Shown: piece by piece, positions 1 through 64,000 of the stretch
Layout: every line of letters starts with the position of its first letter
How positions within the stretch are numbered: position 1 is the stretch's first letter
DNA from: a candidate division WOR-3 bacterium UBA2202
GTDB taxonomy: Bacteria; Hydrothermota; 32-111
Length of the DNA: 64,000 nt
Direction of reading: 5' to 3'
Assembly: GCA_002327905.1 (NCBI GenBank)
Contig: DCUY01000067.1
Span: forward strand, 10,764 to 74,763
The notes under the pieces: model-generated
The model's database searches: none
What the model was told of the DNA's origin: nothing
The model's input: only the letters and a program-made list of their open reading frames with translations
Made by a program: the position numbers and the translations under genes

Positions 1-19
1 TAACAAGTATCAAGGAGGA

Positions 20-229
20 ATGATGAAAGAGGATAAACTTGAAGACAAGATAAAGGAGATTGAAAATATTGTGAAGGAACTTAAAAGCGAGAATACGGAT
101 ATAGGAAAATCAATAGAGATGTATGAGAGAGGCATTAAGCTCATCAAAGAGGCTGAGGCTATAATCTCGACTTATGAAGAGAGAATAAAAAATATTCTTG
201 AGGAGAAAAATGATACAAAAGAATCTTGA
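20..229 (+). CDS. xseB: Exodeoxyribonuclease VII small subunit
   Basis: 69 aa acidic coiled-coil protein with an XseB-like core (IEMYERGIKLIKEAE). AGGAGG RBS at 13-19. Lies immediately upstream of ispA-dxs, as in the classical xseB-ispA-dxs operon. Confidence 0.7.
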   Translation: MMKEDKLEDKIKEIENIVKELKSENTDIGKSIEMYERGIKLIKEAEAIISTYEERIKNILEEKNDTKES

Positions 230-1106
230 TTTTGTTTTATCCGAAAAGAAGAAAAAAATAGACAAAGCTCTGACAAGAGTGCTAACAAAGAAAAAAGGAT
301 TCAACAAACCTCTTTATGATGCAATGCTGTACTCTGTTTCAGCTGGGGGAAAACGGTTAAGACCTGCCATTATGCTTCTTGTGGGAGGCGACCTATTTAA
401 TATGGACAAACATGAGGGTCTTATGCAGACTGCCTGTTCCATTGAGATGATTCACACATACTCTCTTATACACGACGACCTTCCCTCAATGGATGATGAC
501 GATTTCAGAAGAGGGCTTCCCACTCTTCATAAAAAGTATGATGAATCAGTGGCTATCCTTGCCGGAGACGCTCTTTTTTCTCTTGCGATAGAGACATTTG
601 CTAAAGCTGAAGGATTCAAGGATAAAGACAAGTTAAAAGGACTCTCTTTTTTGCTTGAGAACGTAGGAACGGAAGGAATGGTTGCAGGACAGTATGTCGA
701 TACTAAAATTGATAATTACAAGAGAAATTCTCTTGTTCTGAAATATATACATTTAAAAAAGACTGCGGCAATGATATCAGCATCATTTGCGCTTCCGGCT
801 CTTTTAAGCGGAGCAAAGAATGCCTGTTTTGAGAGGCTTGCAAAGCTGGGAACATCAGCGGGTTTATTGTTTCAGATTGCGGATGACATAATAGATGTAA
901 CACAGTCTTCTGAAGTTCTCGGAAAAACCGCAGGCAAAGACTTGAAGCAGAACAAGCTCACATTTGTATCTCTCTACGGACTCGAGAAGGCAAAACGGAT
1001 GGCAGTCAAAGAGGCGCAGACTGCTCGCAGACTGTCGGATGAAATAAATTTCAATACCCCATATATACCTGAACTAATTGAATATTTCCACAAAAGGATT
1101 AAATAA
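210..1106 (+). CDS. ispA: Polyprenyl diphosphate synthase (FPP/GGPP synthase family)
   Basis: Two Asp-rich motifs, LIHDDLPSMDDDDFRRG (first DDxxD) and FQIADDIID (second). Start moved from 198 to the ATG at 210, which follows a GAGGAG RBS. Conserved synteny with dxs. Confidence 0.85.
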   Translation: MIQKNLDFVLSEKKKKIDKALTRVLTKKKGFNKPLYDAMLYSVSAGGKRLRPAIMLLVGGDLFNMDKHEGLMQTACSIEMIHTYSLIHDDLPSMDDDDFRRGLPTLHKKYDESVAILAGDALFSLAIETFAKAEGFKDKDKLKGLSFLLENVGTEGMVAGQYVDTKIDNYKRNSLVLKYIHLKKTAAMISASFALPALLSGAKNACFERLAKLGTSAGLLFQIADDIIDVTQSSEVLGKTAGKDLKQNKLTFVSLYGLEKAKRMAVKEAQTARRLSDEINFNTPYIPELIEYFHKRIK

Positions 1107-1531
1107 TGGAGACAGTTAAAATTCTCGCACTGACAATGTTGAGCGGAACAATAGCTCAATCGATCAAGGTCTTTACATACTTTCTTCAGCATAAAAAATT
1201 CAATCTGAAAAGATTTTTTGAAACCGGGGGAATGCCGAGCTCGCACGCTTCTACAGCGGCGACTCTCACATTCTCTCTTGGCTTCTGGACAGGATTCAAT
1301 TCACCCATTTTCGCCTGCGCCGCATTCTTCGCCTTTGTCATAATGTATGATGCCGCAGGATTGAGAAGGGCCGCAGGAAAACAGGCCGCAGTTATAAACA
1401 AAATGATTGAAGAATTCAAGAATACTCACCAGTTTAAAGAGGAGAGGCTAATGGAGCTTCTCGGACACACTCCGCTTGAAGTATTCTTAGGCGCTCTGCT
1501 TGGCATTGTAATATCAGTTCTCTTTAAGTGA
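1106..1531 (+). CDS. Divergent PAP2 family membrane protein (DUF212-like acid phosphatase/haloperoxidase-related)
   Basis: 141 aa, hydrophobic. Motifs PSSHAS and YDAAGLRRAAGKQA are typical of the divergent PAP2 family. TAATG stop/start overlap with ispA. Confidence 0.6.
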   Translation: METVKILALTMLSGTIAQSIKVFTYFLQHKKFNLKRFFETGGMPSSHASTAATLTFSLGFWTGFNSPIFACAAFFAFVIMYDAAGLRRAAGKQAAVINKMIEEFKNTHQFKEERLMELLGHTPLEVFLGALLGIVISVLFK

Positions 1532-1537
1532 GGAAGA

Positions 1538-3418
1538 ATGGATAAAATTCTCGACAGAGTCAATTTCCCGAAAGATATAAAAGAACTCTCTATAAATCAA
1601 TTATATCAGCTTGCAAGCGAGATAAGGTATTTCATTATTGAGAACACCTCCAAGACTGGAGGCCATGTTGCGCCCTCTCTCGGTGCTGTGGAGCTGATTC
1701 TTGCAATGCATTATGTCTTTGATGCGCCGCGCGACAAAATGATATTCGATGTCGGTCATCAATCATACGCGCATAAAATAATCACAGGAAGAAAAGAGAG
1801 ATTCGGAACTCTCCGCACATTCAACGGAATAAGCGGATTCAACAATATTTTCGAAAGCGAATATGATGTTCTGACTGTAGGCCATGCGGGAACATCTCTC
1901 TCTGCGGCATTGGGAATAGCAGTTGCAAGGGATTTGAATAAAGATGATTTTCAGATTATATCTGTTATAGGAGACGGCTCTATGACAAACGGACTTGTTT
2001 ATGAAGCCCTTAACAATTTAGCGCATTACAGAAGCAAAATGATAATAATACTCAATGACAATAATATGTCCATCTCCGAAAATGTGGGTGGAATATCCCA
2101 GTATCTGAATAAACTTCAAACTGGTCCTGTTTACACAACAATAAAGAAGGACATGTGGGAGCTCATGGGAAGACTTCCGGACAAGATGGGGCATAAGACA
2201 AGAGACCTTGCCAGAAGAGTCAAAGAGTCCCTTAAGAATTTCTTCATTCCGACAATATTCTTTGAAGAGTTCGGACTTCGGTATCTGGGTCCGCTCAACG
2301 GACATAATCTGGAGGAATTGATTTCCACTTTGAAATACGCCAAGAATTATGACGGACCGATTCTCATACACGCAATCACGCAGAAAGGAAGAGGATATAT
2401 ACATGCGGAGAATGACCCGACGAAATTTCACGGACTCGGGAAATTCAATAAAGAGACAGGAAAGACCGAAGTATCGGAAAATGCAAAAGTGAAATATACA
2501 GATGTCTTCGGAAAGACGCTTGTAGAGCTTGCGAAGGAGAATGATAAAGTAGTGGCAATAACTGCGGCAATGCCCGATGGAACAGGATTGTCATACTTCA
2601 GAGATGAAATAAACGAAAGATTCTTCGATGTGGGAATTGCAGAGAGCCATGCTGTTGTGTTTGCGGCGGGTTTGTCCCTAACAGGAAAGAAACCTGTCTG
2701 CGCAATCTACTCGACATTCCTTCAGAGGTCGTATGACCAGTTGATTCACGATGCTTCGCTTATGAAAAGAAATATATTCTTTGTCCTCGACAGAGCAGGC
2801 ATAGTGGGCGATGACGGACCCACGCACCACGGGCTATTCGATATTTCATATCTTAGAACCGTGCCTGATATGGTGATAATGTCGCCGAAGGATGAGGACG
2901 AACTCAGAAGCATGATAAAACTCGGACTTGATTACAATGACGGACCAATAGCTTTGAGATATCCGAGAGGAGAAGGTTTGGGAATAGATATTTCAGGAAA
3001 AATAAAGGATATAAAACTCGGTGAGTCTGAAATTCTGATACGCGGAGAGAGGCTAATAATCTCTGCAATAGGCAATATGGTTTATCCTGCAATGAAGGCG
3101 GCTGAGATAATCAAAGAGAAATTCGGATTTATTCCGTCTGTTATTAATGCACGATTTGTCAAACCTTTGGATATTGATACTGTCATCTCTCTTGAAAATA
3201 ATCATACTGATATTTTGACTGTTGAGGAGAATATCCTGTCTGGAGGATACGGCGAGTATCTCTCAAGACTTCTTACGGAAAGGGGCTCAAAACTCAATGT
3301 CAGCAGTCTGGGAGTGGATGATGTGTTTGTTGAAGCCGGAAGTCAAAGTCTGTTGAGAGAGAGAATCGGATTGGACGCAAATGGTATAGCCAAAAGAGCA
3401 GGAGAATTGTTGAAATGA
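1538..3418 (+). CDS. dxs: 1-deoxy-D-xylulose-5-phosphate synthase
   Basis: 626 aa. N-terminal GGHVAPSLGAVELILAMHYVFDAPRDKMIFDVGHQSYAHKI is a TPP-binding Dxs signature, and the transketolase-like C-terminal domains are present. Confidence 0.95.
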   Translation: MDKILDRVNFPKDIKELSINQLYQLASEIRYFIIENTSKTGGHVAPSLGAVELILAMHYVFDAPRDKMIFDVGHQSYAHKIITGRKERFGTLRTFNGISGFNNIFESEYDVLTVGHAGTSLSAALGIAVARDLNKDDFQIISVIGDGSMTNGLVYEALNNLAHYRSKMIIILNDNNMSISENVGGISQYLNKLQTGPVYTTIKKDMWELMGRLPDKMGHKTRDLARRVKESLKNFFIPTIFFEEFGLRYLGPLNGHNLEELISTLKYAKNYDGPILIHAITQKGRGYIHAENDPTKFHGLGKFNKETGKTEVSENAKVKYTDVFGKTLVELAKENDKVVAITAAMPDGTGLSYFRDEINERFFDVGIAESHAVVFAAGLSLTGKKPVCAIYSTFLQRSYDQLIHDASLMKRNIFFVLDRAGIVGDDGPTHHGLFDISYLRTVPDMVIMSPKDEDELRSMIKLGLDYNDGPIALRYPRGEGLGIDISGKIKDIKLGESEILIRGERLIISAIGNMVYPAMKAAEIIKEKFGFIPSVINARFVKPLDIDTVISLENNHTDILTVEENILSGGYGEYLSRLLTERGSKLNVSSLGVDDVFVEAGSQSLLRERIGLDANGIAKRAGELLK

Positions 3419-6400
3419 ACATTTTATCAAAATTGTTTCCATCGTACAATCAGAGAAAAGTAAATGACCTGAAGAAGATAGTTGTTGAAATCAACAGCAA
3501 ATATGAAGATCTTCTTTCAAAGCAGGATGTCAATCCTTCGGCGATGACTTTGGAATTTAAGGAGAGACTGAAAAACGGAGAGACTCCTGATGACATAATA
3601 ATGGATGCTTTCGCTTTGGTTAAGTTTGTAATGAAGAGACTGAGCGATGAAAAATATGAATATGAAGAATCTGATATGAAATTCCGCTGGGAGATGGTAC
3701 CCTATGATGTTCAGATAGCCGGTTCATTGTCTCTTCACTACGGCAATATTGTGGAAATGGCAACAGGAGAGGGAAAGACCCTTGTGGCAGTCATGCCTCT
3801 TTATCTGAATTCACTTACAGGAGACGGCTCCTGCCTCGTAACAGTCAATGATTATCTTGCGCGCAGAGACAGGGCGTGGATGAAGCCTGTTTATGACAAA
3901 CTCGGAGTGACTGTCGGCATAATTCAAATGGGAATGGACCCTCCTGAAAGAAGATTTAATTACAACTGCGATATAACCTATGTGACAAACAATGAGTTCG
4001 GATTTGATTATTTGAGAGACAATATGGCTTATCAGAAATCCGAAAAAGTCCACAGGGATATGTTCAATTTTGCGATAATCGACGAAGTTGACTCTGTGCT
4101 TATAGATGAGGCGCGCACTCCTCTTATCATTTCAGGAATGCCTCTTGGAGGTTCGGATGAAAAACGCACTGAAATGCAGTATAAGTCGCTCTCTTCATCT
4201 GTCAATCAATTTGTCAGGAGCCAAAAAGAGATAATCAAGAATATTTATGATAAATCAAAGAGACTGTATGATGAAGGCAAATATGACGAAGCTGTTGTGG
4301 GATTTCTTACTGTCAAGCGCGGATTTCCGAAAATGAAAGAGATTGTCGCCACAATGCAGAATGCTGAGATTCTCTCCAAAATGGAGAGAATGGAGAATGT
4401 GCTTATCAGGGATAAGATGATACACACTCTTGATGCGGAGCTTTTGTATTCAATTGAGGAGAAGAGTAGCGCAGTTACTATAACGGACAAGGGAGAGGAT
4501 TACTTTGAAAAAGTGCATTCCGATGAAAACTTTTTCTCCACTCCGGAGCTTTCAATAGAGTTTAAAAAAATTGAAGATGAGACAGAGGATATTGAGGAGA
4601 GAGCCAAGAGAAAAGCTGAAATCATGCAGAATTACGCTGAAAGGTCAGAGTATATTCATGCTCTGCATCAGCTTTTGAAAGCGCACACTCTCTTTGAGAG
4701 AGATGTCGAATACATAGTTCAGAGCGGAAAGATAGTGATAGTCGACGAACATACAGGAAGATTGATGCCTAGCAGGAGATTCTCCGAAGGGCTTCACTCT
4801 GCAATAGAGGCAAAGGAGAATGTGTCTATACAGGAAGAGACAAAGACTCTTGCCACCATAACTCTTCAGAATCTTTTCAGAATGTTTTCCAAATTGTCAG
4901 GCATGACAGGAACTGCCGAAACAGAGGCGTCAGAATTCATGCATATATACAAACTGCCTGTCACTGTCATACCGACAAACAGACCTGTCATAAGAAATGA
5001 TTCCAATGACCTTCTGTTCATAAGGAAGGAAGAAAAGATAAAACACATAGTTGAAAAAATAGTAAAACTTCATAATGCGGGAGTGCCGCTTCTTGTGGGA
5101 ACAGCATCGGTTCAGTCAAGCGAATACCTTGATTCCACTTTGAAATTAAAAAAGGACATGGCTGGAAAACCGATAAAATACAACATACTCAATGCGAGGC
5201 ATCATGAGCAGGAGGCGAGGATAATCTCCGAAGCAGGAATGCAGGGGGCTATTACGATTGCCACAAACATGGCGGGAAGAGGAACGGACATTAAGCTCGG
5301 AAGCACCATAGAGATGCTTCCTGAAAGAAGCGCTCTTATACAGTCGCTTCATGTGAAGAATAATTTGAAAAAGAAAGCCGCTGTTATTTTGGAAGATAAA
5401 AAGAGCATGGAATTCATAACATACCTTTTAGAGAATGATTCATACCTGAAAGAGAAGTCAATCTATTTCAAAACAGGCTTGGAGGGCGGAGATGATTTGA
5501 TTTCTATTGCAGACGGTTATAGAGTGGGAGAGTTCTCGGATTGTTTTAAAATCACTATTCCCTCCCCTGCAAAAAAGAATCAAAGAAATGTGTGCATATC
5601 ATTTACGGAGACCGGAGACTGCTCTGAGTATGTTCCTGCGGGGCTCTTCGTATTGGGAACGGAAAAGCACGAATCCCGTCGGATTGACAGACAGCTCAGA
5701 GGAAGAAGCGGAAGACAGGGAGACCCCGGGGCATCCCTCTTCACAGTCTCTCTGGAAGATGATTTGATGAGAATATTCGGAAATGAAAAGATGAGTGATA
5801 TGATACGTCGTCTTGAATCTCTATCTTCGAAAGAGACTTCAATTTCACACAGACTTTTAACAACTTCGATTGAGAGCGCCCAGAAAAGAATTGAAAATCT
5901 GAATTTTGAAAGAAGAAAATACCTTCTTGAATACGATGATGTCATCAATAAGCAGAGAGAAATTGTCTATCAATTAAGAAATTTCTTTCTTGAGAGAAAG
6001 CCGCCATTGGAATTTATTGACAGAGGAACCTTCAGCCAAAATACCGCCGCTCTGAAAGAGAGGCTTCTTGAGGCGATAAAGACAGATGGAGATGCGGGCG
6101 TAAAGAGAGAACTTGAAAAGTTCTCCTCCTTTATGAATTCAGGAGAGATAGATATTTCTGGAGAGGAGGCTTCACGCACGGATTTTGAAGAGATTTTACA
6201 TAAAAGAATATCGGAAAAGTTCTCTTCAAATATGCAGGAAGTGAAGGATTACATACTTGAGAATATCCCGCCTATCGCTTCGGCTTTCATTGATTCGGAG
6301 ATTTTGGACAATACCCCTTTTGAAGAATGGGAATTTGACAGAATCAATGAATGGTTTTTGAATTATTTCAAAATCACTTTCAAAAGGACTGAGAATGAGA

Positions 6401-6900
6401 TAACAAAGAGAGAGTTTTCGGCTTTGGCTGAAAAGAGAGTTGAAGAGATGTTTACTGACAAGATGTCCCTCTTCACAAACAAAGATCTCCTTCTTTTCAA
6501 CATATGCAATATGTTCATTCTCTCCATAGACAAGCTGTGGATAGAGCAATTGTACGAACTTGATGCGATAAAGGAGGGAATTTCTCTCAGAGGATATGCG
6601 CAGAGAGACCCTCTTGTAGAATTCAAAAAAGAGGCATATCAGTTGTTTAATATACTTATGGACAGCATGTATAAAGATTTCTGCGAGAAGTTTTTCTCGG
6701 CAGTTCAGAATGCAAAAGTACAGCAGGATAAGCCCCGCAGAATTGATACTGTAAAAAGAGAGATATCGGCAAATTCGAGTGAAGATGAGGAAACAAAAAA
6801 GAAACCTGTTGTAAGAGAGGATAAAAAAATCGGAAGAAATGATCCGTGTTGGTGCGGAAGCGGAAAAAAATACAAGAACTGCCACGGCAGAAATGTATGA
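3415..6900 (+). CDS. secA: Preprotein translocase ATPase SecA (long form with insertions)
   Basis: Walker A MATGEGKT, VNDYLARRD, DEVDSVLIDEARTPLIISG, GRGTDIKLG and ESRRIDRQLRGRSGRQGDPG motifs. C-terminal zinc-binding tail CWCGSGKKYKNCHG. 1161 aa, with an enlarged preprotein-binding domain and an insertion in NBD2. Confidence 0.95.
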   Translation: MNILSKLFPSYNQRKVNDLKKIVVEINSKYEDLLSKQDVNPSAMTLEFKERLKNGETPDDIIMDAFALVKFVMKRLSDEKYEYEESDMKFRWEMVPYDVQIAGSLSLHYGNIVEMATGEGKTLVAVMPLYLNSLTGDGSCLVTVNDYLARRDRAWMKPVYDKLGVTVGIIQMGMDPPERRFNYNCDITYVTNNEFGFDYLRDNMAYQKSEKVHRDMFNFAIIDEVDSVLIDEARTPLIISGMPLGGSDEKRTEMQYKSLSSSVNQFVRSQKEIIKNIYDKSKRLYDEGKYDEAVVGFLTVKRGFPKMKEIVATMQNAEILSKMERMENVLIRDKMIHTLDAELLYSIEEKSSAVTITDKGEDYFEKVHSDENFFSTPELSIEFKKIEDETEDIEERAKRKAEIMQNYAERSEYIHALHQLLKAHTLFERDVEYIVQSGKIVIVDEHTGRLMPSRRFSEGLHSAIEAKENVSIQEETKTLATITLQNLFRMFSKLSGMTGTAETEASEFMHIYKLPVTVIPTNRPVIRNDSNDLLFIRKEEKIKHIVEKIVKLHNAGVPLLVGTASVQSSEYLDSTLKLKKDMAGKPIKYNILNARHHEQEARIISEAGMQGAITIATNMAGRGTDIKLGSTIEMLPERSALIQSLHVKNNLKKKAAVILEDKKSMEFITYLLENDSYLKEKSIYFKTGLEGGDDLISIADGYRVGEFSDCFKITIPSPAKKNQRNVCISFTETGDCSEYVPAGLFVLGTEKHESRRIDRQLRGRSGRQGDPGASLFTVSLEDDLMRIFGNEKMSDMIRRLESLSSKETSISHRLLTTSIESAQKRIENLNFERRKYLLEYDDVINKQREIVYQLRNFFLERKPPLEFIDRGTFSQNTAALKERLLEAIKTDGDAGVKRELEKFSSFMNSGEIDISGEEASRTDFEEILHKRISEKFSSNMQEVKDYILENIPPIASAFIDSEILDNTPFEEWEFDRINEWFLNYFKITFKRTENEITKREFSALAEKRVEEMFTDKMSLFTNKDLLLFNICNMFILSIDKLWIEQLYELDAIKEGISLRGYAQRDPLVEFKKEAYQLFNILMDSMYKDFCEKFFSAVQNAKVQQDKPRRIDTVKREISANSSEDEETKKKPVVREDKKIGRNDPCWCGSGKKYKNCHGRNV

Positions 6901-8864
6901 AAGATAAGAATGAAATAAAGAACAGAATTGATGAATTAAGAAGACTGATTGCCAAATATGATTACAATTACTATGTTCTTGACTCTCCGCTTGTTGAGGA
7001 CTATGAATATGACAATTTGTACAAAGAGTTGAAGATCCTTGAAGATGTGAACCCTGAGTTTGACTCGCAGGATTCCCCCACAAAAAGAGTCTCTGAGCAA
7101 AACATAGGCGGTTTTGAAAAATTCACCCACTCGCCGAGAATGTACTCACTTGACAATACATACAATGATAATGAACTTGAATCTTTCCACAAAAGAATAA
7201 CGAACGAACTGCATACCGGTTTTTCGTATTCCATAGAACCGAAGATAGACGGAGCGGCAATATCCATTATATACAGAGATTCTCTTTTTTTCAGGGCATT
7301 GACGAGAGGAGACGGAGAGACAGGCGACAATGCCACGGAGAATATCAGAACAATCAGAGACCTTCCATTGATGCTTAAGAAAAAAATCACAGGCGATATT
7401 ACAGTCAGAGGAGAGGTGTTCTTCACTAAGAAGAGATTTGAAAAATTATCGGAGACATACCCTTTTTCCAATGCGAGAAATGCCGCTTCAGGCACTCTCA
7501 AACTCTTAAATCCGAAAGAGGCATCCGTAAGAAGACTCTCCGTGCTGATTCACACTGTAGTCACGCCGATTGCTGAGACCCACATTGAAACTCTCGCGGC
7601 TCTTGAAGAGCTCGGACTGCCTGTAGTGAAGGTTCTTGCAGAAGCAAAGAATTTTTCTGAATTAATAAAAGCAAAAGACGATTTCGAGAAGAGCCGTTTT
7701 TCACTTCCCTATGAAACGGACGGAATAGTCGTGAAAGTGAATCAGCTTGAAAAGAGAGAGCAGATAGGATTCACAAACAAATCTCCAAAGTGGGCATTTG
7801 CATTCAAATACGCTCCAAAGAGAGCTGTAACTAAACTTGAATCAGTCTCCTTTCAGGTGGGCAGAACAGGAGTGATTACTCCAGTGGCGAATCTCTATCC
7901 GGTGGAAATCTCAGGCACAATTGTCAAAAGAGCCACTCTTCACAATTTTGAAGAGATTGACAGGCTCGGGCTCAAGATTTCAGACACTGTTGAAATAGAG
8001 AAGAGCGGAGAGATAATCCCCAAAGTGATAAAGGTTTTAAGGGAAAACAGAACAGGAACAGAGGAAGATATAAAGAGGCCTGTTCACTGCCCCTCATGCA
8101 ATGAAATGCTTGTAAAGTACGAAGATGAAGTCGCCATCAGATGCATAAATAAAAACTGCCCCGAACAGATAGAATTGTCGCTTATTCATTTTGCCTCCAA
8201 AGGCGCCATGAATATTGAAAATATGGGGCCTTCAATCATCAGCAGGCTTATAGAAAAAGGCCTTGTAAAATCCATATCCGATATATTCAATCTTAAAAAG
8301 GATGATTTGCTCACAATAGACAGAATAAAATCAAAGAGCGCCGAGAATCTCATCAATGCAATTAAAATCTCAAAGAGGCAGTCTCTTTCAAGATTTATAT
8401 ACTCACTTGGAATAAGGAATATCGGAGAATACGCTTCAATGCAACTTGCAGAGAAATATCATAATATCGATAATTTTATGAATGCTGAATATGATGATCT
8501 TATAACTGTCAAAAATATCGGAGACGAATCCGCCAAGGCAATAATACTATTCTTCTCAAATGAGAGCAATGTGCATGAGGTGCGCAAAATAATCAATTCA
8601 GGCTTGGTTTTTAATTCAAATAAGATTTCAAATTCCCTCAGCGGGGCATCTTTTGTGATAACAGGAACTCTGAAGGGATTTACCAGAGATGAAGCGCGCG
8701 AGTTTATTATTTCAAACGGAGGCACAGTTCAGAATGAAGTTTCCAAAAATACAATGTATCTTCTTGTAGGAGAGAAACCGGGGTCCAAAAAGGCAAAAGC
8801 CGAAAAACTTTCAGTAAAAATAATAAATGAAGATGAACTCAAGGAGATGGCAGGTACAAAATGA
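6897..8864 (+). CDS. ligA: NAD-dependent DNA ligase
   Basis: KIDG adenylation motif (EPKIDGAAISIIY), a Zn-finger Cys cluster (CPSCNEMLV...CINKNCPEQ), HhH repeats and a C-terminal BRCT (FVITGTL). Start reassigned to the ATG at 6897, which overlaps the secA stop as ATGA. The ORF-track start at 6846 is in frame but lies inside secA. Confidence 0.9.
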   Translation: MKDKNEIKNRIDELRRLIAKYDYNYYVLDSPLVEDYEYDNLYKELKILEDVNPEFDSQDSPTKRVSEQNIGGFEKFTHSPRMYSLDNTYNDNELESFHKRITNELHTGFSYSIEPKIDGAAISIIYRDSLFFRALTRGDGETGDNATENIRTIRDLPLMLKKKITGDITVRGEVFFTKKRFEKLSETYPFSNARNAASGTLKLLNPKEASVRRLSVLIHTVVTPIAETHIETLAALEELGLPVVKVLAEAKNFSELIKAKDDFEKSRFSLPYETDGIVVKVNQLEKREQIGFTNKSPKWAFAFKYAPKRAVTKLESVSFQVGRTGVITPVANLYPVEISGTIVKRATLHNFEEIDRLGLKISDTVEIEKSGEIIPKVIKVLRENRTGTEEDIKRPVHCPSCNEMLVKYEDEVAIRCINKNCPEQIELSLIHFASKGAMNIENMGPSIISRLIEKGLVKSISDIFNLKKDDLLTIDRIKSKSAENLINAIKISKRQSLSRFIYSLGIRNIGEYASMQLAEKYHNIDNFMNAEYDDLITVKNIGDESAKAIILFFSNESNVHEVRKIINSGLVFNSNKISNSLSGASFVITGTLKGFTRDEAREFIISNGGTVQNEVSKNTMYLLVGEKPGSKKAKAEKLSVKIINEDELKEMAGTK

Positions 8865-10198
8865 AAATTATTCTTTCAGGATACAATGTCGACAGAGACG
8901 CCTTAAAAGAAAGTTCTGCAACTCCGGAGACTATTTCAGCCGCATACGCAAGAATATCAAGGTCTGAAAAGACAATTCCAGAGCTTAGGCGCGAGGCGAG
9001 AGCGGATGTGGCAAAGGCAAGAGCGTCAAATGAAAAGATTGTCTTCGGTCTGGGCCATTCTTCAATAGCTGAACATGCCGTATTTAATTTTGACCTTATG
9101 GGAATTTCAAGAATTGCCATTGAATACATTCAAAGCCACAGAATCGCTTCTTATACTGAAAAATCACAGCGCTATGTCTCTCTGGCGAGCGGATACCATA
9201 TTCCCGAAGAGCTTGAATCGAACGGAAAACTGCAGAATGAATACAGAAAATTCTGCGATATGTGTTTTGACTCGTATTTCAAAGCACAGAAGGTTCTGTC
9301 TGAAAAGGATCTCAGCCGCACAAAGACCAATGAGGATGCGCGATATATGCTTCCACTCGCAACATACACTCAATGCGGACTCACAATAAACGGCAGATCT
9401 CTTGAATATCTTATATCGAACTTAAGGTCGCAAAACTCCGCAGAGCTTGAGAATATAGGGAAAATGATGTTATCTGAAATAGAGGGAATAGCTCCTTCAA
9501 TTATAAAATACACTTCCGGGCGTAATATATTCAAGAAAGAATCTGCTGTAATAAAGTATTCGTTTCCTAATGACAATCTTCAGATAATTTCATTCGATAA
9601 GAATCAGGAATCTTCAGTTATTTCAGCTCTGAAATTCAGAAAGCACGGAACTAAATTCAATGCAAGATTTAAGGCTGGAGATGAAGAAAAGGAAGAATTG
9701 AAGAGACTTCTGTTCTCTCTTAATGAGTTTGACAGAGTGCCCAGAGAATTTGAATTTCCAGAAATCACATTCATAGTATACTGCTCTGCCTCGTGTTTCG
9801 CTCAGCTGAAAAGGCACAGAATGTCAACTGTAATCCCGCAGTCATACTCTTACAGGGAGAAGCCTTTTATTCCCCACTCTTTCAGGAATACGCCTCTTGA
9901 AGAAATGCTTATAAATCTTCATAAAAAATCCGTATCATTAAGCCGTAAAATGGAGAGCATAAATCCTGACATTCTGCAGTACACGGCATTGAATGCATCA
10001 AAGAGGGCTGTTCTGGTGAAGATGAACTGCCGCGAACTATATCACTTTGTGAGATTAAGATCGGATAAACATGCTCAACTTGAAATTCGAGAAATATCCG
10101 ATAAACTTGCCTTTGAAGCAAACAGAATTTCTCCTGTTTTGTATTCCTACCTCTCGGGAAAAGACGAATTTAAAATATTAAAAGAGAAATCCGTCTAA
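8861..10198 (+). CDS. thyX: Flavin-dependent thymidylate synthase, tandem-domain form
   Basis: 445 aa. ThyX RHR-x7-S signature in the C-terminal half (LKRHRMSTVIPQS), and a second, degenerate copy in the N-terminal half (QSHRIASYTEKSQRY). ATGA overlap with ligA. Confidence 0.8.
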   Translation: MKIILSGYNVDRDALKESSATPETISAAYARISRSEKTIPELRREARADVAKARASNEKIVFGLGHSSIAEHAVFNFDLMGISRIAIEYIQSHRIASYTEKSQRYVSLASGYHIPEELESNGKLQNEYRKFCDMCFDSYFKAQKVLSEKDLSRTKTNEDARYMLPLATYTQCGLTINGRSLEYLISNLRSQNSAELENIGKMMLSEIEGIAPSIIKYTSGRNIFKKESAVIKYSFPNDNLQIISFDKNQESSVISALKFRKHGTKFNARFKAGDEEKEELKRLLFSLNEFDRVPREFEFPEITFIVYCSASCFAQLKRHRMSTVIPQSYSYREKPFIPHSFRNTPLEEMLINLHKKSVSLSRKMESINPDILQYTALNASKRAVLVKMNCRELYHFVRLRSDKHAQLEIREISDKLAFEANRISPVLYSYLSGKDEFKILKEKSV

Positions 10199-10617
10199 TC
10201 AATATAATTTATATTTTCTATTGTTGAATTTTGAATTTTCCACACACTGCCTTCCTTGAACATATAGTGAATCATTGTAGCTTCATTATCCTTGAATACT
10301 CCGCCTGATTTTCTTATTGTCTTTGTCTTCACTTTTATTTTTGCCGTATTGTCCGTTATCTCAAGCACTTCAATACTGAGTATTTCGGATTCCAAATCAT
10401 ACCCTTCAAACAATGTAGCGATAAGATTCTCTGTCGATTCGTACAGTCCGGACCCATCATTGTATATGGTGCTCATATACTGAGCGGCATCCTCTTTGTT
10501 CATTGCATCCATATTGGATATGATTGCGTTCTTAATTGACTGCTCTTCGGAATTTTCGGCGCACCCTGCAAGAATGACTGCGAGAAACATTAAAACAAAT
10601 AATAATTTCTTTCTCAT
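10195..10617 (-). CDS. Lipoprotein, NTF2/SnoaL-like fold suspected
   Basis: Signal peptide with a lipobox (LAGC). 140 aa. No catalytic motifs recognised. Confidence 0.45.
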   Translation of the reverse strand: MRKKLLFVLMFLAVILAGCAENSEEQSIKNAIISNMDAMNKEDAAQYMSTIYNDGSGLYESTENLIATLFEGYDLESEILSIEVLEITDNTAKIKVKTKTIRKSGGVFKDNEATMIHYMFKEGSVWKIQNSTIENINYID

Positions 10618-10629
10618 TTTCCCTCCTTT

Positions 10630-11838
10630 TTATATTTTAAAAATAAAATGAACCAGTATGGGGATTATCAGTATCGGCATAGAGGCGGGAATCAGAATCT
10701 TATATACTCTGCTCCATTCTGCGTGAAAATATTCCTTTGTAAGAGACAAGCAGAGATGGACTGGAGAAAGGAGCACGCCTGTAAATCCGGATGTGTAAAA
10801 AATCGCAAGCTTGGAAAAGTCAACAACTCCGTTTACTGATATGAATGCAACAAGTATTGGAAGAACTATTCCCACATACGCTTGATTTATTCCCGTCAGG
10901 AAACCGATTAAAAAGGGTATAAGTATGAGTATTGCATACATGGCGTAGCCTTCGCGAGGTATTAAACCGACTATTGCATTGAGGGATGAAGATTCATTAA
11001 GAAAATCCTTGAAGACCATCACTCCCACTATCAGAAGCATAGTATCCAATGAAAAACTCTTCCATAGAGACTTTAATTTCTCTTTTAATGATGTTCTCTG
11101 CAGAAGAAGATATGCAAACGCGACTGACATCACTATAACATCCTCTCTTATGGGAGTCGCGATAATGAGAATTATCATCAGGAGTATTGGAGAGACTGAC
11201 ATTGCCAGAGAAATTAGGCCTTTCCATGCATTCGGCTTGATAGTCTTATCTGTTTTGTTTTTAACTGAAGACAAGAAGACCATTCCTATCACTAATGCGA
11301 GAATTGTCAGATAGAATTGGTGAAACATAATGCTCTTTATGGATATCTGCAAAATAGAAGCAGTCAGAATCAATCCCGGATATAGAGGCCAAAAGTATTC
11401 CCATATATGCCTGAACCAGTAATTTATGAATGTCTTCTTTTCAGGAGAAAGATTCAGAGGTCCGCTCATTGATTCTATTATGGGAGCCGGAAGCATGGCT
11501 CCTCCGGGCATAGGCAGAAGGCCTATGAGCATCGGCGGAACAATTATCGCGTATTTGACATTTTTAAACAAGTGCGAGAGTCCAGCCACCATTCTGTCCA
11601 CCTGTCTCGCCTTCATCAAATATGAAAGAAGAAGAACACCGTAGACAATGACGGCTGTCTTTATTGTCATATAGGAAGAAAGGGACTTGGCCATCACGAC
11701 AGGTATGTCGTATTTTCTGCTGAAGAAGAGTAGCCCTATTGCAACTGATGCTGAAATCAGAGAGAGACCCATACTCACCTTGATCCTCAGCAGAAAGATT
11801 ATAAGAAGAATGACTGAAGCAAGTTTTAAAATAATCAT
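10630..11838 (-). CDS. Polytopic inner-membrane protein of unknown function (about 10-12 TM)
   Basis: 402 aa, highly hydrophobic throughout. Shares one nucleotide with the upstream SPFH gene, so the two are translationally coupled. Family not confidently recognised. Confidence 0.45.
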   Translation of the reverse strand: MIILKLASVILLIIFLLRIKVSMGLSLISASVAIGLLFFSRKYDIPVVMAKSLSSYMTIKTAVIVYGVLLLSYLMKARQVDRMVAGLSHLFKNVKYAIIVPPMLIGLLPMPGGAMLPAPIIESMSGPLNLSPEKKTFINYWFRHIWEYFWPLYPGLILTASILQISIKSIMFHQFYLTILALVIGMVFLSSVKNKTDKTIKPNAWKGLISLAMSVSPILLMIILIIATPIREDVIVMSVAFAYLLLQRTSLKEKLKSLWKSFSLDTMLLIVGVMVFKDFLNESSSLNAIVGLIPREGYAMYAILILIPFLIGFLTGINQAYVGIVLPILVAFISVNGVVDFSKLAIFYTSGFTGVLLSPVHLCLSLTKEYFHAEWSRVYKILIPASMPILIIPILVHFIFKI

Positions 11839-12743
11839 TACTGTCCGACATTGAGAAGAGGAGTCAGATTCTGGTCGAAAGGCATTATTACCACCTTTGT
11901 GTTATTTGAATTCAACACTTCCTTCAGATTCTGTATGTAGTACCACTGCAAATACTGTTTGTTTAGAGATTCGGATATTTTTTTCTGAGAGACTGCAATT
12001 CCCTCTGCTTCAATAAGTTTTCTCTCTTTCTCTCTCTGCTCCTTTTCTAAAACATAAACCATCTTCTGCGCATCCTGCTCCGCAGCTATTTTCTCGTCAA
12101 TCGCATTTTTTACCTTTTGAGGCAGATCTATATTCCTTAAAAGAACTTTATCGCATATAATGCCTTTTGCAGAAAAATTGTTATCCAGTTCTTCAAATAT
12201 GACATTGGTCAATTCCTCTCTCTTTAAAGAATATATTTCAGTCACATTGTACAGAACTGTGGCATTTCTTATGGCTGTCCTTATTGCCGGCCGCACAATC
12301 TTTTCCACATAATCCTGACCTATATTTTGGTAGACCTCGGCCGCTTTATCGCTTTTCAGCTGGTACCATACTGTTATATCAAGATTTATCTGAAGCCCGT
12401 CTTTTGTGAGGGATGTTATTCCATCATCTCCCTTTCTTACCCCCTCTTCCTGAGCCACTGACATTGTATAGTCTTGAGTCCTTACATTCATGGTCTTTAT
12501 CTCCACAAAAGGAAAGACAAAATGCAATCCGTTTGAAAGAACTTTTTTGTACACTCTGCCGAAAAGAACCTGCACACCCACTGACCCGGGCTGTACTATT
12601 CTGACAGTTGACGCAAGAAGCAATACTGCAATTATCACTGCCCCCCATGTCACCATCATTTTCTTGTTCATCGCAAATTTCGGATAATAGCGCGGAACCA
12701 AAACCAAGAGAGCTATTATTATAATTACTATCAGAAATCCCAT
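11838..12743 (-). CDS. SPFH/band-7 (prohibitin/HflC-like) membrane scaffold protein
   Basis: N-terminal TM helix followed by an SPFH core (GSVGVQVLFGRVYKKVLSNGLHFVFPFVEIKTMNVRTQ). C-terminal coiled coil rich in EQ and KER. Confidence 0.8.
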   Translation of the reverse strand: MGFLIVIIIIALLVLVPRYYPKFAMNKKMMVTWGAVIIAVLLLASTVRIVQPGSVGVQVLFGRVYKKVLSNGLHFVFPFVEIKTMNVRTQDYTMSVAQEEGVRKGDDGITSLTKDGLQINLDITVWYQLKSDKAAEVYQNIGQDYVEKIVRPAIRTAIRNATVLYNVTEIYSLKREELTNVIFEELDNNFSAKGIICDKVLLRNIDLPQKVKNAIDEKIAAEQDAQKMVYVLEKEQREKERKLIEAEGIAVSQKKISESLNKQYLQWYYIQNLKEVLNSNNTKVVIMPFDQNLTPLLNVGQ

Positions 12744-13349
12744 TTATTCCTCCTTGTTAAATTTTTTCAACACACAAGAAATATCATCGTACTTGAAGCC
12801 TTTTCTTGCAAAAAACGACACTCTCTTTTTTTCATCCGAATTCATAAACTTTTTTTTCAGCAATTCATTTATAATATCTCTCTCGTCATAGTCTTTCAGC
12901 CACTCCTCGATATTACGGATTTTCTCATCATCATTGAATTTCATTTTCATTTTGAAGAGTATTTCCATCTTTGAGTATTTTTTAGAATCGACGAGATATT
13001 CAAAATAATCCTTCATATATTTATCATCATTTAAGAAACCCATTTTTTTTATGTGCTCGATTAATTTTTTGGCGGCGGGTTTGTCCAGTTTTCTTTGATA
13101 CAATTTGTTATACAGCTCCTTCTCGGTATAATTTTTTTTTGAAAGAATATTCAGCAGATAATGTTTGTTTGATTCAAACAAATCCAGACTCTTTATTTTT
13201 TGAACAAATTCGTCGCTTATATCCATCCCATTAGTAATTTTCTCCTTCAGAAAGACATCTTCAAAGACGGAGAATGAGTATTCTCCGTCCAAAAAAATAT
13301 TTACTTTCAGCTTATTTTTCTTTGCTCTCTCTATTTTTGTTATCTTCAA
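12744..13349 (-). CDS. recX: RecA regulator RecX
   Basis: 201 aa basic helical protein. N-terminal [17 protein letters not shown] matches the RecX consensus. Lies directly downstream of recA. Confidence 0.6.
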
Positions 13350-14337
13350 TTGCTATTCCCATTGCTTTTCTTATTTTTCCTTCAATCTCATCAGCAACAT
13401 CTTTATTCTCTTTTAGAAACAGTCGGATATTCTCTCTTCCCTGTCCGAGCTTGTTGTTACCGTATGCATACCATGCTCCTGTCTTTTCAATTATATTTAA
13501 ATTGGAAGCCATATCCACAATTTCACCCTCTCTTGAGACTCCCTCTCCAAAATAAATAGAGACCTGAGCGCGCTTGAACGGCGGAGCGACTTTATTCTTT
13601 ACTACTTTGACCTCAATGATGTTTCCTATCTCTTCCTCTCCTGATTTAATTGATGTCACTCTCCTCACTTCCATTCTTATTGAAGAGTGGAATTTCAATG
13701 CAAGACCACCGGGAGTTGTCATAGGATTTCCGAATATGACTCCGATTTTGTATCTTATCTGATTTATAAAGACCACAGATGTCTTTGATCTGTTTATTAC
13801 TGCCGTCAGTTTTCTTAAGGCCTGCGACATGAGTCTCGCCTGAAGCCCCATGTGCGAATCTCCCATGTCTCCTTCTATTTCGGCCTTCGGAGTCAAAGCG
13901 GCGACAGAGTCGATGACAACAATATCCACACTGCCGCTTCTTACAAGCATTTCAGTAATCTCCAGAGCCTGCTCCCCTGTATCCGGCTGTGAAATATAAA
14001 GATTGTCAATGTCAACTCCGAGTTTCTGCGCATACTGCGGGTCAAGAGCATGTTCGGCATCAATGTATGCGGCTATGCCTCCGGCTTTCTGCGCCTGAGC
14101 GGCTATCTGAAGAGCGAGAGTTGTTTTTCCGCTTGCTTCAGCTCCGTAGATTTCCACAATTCTTCCCCTCGGAACTCCGCCGATGCCTAATGCCGCGTCA
14201 ATCGCAATAGAACCTGTGGAGATAATGTCTCCCGCCACATTCGGCCTCTCCCCCAATCTCATTACAGATCCTTTGCCATATTCTTTCTCGATCTGTTTGA
14301 GAGTGATTTCAAGTGATTTCATTTTGTTGTTATCCAT
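13312..14337 (-). CDS. recA: Recombinase RecA
   Basis: Walker [18 protein letters not shown]2 loop region [16 protein letters not shown], and overall RecA length and architecture. Confidence 0.95.
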
Positions 14338-14904
14338 CTATACCTCCTGATTTTTTTCGAATAAAGAAACATACTGCGGCCCGTTCTCTGAAAACCGCGA
14401 CTCATAAAGAGTTATTGAAGATATTTTATAAATCACAGAACCCGAGGAATCCGCTCTGCCTGAAACATACTCCTTCAAGGCGGATCCGCTCTCCTCATCC
14501 TTGATTCTTGCTATTGTTATATGAGGATTAAAGACTTTTCTGTCAAAATCTATATTTTTGTCTACAAGCCTTCCCCTTATGTCATTTGCCGTCTTCGCCA
14601 GTTCTTCCGTATTCACCAGAGCATAATAGAGAATTGAAGGAATATTATTCCTTGAAAAGAATGACATTCTGTCTCCGCGCACAGAAGATATTCCGAACGG
14701 CTGAGCCCTTATAATGCCTTCAAGGTTCGGAATCATTCTGTCCTCAACCTGCCCCAAGAATGCAATGGTTATATGCATGTTTTCAGGCTTCACCCAGCTG
14801 ATGCCCTGAAGCTGAAGATTGTTTTTCATTTTATGTTGCATCACCAAAAGTTCGTTTCTCAAATCTGTCGGAAGTTTGTATGCAATAAACAGACGTCTAC
14901 TCAT
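14338..14904 (-). CDS. thpR: RNA 2',3'-cyclic phosphodiesterase (2'-5' RNA ligase family)
   Basis: Two H-x-T-x motifs (HITIAFLG and HITIARI) in a 188 aa protein. Confidence 0.8.
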   Translation of the reverse strand: MSRRLFIAYKLPTDLRNELLVMQHKMKNNLQLQGISWVKPENMHITIAFLGQVEDRMIPNLEGIIRAQPFGISSVRGDRMSFFSRNNIPSILYYALVNTEELAKTANDIRGRLVDKNIDFDRKVFNPHITIARIKDEESGSALKEYVSGRADSSGSVIYKISSITLYESRFSENGPQYVSLFEKNQEV

Positions 14905-16090
14905 GTTGTACTCTCCTTAATAGGTTATATAAGGCTATTCCTGCGCTCTTCTCTCTGACAGAGTTCCTGTCTCCGGAGAATTCTTTTTTTACAGTCACAA
15001 TCTTTTCTTTATAGCAGGTCGAAATATATACAAGTCCTGTGCGCTTTTCTTTTGTCTCTCCATTTGGTCCTGCAATTCCTGTGACGGAGATTGATGCGTC
15101 AGTATTGAAGACACGGGTGACATTCATCGCCATTCTCTCTGAGACCTCTCTGCTCACTGCACCGTATTTTATAATGACCTTATCCTCAATCTTAAGAATC
15201 TTCTCTTTAATTTCATTTGAATAGGCTATAATTCCTCCTTTGAACACTCTGCTGCTTCCCGGAATATCTGTGAGCATTTTGCCTATCATGCCTCCGGTGC
15301 AGGATTCTGCAAGAGAGAGGGTCAATCTTTTTAATAAAAGAAGCTTCAGTAATTCCTCTTCAATTTTACAGCCGTACGGTATTACATTTTTCTCCGCAAA
15401 TTTTTCCTTTGCATATTCTATTAACTTCTTTTCTTTTGAAACGAGTGTGACACTTCCGTACGAAGGAAGGAAAGCAATTTTATCAATGTCAGTCTTAGTA
15501 AATTTTTCCGAAAGAGCGAGAAATATTTGCGACTCATACATGTCAAAGAGCTTCACTCTGTATTCCGCCTTTTTTCCTCTCAATCGCAGATTTTTCGAAA
15601 GTCTGTTCTTCATAATCCAGTCCGCCTCTTCAGGCACTCCGGGGAGAAGATAAATATCCGTGTTTTTCTCCTTGACAAACTGACATTGCGCAGTTCCTGA
15701 CAAATTCTCAATTATCACTGCTCCTTCAATTTTCTGAGATTGATGCGAAAGAAGATAATCCGATTTATTTTTCATTCTTCTCTCCGCAATTTTTCTCAAA
15801 CCGGGGTCATCCACAATTTTTCTTTTTAATGCCTTTGCAGTCCCTGCAATTGTCCTGTCGTCCGGAGTCGGGCCCAATCCTCCTGTCACGATTATCACAT
15901 TGGCTTTACAGATAAGCAATTTTAATGCTTCGGAAATCTCCTCTTCATTATCTCCGACCGAAATCTCCATTGAAACACGATAACCCATTTCAGTCAGCAT
16001 GCGCCCTATTGATGAAGCATTTGTATTTACAGTCATTCCTTTTAGAAGCTCATCTCCAACAGAGAGTATTGCGGCATTCAAAGTATCCAT
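14897..16090 (-). CDS. cinA: CinA family protein (MocF-like N domain + nicotinamide-nucleotide amidohydrolase PncC C domain)
   Basis: N-terminal AAILSVGDELLKG...IIVTGGLGPTPDD and C-terminal LSLAESCTGGMIGKMLTDIPGSS. Classical cinA-recA linkage. Confidence 0.85.
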   Translation of the reverse strand: MDTLNAAILSVGDELLKGMTVNTNASSIGRMLTEMGYRVSMEISVGDNEEEISEALKLLICKANVIIVTGGLGPTPDDRTIAGTAKALKRKIVDDPGLRKIAERRMKNKSDYLLSHQSQKIEGAVIIENLSGTAQCQFVKEKNTDIYLLPGVPEEADWIMKNRLSKNLRLRGKKAEYRVKLFDMYESQIFLALSEKFTKTDIDKIAFLPSYGSVTLVSKEKKLIEYAKEKFAEKNVIPYGCKIEEELLKLLLLKRLTLSLAESCTGGMIGKMLTDIPGSSRVFKGGIIAYSNEIKEKILKIEDKVIIKYGAVSREVSERMAMNVTRVFNTDASISVTGIAGPNGETKEKRTGLVYISTCYKEKIVTVKKEFSGDRNSVREKSAGIALYNLLRRVQHE

Positions 16091-16518
16091 ATTACAATCC
16101 TCAAAAGGGCATTTGCGGCAATTCCCGAGATAATGTCATCCATTATGATCCCTGCAGTCCCTTTAATGTTCTCTGATTTTCTTATGAAGAGAGGTTTCGC
16201 AATGTCCATATATCTGAAAAGAATAAACGCAGAGGCGAATATAAAAACCGAATGGGGCAAAAATAAAAGCGAAACAATCATTCCAATAAGCTCGTCCGCC
16301 ACAATTTTAGAATCATCTCCTTTGAAAGAACCCGCATACTCTATCGAAATGGAAGACAGAAGCAGAACATTTGAAAAGATCAGAAACATCTGAATATCGC
16401 CAAACCTCATAAAATAAGCAATGAGGCAGAAAAGGAGGGATACTATGGTTCCGCCGCCCTTAATATTGCCAATATAAAAACATGAAGCGATAATGTGATA
16501 TATTTTTTTAAAAATCAT
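16078..16518 (-). CDS. pgpA: Phosphatidylglycerophosphatase A
   Basis: 146 aa membrane protein. The N-terminal FYIGNIKGGGTIVSLL matches the PgpA family. Confidence 0.75.
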   Translation of the reverse strand: MIFKKIYHIIASCFYIGNIKGGGTIVSLLFCLIAYFMRFGDIQMFLIFSNVLLLSSISIEYAGSFKGDDSKIVADELIGMIVSLLFLPHSVFIFASAFILFRYMDIAKPLFIRKSENIKGTAGIIMDDIISGIAANALLRIVIWIL

Positions 16519-17246
16519 TTATACATCTCTGGAATTCTCTTCAATTCCCTGATGTCCTCTATCGAAAACAGATTTAAGTGGTTGAGAATGATTATTATCT
16601 TTTTTATTTTTCCATCTTTTATTCCTATTCCGGATACAAATGAAAGCAATTTTTCAGGAAGAAACGGCGGAATCTGTTTTATGTCAGTCTCTTTGAAGCG
16701 AGCAATTCCGACAAGATAATCCACATAGATTCCAACTCTGAGATCATCAATCTGAAGAATTATTATTGAACCGTCTTCTTTGCGGTCGTCTTTCATGCCG
16801 AATTTTTTTCTGAAATCAACAAGAGGAATAACTCCGTCCTTCATATTTGTTATTCCGAAAAACAGGTCGCTCTTCACTCCGACATCCAATGGCTTCTTAT
16901 ATTTTATTATCTGCCTCACAAAATCACTGTCAATTGCATATTCTTCATTCTTAAGAAGAAATGTCACAAACTCTTTTACCGAATCAGCATCCTCTTTTTT
17001 TTCTTGAGACTGATTCATGCGCCGAATATCGGCAATTTCAGATTTTACCTGCGACATTTCAATTTTCTTTTCTGCCTTCACCGGCTCCTTATGCTCAAGA
17101 TGCTCTGATTTCTCCTGTTTGGAAGCAATTTCAGGTTTGGACAGTTTCACTAAAGGTCCCTTTTCTTCAGACTTTTTAGGCTTGATCTTCTTGTCCGGTT
17201 TATCGTTCTGAAGAATATCCTGAAGGTCAATTTTCTTTTTCATCAT
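16515..17246 (-). CDS. CheW-like coupling protein with a Lys/Glu-rich N-terminal extension
   Basis: C-terminal CheW domain (EYAIDSDFVRQII...GVIPLVDFRKKFG...IIILQIDDLRVGIYVDYLVGIARF). The first ~90 aa are a K/E-rich low-complexity region. Confidence 0.75.
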   Translation of the reverse strand: MMKKKIDLQDILQNDKPDKKIKPKKSEEKGPLVKLSKPEIASKQEKSEHLEHKEPVKAEKKIEMSQVKSEIADIRRMNQSQEKKEDADSVKEFVTFLLKNEEYAIDSDFVRQIIKYKKPLDVGVKSDLFFGITNMKDGVIPLVDFRKKFGMKDDRKEDGSIIILQIDDLRVGIYVDYLVGIARFKETDIKQIPPFLPEKLLSFVSGIGIKDGKIKKIIIILNHLNLFSIEDIRELKRIPEMYK

Positions 17247-18072
17247 TTTCTCCGGTTAATTCTTTTAGCTTTTCTTCCGCTTTCTGAGCCCATCTGTTGT
17301 ATCTGTTCTTCTTTATAAGGTCATTAAGGGTCTTTATGCCCTTGTTTTCAAGGCCCGATTCAAAGAATGCTATTCCGAGATAATAATACGCCTCCATATG
17401 ATTGGGTCCGAGCTCAATGGTCTTGCGGAAGAATTTTATCGCGTCATCATACATCTCCCTGTCTCTATAAATAAGTCCAAGGTAAAAATTTGCATATATC
17501 AGCGACATTTTATCGTCAGTAGTCTTTAATACTGAAGTAAGATGCTCAATAGCCTCTCCAAATATTCCTTTTTTGAAACACACATATCCCAGATTGTTTT
17601 TTGCTATTGCATTATCAGGGTCAATCTGAAGAACCTTCTGAAATATTGACATCGCATCATCATACCTCTCCTTGTGAAGATATGCCCATCCCAAAAGCCC
17701 GAGAGATTTCACATCATTCGGGGCAAGACTCATTGCTTTTTCAAGTATTTCGACAGCATCATCATACTGCTCGTCAACCATGAAATTCCATCCCTTGTCT
17801 ATATATGTTGTCAAATCAACAGGAGAAATTTTCATTGACTGCACAAATGACTGCAGGCCCTCTTTGTTTATATTCGGATTCTTTATTCTCTTTGCCAGCT
17901 GTTTTATCCTCCCGTCAGCATGTTTTATAAAAGCATTCATTGATAAAATCTGCTTATAGACTTCCATAAGCTCGTTTTTTATATGCTCCTCTCCGTATTT
18001 TCCGGTATCAATTACACTCTCTATTCTGTCGAGATGAGCATCAATTTCCTTTTTTGCATCAGTCCATTTCAT
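17227..18072 (-). CDS. TPR repeat protein
   Basis: Multiple 34-aa repeats of the W-LG-Y / A---F---L---P-N type (LGWAYLHKERYDDAMSIFQKVLQIDPDN and others). Confidence 0.7.
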   Translation of the reverse strand: MKWTDAKKEIDAHLDRIESVIDTGKYGEEHIKNELMEVYKQILSMNAFIKHADGRIKQLAKRIKNPNINKEGLQSFVQSMKISPVDLTTYIDKGWNFMVDEQYDDAVEILEKAMSLAPNDVKSLGLLGWAYLHKERYDDAMSIFQKVLQIDPDNAIAKNNLGYVCFKKGIFGEAIEHLTSVLKTTDDKMSLIYANFYLGLIYRDREMYDDAIKFFRKTIELGPNHMEAYYYLGIAFFESGLENKGIKTLNDLIKKNRYNRWAQKAEEKLKELTGENDEKEN

Positions 18073-19102
18073 CTGTCAGCTCCTCTATCTTTTCAGAGAT
18101 TCTGTCTTTGTCCATTATAAAATCGACACTTCCCGTATCAATTGCGGCTTTCGGCATACCGAAGACTACTGATGAATCTTTTGATTCCGCTATGTTTGTT
18201 CCGCCCATTTTTTTTATTATGAAGACTCCTTCAGAGCCGTCCTTCCCCATTCCTGTCAAAATGACTCCTATAATTCTTTTTCTGAAGTATCTCACTGCGG
18301 AGAGCATCATTATGTCAGCCGCAGGTTTGACGGAATGGTACGGAGGGTCATCCGACAAATGTACAATTCCGCTTTCATCAAAAATCATGTGTTTGCCGCC
18401 CTGAGCGATAATACAGTCTCCGTTTTTCAAGCCGCAGTTTTCGTATGCTTCAAAAACATTCAAACCCGACATGGTGTTCAGTCTCTCGGAAAATGATTTT
18501 GTGAAACCGGCAGGCATGTGCTGGACAACTGCGACAGCAGCGTTCAGCTCCGGCTTTATGCGCGGTATTATCTCCATAAGGGATTTCGGTCCGCCCGTTG
18601 AAGATGCTACAGCGACAAGATTGACTGCATTTGTCTCCTGCTTTGCCTTGCCGCCCACCCTCTCGGCTACTGCAGAAGAAGATTGAAATAGTCTGCTGAT
18701 ATTTGATTTCAAAGCGCATTGCATTTTTTGAAGTATTTCATCCCTCTTCTCCGTGATGTCCAAAGATATTGAACCTGACGGTTTTTCCACTATATCAAAT
18801 GCTCCGAATTCAAGAGCTTTAAGAGCTATCTTGGAGCCTGCTTTTGAATACGCGCTCACTATGATTACAGGTACGGGCTTTATACGTAGAATCTGCTGAA
18901 GACTTATCAGTCCGTTTATCTTCGGCATTTCAATGTCAAGTGTCACAATATCAGGATCAAGAATCCTGAATTTTTCTATCGCCTCCGCTCCGTCTGCCGC
19001 TTCGCCCACTACCATGAATGCCTTGTCTGAATTGATTATGTCCTTCAATATCTGCCGCATCAACAATGAATCATCAACGACAAGAACTCTGTTGATTTTC
19101 AA
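18059..19102 (-). CDS. cheB: Chemotaxis response regulator protein-glutamate methylesterase
   Basis: N-terminal receiver (VLVVDDSLLMRQ...DIVTLDIEMPKINGL) and C-terminal methylesterase (VAVASSTGGPKSL...GMPKAAIDTG). Confidence 0.9.
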   Translation of the reverse strand: MKINRVLVVDDSLLMRQILKDIINSDKAFMVVGEAADGAEAIEKFRILDPDIVTLDIEMPKINGLISLQQILRIKPVPVIIVSAYSKAGSKIALKALEFGAFDIVEKPSGSISLDITEKRDEILQKMQCALKSNISRLFQSSSAVAERVGGKAKQETNAVNLVAVASSTGGPKSLMEIIPRIKPELNAAVAVVQHMPAGFTKSFSERLNTMSGLNVFEAYENCGLKNGDCIIAQGGKHMIFDESGIVHLSDDPPYHSVKPAADIMMLSAVRYFRKRIIGVILTGMGKDGSEGVFIIKKMGGTNIAESKDSSVVFGMPKAAIDTGSVDFIMDKDRISEKIEELTDEMD

Positions 19103-19578
19103 TATTGAATCTCCCCGAGTTTATATGATGTCACTTTAATCTTTCCTGTCTTAATTGTGAATTCGACCGACCTGCTGTAATCGCTCCCCGTGTCCTCAGC
19201 TGTCACAGGTATTCTGTTCTCTCTCAGCATTTTTTTTGCCATTTCAATATTTCTGTATCCTATTGATTCTTCAACATTTTTTATAAAAATGGAGAACATG
19301 TTGGCCCCTCCGACTACTTTTGCCTCCATTCTGTATTTTCTTGCTCCAAGCTGTTCCATCTCCATAATTAGATTGGACAGGCCAGTGTCGCAGTATTTGT
19401 ACGGATTAAAGAAAGCCTTGGAAAATACTTTGCTCGGCAGCATAAAATGTATCATTCCTCCTATTTTTTTTTCTCTGTCAAAGAGAGTTACCGCAACGCA
19501 GGAGCCGAGTCCTATCGTTTTAAGCACATCCTCTTCAAATGCTACATTGGCGTCAGCTATTCTGATGTTAATAATCAA
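19099..19578 (-). CDS. cheD: Chemoreceptor glutamine deamidase CheD
   Basis: 159 aa. The GLGSCVAVTLFD...GGMIHFMLPS signature matches CheD. Confidence 0.85.
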   Translation of the reverse strand: MIINIRIADANVAFEEDVLKTIGLGSCVAVTLFDREKKIGGMIHFMLPSKVFSKAFFNPYKYCDTGLSNLIMEMEQLGARKYRMEAKVVGGANMFSIFIKNVEESIGYRNIEMAKKMLRENRIPVTAEDTGSDYSRSVEFTIKTGKIKVTSYKLGEIQY

Positions 19579-20371
19579 TTTTTCTAAAGACCCTTTCCTT
19601 TCTGTTTATTGTTTCAAACATGTCTTTTACATAGCCCGTAAGAATTTCGACTTTTCCGAGGACAAGATATCCGTTCTGCTTCAATATTTTATGAAAGTTT
19701 GATATAATGCTCTCCTGAAAATCCTTTGAAAAATATATCAGAATGTTTCTGCATATTATCAAATCAAATTTCCCCATTGTAAGAAGGGAGTCGCTCTCCT
19801 TTATATCCATAATTATAAAATCCACATTTCTCTTTATATCTTCATCAAGAATGTAATGCTGTCCGCTCTTCTTAAAGTATCTCGCCACCTCAGAATGCTT
19901 CAGCTCCATAAAAGAGTAATCGCTGTAAATTCCTATTTTTGCCTTTTCAATGGCGTCTGCGTCAACATCTATCCCCACTATTTCATAATCTCCGTCAGAG
20001 TTTCTGAAAAAATTCTTCAGTATCATTGAAAGAGTATACGGCTCTTCTCCTGTGGAGCATCCTGCGCTTAAAATGCGCACCTTCTGATTTTTCCGCACAA
20101 TGTCTTTGAATATTACATCTCCAAGAAAATCAAATGTCTCTCTGTTTCTGAAAAATCTCGTCACATTTATTGTAAGAGTGTCTTTCAGCTTCATCATCTC
20201 AGCTTGATTGTACCGGAGATATTCAAGATACTCTCTGTAGCTCTTCTGGTCAGTATATCTCATTCTGACAGCTATTCTTCTCTTGAACGGCCTCTCTTTG
20301 TATAGGTTTCCGTCTATGCTGATATGCTTCTTTATATAATCAATAAGAAACTGATAATCATTGTCAACCAT
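19568..20371 (-). CDS. cheR: Chemotaxis protein methyltransferase CheR
   Basis: TRFFRNRETFDFL N-terminal helical domain, and the SAM-binding motif VRILSAGCSTGEEPYTLSMIL. Confidence 0.9.
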   Translation of the reverse strand: MVDNDYQFLIDYIKKHISIDGNLYKERPFKRRIAVRMRYTDQKSYREYLEYLRYNQAEMMKLKDTLTINVTRFFRNRETFDFLGDVIFKDIVRKNQKVRILSAGCSTGEEPYTLSMILKNFFRNSDGDYEIVGIDVDADAIEKAKIGIYSDYSFMELKHSEVARYFKKSGQHYILDEDIKRNVDFIIMDIKESDSLLTMGKFDLIICRNILIYFSKDFQESIISNFHKILKQNGYLVLGKVEILTGYVKDMFETINRKERVFRKIDY

Positions 20372-21962
20372 TTCTTACGGTCTCCAGAGTGCGTTTCAAA
20401 ATTTCATTGTCAGGCTGAAGTTCAAGAGCCTTTTCCCAATAAACCAAAGCATCCTGCTTTTTTCCCTTTCTATAGCGGAGATTTCCGATTTTATACAGTA
20501 TGTCAAAATCCGCTTTTCCGATATTGACTATGTCTTCAAGCACTTGTTCCGCCGCGTCAAAATTCTTTTCATTGAAATAATATTCCACTAAAGCTTTGAA
20601 AGGAACAGGGTCGGAATTTGAAGTCTCGACCGCTTTTTTAAACATACTCTCTGCGGACTCAATTTTTCCGCTTATTGTGTATATTTCTCCTAAATTGTAA
20701 TAAACCTGCCATATTGTATTGTCCTGTTTTATAAGTGAAAAGAGAATATTTGTAGCTTCGCTCACCATTCCGTTTTCAAAATATACAAGCGCAAGAAAAA
20801 ATGATGCGTATTTCAGGTTTTGGTCTATTTTTAACGCCATTTTAATTCTCTCTTCTGCCTCTGAGAAGAGATTCATTTTGAATGAGAGTATTCCATAATT
20901 AGCAAGAATCTTGGCATTCTCAGGTTCGATCTTCAAAGCTCTCTCATAAAATTCATCCGCCCTTTCGTAATTATTCAGCCTCTCATAAGTGAGAGCTATA
21001 TTGTTGAAAAGGGCGATATTTCCGATTCCAAGCTTCAAGAGCTCCTCAAAAGATTGAAGAGCCTTCTCATAGTCTTTCAATCTGAAGTAAATAAGCCCTA
21101 TATAGAAATATGCTTTGATATTGGTTTTGTCTATCTGTATTATATGCCTGAATTCCCGCAGAGCCTCTTCATACATTTCAGTCAGAAGAAATGCAAGCCC
21201 TAAATTGTGGTGCTCCTGCACTTTTGTCTGAATGTCTGTGGACATCTCTATCTGCTTCTCTTCTCCTGAATAAATGTATCCCACTTTCAGAAGAGTGTAT
21301 ATGGCCTTTCCCGTTTCATATCTTCCCAAAACTGATTTGTCAAAGATCTCTCTTATTGAGAGCCTGTTATTTACAAGAGAATAAATGTATCTCTCGTCAT
21401 CCTCCTGAAGAGTCTTCTCATCCTTTATGCTCGTCTTTACCAGAATGGTCTTCTCATTCGGAAGTTCTTTCTCAATTATCGACCACTCATCGATTTTTCT
21501 CGCCTCCTCAAGAAGTATATCATCCGCTTCAAGCTCCACAGTGATGGTTTCGGATACAGGCGGAATATCCGGTTCAAAATTGAAGAACCCGTCTTTCCAT
21601 GTCAGAAGAGTGAATATTGAATCTATTATTTGTTTTTTTATTCTGTCCACCAAAATATCAAGAGTTATGTATCCCATCTCTATAAGAAGGTCTCCAAGCC
21701 TTTTCAGCCCCTTCATCTCCTCTTGAGCCTCCAAAGCCTTCTCCAAATTCTCTTTTGAAATATCTCCGTACTTCACAAGCAGATTGCCAAGCCTCTCTTC
21801 CCTGTTTACTATTGAGCAGTAAATAATCTTTCCGTCCCTGAAGAAAATATCACCAAAATTCTTCTTGTCGGAAACACTCAAAACTCCGGTCTTCCTTCCT
21901 AAAGAAAGCAGTTGAATCACATCAGGAAGAGACGCCTCTTTGAGGTTTCCCCGTATGCTCAT
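20364..21962 (-). CDS. DUF4388-like N-terminal domain fused to a TPR-repeat array
   Basis: The N-terminal ~100 aa (GNLKEASLPDVIQLLSLGRKTGVLSV...GDIFFRDGKIIYCS...ERLGNLLVKYG) fit the DUF4388 pattern. The C-terminal half holds at least seven TPR motifs. Overlaps cheR and the upstream ATPase gene. Confidence 0.55.
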   Translation of the reverse strand: MSIRGNLKEASLPDVIQLLSLGRKTGVLSVSDKKNFGDIFFRDGKIIYCSIVNREERLGNLLVKYGDISKENLEKALEAQEEMKGLKRLGDLLIEMGYITLDILVDRIKKQIIDSIFTLLTWKDGFFNFEPDIPPVSETITVELEADDILLEEARKIDEWSIIEKELPNEKTILVKTSIKDEKTLQEDDERYIYSLVNNRLSIREIFDKSVLGRYETGKAIYTLLKVGYIYSGEEKQIEMSTDIQTKVQEHHNLGLAFLLTEMYEEALREFRHIIQIDKTNIKAYFYIGLIYFRLKDYEKALQSFEELLKLGIGNIALFNNIALTYERLNNYERADEFYERALKIEPENAKILANYGILSFKMNLFSEAEERIKMALKIDQNLKYASFFLALVYFENGMVSEATNILFSLIKQDNTIWQVYYNLGEIYTISGKIESAESMFKKAVETSNSDPVPFKALVEYYFNEKNFDAAEQVLEDIVNIGKADFDILYKIGNLRYRKGKKQDALVYWEKALELQPDNEILKRTLETVRNG

Positions 21963-23633
21963 TTACACCTCAAACTCGACATACAATCTGTCATGTTCGT
22001 TAACCCATTCCTTAATAAGCTTGGAAGTGTCATATTCGCTCTTTTTCCTTGAGGAGATTTTTTTTGATTCTGTCTGAGGAAATACTTTGTTGATTGCTTC
22101 AACTGTCGGTGCGCCGCCGGGAGAAAAAGATGCGAGCTCCGCAAATTTTTCATCAACGCTTGAAAGCGGAGTTTCTATGGCATCAAGCATATAATTCATC
22201 AGAAAATCATTTGTCTGAATACCTGCTCTTGCGAACATACTCTTGTAGACATTTTTTTTGATAAAAAGAGAGGTCGGCTGAATATTGTAGGATTGAAATT
22301 TATTAAGGAAATTCAACAGCTCTCTGTCATCAATGCTGAATTTTCTGTACATTGAAATCACTTTAGGCACATTATTCATAATAATATTTTTTAGGACAAG
22401 CTTGTTGGCTTTATTCTCAAAGAGTAAATCAAAATCATCTATCAAAATTATGCTGAGCTCATCCATATATTTCATGACATATGAATTGTTCACTGCTGAA
22501 TCGATATTGGTTTTGTCCAATAGAATGATTCTCTTATCCGAAAATCTGTTGCAGATGCTGTTTAAGAGATGCGTCTTTCCTGTTCCGTTTGTTCCTGTCA
22601 ATATAACTATTTTATCGGCATTTTCACTATTCAGTATTTCTGTTATTTTGTTGTATGCCGACCTGTTCGTCGCATCCGTTATGAAGGATTCATAATTCAT
22701 CGAAAGCTTTGTACTGCTTCTGAAAACTCTGAGGTATTTAATTTTATCTTTTAAAAATTCTATCTTTTCCCGCAGTTCAACCAGTCTGTCAGGGTCAAAA
22801 AGCATATCCTCTATCTCTCTTGATTCCTTCTTAAACTCCTTGACATTAAGAAGCCCGTATTCCTTATGGAGTTCAACAAGATTCTTCACCTTCTCCGTAT
22901 ATTCGGAGAACTCGCTCTTAATCAATGAAATGTCATTCACATTTATTATATTCTTTAGTCTCTCCACATTGAAGCCCTTCATCTCCCAAATATAGAGTTT
23001 TTCAATATACTCGTCTCTTTTTTCCCCCTCTCTCAGATTTTCCTGCACTCCGGCCTCTCTCTTTACTTCTCTTATAAAATCGGCAAAATCCTTGACCGGA
23101 TTCTCTTCCTTCTTTTCCGGGCTGAAGGTGAGATCAAAAAATTTCCCTGCCATCAGAGTGTTTTTTGTCCTTAAATCTATGGTTATATCCTCCAGACTTT
23201 TCTTTGTAGTGACCAGAAGATATGATGTTGAATGAAGATTGTTGATTATTTCGAGGATTATGTCATGAACAACAGTATTCTTCTCCACCTGCTCAAAATT
23301 TTCTATTATCAAAAGATTTGAATAGAGAAGGAATCTCTTATACTTCATCAAAGCATTGAATTTCATCATCTCAACCATCTCTTTAAGATCAATTCTGAAA
23401 ATATAAAAATCAGGAAATGCATTTGATATTGACTCTGCCATTTTGTCGGCAAATATTTCTCCAGACTGGTCATCAGAACGAACTACAATTACTCTTGAAG
23501 TCAATGTGCCTGTGCTTACTGCATAAGAGAGCTCGGATTTCAGAAAAGCATTTTCCGGAAGTTCAGTGTCGCCGCTGTGCTTCTGTCTGGTTCCGAATGT
23601 CTCCTGAAACTCCTTTATATCATTTTCATTCAT
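21963..23633 (-). CDS. Tandem DnaA/Hda-like AAA+ protein: N-terminal degenerate copy plus C-terminal intact ATPase module
   Basis: C-terminal module has Walker A ILTGTNGTGKTHLLNSICN, Walker B SIILIDDFDLLFENK and a sensor-like stretch, closely resembling the DnaA/Hda AAA+ core. N-terminal residues ~40-170 repeat the layout (FLLYSNLLIIENFEQV...YLLVTTKKSLEDI) but lack a P-loop. TGA/ATG junction with mglA. Confidence 0.5.
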   Translation of the reverse strand: MNENDIKEFQETFGTRQKHSGDTELPENAFLKSELSYAVSTGTLTSRVIVVRSDDQSGEIFADKMAESISNAFPDFYIFRIDLKEMVEMMKFNALMKYKRFLLYSNLLIIENFEQVEKNTVVHDIILEIINNLHSTSYLLVTTKKSLEDITIDLRTKNTLMAGKFFDLTFSPEKKEENPVKDFADFIREVKREAGVQENLREGEKRDEYIEKLYIWEMKGFNVERLKNIINVNDISLIKSEFSEYTEKVKNLVELHKEYGLLNVKEFKKESREIEDMLFDPDRLVELREKIEFLKDKIKYLRVFRSSTKLSMNYESFITDATNRSAYNKITEILNSENADKIVILTGTNGTGKTHLLNSICNRFSDKRIILLDKTNIDSAVNNSYVMKYMDELSIILIDDFDLLFENKANKLVLKNIIMNNVPKVISMYRKFSIDDRELLNFLNKFQSYNIQPTSLFIKKNVYKSMFARAGIQTNDFLMNYMLDAIETPLSSVDEKFAELASFSPGGAPTVEAINKVFPQTESKKISSRKKSEYDTSKLIKEWVNEHDRLYVEFEV

Positions 23634-24232
23634 CTTTTATTATCATACTTCCTTGTCAATTGCTTTATCACCGAAAACATCGCGTCTTTCAATGTCTCAA
23701 TCACCCCGGTTCCCTTTGTTGCAATAGCTTCAAAAGCCTTCCAATCGCTCCTTATCTGAAGAGCGCTCTTAATTACATTTGTGTCAACTGCATTCGGCAG
23801 GTCTCTCTTATTATACTGAATCACCAAAGGCATTGTCTCTATGCTGAATCCGTGCTCCTTAAGATTGATGGCAAGATTTTCAAAAGATTCTATGTTATCC
23901 TCCATTCTATCCGCCTGAGAATCCGCTACAAAGACAACTCCGTCAGCTCCCTGAAGAACAAGTTTTCTTGTAGAGTCGTAATATACCTGTCCGGGAACAG
24001 TATAGAGCTGAAATTTCGCATTGAAATTTCCTATTTTCCCCACATCAAATGGAAGAAAATCAAAGAAGAGCGTCCTGTCCATCTCAGTTGCAAGAGATGT
24101 CATTTCCCCTCTCTTTTCAATTGGAATTTTGCTGAAGATATACTGCAGGTTGGTTGTCTTGCCCGACCTTCCCGGTCCGTAGTAAACAACTTTGCAGATA
24201 ATCTCTTTTTTTGCGTAGTTTACCAATGACAT
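23630..24232 (-). CDS. mglA: MglA-family Ras-like small GTPase
   Basis: Near-collinear with Myxococcus MglA: KVVYYGPGRSGKTTNLQYIF (P-loop), TLFFDFLP (switch I), YTVPGQVYYDSTRKLVLQGADGVVFVADSQ (switch II, with intrinsic Arg and Gln), IQYNKRDLPNA (NKxD). Start set at MSLVNYAKKEI (24232) by alignment to MglA N-termini. The ORF-track start at 24268 is also possible. Confidence 0.9.
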   Translation of the reverse strand: MSLVNYAKKEIICKVVYYGPGRSGKTTNLQYIFSKIPIEKRGEMTSLATEMDRTLFFDFLPFDVGKIGNFNAKFQLYTVPGQVYYDSTRKLVLQGADGVVFVADSQADRMEDNIESFENLAINLKEHGFSIETMPLVIQYNKRDLPNAVDTNVIKSALQIRSDWKAFEAIATKGTGVIETLKDAMFSVIKQLTRKYDNKR

Positions 24233-24239
24233 AATTACC

Positions 24240-25343
24240 TCAATCTCTGAATGTGTTATTGAAAGCATCGCCTTCGTTTGACTCTATTCCTCTCAGTTTC
24301 AGCTTGAATTCGTCAACATTAGTTACTGACTGCAATGCGTCGTCATATGATATTATTCCTGACTTATATAAACGTATAATGGATTGATCAAAAGTGTGCA
24401 TCTGGTACTGCTGACCCTCTTCTATGGCTGACGGAATAAGAAGAGTCTTTATCGGGTCAAGAAGATAATCCTTTATTGTAGGGGTGTTAATCATCACTTC
24501 GGTGGCTGGCACCCTGCCCTTTCCGTCAACTCTCGGAAGAAGCCTCAATGAGAGAACTCCCACAAGAGTGGTCGCCAGCAAAACTCTTATATGTTGCTGT
24601 TGATGAGGAGGATAGAATGAAAGTATTCTGTTTATAGTCTCTGAAGCATTCAAAGTGTGCAGTGTTGACATCACAAGATGTCCCGTGTCAGCCGCTTTGA
24701 TTGCGACATCCATTGTATCCATATCTCGAATCTCTCCCATCAGAATAATGTCCGGATCCTGCCTCAGCACATGCTTTAAGGCATTTTCATAAGAGAATGT
24801 GTCATTTCCCACCTCTCTCTGCGAAATAACGGATTTTTTGTCTCTGAAGAGATACTCAATCGGGTCTTCAATCGTAATGATATTTCTGGCTGCATTTTCA
24901 TTTATGTATTCAATCATTGCCGCAAGAGTTGTTGATTTTCCGCTTCCGGTTGTTCCTGTGGTGAGTATCATTCCTCTCGGCCTCATAACGACCTCTTTTA
25001 ACACCGGAGGCAGATTGAGCTCGTCAATTGTCTTTGCGGATATGGGGATTGTGCGCATTGCAATCGCAACACTTCCCCTCTGAAGATAAACATTGACCCT
25101 GAATCTTGAAAGACCGGCGACTCCTATTGCAAAGTCTATTTCTTTTTTGGCAGTGAATTCATCCTGTTGCTCCTTATTCATAATCTTCAATGCAATCTTC
25201 CGCAATTCATCAGGACTCATCGGCTCGTCTTTTACAATGTTCAGCTTCCCGTCAATTCTAAGAATCGGAGGAGTGCCTGCCTTAAGATGCAGATCTGATG
25301 CTCCGTCCTTAACCATTTTTTCAAGCAATGATTTTAATTCCAT
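24240..25343 (-). CDS. pilT: Type IV pilus retraction ATPase PilT
   Basis: 367 aa. N-terminal GASDLHLKAGTPPILRIDGKL, Walker A GTTGSGKSTTL, Asp box and His box (TLHTLNASETINRIL). PilT-type length, with no long N-terminal domain. Confidence 0.9.
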   Translation of the reverse strand: MELKSLLEKMVKDGASDLHLKAGTPPILRIDGKLNIVKDEPMSPDELRKIALKIMNKEQQDEFTAKKEIDFAIGVAGLSRFRVNVYLQRGSVAIAMRTIPISAKTIDELNLPPVLKEVVMRPRGMILTTGTTGSGKSTTLAAMIEYINENAARNIITIEDPIEYLFRDKKSVISQREVGNDTFSYENALKHVLRQDPDIILMGEIRDMDTMDVAIKAADTGHLVMSTLHTLNASETINRILSFYPPHQQQHIRVLLATTLVGVLSLRLLPRVDGKGRVPATEVMINTPTIKDYLLDPIKTLLIPSAIEEGQQYQMHTFDQSIIRLYKSGIISYDDALQSVTNVDEFKLKLRGIESNEGDAFNNTFRD

Positions 25344-25353
25344 ATTCTCTCCT

Positions 25354-25914
25354 TTAATTTACCCTCTCTACATATTCGCCTGTTCTTGTGTCTATTTTAA
25401 TTTTATCTCCAAGCCCTATAAACAAAGGCACAGTGACTTTAAGTCCGGTTTCACAGACAGCAGGTTTGCTTCCTCCTGAAACAGTGTTTCCCTTTATGCC
25501 AGGTTCAGTCTCTGTTATTTCAAGTTCTACAAAAAACGGAACCTCTATGTCCATAACCCTCTGCTCCACAGAGAGAAGCATTACCTCCATGTTTTCTTTA
25601 AGATAATATTCCTTTCCCTGCAAAGCCGCTTCATCCATTGAAATCTGTTCGTATGTTTCAACATTCATAAAAACATATTCACCCTGCTCCTTGTAAAGAT
25701 ACTGATAAGGATTTCTCTCAAGCCTTATTTCGTCAAGGGATTTTCCAGAATTGAATGTGATTTCCACTACATTGTTGTTTTCAAGATTCCTCACTTTTGT
25801 TCTAACAAATGCACCGCCCTTACCGGGTTTCACATGCTGAAAATCCACGACAAGATACAATTTCCCTTCAACCGTAAATGCAAATCCTTTTCTGATGTCA
25901 GCTGTTGTTGCCAT
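25354..25914 (-). CDS. efp: Elongation factor P
   Basis: 186 aa. KPGKGGAFVRTKVRNL contains the conserved modified-Lys loop. Three OB-like domains. Confidence 0.9.
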   Translation of the reverse strand: MATTADIRKGFAFTVEGKLYLVVDFQHVKPGKGGAFVRTKVRNLENNNVVEITFNSGKSLDEIRLERNPYQYLYKEQGEYVFMNVETYEQISMDEAALQGKEYYLKENMEVMLLSVEQRVMDIEVPFFVELEITETEPGIKGNTVSGGSKPAVCETGLKVTVPLFIGLGDKIKIDTRTGEYVERVN

Positions 25915-25915
25915 C

Positions 25916-27565
25916 TTACCTCCGCTCTTTTTCTTTATCTTTTTCTTTTCTTTGGTTTATTATTTTAACCCAGTCATTGAAACTTGCTTTTGCAATGTAG
26001 GTTTGATCTCTCTTTGTCTCAGGCTTATCCTGTTTTTCGTCATGCTTCTCTTCTTCTCTCTCTTTAACAGTATTGTCTGAAGTCTTTGAATCTTCTTTTT
26101 TTTCTATTAATTTTGAATTTTCTTCTTTCTCTTCAGAAGCATTCTCCTGAACCTCGCTCTTTAAAATCTCGTCTTTCTCATCATCCTTCGTCTCTTCCCT
26201 CTCTGCCTCCTTTGCCTCTTCTTTTTCTATTTTAGAATCTTTTTGATTAAAATCATAATTGACTGCAGGAATCTCCTGCTTGGAAGTTTCGTCAAGTTTA
26301 TCAGCAAAATCGGAAGAAGGAGTTTCTGACATAGCAGTTCTGTCGGCGTATTTCTCCTCTGCGTCTTTGAATTCCTTTACCGTCATATCCTCTGATGACA
26401 GACTCTTATTGAGACGCTCAATGAATTCCGTCCGGCTTTTATTCTTCTTTTGCTCCTCTTCCTTGACAGTGTCAATATTGAATTCCTGTTTTGCTATTTC
26501 TTCATTTAAGAATCTAATCTTCTCTGCGTATTCCTCGCTCTCCGGATTATGTCTTAATAGCATTTGATATATCTCTATTGCCTTCTCGTATTTCTTCTGT
26601 TGAATATAAATCAATGCCATCTCTTTTGAATAAAAGAGCACTTTCTGCTTTCCCGGAAGGTCAAAAGGCACTACGGGTTTACCGCTGTCTGCCTCTTCCT
26701 TTTTCTTTGGTTTCGATATGTTGAAGTCCACTGAAGGATTTATGTACTTTGATTCATCAAGCATCTCTGTCTTTGATTCTTCTTTTGAGTCTTCCTTCAT
26801 CTTTTCTTTGGCTGTCTCTTTGATTTTCTCGGTGGATTCTTTTTTTTCTGCGGTCTTTTCTTCAGCAGTATGCTTCTCGGGGACCTTATTCTCTTTTGCT
26901 TCATCAGGTTTTGATTCTTTCGGATGTGATTCTTTTTCCTGTTTATTCTCTTTTTCCGCCTCTTTTATTTCAGATTCCTTTTTATCAGAATCGTCATCAA
27001 ATGTAATGAGGCTTGAGGAGTGCTGTATTATAAAATCATCAATATCGCGCCTCTCCTCTTTTGCGCTTTTAGGTTTATCATTCTCTTCTTCCTCCTTCTT
27101 CTTTTTCTTCAATTCCTCGCTTCTCTTTCTCTCCTTCTCCTGCTCATCAAGACGGCTCTTAAGAATTTTAACTTCCCTCTTTGCATTATCATTTGAAGGA
27201 TCAAGAAATAAAACATTATCGTAAAGTTTGTATGACTCTTCGAGATTTCCCTGGGTTTTTTTTATCTCCGCCAGAGAGAGAACGGCAGGAAGATTCTGAG
27301 GGTCCTTTGATATGACCTTTTCAAAAAGCTTTGAGGATTCATTGAAATTTCTTTTCTCTTTATAAGCCTTTGCCATAATAAGAAGAGCGGATAGATTGTC
27401 CGGAGCATACCTTAGCCCTTCCTTTATAACTTCAATGGTCTCATCTATCATTTCAAGTTTCAGATAGATATTGCCCAGTTTAATAAAAGCTTTGGACTTC
27501 GGATTCTTGGCAATCTCTTCCAATAATTCCTTAATCTCTTGTTCGAAACTGTTATATGAAGCCAA
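25916..27565 (-). CDS. TPR protein with long Lys/Glu-rich disordered regions
   Basis: N-terminal TPRs (LGNIYLKLEMIDETIEVIKEGLRYAPDN...). About 150 aa of K/E/D low complexity, then an internal TPR (ALIYIQQKKYEKAIEIYQMLLRHNPES), then another K/E-rich tail. No signal peptide. First gene of the long minus-strand operon. Confidence 0.6.
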   Translation of the reverse strand: MASYNSFEQEIKELLEEIAKNPKSKAFIKLGNIYLKLEMIDETIEVIKEGLRYAPDNLSALLIMAKAYKEKRNFNESSKLFEKVISKDPQNLPAVLSLAEIKKTQGNLEESYKLYDNVLFLDPSNDNAKREVKILKSRLDEQEKERKRSEELKKKKKEEEENDKPKSAKEERRDIDDFIIQHSSSLITFDDDSDKKESEIKEAEKENKQEKESHPKESKPDEAKENKVPEKHTAEEKTAEKKESTEKIKETAKEKMKEDSKEESKTEMLDESKYINPSVDFNISKPKKKEEADSGKPVVPFDLPGKQKVLFYSKEMALIYIQQKKYEKAIEIYQMLLRHNPESEEYAEKIRFLNEEIAKQEFNIDTVKEEEQKKNKSRTEFIERLNKSLSSEDMTVKEFKDAEEKYADRTAMSETPSSDFADKLDETSKQEIPAVNYDFNQKDSKIEKEEAKEAEREETKDDEKDEILKSEVQENASEEKEENSKLIEKKEDSKTSDNTVKEREEEKHDEKQDKPETKRDQTYIAKASFNDWVKIINQRKEKDKEKERR

Positions 27566-27601
27566 TATGCCTCCTGAGGTGTTTATAAGACATAATACTT
27601 T

Positions 27602-27630
27602 ATTATAATTAATTTTTTTTATAGTGTCAA
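27602..27630 (-). promoter_or_regulatory. Sigma-70-like promoter (TTGACA-17-TATAAT) for the long minus-strand operon
   Basis: The reverse complement reads TTGACA CTATAAAAAAAATTAAT TATAAT. The -10 element ends about 36 nt upstream of the ATG at 27565. Confidence 0.45.
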
Positions 27631-27711
27631 TAAGATAAAATAAGGTTATTTGTTGACAATTTTCATAAAAAAAACTTTTTTTTGATATTTTATATGCCGA
27701 AAAAACGGATT

Positions 27712-28338
27712 TTACAGCATTCCACCGATTATCACTTCAGGCACATGAGCCGAAACAGGCATCTCCAGCAGGTCTTGAACCACTCCGGCAATTGTTTTGA
27801 GAGGAACTGTCTTAAAAGATCCGGGACATACAATCGTACTGCAGATTCCTTTCGCCTTCCATTCCGAATTTATACTCTGGGTCAAACCCCTTAAAGCGAA
27901 CTTTGTCATGGAATATATTGATTTATTCGGAGCTCCTGTTATTGAACGGGTCGAACCAATATTGACAATGTATCCTGGTCTTCTTATAAGTTCAATCCCC
28001 TTTTGAGTCATAATAAAAGTGGCTTTTATATTAATATCAATAATTTTATTTACTTCATCTTCGGAATATTCCGTTATCTCTTTGAATTCTCCCACAATTC
28101 CTGCATTGTTTATAAGAACATCAAATCCGCCCCATTTCTTCATGATTCTGTCATAAAAGGACTCTATGTCTTTGGTCTTTGTGATATCTCCTTTGAATAA
28201 AAGAAGCCTTTCTTTCTCATCCGGTTTTAAGGTTCTGCTTATTCCTGCTACAGAGTATGAATCATTTTCTGAAAAATTCTGCAGAAGAGCAAGACCCAAT
28301 CCGTATGAAACTCCTGTTATTACTACAACTTTACTCAT
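27712..28338 (-). CDS. Short-chain dehydrogenase/reductase (SDR) family oxidoreductase
   Basis: VVVITGVSYGLGLAL Rossmann motif, NNAG, and the catalytic S...Y...K pattern (YSMTKFAL). Confidence 0.8.
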   Translation of the reverse strand: MSKVVVITGVSYGLGLALLQNFSENDSYSVAGISRTLKPDEKERLLLFKGDITKTKDIESFYDRIMKKWGGFDVLINNAGIVGEFKEITEYSEDEVNKIIDINIKATFIMTQKGIELIRRPGYIVNIGSTRSITGAPNKSIYSMTKFALRGLTQSINSEWKAKGICSTIVCPGSFKTVPLKTIAGVVQDLLEMPVSAHVPEVIIGGML

Positions 28339-29044
28339 GCTCCTGCTCCATTCTGTGAATCTTTTTTGTGAAGAGGAGCTGGCTTATTGAGTCAAGCTCT
28401 GTCCATGAATAATTTGCTATGTCTTCATAAAAGAGTTCAAAATCAATATCAAGTATCATGTGCACGAGAACATCCTCATACCACTGTTTGAAGTACCCCT
28501 TGTCTATAAAATCTTCAAGCTCTTTTTTCAGCTTGACAGCGGTATTCTTGTCAAGCTTTGTTATTCCCGCATATTCTCCGCTGTACTCGTCAAGCTCCTT
28601 GCTCATCACTACGACTTTCCCCTCGTCAATCTGAACATTATAGTCACCGTCTTTTTTTATTGAAGAATCCATAAATATGTGCGGCTTAGTCGGCTTTTTA
28701 ACAAGAATTTTTGCAAGCTCCTCGGAGAAGACTATGTCTCCGTTTATGACAACAGTCTCTTTGTTAAGAAGATTTCTTGCGAACCAGAGGGAGACAATGC
28801 TGTTTGTGAATTCATAAAACGGATTGCAAATAAAATTAATATCAGTGAATTTTTCCATGATTGATTCTTTTTTGAATCCCACCACTATTGTTATCTCCGC
28901 AGTTTTATCGTGCTTTCTTATCAGCCGCACGCATCTCTCCACAATAGTCTCCTGATTTCCAATATTGACAAGACATTTCGGGAAATTGTTTGTGAACGGC
29001 TTAAGCCTTGTTCCCATTCCTGCAGCAAGAATTATGTAATTCAT
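28331..29044 (-). CDS. LicC-like nucleotidyltransferase (phosphocholine/phosphonate cytidylyltransferase family)
   Basis: ILAAGMGTRLKPFT...PKCLV signature of sugar/phosphocholine nucleotidyltransferases, and LicC-like FICNPFYEFTNSIVSLWFA. Start trimmed to MNYIILAAG at 29044. The ORF-track start at 29071 would overlap the upstream gene. Confidence 0.6.
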   Translation of the reverse strand: MNYIILAAGMGTRLKPFTNNFPKCLVNIGNQETIVERCVRLIRKHDKTAEITIVVGFKKESIMEKFTDINFICNPFYEFTNSIVSLWFARNLLNKETVVINGDIVFSEELAKILVKKPTKPHIFMDSSIKKDGDYNVQIDEGKVVVMSKELDEYSGEYAGITKLDKNTAVKLKKELEDFIDKGYFKQWYEDVLVHMILDIDFELFYEDIANYSWTELDSISQLLFTKKIHRMEQEHE

Positions 29045-29054
29045 ATTTTTCTCC

Positions 29055-29606
29055 TTACCATAAAATGACACCGTATCTGTATAAATATTCCTTTATAGGA
29101 AACTCAATTTTTATTCCTACTTTCTTAAATGATTCAATCAGATTGCATCCCGTAGCTTCAAGCGGAATGCGCGCCTGATAAGGGTTTCTGCATTTGTCTG
29201 TTGCGCATCCGTTTTTGCAGAGCTTACAGCTTCCTCCAATGAATGAGACTCTTGTGGGAAGGTCATTGTCATATAAAACCTTCTCAAGATGCAGAAGAGC
29301 TTTGTGTATCATGTTTGTAGACTGCCTTCTCACATCTTCAAAATTGTCATCCTCAACTTTCATTTTGGTGAACACTATAAGAGCATTGCTGTAATCCTCT
29401 TTGATGATTTTCTCATAATTCAGATTGGGAATGCGGGGCGGGCAAGTCCACTTTTCATTGTAATGCGCGCAGTGGAAGCAGAGAAGCTTCACCTTCTCTT
29501 CAAAGACGAATATGTCCGTTTTGGCATATACGGCTTCAAGATCAGGATATGATTTTTTAAGCTCGTCCTTCAAGAGAGAGACTGTTTTATCTTGTTCTTT
29601 CTGCAC
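29055..29606 (-). CDS. Cys-rich predicted metal-binding protein (DUF2284-like)
   Basis: 183 aa with CFHCAHYNEKWTCPP and CKLCKNGCATDKCRNP Cys clusters. The W-CPP motif is reminiscent of DUF2284. Confidence 0.45.
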   Translation of the reverse strand: MQKEQDKTVSLLKDELKKSYPDLEAVYAKTDIFVFEEKVKLLCFHCAHYNEKWTCPPRIPNLNYEKIIKEDYSNALIVFTKMKVEDDNFEDVRRQSTNMIHKALLHLEKVLYDNDLPTRVSFIGGSCKLCKNGCATDKCRNPYQARIPLEATGCNLIESFKKVGIKIEFPIKEYLYRYGVILW

Positions 29607-29805
29607 ATGACCTCCATTTCATCTGATTTTACACTCCTAATAAATAATGTCAAGTAATTAGTTGTTTTCTCAAATCTATCCTCTTGATAATCTATTCTTC
29701 ACAAATTCATTTACTTCATCTTTAATTTTATCAACAGAATCGTTCCGCCGAATTTTTCAGCGATAGTGTCAGAAATAAAACAACAAAAGAGTAATAAACC
29801 TTCGT

Positions 29806-30195
29806 TCACTTCACTATTTCCATATAAACTTCATTTCTAACTTTTTCTTTGACATTCTTATCTAAAACTGAATCAAGATACATTTCAATAATTTCATCTG
29901 TTTTCGACTTGAGAGTTTCTAATTCTTGAAGAATTGATGCTAAGTAATTAAGATCAACTGGTATTTTTATATCCTTTATTCCAATATCAAGAAATACTCT
30001 TAAATATCTTGCTTCTTCTTCCGAAGAACACTCAACTATACTTTTACCGGAAATCAATTTCCATCCGAATAGATCTTTTTGAACAAATACTTCTCCATTC
30101 TTAGCAGGTAATTCAACTATTTTAAGATTACTAACTGGAAGAATTAATATTTTTTCTTTATAAAATTCACCTATTTTTTTCATTTTAACTCTCAT
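29806..30195 (-). CDS. Hypothetical protein
   Basis: 129 aa ORF with no recognisable motifs. Separated by ~200 bp from both neighbouring genes. Confidence 0.35.
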   Translation of the reverse strand: MRVKMKKIGEFYKEKILILPVSNLKIVELPAKNGEVFVQKDLFGWKLISGKSIVECSSEEEARYLRVFLDIGIKDIKIPVDLNYLASILQELETLKSKTDEIIEMYLDSVLDKNVKEKVRNEVYMEIVK

Positions 30196-30348
30196 TTAGT
30201 TTACGAATGATTGTGTCCTTAAGGATGCTGATGTCAACTCCATTTTTGTTTTTGTTCTTTTTCTTTTTGCTACTTAATATCTTAGACAAATTATAATACG
30301 AATCAATAAAATATTCAATATACTCTATCTTTGATCAGTTCAGAAGAT

Positions 30349-32823
30349 TTATATCTCCGACCAGTATCTGCCTGTCTTTGATTTAACTTTTAAAATGTCC
30401 TTAAATCCTTCAATGTCTGTCATTGTCTCTTCAAGCGCACTTCTGTATTTTTCCAAAGAATCCGATTTTATTTCAAATACAAGTTCGTCATGAATGGTTA
30501 AAAGCATCATTATGTCTTTTTTTCCTTTTATTTTTTCATAGACATTTTTTATGGCTATTTTAATTATATCCGCCGCTGTTCCCTGCACAGGCATATTGAC
30601 AGCGGCCCGCTCCGCCTGCTCCCTCACATTTTTGTTCGGGGAATTTATCTCCGGAATAGAGCGAGCCCTTTTGAAATATGTCACCGCGCTTCTTCTCTTC
30701 CGAGTATCCGCTTTTGTCCTTTCAATCCAATCCTTAACCTGCCTGTACTCCTCAAAATACGAATTGATGAATCTTTCCGCATCATGTCTGTTAATCTTCA
30801 GCTCCTGCGACAATCCGAACGGGGTCTTTCCGTAAAGAACTGAAAAATTGACTACTTTTGCTATTGAGCGCATATTTTCATTTATCATGTCTTCTTCCAC
30901 ATCAAATATATGCATGGCAGTCTGATTATGTATGTCTCTCCCCTCTTTAAACGCCTTCAAGAGATTTTCATCCTGCGACAATACTGCAAGAACTCTGAGT
31001 TCTATCTGGGAATAATCAATCGAAAGAAAAACATTCTCTTCATCCCTTACAGTAAATCCTCTTCTGATATCAGGAGGAACATTCTGCATATTCGGATTTC
31101 TTGAAGAGAATCTTCCTGTTGCGGCATAAGACTGTTCGAAAGTCGTGTGCACTATAGAATCATTCTTTGTGATGTTCAGTATAGGTTCTATGAACCCGCT
31201 AAGAAGCTTCGAAAACTCTCTATAGTAAAGAATTTCAGTAGCTATCGGATGTTCGCCCATAAGAGAATCCAAAACTTGAAAATCTGTCGAGTATCCTGTC
31301 TTTGTCTTCCTGCCGGATTTTATTTTTAGTTTGTCAAACAGCACTTCTCCCACCTGCTTCGGAGAATTGATATTGAACCTGCATCCGGCGAGAGCATAAA
31401 TATCATTCTCTTTTTCAATAAGACGCTTTGAAATTATATCTTTTTCCTTTTCAAAAAAAATCTTGTCCGTGTATATTCCGTTCTTCTCCATGTCGCATAT
31501 CGCCGGTATTATTGGAAGCTCTATTTTGCTGTAAATTTCATAATTTGGATCTTTTAGCATTTCATCTGCAAACCGCTCTCTGTATAATGAAAATTTTTCT
31601 GATAATTCCAGAAAATCATCTGACTGAAAATTCATTCCGGAGTATTCCTTCACTATCCTTTCAAGCCCTCCGTGACGCATTTGAATCTGTGAAAGAAGCG
31701 TGATGTCAAGTATTTCAGCTCTGCCGATAAGTTTGTGAAGAAGAGTCATTCCCTTAAGGTTGTTTGTTATGATTCTCCTTCCCGCCATCTTGTCAGTCAC
31801 GCTGTCTGTCAGGGATTTTGCATCTCCGAAATAAAAAACTCCTCCGGAGCTTAAAAATATCATTTCATCAAACAGAAAGACAATGAGGTCTCCCTTTTCT
31901 TTCAGCACATCTTCTATTGTTTCCGTCTTCTTCATATTCTCTGCTTCGTCCTGTATAACCGCCTCCTCCTGCATCAATGAGAAAAGTTCATATTTTTTGA
32001 AGAGGCTGTTCAAAACCTCCCTGTTCTCACTTTTCCGTTTCAGATCATCAATGTTTAAATTCAGAGGTGCGCTTCTGTTTATTGTGACAAGCTTTTTAAA
32101 GAGAATAATATCATCGCTTTTTTCTAATATTCGCGCCCGCATTTTTTCATTTGAAACTTTTTCCGGATTTTTAAGAAGGTCTTCTATTGAATCAACTTCC
32201 CTCAAAATCTTTTCAGCAGTTTTTGGACCGATGCCTTCTATTCCCGGAACAGCATCGACTGCATCTCCTATAAGAGCAAAATAATCCGTTATCTGCTCCT
32301 TTTTAATATTCAGCCTCTCCTCGATTGATTTCGTATTCAAAACAGGATAGGAATTATTCTCTTTTTTCGGATATAGTATGAATGTCTTTTCATCTATCAG
32401 CTGTCCCATATCCTTATCCGCAGTTACAATTAAAATTTCCTTGAATGAATCTCTGAAATCGGATGCAAGAGTGCCTATTACATCATCCGCTTCGTATCCT
32501 TCGCATGAAACTACGGGAATGCCCATATTGGATACAATTTCATACAGAGGATTTATCTGAGATATAAGTTCATCCGGAGTCTCCTGCCTCCCGGACTTAT
32601 AATCCTTGAATATGTCGTGCCTGAATGTCGGTTTCTTCACATCCACAGCGCACACTATGCTGGCATTGCCATGCTCTTTGCTTATTTCATTGAGAAACGA
32701 CGTCACTCCGAATATTGCAGATGTGTTGAATCCGTCTGAATTTCTGAGAGGATTTCTTATGAATGCAAAGAAAAATCTGTAAATCAGATTTGTGAGATCC
32801 ACAAGTATCAGCTTGTCAGGCAC
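30349..32823 (-). CDS. polA: DNA polymerase I (compact form)
   Basis: N-terminal 5'-3' exonuclease (LILVDLTNLIYRFFFAF...). C-terminal family-A polymerase motifs (RRSAVTYFKRA, QGTAADIIKIAI, HDELVFE). At 824 aa it is shorter than E. coli Pol I, so the proofreading domain is likely reduced. Confidence 0.9.
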   Translation of the reverse strand: MPDKLILVDLTNLIYRFFFAFIRNPLRNSDGFNTSAIFGVTSFLNEISKEHGNASIVCAVDVKKPTFRHDIFKDYKSGRQETPDELISQINPLYEIVSNMGIPVVSCEGYEADDVIGTLASDFRDSFKEILIVTADKDMGQLIDEKTFILYPKKENNSYPVLNTKSIEERLNIKKEQITDYFALIGDAVDAVPGIEGIGPKTAEKILREVDSIEDLLKNPEKVSNEKMRARILEKSDDIILFKKLVTINRSAPLNLNIDDLKRKSENREVLNSLFKKYELFSLMQEEAVIQDEAENMKKTETIEDVLKEKGDLIVFLFDEMIFLSSGGVFYFGDAKSLTDSVTDKMAGRRIITNNLKGMTLLHKLIGRAEILDITLLSQIQMRHGGLERIVKEYSGMNFQSDDFLELSEKFSLYRERFADEMLKDPNYEIYSKIELPIIPAICDMEKNGIYTDKIFFEKEKDIISKRLIEKENDIYALAGCRFNINSPKQVGEVLFDKLKIKSGRKTKTGYSTDFQVLDSLMGEHPIATEILYYREFSKLLSGFIEPILNITKNDSIVHTTFEQSYAATGRFSSRNPNMQNVPPDIRRGFTVRDEENVFLSIDYSQIELRVLAVLSQDENLLKAFKEGRDIHNQTAMHIFDVEEDMINENMRSIAKVVNFSVLYGKTPFGLSQELKINRHDAERFINSYFEEYRQVKDWIERTKADTRKRRSAVTYFKRARSIPEINSPNKNVREQAERAAVNMPVQGTAADIIKIAIKNVYEKIKGKKDIMMLLTIHDELVFEIKSDSLEKYRSALEETMTDIEGFKDILKVKSKTGRYWSEI

Positions 32824-33391
32824 GATACAATTTCTCCCTCTTGATTACCTCTATAACGGCTTCAGGAGTAAGATTTGCTAAGGTTTTCCCCTCTTTCACA
32901 AGAGTCCTGATGTATGTTGATGAAATTTCAATTACAGGATTATCTGCAAAAATACTGTTCCCAAAATATTTCAAATCAATTTTTTTCTCCTCCAATACTC
33001 TTCTGACAATAATAAAATCCGCGTAATCCTGCATATCTTCAAATCTGTGCCAGAGATTTATCTGCCGAGCCTCATCCTCTCCTATAATAAAATAAAGAGT
33101 GTCATTCGGATACTGTCTCTTCAATTCTCTCAAAGTATAAATCGTATATGACGGAAGAGGAAGCTTGCTTTCAATGTCGGATACAATGACATTCTGAATT
33201 CCGCGGAATGCAGAGAGAGCCATTTCAAGACGCACTCCGTACGGAGTGGAATATTCGTCCTTCAGCGGCTGTCTGTAGCATGGAACAACAACAGCTCTGT
33301 CAATTATATTTTTGTTCAGGAGATGCATCAGAGGCAGAATGTGTCCTATATGGACAGGGTCGAAACCTCCGCCTAAAATGCCTGTCTTCAT
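32816..33391 (-). CDS. nadD: Nicotinate-nucleotide adenylyltransferase
   Basis: GILGGGFDPVHIGH (H/TxGH motif), 191 aa. Confidence 0.85.
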   Translation of the reverse strand: MKTGILGGGFDPVHIGHILPLMHLLNKNIIDRAVVVPCYRQPLKDEYSTPYGVRLEMALSAFRGIQNVIVSDIESKLPLPSYTIYTLRELKRQYPNDTLYFIIGEDEARQINLWHRFEDMQDYADFIIVRRVLEEKKIDLKYFGNSIFADNPVIEISSTYIRTLVKEGKTLANLTPEAVIEVIKREKLYRA

Positions 33392-34134
33392 TATATGTTC
33401 TTTTTTATTTTATCCAGTATTTTCTTTGCTTTAGGATAATGTTTGCTTGTCTCGCTTATCTTATTGATATTCTTCTCTGCATCATCATATTTTTTAAGCT
33501 TCATTTCGGTATTAACCAAAGACATTATCAAAGCATCTCTGTACCCATCGGACAAGTTGTTAAGATCGACTGACAGATAATATATCTCCGCTGAAATGTA
33601 ATCTCTCTTTTTAAAATAGAAATCCCCTGTGTGCATCTTTTTCTCTTCAAGACGCGATATCAAGATTCTTGAGAGAGAATCGACTTCCTGCTTATTTTCG
33701 CTCTCAGGATATTTCTGAAGAAATTCACGCATTTCATTTATTGCATTTTTCGAAAGAGTCTGGTCAAACTGATATGACGGCGCGAGTTTATAATAGCACA
33801 GCGCAAGCTTGTAAGAAGCATCCTTTTTAAGATTATAATTCTTGTAATTGTCTCGGAAATATTCAAGCTCTACAATCGCTTCAGTGTATGACTTGGCATT
33901 GTAATATGCATCTGCTAAATAGTACTGCGCAGATTCGGTTCTTTTGTTGGCAGGATACGAGAAAATATATTTTTGGAAAAGGTCTATGGATTTTCCCCAT
34001 TTTTTTGCCTCATACTGCTCAAACGCTCTGTTATAAAGATCCTCTTCACTGACAGAACTCTCCTTCAATACAGTCTTTTTTGCGCAGGAAAATAAAACCA
34101 CAGTTAATAAAATAATAATGAGAATTTTTTTCAT
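33391..34134 (-). CDS. TPR lipoprotein, BamD/YfiO-like outer-membrane assembly factor candidate
   Basis: Lipoprotein signal (LFSCAKK). TPR-like repeats with the Y-Y and A-YY patterns of BamD. 247 aa. Confidence 0.45.
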   Translation of the reverse strand: MKKILIIILLTVVLFSCAKKTVLKESSVSEEDLYNRAFEQYEAKKWGKSIDLFQKYIFSYPANKRTESAQYYLADAYYNAKSYTEAIVELEYFRDNYKNYNLKKDASYKLALCYYKLAPSYQFDQTLSKNAINEMREFLQKYPESENKQEVDSLSRILISRLEEKKMHTGDFYFKKRDYISAEIYYLSVDLNNLSDGYRDALIMSLVNTEMKLKKYDDAEKNINKISETSKHYPKAKKILDKIKKNI

Positions 34135-35036
34135 TGCATTGTCCTTTTGAGTATCTCCTTTAATTTGTTATTCGCCTCTTCGTATGTGTCGCTTGAACCG
34201 TAAACCTTCACATCGCTGTATTCTATGACTTTCTTATAGTGATAAATGGCTTTTTCGTAATTATTCAAATCAAAATAAATGTTGCCTGCATACAAGTGGG
34301 CATCGTCTATGAGAGAGAGAGGGCTTGGATTGTCAATAAATTCAAGAAGCAGGTTGAGAGCTTCATCATAGTCCTTCTTTAGATATTTTTCTTTGGCAAT
34401 TGTGAACTTCATTTCTCCATAAGCTACTTTGAAATCCGTTTCCGGGTCTTGAGCATTTACGAATTCCGTAGATGCTCTCTCCGCATAAATCATTGCCGTA
34501 TCAAACTTCATTTCAGATTTGAATATATCTATAAGCATCCTGTATGTCTTAATCTTGTCGTGGGACGGAAGGGAGATGCTCATTGCATTAATCAGAAGCG
34601 GTTTTGCAGAGACGAAATCCTTATTGTCAAAATAATGTTTTCCAAGGTGATAAAATCCTATGTTAATGTCATATGAATTATTCAGTTCAAGAATTTTCTG
34701 CCAGTATTTTATAGCATTCGAAGTGTAGCCCTTCATGAAGTCTGTTGAAGCTATTATTGAATATGATTTTATGACTTCATTCCTTAGTGCAGGATTTTTA
34801 TCAAGAGCAATTACATAGTATGAATCTGCTATTGCGAGTTTTCTGAGTTCCTTGTATGCCTCTGCTATCTGAAGATAATTCTTGGCGCTCTTATTATTCA
34901 TTCCCTCAAGAAGGGATATAACTTCATAGTATTTTTTCTCCTGAAGCATTTTGTCTATATTTTTATTTCTGTCTGCAATTCCGCATCCGAATAAAAAAAG
35001 AGCAATTAAAACAACAGCTGTAATTCTGATTCTCAC
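34131..35036 (-). CDS. TPR repeat lipoprotein
   Basis: Lipobox LFGCG. Multiple TPR-like repeats. Confidence 0.55.
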   Translation of the reverse strand: MRIRITAVVLIALFLFGCGIADRNKNIDKMLQEKKYYEVISLLEGMNNKSAKNYLQIAEAYKELRKLAIADSYYVIALDKNPALRNEVIKSYSIIASTDFMKGYTSNAIKYWQKILELNNSYDINIGFYHLGKHYFDNKDFVSAKPLLINAMSISLPSHDKIKTYRMLIDIFKSEMKFDTAMIYAERASTEFVNAQDPETDFKVAYGEMKFTIAKEKYLKKDYDEALNLLLEFIDNPSPLSLIDDAHLYAGNIYFDLNNYEKAIYHYKKVIEYSDVKVYGSSDTYEEANNKLKEILKRTMQ

Positions 35037-35848
35037 AACTCTACCTTCTCTATGAATTTTGTTATGAGCTTTTTCAGAGTCAATTCAGCTCTCTTCGCAT
35101 TATTGACGACATATTCAAATGAAACCGGCTCCATGTGGTCAGGAAGCCCCATGTCTGTTATCACAGAGAATCCTGCTACAGGAATGCTCATGTGTTTTGC
35201 GACAAGAGCCTCAGGTACAGTTGACATGCCTACAGCATCCGCTCCCAGAGTTTTAATCATTCTGTATTCGGCCCCTGTCTCAAGACACGGACCCTGTATT
35301 GCGAGATAGACTCCTTTTCTTAAAGGAATACCTACTTCCAAAGCCGCCTGTTCGGCGATTTCCTGAAATTTCTTCGGATATACTTCATATCCGTCAGGGA
35401 ATCTCGGTCCCAATTCATCATAATTTTTCCCTCTCAAAGGATTTCCGGGAAGGAAGTTGATATGGTCGGTAATCAGCATCACCTCTCCGGCTTTGAAGAG
35501 CGGATTTATTCCTCCTGCCGCATTTGAGACTATAAGCAATTTGGCTCCCAATTGAAGCATCACTCTTACAGGAAAAGCTATTGTCTGAAAATCATAGCCC
35601 TCATAGAAATGGAATCTGCCCGCCATGGCTATAACTCTCTTTCCTGCGAGGTCTCCGTATATCAATTCGCCTGCGTGGCTCTCAACTGTTGATATGGGAA
35701 AATTCGGAATATCTTTGTATGAAAGTTTTGCCTTGACATTGATTATCTGGGCAAGCTCCGACATCCCTGTTCCGAGAATAATTGCTATCTCAGGATTTGC
35801 GAATCCTTTGCTCTTCAAGAATTCAGTTGTTTCTTTTATTTTCTCCAT
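35033..35848 (-). CDS. Purine nucleoside phosphorylase (PNP/MTAP family, PunA type)
   Basis: GRFHFYEGY, the PNP family I signature, plus VGMSTVPE. 271 aa. Confidence 0.85.
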   Translation of the reverse strand: MEKIKETTEFLKSKGFANPEIAIILGTGMSELAQIINVKAKLSYKDIPNFPISTVESHAGELIYGDLAGKRVIAMAGRFHFYEGYDFQTIAFPVRVMLQLGAKLLIVSNAAGGINPLFKAGEVMLITDHINFLPGNPLRGKNYDELGPRFPDGYEVYPKKFQEIAEQAALEVGIPLRKGVYLAIQGPCLETGAEYRMIKTLGADAVGMSTVPEALVAKHMSIPVAGFSVITDMGLPDHMEPVSFEYVVNNAKRAELTLKKLITKFIEKVEL

Positions 35849-36401
35849 CTTTTTCCTCTTCTTTTTTTATATGGTTAAACAATGCGCCGAGATTCATTAT
35901 ATTCTCAGGCGGCTCCTTTAAAATCTGGTTTATTTCATTCACTTCTATCTTGTGTTCATTTGTCTCCTGATCAAGCATTTTGATATATGAGTCAATAATT
36001 CCCTTGAATCTGGAAATAAAATTGTTTTTAAGTGTAATCAATGTCTTTATATCATTTCGCAGGTGAATCACTTCATTCTTTGCGGATTGGACAATGTTCT
36101 CAGCTTCAAGCATTGCATTCCTCTTGATGATTTCCGCTTCCTTCACTGAATTTGACTTCAAATCTGAAGTGGACCTCTGCGCTGAAGTCAGTGTATCCTG
36201 CAATGTCCTTTCAAGACTCTTGTACCTCTCCAGTTCATTGTGCAGAGACTCCATCTGGTCCCTGTAGGAGTTGTTCTCTCTAAGAACCTCCTCCATCTGC
36301 TCTGCTATCATTGAGAGAAAGGTCTCAACTTCGTGCTTGTCAAAGCCGTTAAATGACTTTTTGAACTCCTGTTTCCTGATATCAAGAGGAGTTATTTCCA
36401 T
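35823..36401 (-). CDS. DivIVA domain protein
   Basis: N-terminal ITPLDIRKQEFKKSFNGFDKHEVETFL is the DivIVA signature. Coiled coil follows. Confidence 0.75.
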   Translation of the reverse strand: MEITPLDIRKQEFKKSFNGFDKHEVETFLSMIAEQMEEVLRENNSYRDQMESLHNELERYKSLERTLQDTLTSAQRSTSDLKSNSVKEAEIIKRNAMLEAENIVQSAKNEVIHLRNDIKTLITLKNNFISRFKGIIDSYIKMLDQETNEHKIEVNEINQILKEPPENIMNLGALFNHIKKEEEKDGENKRNN

Positions 36402-36574
36402 TATTCCTCCTTATAAAGATAATTATTTATTATAATGAATTATTTTGATAAATCAAGAGAGAATTTAACACAATTATCTGAACAATCTTTCTTTCGCTAA
36501 ATTATTATTCAATAATACTATTGTTTTTTATGACTTTTTCAATATAATCAAGAAAAAGGAGGATAAAGAATCTT

Positions 36575-37615
36575 ATGAAAAAACAAATCCATTTACATAT
36601 ATCTATTTTGTTTTTTGCGCTTGTTTTGACAATTATATTCGGGAATATGCTTGAAACGCCGAGTGAAAAGATTCTTGAATTCTTTTATGGTAAATTATAT
36701 AAGATTTCCAAATTTGACGGAATCTCCTATGACGCCAATAATATGCCTCTAATTGATTATAAATCCTTCAAAGGAATTCATATAGGCAGAGTGTACAATC
36801 CTCTGGTTGTCGGATGGAAGACTAACGAGATTATTGATAAGAAGATTATTACACGGAAAGACACTTTGACAATTTTGAATTTTGCAGACAATCTTGTGCT
36901 TCAGGATTACGGATTTGAAGAGAATACTGGTCTATTAAAACATAATTATGGTTGGCCAAGATGCAATATAATCGACTATTATTATTCGTGCCTGAGTCAG
37001 GGAAGGGCATTACAGGTTATGCTTGCGGCATTCAAGCTCTCCGGAGATTCAATTTATCTCGCAAACGGAAAGAGATTGGTTATGGGTTTTTTCATTGACA
37101 TTGAAAATGACGGACTGCGTGAAGTTTTGGATGACTCAAGCTGGTGGTATGAAGAATTTGCAAGCAAATCAGTTCCTGTGCCGTTTGTACTCAATGGAAT
37201 GATAAGTTCTGTTTTATGCCTAAATGAATTTTATTCTGTTACAGGAGACACAAATGCATGGATTCTTTCAAAAAACGGATTTAATGCAATAGTAAAAAAA
37301 CTTCCGCAATTTGACAGAAACGGATATGCTTTTTATGACCTTTTGGGAAATGTATGCACCCCTTTGTATGAAAAATATACAATCTCTCTTTTAAAAGATC
37401 TTCAAAGAATTAAAGTTGACAGTACATTGGATTTTTATCAGACAAAGTGGGAAGAATACCAGAATAATACTATTTTTATTAAAAAGGTTTTAGACCAAAG
37501 ATCCAGAAGGTCTCTGGGAATGATTGCTGTTCAATTCATATCTGTATTTGCTATAGTTGAATTATTCGGAATGCTTTTCTTTTATATATTTTACAAGAGA
37601 CGGAAAAGAATTTAA
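36575..37615 (+). CDS. Membrane-anchored hypothetical protein (possible C5-epimerase-like toroid domain)
   Basis: N-terminal TM helix, 346 aa, C-terminal TM. The NYGWP...LNGMISS region is faintly reminiscent of glucuronyl C5-epimerase C-terminal domains. Weak. Confidence 0.35.
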   Translation: MKKQIHLHISILFFALVLTIIFGNMLETPSEKILEFFYGKLYKISKFDGISYDANNMPLIDYKSFKGIHIGRVYNPLVVGWKTNEIIDKKIITRKDTLTILNFADNLVLQDYGFEENTGLLKHNYGWPRCNIIDYYYSCLSQGRALQVMLAAFKLSGDSIYLANGKRLVMGFFIDIENDGLREVLDDSSWWYEEFASKSVPVPFVLNGMISSVLCLNEFYSVTGDTNAWILSKNGFNAIVKKLPQFDRNGYAFYDLLGNVCTPLYEKYTISLLKDLQRIKVDSTLDFYQTKWEEYQNNTIFIKKVLDQRSRRSLGMIAVQFISVFAIVELFGMLFFYIFYKRRKRI

Positions 37616-38925
37616 AACTCAATTTTATCCGGTCTTGGATTTTTCTTTGCCTCTCCCCACACAATGCTTATTGCTCTAAGTGACATGAGATTTTGAAGAA
37701 AATGCACCCAAAGAGAGCCCTCTCTTGTTAAAGAGAATCCATCCTTCTCCCTCTCTGCCCACCTTAAATATAAAAGAACTTTCATATAAAATGTAAAGTC
37801 TTTATCAGTATTTATTGAATACGATGAGTATGCAAGATTCCGCTTCATAGGAAAATAAGTATCATAGAGTCTCCAATAGAAATCATACAGCTTAGACATT
37901 TTCTTTGTGAAATTCACCCTTAATGCCACGGCATTTCCCTTTTTTCCCACTGACCTGATATATTCTTCAACAGAAAATGTATTCAAATCGAAATGAGTCT
38001 CATAATAAGAGCCGGAGCTTGCCCCGAATCCTATATATCTTTCTCTAGTCACAGAGGAATATCTCTTTGCCTCTTTTCCTTTTTTGAATGACCATACGGA
38101 ACATCTTTCATACCCTCCGTTCTCAAGAGAATCATATATCTGAAAATACATGTTTCTTCTTTTCATCACAGACGGGGATTTCACTCTCTTTATTCTTTTG
38201 AAATTCGATATTTCCGAATATGGGAATGTGAACAGCGGATAGGTCGTTATCTGGCTAGTTCCCAATGATAATGCCTTTTCTATATCATACTTCAATTGCG
38301 ATTTTGTCTCCTGCGGAAGAGCAAATAAAATATCTATGTTGACTGAATCAAAACCTGCTTTCATCACTTTGTCTATTGCTTTCTCAGCCTCTTTTGCAGT
38401 ATATTTTCTTCCTATGCTTTTAAGCAAATTGTCATCAAAACTCTGCGCCCCTATGCTTATTGAGGAGAATCCGGATTCTTTCAGAAGAGCTATCGATTCA
38501 TCAGTAATGTCATTCGGATTTGCCTCTATGCAAAAATCACCTGTTATGTCAAACCGTTCTTTTAGTGTTTTGACAATCTCATATATATTTTTTCCTGCAA
38601 GAAGAGGTGTGCCTCCTCCAAAATAGACAGAGGAGATTTTTTTACTTCCGAATCTTTCCGAATAGCTCTCAATCTCTTTTTTAAGCGCTTTCATGTATCT
38701 GTTAGAAGCATCTTTTTCGTATGGGATTCTGTTGTATGGGCAATACGGACATAAAGAGAGGCAGAAAGGAATATGCACGTACACACTTGTCTCTGCTATT
38801 CCCGACGACATTTGAGAATTGACTCTTCTGAATGTATAATCTGCTCCTCTTCCGCTCATTGCCTGTCTTACACCTCTCAAAAACTTTTCAGAGACTGATT
38901 CAATTGTATTTTTAAATAAATTCAT
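37612..38925 (-). CDS. Radical SAM enzyme, HemN/HemW (oxygen-independent coproporphyrinogen oxidase-like) family
   Basis: CLSLCPYCPY (CxxxCxxC) after VYVHIPF, and GGGTP glycine-rich SAM motif. Start trimmed to MNLFKN (38925), because the ORF-track start at 38991 would overlap the divergent promoter. Confidence 0.8.
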   Translation of the reverse strand: MNLFKNTIESVSEKFLRGVRQAMSGRGADYTFRRVNSQMSSGIAETSVYVHIPFCLSLCPYCPYNRIPYEKDASNRYMKALKKEIESYSERFGSKKISSVYFGGGTPLLAGKNIYEIVKTLKERFDITGDFCIEANPNDITDESIALLKESGFSSISIGAQSFDDNLLKSIGRKYTAKEAEKAIDKVMKAGFDSVNIDILFALPQETKSQLKYDIEKALSLGTSQITTYPLFTFPYSEISNFKRIKRVKSPSVMKRRNMYFQIYDSLENGGYERCSVWSFKKGKEAKRYSSVTRERYIGFGASSGSYYETHFDLNTFSVEEYIRSVGKKGNAVALRVNFTKKMSKLYDFYWRLYDTYFPMKRNLAYSSYSINTDKDFTFYMKVLLYLRWAEREKDGFSLTREGSLWVHFLQNLMSLRAISIVWGEAKKNPRPDKIEF

Positions 38926-38971
38926 AAAATATAGTTTACGTAAATAAACCGCAAAGTCAACAATTTTTATC

Positions 38972-38999
38972 TTGACCTTTGCCGAATTCAATGTATAAT
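38972..38999 (+). promoter_or_regulatory. Sigma-70-like promoter TTGACC-16-TGTATAAT (extended -10)
   Basis: TTGACC at 38972-38977 and TG-n-TATAAT at 38991-38999. Lies 21 nt upstream of an AAAGGAG RBS and the ATG at 39020. Confidence 0.45.
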
Positions 39000-39019
39000 T
39001 TTACTAAAAAGGAGATATT

Positions 39020-39715
39020 ATGAAAAAACTGATTTATTTAATGCTTTTATTTGCAGTAATCTTCGGATGCTCGCTTCTTCCTTCTGAAGACAGAATTCAG
39101 GGCGTCTACACCTATACGGGAATTTTTCTCTCTCAGAAACTCTTCTCTGACACTGCAAATATACTTGGCGGAGACACGGTTTTGACTGCGGGAATGATCA
39201 CTCTCAACTGGCAGACTCTCAATGCGATAGTGGGTGACAGAATAATAATTGAAAAATCAGTGGGAGATTCGCTTGGCTATGAACCTATAGATTCAGTGCC
39301 TGTAACCCAGACAGGAGCTTTTATTGATTCTATAATGTCGGGAAACACATACTATTACAAAGTATTTCTCAATAACAACGGCAAAAATACTCTTATGGAT
39401 GATTATACAATAGTCATTCCGAAACTGATAATAAATTCGCCTATGATTACTGATACAACCATCTCAGCCGATTCTTTTGACATAAAATTCTCTTCAATTG
39501 AGAATAATACAAAATACTCCATTAAACTTACAAATCTCAACGGAGATTCATTGTGGGCTGTGAAAGATGTGCAGGATACTTTCTATACCTTTACTCCGGG
39601 TCCGTATTTATCAGCAGGAGTCTATTCTCTGACAGTGACAACAATTGTTGTGGATGTTCTTAAAAGCCAGTCAATTGTTACAACTTCAGGCGTGACTCAA
39701 TTCTATGTAAAATAA
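39020..39715 (+). CDS. Lipoprotein of unknown function (beta-rich, possibly Ig/FN3-like repeats)
   Basis: Lipobox IFGCS, 231 aa, rich in T/S/Y/V. Confidence 0.45.
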   Translation: MKKLIYLMLLFAVIFGCSLLPSEDRIQGVYTYTGIFLSQKLFSDTANILGGDTVLTAGMITLNWQTLNAIVGDRIIIEKSVGDSLGYEPIDSVPVTQTGAFIDSIMSGNTYYYKVFLNNNGKNTLMDDYTIVIPKLIINSPMITDTTISADSFDIKFSSIENNTKYSIKLTNLNGDSLWAVKDVQDTFYTFTPGPYLSAGVYSLTVTTIVVDVLKSQSIVTTSGVTQFYVK

Positions 39716-39728
39716 AAAATTATCAAAC

Positions 39729-40967
39729 TTAAAGATGCGTTGTTTTACCGACGCATCTTGCATTTGTGCCTGCGATATACCCTGTTGAGAAGGCAAATTG
39801 AAGATTATATCCTCCGCAGTCTCCCGCTATATCAATAATCTCCCCTGCAAAGAAGAGATTCTTCACCAGTTTTGATTCCATGCTTTTGGGATTAATCTCA
39901 TCTGTAGCTATTCCGCCTACAGTAACCTGAGCCTCATCAAAATTGCCGTTCAATTTTACTTTTACCCTGCAGTCATTAAAAGCTCTAAAAATCTGCATTA
40001 TAGACTCTTTCTTTGTCTCTCCCACTTTCAAATCCGCATTTATTTTAATCTCTCTTATAATTATCTCCGAGAGAGAGGATGGAATTGATCCTGAAAATAT
40101 TTTTGATATCTTCTTCTCCCTGTCCTCGATTAGAGTATCATAAAACCGGTCAAAATCTCTAAATCTTCCGTTGAAAAAATCAATGGAAATAACTGCGGAT
40201 TCTTTTCCAGATACTGCGAGTCTGTTTGAAGCATCCATAACTGCCGGCCCAGAGAATCCATGATGAGTGAACAGCAGTGAACCGCTCTCTTTGAATACTC
40301 TTTTTCCTTCAATTTCAAGAGAGATGACAGATCTTAGAGTAACCCCGGACAGAGAGGCAAATCTTCCTTCCGTTTCATTAAATGATGTCAGTCCGGGTCT
40401 TAAAAAAGTCGGTCTATGCCCGAGTGATTCCGCAATTTTGTATCCTCCGCCACTGCCGAATCTCTTTGAATAGGACTTTCCGCCGGTGCAGATTATAACG
40501 GCTGACGATTGGAAGATTCCCGAGCTTGTCTTTATCTCATACAATCCGTCTGTTATTTTTACTTCTTCTGCTGTCGCTTTGCATATTATCTCGACATTAT
40601 TTTCAATCATCTTCTTTTTCAATGCCGACAAAATTGTTTTGCTTTTTTCTGTTAAAGGGTAATATCTTTCGCCTTCTTTTAAGAAAGGCACATTCAAATC
40701 ACTGAAAAATTCAATTAAATCATTATTTGAAAACCGCGCAAAAACATTTTTTACAAATAAATGATTACTACCCACATAATCATCTTCAGAGATTCTTTCA
40801 TTCGTGATATTGCATCTAAAATTTCCAGTTATAGGAAGTTTGCCACCAGCTTCTTCATTTTTGTCAAAGAGAACAACTGAAGCATTGTTTTCGGATGCAA
40901 ATATTGAGGAGAATATTCCGGCAGGGCCTCCTCCTATGACTGCAATGTCAAAAACGCTCTTCTTCAA
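39729..40967 (-). CDS. HI0933/YhiN-like FAD-dependent oxidoreductase
   Basis: VIGGGPAGIFSSIFASENNASVVLFDKNEEAGGK dinucleotide-binding motif. 412 aa. C-terminal GEIIDIAGDCGGYNLQFAFSTG is typical of the family. Confidence 0.8.
   Translation of the reverse strand: MKKSVFDIAVIGGGPAGIFSSIFASENNASVVLFDKNEEAGGKLPITGNFRCNITNERISEDDYVGSNHLFVKNVFARFSNNDLIEFFSDLNVPFLKEGERYYPLTEKSKTILSALKKKMIENNVEIICKATAEEVKITDGLYEIKTSSGIFQSSAVIICTGGKSYSKRFGSGGGYKIAESLGHRPTFLRPGLTSFNETEGRFASLSGVTLRSVISLEIEGKRVFKESGSLLFTHHGFSGPAVMDASNRLAVSGKESAVISIDFFNGRFRDFDRFYDTLIEDREKKISKIFSGSIPSSLSEIIIREIKINADLKVGETKKESIMQIFRAFNDCRVKVKLNGNFDEAQVTVGGIATDEINPKSMESKLVKNLFFAGEIIDIAGDCGGYNLQFAFSTGYIAGTNARCVGKTTHL
39732..39759. terminator. 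Candidate bidirectional hairpin between convergent genes
   Basis: 9-bp perfect stem AAGATGCGT / ACGCATCTT with a 10-nt loop. It overlaps the last codons of the minus-strand flavoprotein gene and sits 17 nt after the plus-strand stop. U-tracts are weak. Confidence 0.25.
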
Positions 40968-41574
40968 ATGATTTTAAGTAATGATTGATATTTAAATTTC
41001 TCAGCATCCATCCTCTGCCTTCTTCTATCAGTTCAAGAATTGAAAGAGACGCAGTATCCACCTGAAGCCTCCAAAAATATGGCTTATTGATATTCAGAAG
41101 CCCTGATATGAGAGGTTTGATTACAGCTCTGTGAGTCACTATCAAAACTCCGTTCTCTTCATCCCTGCATAATTCATTTGCGGCTTCAACGGTTCTTCTT
41201 CTGACTGAATCAAGAGTCTCCATGCCTTTCACATTTAGATTCTCAGGGTCATTGACCCAGATTTTCCACTCATCAGGGAATTTCTCTTTAATATCGGTTT
41301 TGTATCTGTTCTCCCAATCTCCGAGAAAAATATTATTGAATCTCTCATCAATATTTACTCTTATGTTTTTTCTCCTGCTTATTATTTCGGCTGTCTTTGA
41401 TGCTCTTATTAGCGGACTTGAGTAGATTCTGCTTATTTTTATTTTACAAAGAAAATGAGAGGCATCCTCAGCCTGCATCTTTCCCCTTTCAGTCAGCGGG
41501 AAATCAGTTCTTCCCCTGAATTTTCCGTCTTTATTTCCCTCGCTCTCTCCGTGGCGCAACAAATATAAAAGCAT
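40948..41574 (-). CDS. Histidine phosphatase family protein (phosphoglycerate mutase/CobC-like)
   Basis: LLRHGESEGN catalytic RHG motif. 208 aa. Confidence 0.75.
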   Translation of the reverse strand: MLLYLLRHGESEGNKDGKFRGRTDFPLTERGKMQAEDASHFLCKIKISRIYSSPLIRASKTAEIISRRKNIRVNIDERFNNIFLGDWENRYKTDIKEKFPDEWKIWVNDPENLNVKGMETLDSVRRRTVEAANELCRDEENGVLIVTHRAVIKPLISGLLNINKPYFWRLQVDTASLSILELIEEGRGWMLRNLNINHYLKSFEEERF

Positions 41575-43763
41575 CAGCTCTCCTTTTTTTGTTCCATAAA
41601 TGTCTGAAAATTGTACACTGAGGGCTTCACATAAAAACTCCCCAGCACATGCTTTCCGTAGCTCTTTGTGAGGATTCTTTCGTCAAGTATATAAATCTCT
41701 CCTTTGTCGTCATTCTTTCTTATAAGCCTCCCCATTCCCTGCTTGAGCCTTATTATTGCCTGAGGCAGAGTGTACTCTCTGAACGGGTTAATCTGATTCT
41801 CCTCCATCACCCTGCATCTTCTTCTGATTATCGGGTCATCAGGCACGGCAAACGGCATTTTTAAAATAACTATGATTTCCAAAAGGTCTCCGGGAAGGTC
41901 AACTCCCTCCCAAAACATATTGGTTCCGACTAAAATTGAAGCCTTCCTCTGCTTATGCATATGAAGCAGTTTGTCTCCATTCTCCTCCTTCTTCTGAAAC
42001 AAAAATCTTTTGTCATTGAATCTTTTTTTCAAAAAATCAATCTGTGCGTATGATGTCGCCAATATGAACATTCTTTTGTCGCTTGATGATAACACCTGTA
42101 TTATTTGGGATGCCTTCTCCATGAATCCGTCCGAGTTCGGATCATCCATACCATTGAAGCATATCACCTTCATCTGTTCTTCATAATTGAAAGAGGACTC
42201 GTATGAATTTTCAAAGTGCGCGCGTTTTGTCTGATTTATTCCTGTCTGCTTTTTGAACATTTCAAATGAATTTGAAGCAGTCAGAGTGGCGGATGTGAAG
42301 ATGAATGAAATATCTTCCCGCGAGAGCATCGCCTTTAAGAAAGGTTCTCCCGTATCTACTGGAAGTCCGTTTAAAATTATGTTTTTTCTGTTCGGAACAT
42401 ATTCATAGAAAAATGCATACTCTTCATTGTCAGCCTGTGAATTAACTGCAAAAGACTCAAAGAATCTGTTAGTTTTTTCAAATATGTATTTCAGAGTCTG
42501 ATAAATATCAAGCATCCTGAATTTCTCTTCTTTAAGAAGTTTTATTCCCCTGTCTGCATTATCCGATATCGCAAAAAGCTTCCCGCTTATAAGCCTCACT
42601 CTCTCTTCGGCGCCTCTGAATATTCTTGATGAATATTCATTTCTCTCCTTATTCTCCGTCTCTGCAATATCAAGTATAAACCTGTAAAGAATGTCAATTT
42701 CATCCGTAGCATCATTCATGGTTGAAAGAAGATTCTCAAAATAATTCACAGCATCTGTGGAGAGGTTTGACGACCTGATGAATTTCATTTGACCTCTGAA
42801 TGTGTGCGTGAAGTAATTCATTGTTTTTAGAACATACAAAAAATCAAATTTATATGAATAAATATCAGTTATGGCATTCTCCAGATTGTGCGCTTCGTCA
42901 AAGACTATACAGTCATATTCTCCGAGGAATTTATTTCCGAGTTCTGCATCTATAAGAGACAGATAATGATTTGTAAAGACTATCTGACTTGTCAATGCCT
43001 TCTCTTTCACCTTCAAATAATGGCATATGCCGCTAAACGGGCAGGTATTTTCAACACAGTATTCATTGTCACAGGTTATGTCTCCCCTATCAAGGTCATG
43101 ATGATACTTCAATTCGCTCAAGTCCCCTGAATTTGTAAAAAGCAGAAAACCTTCAAGAGCAAGCTTGGTCAAAGGAGAAAAATTGCTTATATTTTCATTG
43201 TACTTCATGAAACAAAAATAATTCCCTATGCCTTTTAACATTGATGCGGAGACTGATATTCCCGTATAATCCGATGCGGTTTCAAGGTCCTTGTCAAACA
43301 GTTGCATCTGCAGGTTCTTCGTATTGGTTGAAATCACAGCTCTCTTTGAATCTCCTAAATTCTTAATGAGAGGTATAAGATACGCAAGTGATTTGCCTGT
43401 TCCGGGAGGAGCCTCCGCAATAAGAATATTCTGACTGCCTATAGCCTCGTTGATATCATCCATCATATTGAGCTGTCCTCTCCTTTTTTCAAGGTCGAAA
43501 GTCAATTTTTTCGGATAAGTTATTTTAAAGGATGAATCTACTTTTTGAAAAAAATGTTTTTTTGAAAATTTCATCTCTTCGGAAATATAATCGGAAAAAG
43601 GCCCCGGAGTATAATTTAGAAGAAATGAATTCAGAAGAGAGTCATTATAATGGGATATTCTATCCTTAAAAGCCTTTTCGGAGAAATTGCCTGTTTTATC
43701 AAACAGAATGGCATTCTTTTCTTCTTCGGAGATTCTGGAAAAGAGAGAAGATTTCTTATCCAA
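41574..43763 (-). CDS. dinG: ATP-dependent DNA helicase, DinG/Rad3 (XPD) family
   Basis: Walker A APPGTGKSLAYL, DEAH box (FDEAHNLE), four-Cys Fe-S cluster insert (CDNEYCVENTCPFSGIC), and C-terminal helicase motifs. Confidence 0.8.
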   Translation of the reverse strand: MDKKSSLFSRISEEEKNAILFDKTGNFSEKAFKDRISHYNDSLLNSFLLNYTPGPFSDYISEEMKFSKKHFFQKVDSSFKITYPKKLTFDLEKRRGQLNMMDDINEAIGSQNILIAEAPPGTGKSLAYLIPLIKNLGDSKRAVISTNTKNLQMQLFDKDLETASDYTGISVSASMLKGIGNYFCFMKYNENISNFSPLTKLALEGFLLFTNSGDLSELKYHHDLDRGDITCDNEYCVENTCPFSGICHYLKVKEKALTSQIVFTNHYLSLIDAELGNKFLGEYDCIVFDEAHNLENAITDIYSYKFDFLYVLKTMNYFTHTFRGQMKFIRSSNLSTDAVNYFENLLSTMNDATDEIDILYRFILDIAETENKERNEYSSRIFRGAEERVRLISGKLFAISDNADRGIKLLKEEKFRMLDIYQTLKYIFEKTNRFFESFAVNSQADNEEYAFFYEYVPNRKNIILNGLPVDTGEPFLKAMLSREDISFIFTSATLTASNSFEMFKKQTGINQTKRAHFENSYESSFNYEEQMKVICFNGMDDPNSDGFMEKASQIIQVLSSSDKRMFILATSYAQIDFLKKRFNDKRFLFQKKEENGDKLLHMHKQRKASILVGTNMFWEGVDLPGDLLEIIVILKMPFAVPDDPIIRRRCRVMEENQINPFREYTLPQAIIRLKQGMGRLIRKNDDKGEIYILDERILTKSYGKHVLGSFYVKPSVYNFQTFMEQKKES

Positions 43764-45447
43764 CTGTTGCTTTCATTACCTCTTCTAAAGTTGTTATTCC
43801 CGCTTTAACTTTTATAAGCCCATCCTCTCTCAGCATCATAACTCCCTCTCGCCTCGCCTGCATTCTGAGTTCTTCCGTAGGAGCCTGCTTCACTATCATC
43901 TCTCTTAAAGTGTGGGTGAGAGGAAGAATCTCAAATATTCCGACTCGTCCCTTGTATCCTGTGTTTCCGCACTGCATGCAGCCCTTTCCAAGCATGAATT
44001 TTGCTCCGCGCATATACTCCGGATTTACTCCGTATCTTATAAGTTCGTCGTCAGAGACATCAACCTGAGTTCCGCAATGTTTGCACACTCTTCTTATAAG
44101 CCTCTGCGCCTCTATAAGAATAATGGCTGAAGCAACTTTATACGCCTCGATTCCCATGTCCTGAAGCCTTGAAATTGTGGCAATAGTGTCATTAGTGTGA
44201 AGAGTCGATAAGACAAGATGCCCTGTCAATGCCGCTTTTATTGCAATGTTTCCTGTTTCAAGGTCTCGTATCTCTCCCACCATGATTATATCCGGATCCT
44301 GCCTGAGAAATGCCTTCAATGCGGTTGAAAATGTATATCCAATGTTCTCCCTCACATTGACCTGATTTATTCCGATAAAATCATATTCTATAGGGTCCTC
44401 TGCAGTGGTTATATTGACATTCGGAGTATTCAATCTCGAAATCACAGAGTAAAGAGTGACTGTCTTTCCGCTTCCCGTGGGCCCTGTTACGAGTATAATT
44501 CCATTCGGCCTTTCAATAGACTCTATAAAATCATTGTATGCTTTTCTGCTAAGCCCTATGTCTTCAAGCTTCAGAAGAGATGACTTTTCGGCGATTCTCA
44601 TGCAAATCTTCTCTCCGTGCGCAGTCGGAAGAGTCGACACTCTTAGGTCAATCGATTTTTCGGCAACCTTCATTCCTATTCTTCCGTCCTGAGGGATCCT
44701 TCTCTCTGATATATTCAGCCCAGCCATTATCTTCAGTCTGGATGTGATTGCGGGACCCATTGTATATTGCGGACTCATCACTTCCTTCAATTCTCCATCA
44801 ACCCTGTATCTCACTCTCAATATTTTTTCAAACGGCTCTATATGTATGTCAGATGCGCCCTGCCTCACTGCCTCAACTATTATTCCGTTCACAAGCTTGA
44901 CAACCGGAGCGGCATCGACATCAATCAGCAACTGCTGAGCATCAGGCATCTTTTCTTCTTCAATAATCTCAATGTCTTCGTCGTTGATTCCCATTTCCAG
45001 CAATACATCAGCCATGGAACCCGCAACACCATAGTATTTTTCGATTGCCTGAGAAATAAGATTCTCGCTTGCCACCAAAGGCACCACATTATATCCTGTT
45101 GCGAATTTAATATCCTCTATAGTATAGACATCGACAGGATTCGCCATTGCAAGAAAGAGATTCTTGCCCTCTCTCCTTATAGGTATAACCTGAAATTTCT
45201 GAGCTATCTGGGGGGATATTGTCTTTAGAGTCATTGGTTCAATCTCAAGGGAATCAAATGAGACTACCCCCACATTGTACTGCTTTCCCAATGTATGGGA
45301 TATCTGTTCGTCAGTGACAAAATTCATCTGCACCAAAATACTGCCAAGCCTTCCGCCATTGTCTTTCTGCTCGGCGAGTGCGTGTTTCAGCTGATCCATA
45401 TTGATGAGTCCTTCATCAATCAGCATGTCTCCAAGTCGTTTCCACAT
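43756..45447 (-). CDS. pilB: Type IV pilus assembly ATPase PilB (GspE family)
   Basis: N-terminal T2SSE_N domain. Walker A GPTGSGKT, Asp and His boxes. Tetracysteine zinc motif CKHCG...CMQCGNTGYKGR. 563 aa. Confidence 0.9.
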   Translation of the reverse strand: MWKRLGDMLIDEGLINMDQLKHALAEQKDNGGRLGSILVQMNFVTDEQISHTLGKQYNVGVVSFDSLEIEPMTLKTISPQIAQKFQVIPIRREGKNLFLAMANPVDVYTIEDIKFATGYNVVPLVASENLISQAIEKYYGVAGSMADVLLEMGINDEDIEIIEEEKMPDAQQLLIDVDAAPVVKLVNGIIVEAVRQGASDIHIEPFEKILRVRYRVDGELKEVMSPQYTMGPAITSRLKIMAGLNISERRIPQDGRIGMKVAEKSIDLRVSTLPTAHGEKICMRIAEKSSLLKLEDIGLSRKAYNDFIESIERPNGIILVTGPTGSGKTVTLYSVISRLNTPNVNITTAEDPIEYDFIGINQVNVRENIGYTFSTALKAFLRQDPDIIMVGEIRDLETGNIAIKAALTGHLVLSTLHTNDTIATISRLQDMGIEAYKVASAIILIEAQRLIRRVCKHCGTQVDVSDDELIRYGVNPEYMRGAKFMLGKGCMQCGNTGYKGRVGIFEILPLTHTLREMIVKQAPTEELRMQARREGVMMLREDGLIKVKAGITTLEEVMKATVG

Positions 45448-45526
45448 ACATTCCCCCTTAGAGGTTAAAGAGTTATTTTATCAATTATATTCGTTTTAGT
45501 CAATAAGCAAATTTTTATCATATATA

Positions 45527-45554
45527 TTGACTGTTAAATACAATTATATATAAT
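45527..45554 (+). promoter_or_regulatory. Sigma-70-like promoter TTGACT-16-TATAAT upstream of leuC
   Basis: TTGACT at 45527-45532 and TATAAT at 45549-45554, followed by an AAAGGAG RBS at 45568-45574. Confidence 0.4.
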
Positions 45555-45578
45555 ATGTCAATAATAAAAGGAGACATA

Positions 45579-46826
45579 ATGCCTAAAACTATTATTGAAA
45601 AAATTTTTCAAAAACATTCCAAGGACAATGTAAAAGCGGGTGAAATAATCTGGCTTGAAATTGACCTCAAAACTGCAAGGGATTTCGGAGGAGCAAATGT
45701 AGTAAAGACATTGAATGGATGTTGCAAAGCAAATCCGATAAAAGACAAAGAAAACACCTACTTCACATTTGACACAAATGCTCCCGCCCGTGATATAGGT
45801 TATGCCACGAACCAGATGATAATCCGTGATTTTGCGGCAAAAGAGAATCTTAAAGTTTATGATGTTGATCAGGGAATAGGGTCACATATAGGCATAGAAC
45901 TCGGACAGGTTTATCCCGGAGTCACAGTTGTAGGAACGGACAGTCATCTCAATATAATGGGAGCAGTCTGCGCATTCGGCCAGGGAATGGGAGACCTTGA
46001 CATAGCATACATATTCAAGTCAGGCAGAACATGGTTTGAAGTTCCGCACACAATCAAACTCAATTTGAAGGGAAAATACAAATATCCGGTGACAGCAAAA
46101 GATGTGACTCTTTTTATACTTAAAAATCTTGGAGCATCCGGAGCATTGGGATGTGCAGTGGAAGTATACGGTGAAGCAATTGATTCAATGAAATTGCATG
46201 AGAGAATCACTCTTGCAAGCATGGCGACCGAGATGGGGGCGATCACAATACTTATTCCTGCCAATGACGAAATAATCGAATACACGAAGAAGCATTCCGG
46301 AAGAAACGACATAGTAAAAATCGAAGCTGATTCCGACGCTGTATATATAAAGGAGATAACATTAGACCTCAACGGACTCAAGCCTCAGATAGCGAATCCG
46401 CCGAAACCTGACAATGTATCAGATGTCTTTGCTGTTGAAGGCAAAAAAATCAATTCCGTATTTGTCGGGTCATGCACAAACGGACGAATAGAAGATATTA
46501 AGCAGGTGATTGACATTGTCAAAGGCAAAAGAATAAAAGAGGATGTAATGTTCAAAATAGTTCCCGCCACAAGAGAGGTGTATGGAGAGATGCTTAAAAA
46601 CGGATATCTCGAAATTCTTTTCAATTCCGGAATCATTGTATCAAATCCCGGATGCGGAGGCTGCGCAAGCGGACAGATAGGAATGACAGGGCCGAATGAA
46701 GTACAGTTGTCAACCTCAAACAGAAATTTCGCAGGAAAGCAGGGAAAGGGAGACACTTACATTGTCTCTCCTGTAGTGGCGGCATATTCTGCTCTTAAAG
46801 GCGTAATTTCCTATCCAAAGGAGTAA
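45579..46826 (+). CDS. leuC: Aconitase-family dehydratase large subunit (LeuC-type; 3-isopropylmalate/citramalate/homoaconitate dehydratase)
   Basis: Archaeal-type small LeuC with Fe-S ligand cysteines (GSCTNGR, PGCGGCASG). Start reassigned to the ATG at 45579, which follows the RBS. The ORF-track start at 45555 lies inside the -10 element. Confidence 0.8.
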   Translation: MPKTIIEKIFQKHSKDNVKAGEIIWLEIDLKTARDFGGANVVKTLNGCCKANPIKDKENTYFTFDTNAPARDIGYATNQMIIRDFAAKENLKVYDVDQGIGSHIGIELGQVYPGVTVVGTDSHLNIMGAVCAFGQGMGDLDIAYIFKSGRTWFEVPHTIKLNLKGKYKYPVTAKDVTLFILKNLGASGALGCAVEVYGEAIDSMKLHERITLASMATEMGAITILIPANDEIIEYTKKHSGRNDIVKIEADSDAVYIKEITLDLNGLKPQIANPPKPDNVSDVFAVEGKKINSVFVGSCTNGRIEDIKQVIDIVKGKRIKEDVMFKIVPATREVYGEMLKNGYLEILFNSGIIVSNPGCGGCASGQIGMTGPNEVQLSTSNRNFAGKQGKGDTYIVSPVVAAYSALKGVISYPKE

Positions 46827-46829
46827 AAA

Positions 46830-47342
46830 ATGGAAAAAATATTGAATGGCAGAATCTGGGTTATTGCTGATAAAGATGGAAAAAAAATCAATGATATAGA
46901 TACTGACATGATTTTTCACAACAGATACCTTGCAATAACGGATATTTCCAAAATGGGAGAATATTCCTTTGACAATCTCAAAGATTGGGAGGATTTTTCC
47001 AAAAAGGCAAAAAAAGGCGACATCCTTATAGTCGGAGAGAATTTCGGCGCAGGTTCTTCAAGACAGCAGGCAGTTGATTGCTTCATTTCATTGGGAATTC
47101 AGGCAATTGTGGGAGAATCCTTCGGAGCAATTTATAAAAGAAACGCAATCAATTCAGGAATACCTCTCATTGAAGCTGTCGGAATATTTTCAAATGGGAA
47201 ATTTTCTTCAGGAGAAGAAATCGAGCTGAATATTGTATCTGGAGAAATTAAAAATATTTCACAAAACAAGATTTTCAAAGCATCCCCATTGTCTAAAGTC
47301 GCCATGGATATCTACGAAGCAAAGGGTTTGATGAATCTTTGA
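46830..47342 (+). CDS. leuD: Aconitase-family dehydratase small subunit (LeuD-type)
   Basis: 170 aa swivel domain with GENFGAGSSRQQA. Confidence 0.75.
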   Translation: MEKILNGRIWVIADKDGKKINDIDTDMIFHNRYLAITDISKMGEYSFDNLKDWEDFSKKAKKGDILIVGENFGAGSSRQQAVDCFISLGIQAIVGESFGAIYKRNAINSGIPLIEAVGIFSNGKFSSGEEIELNIVSGEIKNISQNKIFKASPLSKVAMDIYEAKGLMNL

Positions 47343-48469
47343 TGAAAAAAAAAATTCTTTTTATTTTCGGAACAAGGCCGGAAGCGATAAAGCTTGCTCC
47401 TCTTATTATTCTTGGGAAGCAAAATAGAAATTTCAGAGTGTTCACATGCTCCACAGGTCAACACAAGGAGATGCTCTCACAGGTTATTGATTTTTTTTCT
47501 ATAAAGATTGACTATTCTCTCAGAGTAATGAAGCCAAATCAGTCACTCTCCTATCTCACAGGAGAAATCGCCAAAGGATTGGAAGATATTATTTCCGAAA
47601 CAAAGTTTGATTTAATCATCGTGCAGGGCGATACTACAACCGCATTTATCGGTTCTCTAATAGCCTTTTACCATAAAATTCCGATCGCCCATGTGGAGGC
47701 CGGACTAAGAACACATGACAAATACGCGCCTTTTCCGGAAGAATCCAACAGAGCAATGATTTCAAGAATCTCAGATTTCAATTTTACTCCCACGGTAGTT
47801 TCTCAAAAGAATCTGCTTAGAGAAAATATAGACTCAAAGAATATTTTTATTACAGGAAACACAGTAATTGATGCGCTCTTGCTGGGAAGAAAAATAATAA
47901 AATCAAAGACTTGGTCTAAAAAATTAAAAAAGGAGTTTGAGTATCTTCCTAAGAATAAAAGATTGATTCTTGTAACCGGACATAGAAGGGAGAGCTTCGG
48001 CCTGCCTTTTGAAAATATCTGCAATGCCATTAAAACAGTAGCAGAACAGAGAAAGGATATCCATATTATATATCCTGTTCATTTGAATCCAAATGTGAGA
48101 AAGCCGGTAATGAATATACTTGGAAATATTAATAATATCACGCTTATTGAACCTGTATCATACCCTGAAATGATTTACTTGATGGAATTTGCTGATGTGA
48201 TTCTAACGGACAGCGGAGGAGTTCAAGAGGAGGCGCCTTCTTTTTGCAAGCCTGTTTTCGTAATGAGAGATGTTACCGAAAGACCTGAAGGAATAACTGC
48301 CGGTGTTGCAAAACTTGTAGGATCCGACTCCAAGAAGATAGTTTCAAATATTATTAAAGTTTTAAATGATGATAAATATTACAAATCATTTTCATTAAGA
48401 AAGAATCCTTATGGAGACGGAAAAGCTTCTCTCAGAATTTTGAATATCTTTGAGGAAGTTTTAAGATGA
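47339..48469 (+). CDS. wecB: UDP-N-acetylglucosamine 2-epimerase (non-hydrolysing)
   Basis: KILFIFGTRPEAIKLAPLI N-terminus, HVEAGLRT, and DSGGVQEEAPSF motif. Confidence 0.9.
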   Translation: MMKKKILFIFGTRPEAIKLAPLIILGKQNRNFRVFTCSTGQHKEMLSQVIDFFSIKIDYSLRVMKPNQSLSYLTGEIAKGLEDIISETKFDLIIVQGDTTTAFIGSLIAFYHKIPIAHVEAGLRTHDKYAPFPEESNRAMISRISDFNFTPTVVSQKNLLRENIDSKNIFITGNTVIDALLLGRKIIKSKTWSKKLKKEFEYLPKNKRLILVTGHRRESFGLPFENICNAIKTVAEQRKDIHIIYPVHLNPNVRKPVMNILGNINNITLIEPVSYPEMIYLMEFADVILTDSGGVQEEAPSFCKPVFVMRDVTERPEGITAGVAKLVGSDSKKIVSNIIKVLNDDKYYKSFSLRKNPYGDGKASLRILNIFEEVLR

Positions 48470-49716
48470 ATATCGGACTTATCACACCTTGGTTTGAACG
48501 GGGAGCCGGCAATGTATCAATTCAGTATCACGAAGCTTTGTCAAAATCCAACAAAGTATTTATATATGCTCGAGGCGGAGCGCATTACGAGAAGAAAGAT
48601 GAAAAATGGAGTAAATTCAATGTCACTTACGGCTTAAGAATTCCTTCTTATGCGCGAGATCAAATTTCTTCGAAACATCTTTCGCGCTGGATTATAAATA
48701 ACAAGATTGATATATTGTTTTTTAATGAGCAAGTCTCCTGGGAGATTATTTTTTGGCTGAAGTTGAATATGCCAGAAATCAAGATCGGTGCATATATAGA
48801 TTACTATACTGAAGAGACACTTCTGCTTTTTGATATGTATGATTTTCTGATATGCAATACAAAAAAGCATTTTTCTGCCTTCAACTGGCATCCTCAGGCT
48901 TACTTTATACAGTGGGGAACATCAAAGAGCAATTTGAATTATAATGAAAATAATGTCGGTAAAAAGGCTCCTGTTTTCTTTCATTCTTCTGGATTGAATC
49001 CTCACAGGAAAGGAACTGATTTTCTTATAAGAGCATTCGACAAAATTGAAAATGAAGATGCAAAACTGATAATTCACTCTCAAAATGAATTATTATTTCA
49101 GGAGGATGACCTTAACAAAATCATCAACTCAAAAAACATTGAAATTATTGAAAAAACCATACCGCTTCCGGGGCTTTATAATTTAGGCGATGTTTATGTT
49201 TATCCCTCAAGACTTGAAGGCATCGGACTGACAATTGCAGAGGCTTTAATGTCTGGTTTGCCTGCGATTGTTCCAGATGCGGCTCCAATGAACGAGTTTG
49301 TTGAACATTTAAAAACAGGGTGGCTTGTAAAAATTGATAGATTTGTCGCAAGATATGACGGATATTATTGGCCGCAGTCTTTTGTTGATTTAGATTCATT
49401 AAAGAGTGGTATGGAATTTTTTATAAATAATTTTTCAGAAATGCGGAAATTCAAGAAAAACGCCAGAGTGTCAGCCGAGACATTTTTTGATTGGGAAAAA
49501 CAACATGATGCAGTAAATAAAGTTTTTGGGGAATCTAAAGTAAAAAGTCCCGAGAGCAGAACTGTTGACATGTGTAAAAAATATATTTTGAATAAAAATC
49601 AACAATTACCGGAAATAATGAAAATGGTTTTATCTAAAGCTCCGCTTCCTTCAGCTTTTAAGAATTTGATCTATTCATCCATATTGAAAAAAAAGTGGGA
49701 GAGCAAAATATCATAG
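48466..49716 (+). CDS. Glycosyltransferase, GT-B fold (GT4-like)
   Basis: EGIGLTIAEALMSGLPAIV donor-binding motif of GT4 enzymes. Confidence 0.7.
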   Translation: MNIGLITPWFERGAGNVSIQYHEALSKSNKVFIYARGGAHYEKKDEKWSKFNVTYGLRIPSYARDQISSKHLSRWIINNKIDILFFNEQVSWEIIFWLKLNMPEIKIGAYIDYYTEETLLLFDMYDFLICNTKKHFSAFNWHPQAYFIQWGTSKSNLNYNENNVGKKAPVFFHSSGLNPHRKGTDFLIRAFDKIENEDAKLIIHSQNELLFQEDDLNKIINSKNIEIIEKTIPLPGLYNLGDVYVYPSRLEGIGLTIAEALMSGLPAIVPDAAPMNEFVEHLKTGWLVKIDRFVARYDGYYWPQSFVDLDSLKSGMEFFINNFSEMRKFKKNARVSAETFFDWEKQHDAVNKVFGESKVKSPESRTVDMCKKYILNKNQQLPEIMKMVLSKAPLPSAFKNLIYSSILKKKWESKIS

Positions 49717-51129
49717 CCTGAGAATTCTTTTCAATCCCTGTTTTACAACTCCATCCAATTTAAAAATTAATATAACCAGAGTTGAAGAGACTGCCATTAA
49801 AAGTATTTTCATTACAATTACAAATAGACTGTTTTTCAATAATCCTGCGACTGCGCATATAGCAATTATTATAAGACCTATAAGAACTTTTTTTAAATTA
49901 TGATCAAATTTAATCTTCTTTGAAACCTCTCTGTAGGTCAGAATGTAGATTAAAAAAGTCGAAACTAAATTTGTAAGACTGACAATTCTATAATCAAAAT
50001 ATTTTAAAAGCGATAGATTTAAGAGAATGTTTAAAACTGCTCCTATTGATACAATACCTGTCAATACATATGTTTTTCTTATTATCATAAAATAAAATGT
50101 GTGAAAATAATAAAGAACATATAAAATATTTGAAACTGAAATTATTGGAATTACTATTATTGATTTCATATACTCCGCCGTAGCAAATACTGATATCATT
50201 TCCCCTGCAAATAAAGAGAGAAAAGCACCTACAAGAAAGCAAAAACCGGAAATTTTAAGGAAATATGAGCTGAATATAGCATCTTTTTCATTTGAGTTAT
50301 AATATATTTTCAGACTCTCCACTCCCCATACAAGAGAGAATGGCGTTAATATCAGAATATTAAGAAGTGTGCCGATTCTGTTTCCCAAAGAGTACAGTCC
50401 CGCTTCATATCCGCCTCTTATATTCGTTATTATGATCCTGTCTGACATATTTACAAACCACATTGACAAGCCTGAAATCACTATCGGAGCACCCAATATA
50501 AATATTTCTTTGATTATTGTTTTGTCCCATATCAGAGAAAATTCCGGCAATAACATGATTGTTGAAAGTATAAATACCACTCCCTTTGCCAAAAACATAC
50601 CAAGAAAAGCTCCTTCAATACGCATATTCATCACAACTATCAGAAAATAAGTAAATATTAAAGTCAATGCTGAAGCTAAAACTGAAAAAAATGCAAATAT
50701 TTTTGATTTTTCTTTTGCCCTGAATATATTCAAAGGCACTTCAATTAAGGATTCCGAAATCGCTGACAAAATAATGATTGTGAATATTCGAGTAGAATCT
50801 ATTCCTATCAGCCATTTTATAAGATTGGCGCAAAAAATCATTGAAATTGCTCCCACCAGCAATGTTACTGAAAGGGAATATGCATAAGTTAGAAAAATAA
50901 TCTTTTGCCGCTTTCCAGAATCTTCCATATATAATTTTAGCATAGCTGCAGGGCCGCCACCTTTCATTATGATGCTTAGAACGGTATAAAGTGTTAACCC
51001 GGCCGAAAATATCCCAAACTCCTCAACTGTCATGTGTCTGGTGTATAGAGGGACCAAAAGAATCGCTATAGATCGGGAAATTATATTCCCAATTCCAAAG
51101 ATTGCAGATTGCTTAATTATTCTGTTCAT
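49711..51129 (-). CDS. wzx: Polysaccharide flippase (Wzx/MOP superfamily)
   Basis: 472 aa with about 12-14 TM. N-terminal KQSAIFGIGNIISRSIAILLVPLYTR is typical of Wzx/RfbX. Confidence 0.65.
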   Translation of the reverse strand: MNRIIKQSAIFGIGNIISRSIAILLVPLYTRHMTVEEFGIFSAGLTLYTVLSIIMKGGGPAAMLKLYMEDSGKRQKIIFLTYAYSLSVTLLVGAISMIFCANLIKWLIGIDSTRIFTIIILSAISESLIEVPLNIFRAKEKSKIFAFFSVLASALTLIFTYFLIVVMNMRIEGAFLGMFLAKGVVFILSTIMLLPEFSLIWDKTIIKEIFILGAPIVISGLSMWFVNMSDRIIITNIRGGYEAGLYSLGNRIGTLLNILILTPFSLVWGVESLKIYYNSNEKDAIFSSYFLKISGFCFLVGAFLSLFAGEMISVFATAEYMKSIIVIPIISVSNILYVLYYFHTFYFMIIRKTYVLTGIVSIGAVLNILLNLSLLKYFDYRIVSLTNLVSTFLIYILTYREVSKKIKFDHNLKKVLIGLIIIAICAVAGLLKNSLFVIVMKILLMAVSSTLVILIFKLDGVVKQGLKRILRL

Positions 51130-52507
51130 ACGGGATTGCCGTCTTGCTTGAATTATAATTTACCAAAATTGCAAAAATTATTCCTATTATGAGGTTGAAC
51201 CTGTAAATATACATGGCACTTGAAGAAATGCTTATTACGAGATAATTTAGCATTGAAACAATCAATGCAAAAACAATGTAATTTTCTCTATCATAAATCA
51301 AGATTCTTACAGCTTTAACGGAAAGAGTGAAAAATATGAGAAGAAGGGAAAAAAGTCCTATTAAGCCCATTTTATAAACGATTATTACATATGAATTATC
51401 AATTACTTCCTTTTGGAGACCGGTATTCTTTTGAAATACAGGAGCTCCGATTCCTGCTCCCATAAATGAGTCATCTGTGACCATTTTCATGACTTCTTTG
51501 AAATCCTCCTGTCTCACTCCCAAAGCTCTGTCATCCGATATTCTCTCGCTGGACATCGTGTTCATTCTTTCTCTGAGAAGCTTGAATATATTAAAATATT
51601 TGTTCATAAAAATCAATGATCCAGTAGCAAACACAGTAAGAATAACTATTGCAATAATTATTTTTTGAAAGGTATTCCTATTGAAACCGAGAGAAAATAA
51701 GAAATATCCAAATCCCAAAATTATATCTGCAAAAAGAATGAGCCATAAACTCCTTTGAAGAGACAAAAGAGCAAGAATTATCCCTATAATGCATATTGCA
51801 ATACGCACTGCTCTGCTCATCACACTCTGTTTAATAAATAATGAAAAAAAGGCAAGAGGAAATGCAAACAATCCTATATTTGCCTGCTGTGTCACAACTC
51901 TCTTAAAATCAAAATGCACAAAATTATAATAATATCTAAGGCAATATTCAATAAAAATAATTGCTGTAGCGAGAAAAATCACTTTTTCGTATTTTTTTGC
52001 AAGCAGAATATTATCACTTTCATCATTTAACAACAAAACCATTACATAGAGTGACTGATAAAAATATTCTCTGACAAGCCATTCGGATTTATACCCTTTC
52101 AAATAACCCATAATTGTAAAGATTATCAAAATTCCTTCAAAGAGAATGAAACTCACAGGCAGATAATTTATCCTATTTTTGATATTATTGTAATTTAATG
52201 TGTTTTTAACTAACAAATAGACCAGCAAAAGTATAAACCCTCCGATTATATGATAATCATTAATTCCTATGGATACCGGAGGTGAAGCATAATTACTCAA
52301 TGGAAAAATCAGAATTGCGAACATAAACAGCAGAAGCATATTCTTTACTATCAGGTACAAATATAAAACAATAAAAACTGCAACAATAAATAATGCTAAT
52401 AACAATAGAGTTTTGCCGAATAAAAAATAAGAGAGAATGAGAAGTCCCGCTAAAACCATCAGACAGAAAATTTCAAAAATTCGATTTCTTTTCAGACCAT
52501 TAAGCAT
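51113..52507 (-). CDS. Polytopic membrane protein, Wzy/O-antigen ligase-like polymerase candidate
   Basis: 464 aa, more than 10 TM, with a larger loop near the C-terminal third. Context within a Wzx/Wzz locus. Confidence 0.45.
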   Translation of the reverse strand: MLNGLKRNRIFEIFCLMVLAGLLILSYFLFGKTLLLLALFIVAVFIVLYLYLIVKNMLLLFMFAILIFPLSNYASPPVSIGINDYHIIGGFILLLVYLLVKNTLNYNNIKNRINYLPVSFILFEGILIIFTIMGYLKGYKSEWLVREYFYQSLYVMVLLLNDESDNILLAKKYEKVIFLATAIIFIEYCLRYYYNFVHFDFKRVVTQQANIGLFAFPLAFFSLFIKQSVMSRAVRIAICIIGIILALLSLQRSLWLILFADIILGFGYFLFSLGFNRNTFQKIIIAIVILTVFATGSLIFMNKYFNIFKLLRERMNTMSSERISDDRALGVRQEDFKEVMKMVTDDSFMGAGIGAPVFQKNTGLQKEVIDNSYVIIVYKMGLIGLFSLLLIFFTLSVKAVRILIYDRENYIVFALIVSMLNYLVISISSSAMYIYRFNLIIGIIFAILVNYNSSKTAIPYEQNN

Positions 52508-53576
52508 TTGAAGGTTTTGACTCTTTATAGATTGAATAAATCATAGAAAGTATCAGACCCAAGAATAATCCCAGAATAATTCCATCCCTCTTTTTAGGGA
52601 AAATATGAGTTTCAGGAATCTCGCCCCTATCAATTATATATATTGAAGGAACTGTATTTTTTTCATTAAGGACAGCCTTTTCAAGCTCGGCTTTTACTGT
52701 AGTATATAGATTTATTGAAATATCGGATTGAATTTTTAAAGCTATATACTCCTTGATCTTTGAGGGAAGCTTTGCCAATGAAATTTGATTTGATGATGAT
52801 ACGCTGTTGTAAAGACTGTCAATAACTGCCTCTGTTATCTTTGATTCTCTGTCAAACTGTTCGTATAATGATTTGTCATTTAACACTATTAAAGCTTTTT
52901 CTTTATTGATAAGTTGATTGGTCAATTCCTGCTTTAAAGGCATTACAATATTTGTGTAATATGATTCATATTCAATTTGCGGATATACAAGATTTTCTCT
53001 ATTTTGAAAGGATTTCAAACTGTCAAGGCGGGACTCCATTACACTTAAAAGCTCTCTTTCTCTTACTTCGAGATACTTGCGGTAATTTCTGGCGAGAAAA
53101 ATTTCACTCTCTTTATAAAATGAATCTATAACCTCAAGATATGAATTAGTAAGCAGAGTTGCAAACTCAGGGTCATTATCAACAGCGCTTAGCAGAATCA
53201 ATCCGTCTTTTAAGGGACTCACCGCAATATTTTCTTTAAGCCAGCCATATGCCATAAAGTTTTTCTTTATCTTCTTTTTCTCCATAAGAGAAGTCTTTTT
53301 GATAATATTATCCATAATGAAACGGGTTTGAATAAGGTTTTCAATATAAATTTTGGAATTTCCCGAACTCGTTCCGGAAATCAATCCTTTCAGCAAATCA
53401 ATTTCACCTGTGTTTGTAGAAGAATTGACAATGTAAAATGAACCTGTTGATTTATACTTTTTAGGCAAAGTAAGAGTCAGCAACAATCCCATAACAGCGC
53501 ATCCTATAGAGATAATTATTATGAACCGAAGTTGTTTTTTTAAAATTCGATAAATTTGTTCGAAAGTATAATTCAC
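52500..53576 (-). CDS. Polysaccharide chain-length determinant (Wzz/PCP family) protein
   Basis: N-terminal TM, a large coiled-coil periplasmic region, and a C-terminal TM (ILGLFLGLILSMIY). Confidence 0.55.
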   Translation of the reverse strand: MNYTFEQIYRILKKQLRFIIIISIGCAVMGLLLTLTLPKKYKSTGSFYIVNSSTNTGEIDLLKGLISGTSSGNSKIYIENLIQTRFIMDNIIKKTSLMEKKKIKKNFMAYGWLKENIAVSPLKDGLILLSAVDNDPEFATLLTNSYLEVIDSFYKESEIFLARNYRKYLEVRERELLSVMESRLDSLKSFQNRENLVYPQIEYESYYTNIVMPLKQELTNQLINKEKALIVLNDKSLYEQFDRESKITEAVIDSLYNSVSSSNQISLAKLPSKIKEYIALKIQSDISINLYTTVKAELEKAVLNEKNTVPSIYIIDRGEIPETHIFPKKRDGIILGLFLGLILSMIYSIYKESKPSNA

Positions 53577-53586
53577 ATTTCACCCC

Positions 53587-54456
53587 TTAAAAATTAATTA
53601 TTCTGTTCACTAACAAAGCAGTTAGTGTGGTGGCTATTATTGACAGAACCGTATTGAAATCTCTTATGTAAGCAAGGTAATTTGCCGGAATATAGATTTC
53701 ATCTCCGGGAAGAATTTGGCTTGAACTATTTTTGTATTTGCCGTTAGCTCCTTTGACCTTTATGCCGATGAAAGAACCGTAATGGGTTATTCCTCCGCAC
53801 ATTGCTATATACTCTCTCACCTTCAAATTCGGATTATAGGAGAGAACCTTTGGACTTTTGACTTCACCTGTAACAAATACCACATCTTTGTAAATAAAAA
53901 TATAATCTCCAAGCCTTACATAATCATCCAGTGATTTATTCTCCACAACAGAACCGTTTCTGACAAGTATTGAATCACTTGATATATTTATTCCTGAAGG
54001 AAACTCACTTAAAAGCAATTTGTATGTTTTGTTGATTTCAAAGCGTCTGTATGATATTTGATCTCCAAAATCTATATATACTCTTTCTTTGATATTCAGT
54101 AGCTCAATCTCTACATCTTTTACTACAAGAACATTTTGATATGACAAAAGAATACTCTGCTTCAATTCCTCCATAGTCTTTCCTGCAACATTTACTTTTT
54201 CAAAGGCGACAATATCTGCTTGTTGTTCGGTTGTTTGATTGAAATTTCCTTCAAATACATTTGAAACAGAGTTTTGTTTCAGTTTGTAAAGAAAAATATT
54301 ACCGTTTTTATTCACAGAGGTATTGAATTCAAGACCTTCAAAGTCTGAAAGTATAGTGATTCTGAGTTCATCGCCTATTGAAAGGTAAAAATCCTCTCCA
54401 TAGCAAATAAAACCGAAAATCATAATGCTTAAAATTAAAGATAGCCTTTTTTTCAT
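53587..54456 (-). CDS. Periplasmic polysaccharide export protein (Wza/SLBB-like) candidate
   Basis: Signal peptide. 289 aa. GDEIYIP and VFVTGEVKSPKVLSY SLBB-like beta-grasp motifs. No long C-terminal helix. Confidence 0.45.
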   Translation of the reverse strand: MKKRLSLILSIMIFGFICYGEDFYLSIGDELRITILSDFEGLEFNTSVNKNGNIFLYKLKQNSVSNVFEGNFNQTTEQQADIVAFEKVNVAGKTMEELKQSILLSYQNVLVVKDVEIELLNIKERVYIDFGDQISYRRFEINKTYKLLLSEFPSGINISSDSILVRNGSVVENKSLDDYVRLGDYIFIYKDVVFVTGEVKSPKVLSYNPNLKVREYIAMCGGITHYGSFIGIKVKGANGKYKNSSSQILPGDEIYIPANYLAYIRDFNTVLSIIATTLTALLVNRIINF

Positions 54457-54578
54457 TCATTCTCCTATTTTTAGTCTTTAAGTATAAAACAAATGGATAT
54501 TTTGTCAATAATATTGTTGAACATCGCCATCGGCAGATTTATCATTGCTTTTTGCTACAGATGTTTTATAATTAACAG

Positions 54579-56909
54579 ATGTTTATAAAAGTTATTTTCA
54601 TTCTCCTCTCTATCTTTCAATTCAATCATTTATGCGGAGAAAGCATCAAAATCGGCTGGTATTCAGACAGTGATGCAGAATATCTGAAAATGGCAACCGG
54701 TGTACTTCCGAATAAATATGGGTTTATTGACCCTTATCACAAATATTACAATTTATTTCTCAACTATTCCGTATTCAATTATTATGACAATTTTGAAAAT
54801 GTGGATTTACTTAAAACTACGGCTGTTCTGAATCTGGATTCTACATTGGTTTCTGATAAAAAATTCATAGCTGACTTGCCGCGCTATTCGGCTCTCTCAA
54901 GACTTTTATTCGTCTTTCCTCAAAAATCATCTTTCCCCGACACTTTCACATTTGATATTTATATTGCTTTTAAAGATGGGGCTGTGAAATCAGACACCAG
55001 CTCAATAAAAAAATTCTCATTCACCGGAAGAGATAACAGCTATCCTGTTTATTCTTTTCTCTCTTCTTATTCAACTGATACTTCATACTTCTATTCTGAA
55101 TTTAATTTCAATGACAAAGAGCTTTTTCATTCTATTAAAAATCCGTATGTATATAAACTTGCCGACATAGTAGGATTCTCTTTTCGAAAAGCAGAAAGAG
55201 ACTCTTGGCTTGTTGTAAAAATAATCTTCTCAAAAGATAAAAAAGATAGAGAGCTCCTAATATGCTCAGATACTTCAGCTTATAAGAATCTTCCGAAAAA
55301 CTCATTAAGTGAAGGCATTGTGCTGACGCTTGACGGGTATATCTCTGCAAATTATATAGATTTTAAGAAGATGGATTTTCAAGAAATGTATGAATCAGAC
55401 ATTTTAATTTCAAATCCTTATTATCTTTCACTTTCAGATACTCTTTTTAAGTGTTTTGATTTTAATATCAAAAAACTGCTAAAAGTTGTTGGGAAACAAG
55501 AACTTGATTCAATTACTGATATAATTTTTTATGCAAGAAACAGTGATATTGCAGATGTCTCATTCTCATACGATAATGCGTATTCGCTCTCTGCAATGAA
55601 ATCAATTGTTGACAGGATCTTGTCCTATAAAAACAAAAATATCTGGGGATTCTACACTGCAGATGAAGTTGAGAGATCCGAAGTATATAATCATGACAGG
55701 TGGATGCACTCTTATGCTGTCAAAAGCTATCCTTCAAATAGAATTTTAAAAAAAGATAAAAATACAGTAAAATTTCTTCAGAATGAAATAAGAAAATATA
55801 TCAAATCAAAGGGAAAGATGCCTTTTACTTTATCCACAATACATTTTTATACTGAAAAAGGGGGCATGATTTCAGATTATGATTCTTCTTTTTCCATTTC
55901 AACAGACTCTTTTATATTTTATGATGATTATTCTTACACAAACTCATTTGTCAACAACTTCTTAAAGTTAGAAAAATTATCGGATTCTCTCTCTCTTAAA
56001 ATACTATATGTCGGAGATGCATATTCTGCTCCAAGCAAACAATCTTTAAGTTTTAATAAAATGAAATGGCGGTTTTTCACTCCTCTTATAATGGGAGCTG
56101 ACGGTATGCTTTTCTTCTCTTACTCTTCAAGAAAAGTCTCATCTTTTAGTCAGTTGCTTGCGGACACGAATAAAATGAATATCGGATACTTCTCAAAATT
56201 CATATATGAAAACGGGATTATAGACTGCTTGCCTGACGCGGAGTTCTTTGTTATTCCTACAGGAAAATATCTCGACAGAATTTCTTCAGTTTTTTCTGAC
56301 AGTGTCGGCAATATTTTTATTATGTATTTTGGAAGAAATTTGAACACTCCTCTGCGCGAAGACGGAAATTTCAGAAATATGCTCTTCAACGAAGAAGATG
56401 AGGATATCAGAGAAGTAAAGAAACTTATGAAAAACAATAATTGCTTTGTCTCCGACATTACTCCATATCTTGATGAATCTCTTAATATAATTTCAGATGA
56501 ATCTGTCAGGAGTTTTTATGGAGCAGAGTCATGCGATTCTTCTGATATTTGTAAAATTCTTAATTCTAATTCATTCAATCTTTTGGTATCCGATTATGAT
56601 GTTAAAATTATAAATATATCCACTGCTGATGTCTCAAAATTTAACACTGTTTACTCAAAAGATACAATTTTTATCACAATTGCTGACCCTCAGGTTCTAT
56701 CTGAAGCATCTCTTTCAATATCATATTTGGATAGTAATCTGAAATTGGTGAGAAATAATTTAATTTATAGTTCTAAAGGTGCTCAAAATAAATGGATCAG
56801 ATACTCTAATAAAATTCCATTGAAAAATGGCATTAACTCTTCGAGCGGTCTTGTAATTAAATATATCAATGTTTGGGGAGAACGAAAATCCGAACGTGTT
56901 CATCTATAA
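54579..56909 (+). CDS. Large secreted hypothetical protein (776 aa)
   Basis: N-terminal signal-like hydrophobic segment. Rich in S/Y/F/N. No recognisable catalytic motifs. Confidence 0.4.
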   Translation: MFIKVIFILLSIFQFNHLCGESIKIGWYSDSDAEYLKMATGVLPNKYGFIDPYHKYYNLFLNYSVFNYYDNFENVDLLKTTAVLNLDSTLVSDKKFIADLPRYSALSRLLFVFPQKSSFPDTFTFDIYIAFKDGAVKSDTSSIKKFSFTGRDNSYPVYSFLSSYSTDTSYFYSEFNFNDKELFHSIKNPYVYKLADIVGFSFRKAERDSWLVVKIIFSKDKKDRELLICSDTSAYKNLPKNSLSEGIVLTLDGYISANYIDFKKMDFQEMYESDILISNPYYLSLSDTLFKCFDFNIKKLLKVVGKQELDSITDIIFYARNSDIADVSFSYDNAYSLSAMKSIVDRILSYKNKNIWGFYTADEVERSEVYNHDRWMHSYAVKSYPSNRILKKDKNTVKFLQNEIRKYIKSKGKMPFTLSTIHFYTEKGGMISDYDSSFSISTDSFIFYDDYSYTNSFVNNFLKLEKLSDSLSLKILYVGDAYSAPSKQSLSFNKMKWRFFTPLIMGADGMLFFSYSSRKVSSFSQLLADTNKMNIGYFSKFIYENGIIDCLPDAEFFVIPTGKYLDRISSVFSDSVGNIFIMYFGRNLNTPLREDGNFRNMLFNEEDEDIREVKKLMKNNNCFVSDITPYLDESLNIISDESVRSFYGAESCDSSDICKILNSNSFNLLVSDYDVKIINISTADVSKFNTVYSKDTIFITIADPQVLSEASLSISYLDSNLKLVRNNLIYSSKGAQNKWIRYSNKIPLKNGINSSSGLVIKYINVWGERKSERVHL

Positions 56910-56968
56910 GTATCTTAAATTATTTGGAAGATTCTTGACAAAACTCAATTTATATTTAATATTGACTT

Positions 56969-58555
56969 ATGCAATTAATTGAAACTGGAGTTTTCAAAAA
57001 AGCAGAGGATGAAAAGTATGAAGCCTTATACAAAGGTATTCCATTTAAATTGGGGGTTTCTTCCGAACATTTTTCCACTTGGCTCTTTTCATCTCTTGAA
57101 AAAAGAAAAATTGATGAGATCGCAAGAGAAATATCCGGTGTATATTTTATATGTGTGAGAGATAAAAGAAAGAATGAAATATATATTTTAATTGATAATG
57201 CCTCGCTTTTTAAAGTTTATTATGGAAATAATTTTTTTTCAGACAGCATCCTTCAAATTGCAAAACAAGAAGGATTGACATCTGCAAATGTCAATCGTGA
57301 AAAGATTCTTGAATATATCCGTTTCGGAGGTTTCTTCCCGCCTGATACTCTCTTTGACAATATAAAGCAGTTGTCAGGGGATGAGATTCTCTTTGTCAAC
57401 AGGGAAAAGGAATTCAAAATACTAAAAAAAGAAGAATCCGTCTCTTGCATTGAATTTGAAGATTTTTTCGACGAACTCGAAATATCTCTAAATAATTCAA
57501 AAATAAGCTGTGACCTTACAGGAGGAATGGATTCAAGACTATTGGCAGTTGCATTAAATTTTCACAAAATGGATTTATCTCTATTCACTGCCTCAAGTCA
57601 AATTAAAAAAGAATCATCCATTGCAAAAAAAATTTCTGACATTTTAGGGATAGAGCATCTGGAAATTGAAAACACTCTGTCGGATCCGGATTTTGAGCTG
57701 AAATCATCCGATATTTTGTCCGAAGGACTTGTAAATACTATAAATATGCACAGAAATATTCAGGTGGCTGATTTTAGAAAAAGACACGGTTTCAACCTGA
57801 TTTTCAATGGAAACGGAGGGGCTCTATATAAAGAAATATACATGATGCACGAGTTCCCTTTTTATACAATAGGCAAATTGGATGCCGCAAGGACTTACAG
57901 AATGAGAATTGAACCTGTAAAATTTCAATTTGATATACTTGAAAAAAACATGTCTGCATTAAAAGACGAAGTTGATGAATCTGTTATCTCAAAAATAAAG
58001 AGTGTGCTTTTGTCTAAAAAATCCGACTCTTTAATGAATATTTGGTATAAACTGGAACTTCCTGCTGTAACTGGAGCTCTATCATCAACCATCACAAATA
58101 ATTATTATGATGTTTATTCCCCATTCTTGGAGTATTCTCTTTTCTTATATTCTATAAGACAAAATGTGAGTGAGAAGGTATTTGATATGTGGCACAGAAA
58201 GCTAATTACAAAATATAATCGCAGAGTCGCCCGCCTCAGCACTACAAATGATGTCACATCCTCTTCTGAGTATCGCTATATGGCTAAGGACGAATTTATC
58301 ACTATTTATAACAGAGGATACAGATTGTTGAGAAAGATCTCTCAGAAAACTTTGAGAAAGACTCTTTTTCTGGGAAATTCTCTGTCTGATTCATATTATT
58401 CAAATGTAAGGAATTCAAAGTATGTGCGGGAAAATCTTCAGCTTTTGGTTGATATCGGAATTTTAAAAAAGAATATTGATATTAACTATATAAGCAACAA
58501 CACTTTGGGAAACTTAGTTTCGATTTCGTATTTTCTTCAGGAAATAGATAAATAA
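56969..58555 (+). CDS. Asparagine synthetase-like PP-loop amidotransferase lacking the N-terminal glutaminase Cys
   Basis: CDLTGGMDSRLLAV resembles the AsnB PP-loop SGGLDSS. There is no Cys2 (sequence begins MQLIE). 528 aa. Confidence 0.55.
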   Translation: MQLIETGVFKKAEDEKYEALYKGIPFKLGVSSEHFSTWLFSSLEKRKIDEIAREISGVYFICVRDKRKNEIYILIDNASLFKVYYGNNFFSDSILQIAKQEGLTSANVNREKILEYIRFGGFFPPDTLFDNIKQLSGDEILFVNREKEFKILKKEESVSCIEFEDFFDELEISLNNSKISCDLTGGMDSRLLAVALNFHKMDLSLFTASSQIKKESSIAKKISDILGIEHLEIENTLSDPDFELKSSDILSEGLVNTINMHRNIQVADFRKRHGFNLIFNGNGGALYKEIYMMHEFPFYTIGKLDAARTYRMRIEPVKFQFDILEKNMSALKDEVDESVISKIKSVLLSKKSDSLMNIWYKLELPAVTGALSSTITNNYYDVYSPFLEYSLFLYSIRQNVSEKVFDMWHRKLITKYNRRVARLSTTNDVTSSSEYRYMAKDEFITIYNRGYRLLRKISQKTLRKTLFLGNSLSDSYYSNVRNSKYVRENLQLLVDIGILKKNIDINYISNNTLGNLVSISYFLQEIDK

Positions 58556-58633
58556 ATTTAATACTCCCCGTTATGCAATCTTTCATATTTCCTCTCCACT
58601 TGACATTGCCTTAAATCCTGATATTATACTTAT

Positions 58634-59779
58634 ATGTTGAACAAAGAGACAATACTCAATGAACTTATCAGCATATCCATTTTGATAAGCTCAAAATCCT
58701 CTTTAAATGACCTTCTTGACACTGTTTTGCTGAAAGCAAGAGAAATAACGAATTCGGATGCAGGGTCGCTGTACCTTAAAGAGGGAAATCGCCTGATATT
58801 CCTGATAACGCAGAATGATACTCTAAAAGATATAAATAAAAATTTCAAATCATACCCGATATATATTGACAAGCATTCTATAGCCGGTTACGCCGCTTTT
58901 ACAGGAGATATAATCAGAATAGACGATGTTTACAACATCCCCAAGGAGTATCCTTTTTCTTTCAATATTGAATTTGACCAAAACAATAATTATAAATCGA
59001 CATCTATGCTGACTATACCGATGAAGGATAATGAAAAAGAGGTCATAGGAGTTCTCCAGCTTATAAATGCCAAAGATAAAGATAACGAGACAGTCAGCTA
59101 TTCCGATGAAATTGAAAAAATAGTAGAGTCTTTCGCATCAATCGCCGCAGTGGCAATAAAAAATGTTCAGCTCAAGGACAGCATCAAAAGAGCTCATCTT
59201 GAGACAATTTACAGATTATCTGTTGCAGCAGAATACAAAGATACTGATACGGGAAGCCACATTAAAAGAATGAGCAAGTATTCGGAGATTATTGCAAGAA
59301 AAATGGGATTTGACAAAAATTACTGCGAACTCATTCTATATGCAAGCCCTCTTCATGACATAGGAAAGCTCGGCATTCCCGATGCAATTCTCACAAAACC
59401 CGCAAAACTCGACCCTGACGAGTGGGAGATGATGAAAAAACACACTGCAATGGGATACGAAATTCTAAAGGATTCTTCAGAGCATCTTATTAAATTTGCG
59501 GCATCAATCGCTTTGACTCATCATGAGAGATATGACGGGAACGGATATCCCAACAGACTCAAAGGAGACAATATCCCGATTGAAGGAAGAATTGTCTCTC
59601 TTGCGGATGTCTTTGACGCTCTTGCCACTAAAAGACCTTATAAGGAGCCTTGGCCACTGGACAAGATAATTGATTTGATTCAGGTGGAGAGAGACAAACA
59701 GTTTGACGCAAAGGTCATAGATGCTTTTCTTGACAGTCTTGATGAAGTTCTTGAAGTTCAGAGACGCCTTTCAGAATAA
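58634..59779 (+). CDS. GAF domain-containing HD-GYP c-di-GMP phosphodiesterase
   Basis: N-terminal GAF (SDAGSLYLKE...GVLQLINAK). C-terminal HD domain (LHDIGKLGIP) with HHERYDGNGYP, the GYP signature. Confidence 0.85.
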   Translation: MLNKETILNELISISILISSKSSLNDLLDTVLLKAREITNSDAGSLYLKEGNRLIFLITQNDTLKDINKNFKSYPIYIDKHSIAGYAAFTGDIIRIDDVYNIPKEYPFSFNIEFDQNNNYKSTSMLTIPMKDNEKEVIGVLQLINAKDKDNETVSYSDEIEKIVESFASIAAVAIKNVQLKDSIKRAHLETIYRLSVAAEYKDTDTGSHIKRMSKYSEIIARKMGFDKNYCELILYASPLHDIGKLGIPDAILTKPAKLDPDEWEMMKKHTAMGYEILKDSSEHLIKFAASIALTHHERYDGNGYPNRLKGDNIPIEGRIVSLADVFDALATKRPYKEPWPLDKIIDLIQVERDKQFDAKVIDAFLDSLDEVLEVQRRLSE

Positions 59780-60872
59780 TCAGATATTCAAGCGCAGACT
59801 TTATTTTTTTTGATTCATATTCCCAATTATACTTTTCCTTAATCAAAGAAATTGCATTATCGCTCATTCTTGCAGAATCTTTTGCAGTCAAGTTATTTAT
59901 TCTGCTCACAGCATCTTCAACACTGCTCACATTGAAACCATTCTCATAATCTTTCACAAAAGAAACAAGACCTTTTTGAATTATTACTGGGATTCCGGAG
60001 AGCATATAATCAAACTGCTTTACCGATATATTCCGTCTGAATTTTTTATTCGGCTTCATCATCACAAGCCCGATATCCATTGATGGTAAAATCTTCATCA
60101 GGTCGTCATAAGGAGTCAATCCGTGATAAATAAGGTTTGAATTTTTCTTTAGAGCCTCTTCAAGATAATCATTCTCCATCTTAGTGTAGGTTCTTCCGAA
60201 TAAGTGGAGTTTTGAATTTTTCAAACGGCTCGCAATTTCAACAAGCTCTTTCAATCCTCTTTCAAAATAAATTCCACCCGCATAGACCAGATTCAATTCC
60301 GATTCACTCTTTACATGCCTCTTGATTTCAGTAAATTCCGGAAAATTATAAATTGCAGTTATCCTCAAATTCATCATGTCCCCATACTTCTTTTCAAGAA
60401 ATCCGTCAGCCACGAACAGCCAGTCAAAAAGAGGCAGAAGAAGCATTTCGGAGAACATCAGAAAGAGACTCAACAGAGGAAGAAAGAGAATGGGGATTTT
60501 TTTAGAAATCAGAATCTGGCTGGGATAATCCTCATGCATGTCAAAAATATATATGTTGCTTCCTGCAAACACTCTTAGAAGCAATATTGCATAAATAAGC
60601 TCAAAATCATGAAAAATGACAATGGAGTTTTTTTCTCTCAGCAGACGCCTAACTATGCGAAGAATCATTTTTATTCTTGAGAGTTTACTCTCTTCCGATT
60701 TAATCGCCTCTATATTTATTGCAGAAGTGAATTCTTTCGGTATTTTATCTTCCGAACAGAGCAATGTCACATCATAATCATTCAAGAGAGAACAAATCTC
60801 CTTATGATAGATTCTATGGTCATCAGCCCTGTGCAGTGTAGTAGCGGCGAAGAGTTTTATTTTTTTCTTCAA
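59715..60872 (-). CDS. Glycosyltransferase (GT-B, GT4-like)
   Basis: 385 aa. C-terminal half has a GT1/GT4 donor-binding pattern (GLTPYDDLMKILPSMDIGLVMMKP...SGIPVII). Confidence 0.55.
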   Translation of the reverse strand: MKKKIKLFAATTLHRADDHRIYHKEICSLLNDYDVTLLCSEDKIPKEFTSAINIEAIKSEESKLSRIKMILRIVRRLLREKNSIVIFHDFELIYAILLLRVFAGSNIYIFDMHEDYPSQILISKKIPILFLPLLSLFLMFSEMLLLPLFDWLFVADGFLEKKYGDMMNLRITAIYNFPEFTEIKRHVKSESELNLVYAGGIYFERGLKELVEIASRLKNSKLHLFGRTYTKMENDYLEEALKKNSNLIYHGLTPYDDLMKILPSMDIGLVMMKPNKKFRRNISVKQFDYMLSGIPVIIQKGLVSFVKDYENGFNVSSVEDAVSRINNLTAKDSARMSDNAISLIKEKYNWEYESKKIKSALEYLIILKGVSELQELHQDCQEKHL

Positions 60873-61129
60873 ATATTCATTTTCAAGCTTGCTAATTTTG
60901 CTGAAACACCTTTTACAGCAGAGAGTTTGTTATATAATTCCTTTGCTTTTTTGTCCGAACCGGACAGTTCAATCATTACAAGGCCGCATTCTGAGCATAC
61001 ATTCTCTACTCCGTCATGAATTCCAAGTCTTGTCTTTATAATACATCCGTATTCCGTTAAGAGCTTTTGCACTGTAATGGCGGATTTGCTCCTGTTGCTT
61101 ACAAGTATCAGAATAACATTTTTTTTCAT
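60869..61129 (-). CDS. Small ACT/NikR-C-like regulatory protein (resembles the TM1266 / 'iron-only hydrogenase system regulator' family)
   Basis: 86 aa. The pattern NVILILV...VQKLLTEYGCIIKTRLGI...VMIELSG...KLSAVKGVSAKLASL matches the family consensus of ~85-aa ACT-like proteins. Confidence 0.4.
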   Translation of the reverse strand: MKKNVILILVSNRSKSAITVQKLLTEYGCIIKTRLGIHDGVENVCSECGLVMIELSGSDKKAKELYNKLSAVKGVSAKLASLKMNI

Positions 61130-61138
61130 CTTGTCCTC

Positions 61139-62551
61139 CTATATTTTAAAATTTTCGTCAGGTTTCAACATTTTAATTCCTTCTTTGCAATATAATCTTA
61201 TATCAGTTTTACAGCTCTTGTCAAGGCAAAGAATATTCCCCTCTCCTTTCAACACGGGATATCCTGAAAATTCCTCTGCCATGTCCTTAATACACATATT
61301 CTTCATTCCATTTATTTTTGAAAGTGAAATCATCTCTTCAAGCATCCCGTCGTATTCGCAAAATGTATTTCTATCAAGAGAAGAAGGATGAAAAATAGTC
61401 GTCATTACTCCGGATGTATTTTTAATCTCTTCAGCAATTATTTCAGGCGGATAATTTTCATTTTTTTTTTCCGAGACCATTGCGCTGTCCATAAATGAAG
61501 CAGGAAATTCAAGAGGTCCTCCGGAGATTAATCTGTACGGTTTTGAGAAACCGTTTGAAAATCCTATTTTTCCGCGCATGCCTACGGAAAAGTCCGCTTC
61601 AATCTTCATCTCTTTCAAAGTTTCGGCTATCTCTTTATTCACAGGAAAGAGATAATGAAATCTTGAATACAAAGCTCCTTTTTTTATTGAAGAGAATCTT
61701 TTTATTTCCCTCTTGATTTTATCTTTTTTTCTTCCCGATTCATAGGTAAGATGCACTCCGGACTCGGAATCTAAAGGGAGATTGTTTATTATCCTTTTTG
61801 ATTCTGCAAGAGAGTATCTGTTTGTAAATATATCCTTCTTTTCCGCAAAGACAAAATAAACAGCAGAAAGATTGTTCTTTTCCGCAATTTCATTTATTTC
61901 ATTCAATCTATCCCACGGATCGCTTTTTTGATTCTTTCTTATTTTCAAATATTCAGAAGCGATTTTATTCTTAAAAATCAAACTTAGAAAAGGATATAGA
62001 ATATCCTTGCGTTTTTTAAAATATCTTACTCTGTCAAAATCGAATGTCGGCAAAAAATATGACTCTTTCATCTCTATTCTTTCTGCAAATAAAGAATTCT
62101 TTTTTAAGACGATCTCTTTCAATTCAGATGCAAAATCCGTCAAAAGATATTCAGAGAAAGGATATCTTCTGAATTTTTGATATTTGAAATAATTTTTCTT
62201 TTCTTCAAACTGAAATTTGTTGTACATAGCTGACAGAACAAATGATATTATGTCAAACGAAAGTATTAATGCGTCTCCTTTACTTAAAAAGAGGCTGTTT
62301 GAGCCATTTGCTTCAATTCTGTTCGGAAGAAAATATTTGCCTCTGATTTCAATTTTTTCAATAATCCCTGCATACATCTTCTCATCTCTGACTATGAATA
62401 TACCTCCCCTTCTGATATCAGACAGACTATCCACATATTCCACTTTTGTGCCCGCATCTGATTTTGCAATTCCTGTGTGCATAAAAATATTCTCTACAGC
62501 CGATTCAAATTCCAAATTCGATAGTCTTGAAGAATTAATGAATGAAATCAT
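61139..62551 (-). CDS. Hypothetical protein, possibly polysaccharide deacetylase-like
   Basis: 470 aa. TFDFD is reminiscent of the CE4 TFDDG motif. Context is the EPS locus. Confidence 0.3.
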   Translation of the reverse strand: MISFINSSRLSNLEFESAVENIFMHTGIAKSDAGTKVEYVDSLSDIRRGGIFIVRDEKMYAGIIEKIEIRGKYFLPNRIEANGSNSLFLSKGDALILSFDIISFVLSAMYNKFQFEEKKNYFKYQKFRRYPFSEYLLTDFASELKEIVLKKNSLFAERIEMKESYFLPTFDFDRVRYFKKRKDILYPFLSLIFKNKIASEYLKIRKNQKSDPWDRLNEINEIAEKNNLSAVYFVFAEKKDIFTNRYSLAESKRIINNLPLDSESGVHLTYESGRKKDKIKREIKRFSSIKKGALYSRFHYLFPVNKEIAETLKEMKIEADFSVGMRGKIGFSNGFSKPYRLISGGPLEFPASFMDSAMVSEKKNENYPPEIIAEEIKNTSGVMTTIFHPSSLDRNTFCEYDGMLEEMISLSKINGMKNMCIKDMAEEFSGYPVLKGEGNILCLDKSCKTDIRLYCKEGIKMLKPDENFKI

Positions 62552-63410
62552 AAAACCCGGAAATGTTAAAATAGCTCTTTATTTTTGGATTGAACATTGA
62601 CTTATACATTGAAATTCTCTTTGTATTCGCTCCGTGAAAATCAATTGCATATTCACCCAGCGCACCGCTCTTCAAAACAGAATATATCAGAAGTGCAGTG
62701 TCTTTACCGCATATATTGTATGTGTAGGCGGTTTTATTCTCTTTATCAAGAAGAAAAACAACAGAAGCGCTGTCATTTGAGAAGCATTTCAGCATATCAT
62801 TCTTTTTAAGAGATTCCATAAAAACTTTATATTCTTTTTTTGATGCAGGAGGGTTGTTATTATAAGCGTTTTTTAGCATATTATAATTTGCTTCAAAATC
62901 GCAGTTTTCCGTGTATTTTTTCAGTTCTTTATTTCTTATCATTCTGTCAACTGAATCCAGAGTTTTGTCCCCGTATTCAAGGATATATGTATATTTTAGG
63001 GATACTTTCGCGCCGCTCCACGCATAATGCCTTGAATCATCAAATTCAGGCGACTGAGAGGCGGAAAAATAAGAGAAGCGGCTTTTTAAAAACCTTATAT
63101 AATCACCCACAGCGGATTCATAAAATCTGAACTTCTCTCTCTCCCCTTCAGGAGGATTATTAAATAAAATATTAAAATAAGGAGTGAAGGGGGGATTCAA
63201 GAATATTTTAAAGAAACCTCTCTTTATGACATTCGCAGGAAATAAGGCAATTGGACCGTTTTTCCCAACTATTGAATAAATTTCTATGTTTTTGATTTTT
63301 TCAAGGGAGGAGATATAATCGGGACTCACAAAAACATTTCTGAATTTGAATTTTCCAATTAGTTTTGCATATTCTGCACAGCTTATTCTCTCTATTTTAT
63401 TCTGATACAT
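62535..63410 (-). CDS. Hypothetical protein, FemAB/GNAT-like fold suspected
   Basis: 291 aa. The size and composition resemble the FemAB-related proteins seen in exopolysaccharide loci. Weak. Confidence 0.3.
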   Translation of the reverse strand: MYQNKIERISCAEYAKLIGKFKFRNVFVSPDYISSLEKIKNIEIYSIVGKNGPIALFPANVIKRGFFKIFLNPPFTPYFNILFNNPPEGEREKFRFYESAVGDYIRFLKSRFSYFSASQSPEFDDSRHYAWSGAKVSLKYTYILEYGDKTLDSVDRMIRNKELKKYTENCDFEANYNMLKNAYNNNPPASKKEYKVFMESLKKNDMLKCFSNDSASVVFLLDKENKTAYTYNICGKDTALLIYSVLKSGALGEYAIDFHGANTKRISMYKSMFNPKIKSYFNISGFYDFIH

Positions 63411-63720
63411 ATATATATTGTTTTATTTTATTAAAAGTGTTCTCTTTTATTCCGTTTATTTTCATCAATTCTTCTGGATTTTCAAAGGAGCCGTTTTTTA
63501 TTCTAAAATCCAGAATGTCATTCGCTTTCTTTTCTCCGATTCCCGGTATTTTCATCAATTCTTCTAAAGTTGCCGTATTCAAATTTATATATACTCTTTC
63601 CTTTTTCACAGGAGTTTCAAATCCTTTTATTCCGTTCTCAACTTTAGCATTGATGAAATACATTGTCAGTGACAACGCAGTGACTATCACAGTGAAAAGC
63701 AAATACACTTTATCTTTCAT
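63397..63720 (-). CDS. comEA: ComEA-like helix-hairpin-helix DNA-binding protein
   Basis: N-terminal TM. INLNTATLEELMKIPGIGEKKANDILDFRIKNGSFENPEELMKINGI is the classic ComEA tandem HhH. Confidence 0.75.
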   Translation of the reverse strand: MKDKVYLLFTVIVTALSLTMYFINAKVENGIKGFETPVKKERVYINLNTATLEELMKIPGIGEKKANDILDFRIKNGSFENPEELMKINGIKENTFNKIKQYIYVSE

Positions 63721-64000
63721 TTATTGTCTCTATTAAAACATCCGCCACATCAGCAAGACTCGCCTTTGAACATTTATCTGGAGTATCCTCCGGTGTGTGC
63801 CAATAAGCATAGTTCATATCAATTATATCTACGCATCTGAAGCCCTTTGCATTAAGAGCTATATGGTCATCATCAACAAAATAACCTATCTCTGATTTGA
63901 ATGTCTTCTTTTTGAGCTTTTCCGCATTTCCGAATATTTTTTCATTCAGGTCAGAATTGGCGATCTCCGAATTTCCTTCTTTGTATATCATAAGGTCTTT
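63710..64000 (-). CDS. M28 family peptidase, 3' fragment (gene continues beyond the window end)
   Basis: WHTPEDT is the M28 HxxxDT-type metal-ligand motif. The ORF is open to the window edge. Confidence 0.5.
   Translation of the reverse strand, partial: KDLMIYKEGNSEIANSDLNEKIFGNAEKLKKKTFKSEIGYFVDDDHIALNAKGFRCVDIIDMNYAYWHTPEDTPDKCSKASLADVADVLIETINER

Follow-up and report, generated by a model that had tools for sequence, protein, structure and literature searches.

A conserved gene for a protein with two DnaA-clade AAA+ folds in an MglA, type IV pilus and chemosensory gene cluster

Described DnaA-clade and polarity proteins

DnaA-clade AAA+ modules are known from textbooks as factors of replication and transposition, and those of DnaA, DnaC and IstB assemble as ATP-dependent open spirals. 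Hda, a single domain of ~230 residues, carries a clamp-binding motif at its N-terminus and depends on an arginine finger for RIDA. The gene described here, which lies in a 64-kb stretch of DNA (hereafter the window), encodes a 556-residue protein with two AAA+ folds and neither of these two features of Hda. Compared with DnaA domain III (PDB 1l8q, 2z4r, 8bv3), the tandem protein comprises two copies with a new helical module between them, and it is without domains I and II and the DNA-binding domain IV; the window protein has further lost the arginine finger as well as the Asp of sensor I and the Arg of sensor II, and one of its copies is without a P-loop. Its genomic setting also differs from that of DnaA, consisting of motility and chemosensory genes and not of dnaA-dnaN.

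A tandem AAA+ protein with one catalytically dead copy serving as a structural module recalls type II AAA+ proteins with one degenerate ring, such as NSF and p97/Cdc48, and the FtsHi pseudo-ATPases. The tandem protein, however, belongs to the initiator/DnaA clade and not to the classic clade of type II AAA+ proteins such as NSF and p97, a helical module of 130 residues separates its two copies, and the resemblance to these proteins is one of architecture. Foldseek aligned the whole model with p97, Cdc48 and Yta7 at E-values down to 6.5e-11, with TM-scores of ~0.2.

On the polarity side, modules with mglA, pilus genes and a TPR protein have been described in Myxococcus and Bdellovibrio (PMC7519303, PMC7668184, PMC3983030, PMC4316618). 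The tandem gene resembles the genes of known MglA partners (MglB as GAP, RomR/RomX as GEF, the TPR effector SgmX and the TPR protein Bd2492) in being encoded with mglA, often with mglB, and near pilus and TPR genes; none of these partners is an AAA+ protein, whereas the tandem protein is.

Domain organisation of the tandem protein

The open reading frame starts with ATG, its product has 27 full-length homologues at 40-77 % identity, and it is a genuine, conserved gene (Table 1). The AF2 model has a pLDDT of 79.5, and its pTM of 0.46 leaves the placement of the domains relative to each other uncertain. Both globular ends of the protein have the DnaA-clade AAA+ fold. In structure comparisons the full model scored 18.1 against DnaA, 16.0 against Hda, 14.3-13.3 against DnaC/IstB and at most 12.7 against other AAA+ proteins, and the N-terminal domain alone scored 16.5, 15.7, 14.4-13.5 and at most 12.2, respectively. 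By fold, the nearest solved structures are those of the initiator (DnaA/Hda/DnaC/IstB) clade, ahead of other AAA+ clades. The first-pass annotation had proposed a tandem DnaA/Hda-clade protein, with one degenerate copy and one P-loop copy of DnaA-clade affinity, and both the fold and the orthologues bear this out.

At the sequence level the protein matches the NCBIfam DnaA model TIGR00362 only partially (36.9 bits, E 2.2e-9; cutoff 343.9) and stays below the cutoff of the Hda model TIGR03420 as well (53.8 bits against 194.8). Outside the AAA+ region it has no match in Pfam or NCBIfam, DnaA domains I and IV are absent, and there is no match to Robl_LC7 (PF03259). The expectation that this was not a known, characterised family held up, as neither a curated family model nor, in literature searches, a publication on it was found; these searches also returned nothing relevant linking MglA to a DnaA-like or AAA+ protein, or DnaA paralogues to pilus or chemosensory contexts.

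The N-terminal copy (~170 residues) is well folded but retains neither P-loop nor Walker B acids, and box VII and the lid are gone as well. A profile search of PDB sequences with this domain gave no match, so that it cannot be placed from sequence alone. Since the direct comparison of the two copies within the protein is weak (P = 0.004, probability 8 %), the case for a repeat is carried by structure and orthology: the DnaA-type core is recovered structurally and a relic of the P-loop is recognised on alignment with the orthologues, in agreement with the earlier proposal that residues ~40-170 share the layout of the C-terminal half minus the P-loop. At this position orthologues from sister lineages have a DnaA domain III that is wholly intact and close to canonical, and the tandem layout is therefore ancestral; in the clade of the window the N copy has turned into a pseudo-ATPase. 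A conserved N-terminal FQxxF was also considered as a clamp-binding motif and rejected, since the FQExF of the window protein aligns with the FENF box that starts DnaA domain III. A regular-expression search of 70 orthologues for the beta-clamp motif (QL[SD]LF / QLxLxL) at the N-terminus gave a single instance, QLQLFL, in a distant homologue from Gemmatimonadota.

The C-terminal copy retains the adenine-pocket box FxxDxxN and Walker A, and it matches Pfam Bac_DnaA (31.9 against a cutoff of 23) with the motifs GTGKTHL and IDD. The Walker A and Walker B motifs quoted for this half in the first-pass annotation are indeed present; G347, G350, G352, K353 and T354 of the former are invariant, as is D399 of the latter, and the clade has either D or N at position 400. 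This copy had also been called intact. That holds for Walker A and for the Asp of Walker B, whereas the arginine finger (box VII), the sensor-I Asp and the sensor-II Arg (box VIII) are missing. On alignment to T. maritima DnaA, E438 and F442 fall on the arginines of RLVSRF and S491 on the sensor-II Arg; across the clade the sensor-I Asp is replaced by Y, Q or H and the sensor-II Arg by an invariant Ser. Judging from these residues, the C copy is likely to bind ATP but not to hydrolyse it as DnaA does.

The M module (~100-130 residues) between the two AAA+ copies is the most conserved part of the protein, with a signature KLY[IV]WEMKGFNV; the form Y[VI]W[EKQ]MK[GN]F is found in the window protein at residues 212-223 (KLYIWEMKGFNV). 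No Pfam or NCBIfam model covers it, and its profile gave only chance-level matches against the PDB (TRF1 at 0.03). More than 20 relatives have the module flanked by DnaA-type AAA+ folds in the same way, and although a single copy is present here, it occurs as 6-14 repeats in giant proteins elsewhere. The C-terminal tail follows a basic linker of low AF2 confidence (disordered) and closes with DRLYVEFEV; the relatives have ELIEENF/Y, RLMEEF, VWEEY or DLLEMEY in its place, so that an acidic-aromatic C-terminus is conserved family-wide.

Table 1. Features of the tandem gene and its operon (positions in the window)
Feature	Positions	Strand	Residues or motif	Basis or remark
Tandem DnaA-like gene (pseudo-AAA+, M module, AAA+ with lid, tail)	21963..23633	-	556 aa	ORF, homologues, AF2
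N-terminal pseudo-ATPase, DnaA-type AAA+ alpha/beta core	23124..23633	-	aa 1-170	
P-loop relic of N copy	23451..23483	-	aa 51-61, VRSDDQSGEIF	alignment to YxGxGLGKTHL of orthologues
Walker B relic of N copy	23292..23315	-	aa 107-114, LLIIENFE	alignment to hhhhDDxx of orthologues
M module, all-helical	22704..23087	-	aa 183-310	alignments, repeat mapping
C-terminal DnaA-clade AAA+ core and lid	22083..22703	-	aa 311-517	
Walker A of C copy	22572..22598	-	TGTNGTGKT, aa 346-354; within TGTNGTGKTHLLN, aa 346-358	alignment
Walker B of C copy	22434..22451	-	IILIDD, aa 395-400; within IILIDDFD, aa 395-402	alignment
C-terminal tail	21966..22031	-	aa 535-556, DTSKLIKEWVNEHDRLYVEFEV	alignment, AF2
pilT-type retraction ATPase	24240..25343	-		upstream of mglA
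mglA	23630..24232	-	~200 aa from MSLVNY start	stop overlaps start of tandem gene (ATGA)
PATAN (DUF4388)-TPR gene	20364..21962	-		ATG directly after TAA of tandem gene, zero gap
che block, cheR to cheW	16515..20371	-		
cheR	19568-20371	-		downstream, same operon
cheD	19099-19578	-		downstream, same operon
cheB	18059-19102	-		downstream, same operon
TPR protein	17227-18072	-		downstream, same operon
cheW	16515-17246	-		downstream, same operon

Gene order and variation across the family

The junctions of mglA, the tandem gene and the PATAN-TPR gene have the geometry of translational coupling, and the order TPR-efp-pilT-mglA-gene-PATAN/TPR-cheR-cheD-cheB-TPR-cheW is identical in relatives at 41-49 % protein identity. 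Synteny was compared in 71 species-representative genomes (WOR-3, Stahlbacteria, TA06, Cloacimonadota, Edwardsbacteria and Gemmatimonadota); one locus labelled 'Acetofilamentum sp.' maps to Bacteroidaceae and was treated as a MAG naming issue, not as presence in cultured Bacteroidota. The most constant neighbour is the downstream PATAN-TPR gene (61/64 loci), whose product in the window carries an MshE-type c-di-GMP motif, and CheR (56/60), CheD (53/60) and CheB (54/60) accompany about 90 % of the loci. A suggested check was whether orthologues always occur with mglA: the association is frequent (42/61 loci) but not obligatory, about 30 % being without it, and that with PATAN-TPR is tighter. 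The gene mglB lies directly upstream of the tandem gene in 32 of 61 loci, 18 of them in the order mglA-mglB-gene, and mglA and/or mglB is found upstream in at least 56 of 61. In the sister lineages MglB is a separate neighbouring gene product of 135 residues (PF03259, up to 29.4 bits). In Gemmatimonadota the tandem gene sits with cheA, cheW and PATAN, with no mglA nearby. Adjacency to dnaN or dnaA was never seen in the loci examined, where the neighbours are motility and chemosensory genes. The embedding in a GTPase, pilus and Che operon, noted at the outset for this single locus, is thus co-inherited across species-level loci.

Motif states were tabulated across 70 orthologues. In relatives P0036, P0037, P0040, P0042 and P0045 a Pfam Bac_DnaA domain is recognised on each side of the M module (up to 370 bits), and P0045 (616 bits) and P0036 (535 bits) exceed the NCBIfam DnaA cutoff of 343.9. 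The ancestral architecture is a DnaA-type AAA+ with lid, the M module, a second DnaA-type AAA+ with lid, a disordered linker and an acidic/aromatic tail. From this state the decay of the ATP sites is reciprocal between lineages. In the window clade the N site is lost; a Stahlbacteria/WOR-3 clade has an intact N site and a C site with DN at Walker B and no box VII, the Walker A Lys being exchanged for Arg in some members. In some lineages the C domain is missing entirely and N, M and tail are kept; in most lineages other than the window clade the N copy is catalytically complete (Walker A/B, box VII Arg, sensor II), and in Gemmatimonadota both copies are canonical. Another DnaA-type AAA+ domain, in P0169, is fused to a c-di-GMP/pilus MshEN domain. 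Such lineage-specific decay, of the N copy in one lineage and of the C copy in another, offers a natural experiment on the evolution of pseudo-ATPases.

Possible roles of the tandem protein

The gene neighbourhood shared across the family suggests a so far unstudied function of a DnaA-type module outside replication. By guilt by association in uncultured organisms, we suggest, with a probability of roughly 55 %, that the tandem gene product is a fixed component of an MglA/MglB-PATAN-TPR-Che-type IV pilus polarity and motility cluster and serves there as a nucleotide-binding adaptor or scaffold. The protein would bind ATP and be neither a motor nor a DnaA-style hydrolysing oligomer; as a nucleotide-dependent adaptor it may join MglA (and MglB in other lineages) to the PATAN-TPR protein, and thereby couple CheR/D/B/W chemosensory input to the pilus motors, namely PilT next to mglA and PilB 20 kb away. 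The M module and the pseudo-ATPase would provide the interaction surfaces, and the acidic-aromatic tail, carried by a flexible linker, may bind a partner in the way of EEVD-type tails, the likeliest partner being a TPR domain of the neighbouring protein. The first-pass annotation had spoken of a recruited nucleotide switch or scaffold, and co-inheritance with the GTPase/pilus/Che operon makes this the most reasonable reading; its further suggestion of a stand-in for MglB did not find support, as detailed below. A conserved family with two DnaA modules in a motility, polarity and chemosensory operon of several phyla would be a clear exaptation of an initiator ATPase, and would give MglA/MglB polarity modules a core component that has gone unrecognised; to our knowledge such modules are so far understood almost only from Myxococcus and Bdellovibrio.

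The complete catalytic N copy of most lineages, together with the canonical state of both copies in Gemmatimonadota, means that the family may be an active ATPase and the window clade a derived exception. One could accordingly envisage a machine driven by ATP, whether a remodeller or a helical oligomer or filament like that of DnaA, which puts together or takes apart polar pilus or chemosensory complexes; ATP would be hydrolysed by the N copy of the other lineages or with the help of a partner's arginine. The ATP-dependent open spirals of DnaA, DnaC and IstB fit such a machine, as does the alignment of the whole model with type II AAA+ proteins (p97/Cdc48) over ~600 columns. In the window clade, however, both copies are without an arginine finger or sensor II and the N copy also lacks a P-loop, the TM-scores to p97 are low, and pore-loop-type features were not identified, and we regard this machine as unlikely. 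More speculative still, and quite improbable, is that a duplicated DnaA ATPase module has been exapted as a cytoskeleton-like or polar-landmark protein, whose ATP-dependent open oligomers of a live and a dead (or differently dead) copy would form the platform on which MglA/MglB, the c-di-GMP-sensing PATAN-TPR protein and Che determine the polarity of type IV pili in WOR-3, Stahlbacteria, Cloacimonadota and Gemmatimonadota. As the least-diverged members are near-canonical versions of DnaA domain III, they might even co-assemble with DnaA, linking replication initiation to polarity.

That the protein provides MglA with GAP or GEF activity in genomes without MglB seems very unlikely. In its favour, no Roadblock/LC7 gene was found in the window in six frames or within 10 kb in 15 of 15 window-clade loci, and, as a weak negative, none of the best 120 of 147 matches to an MglB profile in a word-limited search lay on a contig with the length of a window-clade contig. 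The window MglA retains its catalytic Arg and Gln and should hence still cycle. Against a substitution, the folds of Roadblock/longin GAPs or GEFs have no relation to that of AAA+ proteins, and a bona fide MglB directly adjoins the orthologue in 32 of 61 loci, with mglA and mglB both present in 18; the protein coexists with MglB and is not its general substitute, and it is only from the locus of the window's own clade that MglB is missing. Moreover, in the 'PilT-BC-ThiE-MglA' clade, where mglB is not adjacent either, the N copy is intact; the decay of this copy therefore does not track the loss of MglB.

Chemoreceptors recruit CheR/CheB through a C-terminal pentapeptide (NWETF, xWxxF), and the aromatic-acidic tail could similarly tether these adaptation enzymes or mark the protein as their substrate. 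Such a tether would fit the cheR-cheD-cheB genes downstream in ~90 % of loci and the xWEEY or xWEEL ends that L024, L027 and L036 carry after a long flexible linker and that resemble the receptor pentapeptide, but most tails (RLYVEFEV in the window, commonly ELIEENF/Y) have no Trp at -3, methylation helices are absent and TPR proteins are closer and more constant neighbours; we hold a tether to be very doubtful.

Very improbable, too, is an Hda-like or DnaA-titrating replication regulator, placed in the operon by chance or coupling initiation to polarity through hetero-oligomers with DnaA, which has in its favour that DnaA and Hda are the closest relatives in sequence and structure, that relatives exceed the DnaA cutoff and that one Gemmatimonadota homologue opens with the clamp-binding-like QLQLFL, but is opposed by the missing DnaA domains I and IV, a clamp-binding motif that is not family-wide, the loss of the arginine finger required by Hda, the sub-threshold scores of the window protein against both models and a synteny that never includes dnaN or dnaA in the loci examined. 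Source annotations already name members of the family 'chromosomal replication initiation ATPase DnaA' and, with relatives scoring above the DnaA equivalog cutoff, mis-annotation as a replication initiator in MAGs is possible.

Gene context and operon of the tandem DnaA-like protein

The tandem DnaA-like gene lies within a long series of co-directional, closely spaced minus-strand genes. The stop codon of mglA and the start of the tandem gene share an ATGA overlap, and the ATG of the PATAN-TPR gene comes immediately after its TAA. This is a genuine gene maintained by selection: 27 full-length homologues (40-77% identity) were detected among 5.8 billion proteins, every one of them in candidate division WOR-3, Stahlbacteria or an unclassified MAG. 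The mechanical mglA ORF encodes 212 residues as against 197-200 in homologues, and translation probably begins at MSLVNY..., hence the shorter extent in the table.

The PATAN/DUF4388 domain of the PATAN-TPR protein has a helical insertion (residues 57-111) that matches NCBIfam NF053729 ('c-di-GMP-binding motif, MshE-related') at 45.2 bits against a cutoff of 38, and this partner may therefore be a c-di-GMP receptor.

Features of the window, and of two related loci, discussed in the text
Feature	Position	Strand	Remarks
TPR protein gene, then efp, then pilT	pilT 24240-25343	-	5' of mglA; Pfam
mglA	23630-24232 (mechanical ORF to 24268)	-	directly 5' of tandem gene
Tandem DnaA-like gene	21963-23633	-	ORF, ATG start, 556 aa
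M module (residues 183-310)	22704-23087	-	within tandem gene
DUF4388/PATAN-TPR gene	20364-21962	-	directly 3' of tandem gene
cheR, cheD, cheB, another TPR gene, cheW		-	transcription order, after PATAN-TPR gene; Pfam
pgpA, cinA, LigT-like gene, recA, recX		-	transcription order, beyond cheW; Pfam
ORF, 129 aa	29806-30195	-	no Pfam match
DivIVA homologue	35823-36401	-	
ORF, 231 aa	39020-39715	+	no Pfam match
XPD/DinG-like helicase	41574-43763	-	
PilB-type extension ATPase	43756-45447	-	MshEN domain
AAA_22-type P-loop protein, locus L006	10813-11619		
AAA_22-type P-loop protein, locus L007	2035-2853		

Two DnaA-type domains, the M module and the tail

The first-pass annotation described a degenerate copy and an intact copy of a DnaA-clade ATPase; the finding is real and this structural description is correct, except for the word 'intact'. 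The Walker A (TG..GTGKTHLLN, residues 346-358) and Walker B (hhhD(D/N)xD, residues 396-402) motifs that it quoted are present in the C copy, and an alignment of 19 sequences shows no variation at the Walker A residues, the first Walker B Asp, the P-loop or the adenine-pocket box (F317, D320, N323). At the second Walker B acid, about one third of the window clade, whose N copy lacks the P-loop and whose loci have no adjacent mglB, has Asn. The remaining catalytic features are lost: by HMM alignment, the box VII arginines (RLVSRF) of T. maritima DnaA align to E438 and F442, Y, Q or H stands in place of the sensor-I Asp of 'SDR', and the sensor-II Arg position is an invariant Ser in 'PLS'. Such a pattern fits a domain that may bind nucleotide without canonical trans-arginine hydrolysis.

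Clade membership was addressed with several profile resources. The protein passes the gathering cutoff of Pfam Bac_DnaA (31.9 vs 23 bits), and its top NCBIfam models are Hda (1.9e-14, residues 314-503) and DnaA (2.2e-9), both far under their equivalog cutoffs. Against the PDB, the C-half profile ranks DnaA structures first (2.6e-10, 4.9e-9 and 1.9e-5), followed by DnaC (2.2e-5), with every other AAA+ protein at 4e-3 or weaker. A placement of the P-loop domain in IstB, RuvB or KAP, which the first-pass annotation had named as a refutation, is therefore not borne out.

Direct profile comparison of the N and C parts is in register and weak (P = 0.004). When 1.84 billion cluster representatives were searched with the family profile, however, the wider family proved to carry bona fide Bac_DnaA domains at both termini; the match of one relative, P0036, reaches 370 bits over two stretches, and those of P0037, P0040, P0042 and P0045 are alike. 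Aligned to these intact N domains with hhalign (94.7% probability, E 5.8e-8, 127 columns), the N region of the window clade is confirmed as a repeat of the DnaA layout without a P-loop: SDDQSGE corresponds to the P-loop, LIIENFEQ to Walker B, LLVTTKK to sensor I and RTKNTLMAG to box VII. The lid subdomain is also gone, and the N copy diverges faster (mean column identity 48% vs 65-66% for the remaining protein).

The most conserved segment is the M module between the two AAA+ folds, with the signature KLY[IV]WEMKGFNV...L; its fold is predicted to be all-helical, and no match was found in Pfam, NCBIfam or PDB. This unit of about 100 residues (WEMKGF[ND]V...L) also occurs as 6-14 tandem copies in giant proteins of 1000-3100 residues (examples with the module include P0031, P0033/P0034, P0038/P0044/P0048, P0076 and P0145), amongst them a 1281-residue protein with 11 copies and without a Pfam match. 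Thermoplasmata DUF835 proteins contain such repeats as well, and in some proteins eight copies precede a near-canonical DnaA domain III and zinc ribbons. At the C-terminal end, a low-confidence basic linker leads to an invariant tail, DTSxLIKEWxNxxDRLYVEFE. Its acidic-aromatic character persists across the wider family (ELIEENF/Y, RLMEEF, VWEEY, DLLEMEY), even in short forms lacking the C-terminal AAA+ domain.

Motif decay and gene neighbourhood across lineages

In an alignment of 70 orthologues, the N and C ATP sites show reciprocal decay between lineages. The large WOR-3/Stahlbacteria clade with mglB next door retains the complete catalytic set in its N copy (G.GK[ST], DD, RLxSRLEGG, SIRTIEG). 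The C copy of this clade reads 'DN' at Walker B and lacks both box VII and sensor II; a Stahlbacteria subset also carries Arg instead of the Walker A Lys. The window clade has a dead N copy and a P-loop in the C copy only, both copies are canonical in Gemmatimonadota, and several lineages retain only the N copy, M module and tail. An active ATP-driven DnaA-like oligomer or remodeller, the main rival to an adaptor or scaffold, is plausible where the sites are intact but fits the window protein less well. Since the constants of the family are the M module, the tail and one or more DnaA-type folds, it can be argued that surfaces for scaffolding are no less important than catalysis.

Some relatives depart from this plan. 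At L073 and L075 (ORFs of 607 and 609 residues), an ABC-transporter-type ATPase (LGPNGAGKS ... LSGGERRR) replaces the second DnaA-type domain after the N copy and M module, and PATAN/Che neighbours are missing. P0169 (1876 residues), from the family-profile search, combines an MshEN domain (c-di-GMP-binding, PilB/MshE N-terminal) with two DnaA-type AAA+ domains and is another non-replicative DnaA-like module linked to pilus and c-di-GMP signalling. In Gemmatimonadota and relatives, P0045 (locus L004) and P0036 (locus L007) contain two near-canonical DnaA domain III copies scoring 616 and 535 bits with NCBIfam DnaA model TIGR00362 (cutoff 343.9). Such relatives are at risk of mis-annotation as DnaA, and some already carry the source annotation 'chromosomal replication initiation ATPase DnaA'. 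The L004 protein begins with a clamp-binding-like QLQLFL.

Scanning 185,579 species-representative genomes for the M-module signature gave 71 confirmed loci from WOR-3, Stahlbacteria, TA06, Cloacimonadota, Edwardsbacteria, UBP2 and Gemmatimonadota MAGs. ORFs called in the 10-kb flanks were queried with the window's own proteins and an MglB profile, and only loci with sufficient flank were counted. A PATAN-domain gene is among the next two genes downstream in 61/64 loci (upstream instead in one further locus), and cheR, cheD and cheB follow downstream in 56, 53 and 54 of 60. Within five genes upstream, mglA is found in 42/61 loci, mglA or mglB in at least 56, both in 18 and pilT in 25. The efp-to-recX order is entirely kept in the window clade at 41-49% protein identity, which bears out the proposed embedding in a GTPase/pilus/Che operon. 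Co-occurrence with mglA is frequent but not universal: Gemmatimonadota versions lie behind cheA-cheW-cheC-TPR-PATAN with no mglA nearby. From these counts and the conserved order, the gene is a fixed, co-inherited member of a PATAN/TPR–Che module, usually with MglA and/or MglB and often PilT.

The first-pass annotation had also suggested that the protein may act in place of a missing MglB. No Roadblock/LC7 (mglB) gene lies anywhere in the 64-kb window or within the 10-kb flanks of window-clade loci, and none of the 120 MglB-profile hits listed, of 147, falls on a contig whose length matches those of this clade, which is weak evidence for a wider absence. As a general function, however, replacement is not supported: half of the loci contain both the gene and mglB (within five genes upstream in 32/61); the 135-residue MglB proteins match Pfam PF03259 at up to 29.4 bits and are named MglB by their sources too.

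Two MglA forms adjoin the tandem gene (loci L001-L079 and the window). Those without adjacent mglB, including that of the window, have the P-loop YYGPGR[SA]GKTT with an extra Arg and keep the switch-I Arg (TExDRTLFFD); in the 14 loci where mglB separates mglA from the tandem gene, the P-loop is YYGTGLCGKTT and the switch-I Arg is Gln (TELDQTLFFD).

A putative adaptor in polarity signalling

The protein is one of an uncharacterised family that spans several phyla, derives from DnaA domain III and has been recruited to a motility/polarity signalling cluster. DnaA-clade AAA+ modules and tandem AAA+ proteins with a pseudo-ATPase copy are known kinds, here in an unexpected functional setting; no publication was found that ties a DnaA-like protein to MglA, to PATAN or to the regulation of pili. 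Directly observed are the folds, the states of the motifs, the gene overlaps and the co-inheritance; the best-supported reading, which is inferred, is that the protein serves as a nucleotide-binding adaptor or scaffold. It would bind ATP without DnaA-type hydrolysis and join MglA, and MglB where present, to the PATAN-TPR protein, through which Che-type input would reach the pilus motors. The tail may be a docking peptide on a tether, with a TPR domain as its most plausible target. An Hda-like role in replication is unlikely, given that clamp-binding motif, arginine finger and domain IV are all missing and the scores of the protein lie far under the curated DnaA/Hda cutoffs.

Relatives carry an AAA_22-type P-loop protein of about 270 residues in their Che clusters, encoded between cheW and either the TPR or the cheA gene. 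Within the window, the PilB-type ATPase, XPD/DinG-like helicase and DivIVA homologue lie 12-22 kb away from the tandem gene. At about 10-12 kb, gene orientation and both GC and AT skew change from + to -, and all three flip again at about 46 kb.

Follow-up and report, generated by a model that had tools for sequence, protein, structure and literature searches.

A predicted Group 1 MglA GTPase encoded beside pilT at the head of a conserved chemosensory-type gene module in a WOR-3 bacterium

Results

The window, meaning the whole 64-kb stretch of DNA that was analyzed, comes from an uncultured member of the WOR-3/Stahliibacteriota-like group. On its minus strand, mglA lies between pilT and a gene for a tandem AAA+ protein, and the latter is followed by genes for a PATAN-TPR protein, CheR, CheD, CheB, a further TPR protein, and a CheW-domain protein (Table 1). 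The original prediction had placed an MglA gene beside pilT without giving its strand, and the gene proved to be a real open reading frame, running from an ATG at 24232 to a TGA stop at 23632-23630. The gap of 7 nt that had been claimed between the two genes was likewise confirmed, and the GAGG Shine-Dalgarno sequence of mglA overlaps the TGA stop of pilT (24242..24240). A 212-aa start at 24268 (P0029), given by public gene callers, overlaps pilT and was rejected in favor of the ATG at 24232 with its GAGG ribosome-binding site; the longer form is probably wrong, because Myxococcus xanthus MglA already aligns with the first residue of the 200-aa form.

Table 1. Coordinates of the features discussed, in window positions
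Feature	Coordinates	Strand	Remarks
CheW-domain protein, 243 aa	16515..17246	minus	90-aa N-terminal extension
281-aa TPR protein	17227..18072	minus	position in module conserved
cheB	18059..19102	minus	REC + methylesterase
cheD	19099..19578	minus	
cheR	19568..20371	minus	methyltransferase
PATAN-TPR protein, 532 aa	20364..21962	minus	PATAN (DUF4388) with inserted MshEN motif pair, then ~8 TPRs
MshEN motif 2, RLGDLLIEMGYITLDILVDRIKKQ	21630..21701	minus	motif definition, PMC5013675
MshEN motif 1, RLGNLLVKYGDISKENLEKALEAQ	21723..21794	minus	motif definition, PMC5013675
Tandem AAA+ gene, DnaA/Hda clade, 556 aa	21963..23633	minus	ATG overlaps mglA stop (ATGA)
mglA	23630..24232	minus	predicted 200-aa Group 1 MglA Ras-like GTPase
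pilT-mglA spacer, GGTAATT	24233..24239	minus	exactly 7 nt, pilT stop to mglA ATG
pilT	24240..25343	minus	predicted PilT/PilU-family type IVa pilus retraction ATPase, 367 aa
efp	25354..25914	minus	housekeeping gene, 10 nt upstream of pilT
549-aa TPR protein with low-complexity region	25916..27565	minus	first gene of run
Candidate promoter of run, TTGACA-17-TATAAT	27602..27630	minus	perfect sigma-70 consensus; consensus match only
PilB-type pilus assembly ATPase	43756..45447	minus	MshEN domain with both c-di-GMP motifs

These genes belong to a 17-kb co-directional run that extends from 27565 to 10195. All 18 of its 18 junctions are 12 nt or shorter or overlapping, including those of efp with pilT, cheW with pgpA, cinA with ligT, and ligT with recA, and the run also holds recX. 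Downstream of mglA, the ATGA overlap with the AAA+ gene is succeeded by the PATAN gene with a gap of 0 nt, and overlaps then continue through cheW. A consensus scan for internal terminators or promoters that might part pilT from mglA found no intergenic terminator on the minus strand; its matches lay inside genes and were uninformative. Transcription of the run as a single unit would be consistent with this packing. Three TPR proteins are encoded near mglA (549, 532, and 281 aa); TPR content by itself does not establish SgmX orthology. The original prediction had related the locus to the MglA-SgmX-T4P axis with a different gene set; it left out the conserved neighbors, namely the DnaA-like AAA+ gene, the PATAN-TPR gene, and cheR/D/B/W.

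The pilT product scored 462.5 bits against TIGR01420 (cutoff, 319.1), and its closest solved relatives were PilT proteins, including 5fl3 from Thermus thermophilus (1.8e-110), 2ewv, and 6ojx (range, 1e-110 to 1e-94). On these matches it is a PilT/PilU retraction ATPase, the assignment as PilT or PilU being left at the family level.

Identity of the MglA protein

Among solved structures, the best match to the mglA product was M. xanthus MglA (2.2e-70), with T. thermophilus MglA at 1.9e-66; the next family was represented by Arl1 (7.8e-07), and Arf-family structures were about 64 orders of magnitude worse than MglA. The alignment with M. xanthus MglA runs from end to end (residues 1-192 versus 1-191, with no N-terminal extension from the 200-aa start) and contains 110 identities in 192 positions (57%), in keeping with the strong conservation relative to Myxococcus that had been claimed. 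The protein is a single-domain Ras-superfamily GTPase of 200 aa (expected, ~195-200) with a GxxxxGK[ST] P-loop, G19-PGRSGKT26, in which G21 is kept and position 22 is Arg. D52-R53-T54 lies within TEMDRTLFFDF; L55, F56, F57, F59, and NKRD are present; and the G3 motif is T78-VPGQ82, in which Q82 is the switch II Gln that the original prediction had pointed out. Both DRT and TVPGQ were found in every relative. Group 1 MglA proteins have an Arg beside the conserved G2 Thr (R53-T54) and the G3 motif TVPGQ, whereas groups 2 to 5 have Thr and GTPGQ, respectively (PMC4316618, Wuichet & Sogaard-Andersen 2015); Thr78 of MglA replaces the Asp of Ras, and Gln82 is catalytic (PMC4316618, PMC3000849). In addition, database neighbors are annotated “gliding-motility protein MglA,” and in an NJ tree that covered Group 1-like sequences, the protein was placed among Group 1 sequences together with M. 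xanthus MglA.

SofG is an MglA paralogue carrying terminal extensions. It has been described as a homologue of MglA with a role in positioning PilB/PilT (PMC4316618), and the protein encoded here might conceivably be a SofG-like paralogue or a member of another Ras-like family (Rup, Rag/Gtr, or Arf) and not MglA proper. Such a reading could draw on Pfam, where the best match was Arf (1.2e-09) and Gtr1_RagA stayed below threshold (21.3 bits versus a cutoff of 22); Arf ranks first there because Pfam has no MglA-specific model. Against it stand the end-to-end 57% identity with M. xanthus MglA, the full set of Group 1 motifs, and the lack of an N-terminal extension. Rup- or Rag-type families, the outcome that was to count against an MglA orthologue, did not give the best matches; MglA tops them, not Rup, Rag, or Arf. 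An origin outside MglA proper is thereby effectively refuted at the sequence level and is extremely improbable. The assignment as an MglA orthologue was upheld by the Group 1 motifs and the best matches alike, and the protein can be regarded as a genuine MglA sensu stricto of Group 1. As such it appears to be an ordinary addition to a known family, and its identification is incremental because its close relatives already carry the MglA annotation.

One detail of the original prediction had to be corrected. It located the intrinsic arginine of MglA in the context GPGRSGKT; the string is present, but its Arg is R22, and the catalytic intrinsic arginine finger is R53 of D52-R53-T54, which is also present. 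R53 is the arginine finger of MglA (PMC3199381), and position 22 corresponds to Ras-G13 and MglA-L22 (PMC3000849). GPGRSGKT occurred in 33 of the 80 MglA sequences examined, among them sequences from Gemmatimonadota that keep MglB, and the forms GPGRCGKT and GPGRGGKT were seen in Desulfobacterota loci, mostly with MglB adjoining. R22 is best regarded as a frequent alternative to Leu22. The idea that it has a catalytic role of its own or stands in for a GAP was considered and rejected, GPGRSGKT being found also in Gemmatimonadota with two to three adjacent Roadblock genes.

A module shared with Gemmatimonadota

The AAA+ protein consists of an N-terminal AAA+-like domain without Walker A (residues 28-167), a conserved helical linker (residues 183-305), and a C-terminal AAA+ domain with Walker A GTNGTGKTH (347-355) and Walker B IDDFD, which matched Thermotoga maritima DnaA (2z4r; 4e-15) and the Hda profile TIGR03420 (1.9e-14). 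A Foldseek search with a structure predicted by AF2 (pLDDT 81) returned p97/Cdc48-type tandem AAA+ proteins (E ~1e-10; TM 0.22-0.32), a result that supports two predicted AAA+-like domains and nothing more specific. The PATAN-TPR protein matched DUF4388 (2.1e-36; 125 bits) and NF053729 (45.2 bits; cutoff, 38). Its MshEN motifs are separated by a 7-residue spacer, compared with 5 residues in VcMshE, and motif 1 has D at position 11; through these two motifs the protein is predicted to bind c-di-GMP.

The deeper conserved unit at the locus lies downstream and comprises mglA, the tandem AAA+ gene, the PATAN(MshEN)-TPR gene, cheR, cheD, cheB, the TPR gene, and cheW. Synteny of this full module was found in the WOR-3 loci L001, L002, and L081-L086, and in Gemmatimonadota mglA, the gene for a tandem Bac_DnaA protein, the PATAN-TPR gene, and cheR/D/B occur together. 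Of 57 loci whose downstream sequence extended for at least 7 kb, 27 had the module, and all 27 were from WOR-3 or Gemmatimonadota; in the module loci the AAA+ gene always directly follows mglA. The two MshEN motifs are kept in the PATAN-TPR orthologues of both groups, and two Bac_DnaA domains, both full, are present in the AAA+ orthologues of Gemmatimonadota and of the WOR-3 locus L085. Direct sequence homology between the AAA+ protein of the window and the Gemmatimonadota tandem DnaA protein was tried as a criterion and set aside, the BLASTP match being weak (3e-06; 22% over the linker and Walker A); because of this, the case for their orthology is based on position and architecture, with L085 and L086 as intermediates. 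Of the chemosensory proteins, only CheR, CheD, CheB, and CheW are encoded in the 64-kb window, where neither CheA, CheY, and MCP nor a complete Frz-like core (MCP, CheA, CheW, and CheY-type output) was found. The Gemmatimonadota version (L003) has CheW-CheY-CheA-CheC/X upstream, and the WOR-3 locus L086 carries one MCP and two CheW.

Catalytic integrity and the lack of mglB nearby

No window ORF of at least 90 aa had a Pfam match to Robl_LC7, tblastn with five Roadblock queries returned nothing in the window, and an iterated (two-round) Roadblock/MglB HMM run with filters off at E<=10 gave zero matches in window ORFs of at least 40 aa and in 10 WOR-3 module loci. Gemmatimonadota loci, in contrast, have two to three Roadblock/MglB genes within 3 kb of mglA, and in another WOR-3 lineage (L041) mglB and mglA form a canonical pair. 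MglA is canonically encoded in an mglBA operon, whereas here mglB is not adjacent. In this respect the locus resembles that of Bdellovibrio bacteriovorus, where MglA also occurs without nearby MglB and together with TPR proteins, a c-di-GMP-binding protein, and a link to type IV pili; Bdellovibrio has no MglB, Bd2492 is the TPR partner, and the c-di-GMP receptor CdgA is in the hub (PMC3983030). That precedent of MglA working without MglB via a TPR partner (PMC3983030), combined with the Roadblock-free WOR-3 loci, would suit an orphan, MglB-independent MglA that is mostly or permanently GTP-bound and serves as a static polar pilus landmark and not as a reversible switch.

Such a static landmark is nevertheless improbable here. 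Bdellovibrio MglA has S21, which is predicted to lock it in the GTP form, and the organism has no Frz (PMC3983030), whereas G21 is kept in the present protein and cheR/D/B/W adjoin its gene; the Bdellovibrio-type combination of Ser or Ala at position 21 with loss of mglB is thus absent, G21 being retained. The retention of G21, R53, Q82, and the MglB-contacting beta2 patch (L55, F56, F57, and F59) predicts a hydrolyzing, GAP-responsive GTPase. Furthermore, a gene for MglB could lie outside the window, L041 having an mglB-mglA pair, and the presence of CheR, CheB, and CheD suggests adaptive, switchable signaling.

Linkage of mglA to pilT

The original prediction took the tight pilT-mglA spacing as an argument for coregulation, and this part of it fared less well. 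With all 18 junctions of the run similarly tight, the 7-nt gap is a sign of genome compactness or of a very long operon and not of a specific pilT-mglA coupling; the run packs unrelated housekeeping genes equally closely, which makes the spacing uninformative, and at best it is a weak sign of coregulation. What partly stood is the linkage itself, which is kept in WOR-3 relatives. In L001, L002, L010, L084, and L085, where identity of MglA falls to 62%, pilT is directly upstream of mglA or separated from it by one 58-aa gene, and in L086 it is 2 kb upstream, so that pilT is adjacent to or near mglA in six WOR-3 lineages. The efp-pilT arrangement is also kept in close WOR-3 relatives. Outside WOR-3, no pilT-mglA linkage was present among the loci compared, and Gemmatimonadota keep the module without pilT. 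The conservation of the adjacency gives some support for the predicted coregulation.

The adjacency could also be accidental, with a genuine MglA and its AAA+/PATAN/Che module controlling something other than pilus retraction, such as cell polarity in general, cell division, or a different surface machine, and with pilT merely sharing a housekeeping-rich transcription unit. The uniformly tight junctions and the presence of efp, pgpA, cinA, ligT, recA, and recX in the run are what such an accident would produce; the pilT-free module of Gemmatimonadota, the biotin carboxylase and TMP-TENI genes that separate pilT from mglA in L086, and the absence of pilMNOPQ near mglA within the window point the same way. 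The adjacency persists, however, at 62% MglA identity while genes farther upstream differ between lineages, and functional connections to type IV pili are on record for MglA as well as for PATAN. Accidental adjacency is a possibility of some substance, although we consider it rather unlikely.

Discussion

With moderate confidence, the locus as a whole is best explained by a Group 1 MglA heading a module through which chemosensory and c-di-GMP inputs would control type IV pilus motors; MglA is probably the switch by which a chemosensory pathway controls type IV pili. MglA would cycle between its GDP and GTP forms by using its own R53 arginine finger and Q82, a pathway analogous to Frz together with c-di-GMP would set its nucleotide state or location, and MglA-GTP with the PATAN-TPR adaptor would direct where or when PilB and PilT, the ATPases of the pilus motor, act. 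In WOR-3, the module is placed immediately behind pilT, inside the long and tightly packed run. A type IV pilus motor is encoded in the genome, as PilB lies in the window, 19 kb from mglA, and in the WOR-3 locus L001 pilMNOPQ is found 2 kb upstream. PATAN domains of Synechocystis bind the N-terminal domain of PilB and PilC (bioRxiv 10.1101/2021.06.11.447907); since those regulators bound PilB and not PilT, the adjacency to pilT is without a precedent at the protein level. Stimulation of type IV pili by MglA through a TPR effector is reported for Myxococcus and Bdellovibrio (PMC7519303 and PMC7668184), and the link of MglA, TPR protein, and type IV pili in Bdellovibrio is reported in PMC3983030.

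The MglA proteins of M. xanthus and T. thermophilus (PDB 6h17, 5ymx, and 3t12) share with the present one the same length, G21, D52, R53, T54, L55/F56/F57/F59, T78-VPGQ82, and NKRD, and differ from it in having Leu22 instead of Arg22. The neighbors differ as well, being here pilT, the DnaA-like AAA+ gene, the PATAN-TPR gene, and cheRDBW. For CheR, CheB, and CheW, we take FrzF, FrzG, and FrzA/B, respectively, to be the Frz counterparts. As in the Frz system, chemosensory proteins are tied to the MglA switch, and here they are physically clustered with mglA, whereas frz and mglBA of Myxococcus are separate loci; in addition, the window has no CheA, CheY, or MCP, the proteins identified in it include no counterpart of RomR, RomX, FrzX, or FrzZ, and CheD is present. 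The connection of Frz to the MglA/MglB polarity module of M. xanthus is reported in PMC3441718. PATAN genes have occasionally been noted near Group 1 mglA/mglB (Makarova 2006; Wuichet 2015, PMC4316618), and combinations of PATAN with GspE_N (MshEN) are already on record (bioRxiv 10.1101/2021.06.11.447907). The cyanobacterial PATAN regulators PatA, PixE, and PixG share the DUF4388/PATAN domain with the protein encoded in the mglA module; the latter differs in the tandem MshEN motif inserted into its PATAN domain and the TPRs behind it, in the lack of REC, and in its fixed place in the order mglA-AAA+-PATAN-cheRDB.

These findings extend the polarity GTPase MglA to the uncultured WOR-3/Stahliibacteriota-like group. 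Through its occurrence in two phyla, the module provides a natural experiment on the regulation of an MglA that has kept its catalytic site intact but has no MglB adjacent to it, and it nominates the AAA+ protein, the PATAN-TPR protein, and PilT as candidate MglA partners. A bolder proposal, which we regard as unlikely, is that mglA-AAA+-PATAN(MshEN)-TPR-CheR/D/B-TPR-CheW forms an undescribed, phylum-spanning polarity/chemosensory supermodule, in which the AAA+ protein would be a dedicated MglA partner and the WOR-3 version, devoid of Roadblock GAPs, would be wired to PilT. If so, MglA cycling would be driven by an ATPase and c-di-GMP instead of MglB, and the AAA+ protein, always translationally coupled to mglA, would be a regulator, remodeler, or effector. 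A literature search for a link between MglA and a DnaA-like protein found nothing relevant. The C-terminal domain of the AAA+ protein matches domain III of DnaA; unlike DnaA and Hda, the protein lacks DnaA domain I and the DNA-binding domain IV, has tandem domains with a family-specific helical linker, and in the lineage of the window has lost the Walker A of its first AAA+ domain.

Identity of the MglA homolog

The reading frame originally predicted to encode an MglA orthologue was found to be real and to lie on the minus strand, with the predicted ends (see table). Public gene callers place its start farther upstream, at ATG 24268 (212 aa); this longer form was rejected in favor of the 200-aa form, whose first residue is where homologues and the alignment with Myxococcus xanthus MglA start. 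A phmmer search of all PDB sequences returned M. xanthus MglA (2.2e-70) and Thermus thermophilus MglA (1.9e-66), with Arl1 (7.8e-07) as the next family, so that the best matches were to MglA itself and not to Rup- or Rag-like GTPases. The Pfam matches were to Arf and, below threshold, Gtr1_RagA, since Pfam has no MglA-specific model. The protein is identical to M. xanthus MglA at 110 of 192 positions (57%), and its closest relatives are in two candidate division WOR-3 metagenome-assembled genomes (MAGs), L001 and L002 (81 to 82% identity). Identical genes occur on the metagenome contigs JGI 3300035454 Ga0394088_062771 (88.5 kb) and ENA ERZ27315067, and GC content is ~38%.

Group 1 MglA proteins have an arginine beside the G2 threonine together with TVPGQ, and groups 2 to 5 have Thr and GTPGQ (PMC4316618). 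The window protein has the P-loop G19-PGRSGKT26 (including G21), the G2 region D52-R53-T54, the beta2-screw hydrophobics L55/F56/F57/F59, T78-VPGQ82, and NKRD. From these residues it is almost certainly an MglA with every Group 1 hallmark, and its catalytic site is predicted to be complete: in MglA, R53 supplies the arginine finger from within the protein itself, and the catalytic glutamine is Q82, the switch II residue originally noted (Miertzschke et al., PMC3199381). The intrinsic arginine had been assigned to the GPGRSGKT motif, but the arginine there is R22, which is not the arginine finger; its counterparts are Leu22 in M. xanthus MglA and Gly13 in Ras (PMC3000849). Of 80 MglA proteins encoded at related loci, 33 have the P-loop GPGRSGKT, 13 GPGRCGKT, and 9 GPGRGGKT, and many of the loci with such P-loops have an adjacent MglB gene. 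Judged from these sequences, an arginine at position 22 is a variant common in some lineages, and no special role has been demonstrated for it.

Features of the mglA region and the pilB gene in the window
Feature	Position	Strand	Description
Candidate sigma-70 promoter	27630..27602	minus	TTGACA-17-TATAAT; perfect 12/12 consensus match
pilT	25343..24240	minus	PilT/PilU-family ATPase; TIGR01420 462.5 bits (cut-off 319)
mglA	ATG 24232 to TGA 23632-23630	minus	200 aa
AAA556 gene	23633..21963	minus	AAA+ protein; "DnaA/Hda family" annotation in relatives
PATAN-TPR gene	21962..20364	minus	532 aa; PATAN/DUF4388 2.1e-36
pilB	45447..43756	minus	PilB-type pilus assembly ATPase (T2SSE + MshEN)

Linkage of mglA to pilT

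The gene directly upstream of mglA on the same strand encodes a PilT/PilU-family ATPase whose closest solved relative is T. thermophilus PilT (5fl3, 1.8e-110). Both genes belong to a 17-kb run of 19 codirectional genes that includes, in order, TPR549, efp, pilT, mglA, AAA556, PATAN-TPR, cheR, cheD, cheB, TPR281, cheW-like, pgpA, cinA, ligT, recA, recX, SPFH, and DUF401. The candidate promoter, 37 nt upstream of the TPR549 start, heads the run and is its only strong promoter-like site, and a consensus scan found no intergenic terminator-like sites on the minus strand of the run. The originally noted 7-nt spacing between the pilT stop and the mglA ATG is exact (GGTAATT), and a GAGG ribosome-binding site ahead of mglA overlaps the pilT stop codon. 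This spacing, which had been taken to argue for coregulation, is compatible with cotranscription but not specifically informative, because the housekeeping genes of the run are equally tightly packed: all junctions overlap or span at most 12 nt (efp to pilT, 10 nt; mglA to AAA556, -4 [ATGA]; AAA556 to PATAN-TPR, 0; cheW-like to pgpA, -4).

Among WOR-3 relatives, the pilT-mglA order recurs in L001, where pilM-pilN-...-pilQ lie 2 kb further upstream, and in L002; pilT also adjoins mglA in L084 (MglA 75% identical) and, with a 206-nt gap, in L010 (62%). In L085 (62%) a 58-aa DUF2273 gene sits between the two, and in L086 (58%) biotin carboxylase and TMP-TENI genes intervene, with pilT 2 kb upstream of mglA. 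No PilT orthologue was found directly upstream of mglA among the non-WOR-3 loci compared. The linkage is thus specific to the WOR-3 lineage yet persistent, and its persistence lends modest support to a functional connection; the main rival reading, that pilT is next to mglA incidentally, is compatible with the uniformly tight packing of the run and is considered unlikely.

MglA is also repeatedly linked to a secretion/pilus ATPase in an unrelated phylum: in the Desulfobulbia/Desulfurivibrionaceae mglB-mglA loci L061, L062, and L065 to L067, a gene 2.7 kb downstream of mglA (~13250-14200) encodes a T2SSE-family ATPase that shares ~31 to 32% identity with the PilT of the window.

A conserved module downstream of mglA

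The block starting at mglA is conserved much more widely than the pilT linkage. In about 35 Gemmatimonadota loci (MglA 58 to 62% identical), mglA is followed, in this order, by genes for a 631-aa protein containing two Bac_DnaA ATPase domains, PATAN-TPR, CheR, CheD, CheB, CheW, and a TPR protein. Genes for the DnaA-like protein, PATAN-TPR, CheR, and CheB occur together in 27 of the 57 loci having at least 7 kb downstream of mglA, all 27 of them from WOR-3 or Gemmatimonadota. In a neighbor-joining tree, the window MglA groups with L001, L002, and L010; a small MglB-MglA-MglB-PATAN clade is their sister, Gemmatimonadota come next, and M. xanthus MglA and the canonical WOR-3 mglB-mglA locus L041 are placed elsewhere.

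The C-terminal domain of AAA556, relatives of which include a 'Candidatus Stahlbacteria' protein (77%), matches DnaA domain III (2z4r, 4e-15; TIGR03420 Hda, 1.9e-14). In its AlphaFold model (pLDDT 81), a conserved helical linker (residues 183-305) connects two AAA+-like domains of alpha/beta fold (28-167 and 324-503), and Foldseek returned tandem AAA+ proteins. The N-terminal domain has no Walker A motif in this lineage, and L085 and the Gemmatimonadota orthologues have two intact DnaA-type domains; the sequences indicate that the motif was lost in the lineage of the window. Compared directly, the WOR-3 and Gemmatimonadota sequences match weakly (3e-06), and the orthology of the proteins is based on position, architecture, and intermediates. 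The linker, with invariant F183, F186, W216, and P281, is the best-conserved part across phyla.

In the 532-aa protein, the PATAN domain contains an insertion with two predicted MshEN-type c-di-GMP motifs (defined in PMC5013675), RLGNLLVKYGDISKENLEKALEAQ and RLGDLLIEMGYITLDILVDRIKKQ, and TPRs follow; NF053729 matched the motif region at 45.2 bits (cut-off, 38). Both motifs are present in L001 and L003; in L005, the pattern used to look for the first motif gave a match. The window PilB also has an intact motif pair (45438..45367 and 45351..45280), and c-di-GMP could therefore act on both proteins. A GAF + HD_5 (HD-GYP-type) protein at 58634-59779 (plus strand) is possibly a c-di-GMP phosphodiesterase, and a similar GAF-GAF-HD protein is encoded near the module in L086 (1886-3520).

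At the other end of the module, L086, a more distant WOR-3 relative, has AAA_22-CheW-MCP-CheW after the TPR gene (16897-20503), where the window has a single CheW-like gene followed directly by pgpA, which suggests that the lineage of the window has lost an MCP from the module.

Search for MglB in the window and related loci

No Roadblock/LC7 (MglB family) domain was found in the window by Pfam scans of all ORFs of at least 90 aa, no MglB by tblastn with Roadblock queries, and no match at E <= 10 when all ORFs of at least 40 aa were searched, with filters off, using an MglB HMM iterated for two rounds. MglB/Roadblock genes were likewise not found in any of the 10 WOR-3 module loci. In Gemmatimonadota loci, two or three Roadblock genes lie upstream of mglA at a distance of no more than 3 kb, accompanied by PATAN, TPR, CheC/X, CheA, CheY, and CheW. 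Bdellovibrio MglA, which is predicted to be GTP-locked, has S21 (PMC3983030), whereas the window protein has G21; retention of G21, R53, Q82, and the MglB-contact patch argues against a GTP-locked protein of the Bdellovibrio type.

Upstream of mglA, L003 (1-10000) and the equivalent Gemmatimonadota loci carry, in order, CheW-CheY-CheA-CheC/X and genes for TPR (905 aa), PATAN (325 aa), TPR+Roadblock (354 aa), Roadblock (113 aa), and MglB-like (157 aa) proteins. A single cluster there unites MglA with a complete kinase core and three genes of the Roadblock type; the portion examined showed no MCP.

Proposed role and relation to earlier work

The window thus encodes a Group 1 MglA whose gene belongs to a conserved module, along with genes for an AAA+ ATPase, a PATAN-TPR protein bearing c-di-GMP motifs, and chemoreceptor-adaptation enzymes; in WOR-3 this module abuts pilT. 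We consider it reasonably probable that the module places type IV pili (T4P) under chemosensory and c-di-GMP control. MglA would serve as the output switch of a Frz-like chemosensory pathway, which would also take c-di-GMP input, and the AAA+ protein would regulate MglA or be regulated by it. PATAN-TPR may be the adaptor to the pilus motor, since in Synechocystis PATAN domains bind both PilC and the N-terminal domain of PilB (bioRxiv 10.1101/2021.06.11.447907) and in Bdellovibrio a TPR partner mediates the action of MglA on T4P (PMC3983030); the SgmX papers report the Myxococcus counterpart.

The window MglA adds to a known family, because PATAN genes near Group 1 MglA and Group 1 MglA in Gemmatimonadetes are on record (PMC4316618) and WOR-3 relatives already carry the MglA label in UniRef and NCBI. 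We found no published account of a module with the fixed order mglA-DnaA-like AAA+-PATAN/MshEN-TPR-cheRDB, nor of the WOR-3 version without Roadblock genes; a search for MglA, MglB, and DnaA together gave nothing relevant, and the word "chemotaxis" is absent from the Wuichet paper (PMC4316618). The module is a comparative-genomics lead rather than a demonstrated system.

Other observations in the window

SecA (3415-6900, plus strand) is unusually long (1161 aa), and its DEAD motor-domain profile (290 positions) spans residues 5-508, implying an insertion of ~200 aa. ThyX (8861-10198, plus strand; 445 aa) matches Thy1 in two stretches, so that its flavin-dependent thymidylate synthase domain appears to be tandemly duplicated or fused. 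At ~48000-58000, GC content falls to 0.31 to 0.34 across a polysaccharide biosynthesis/export cluster, which may be a horizontally acquired island; it includes glycosyltransferases, a Wzx-like flippase, Wzz/GNVR, Poly_export/SLBB, and several large ORFs without Pfam hits (51113-52507 and 54579-56909).
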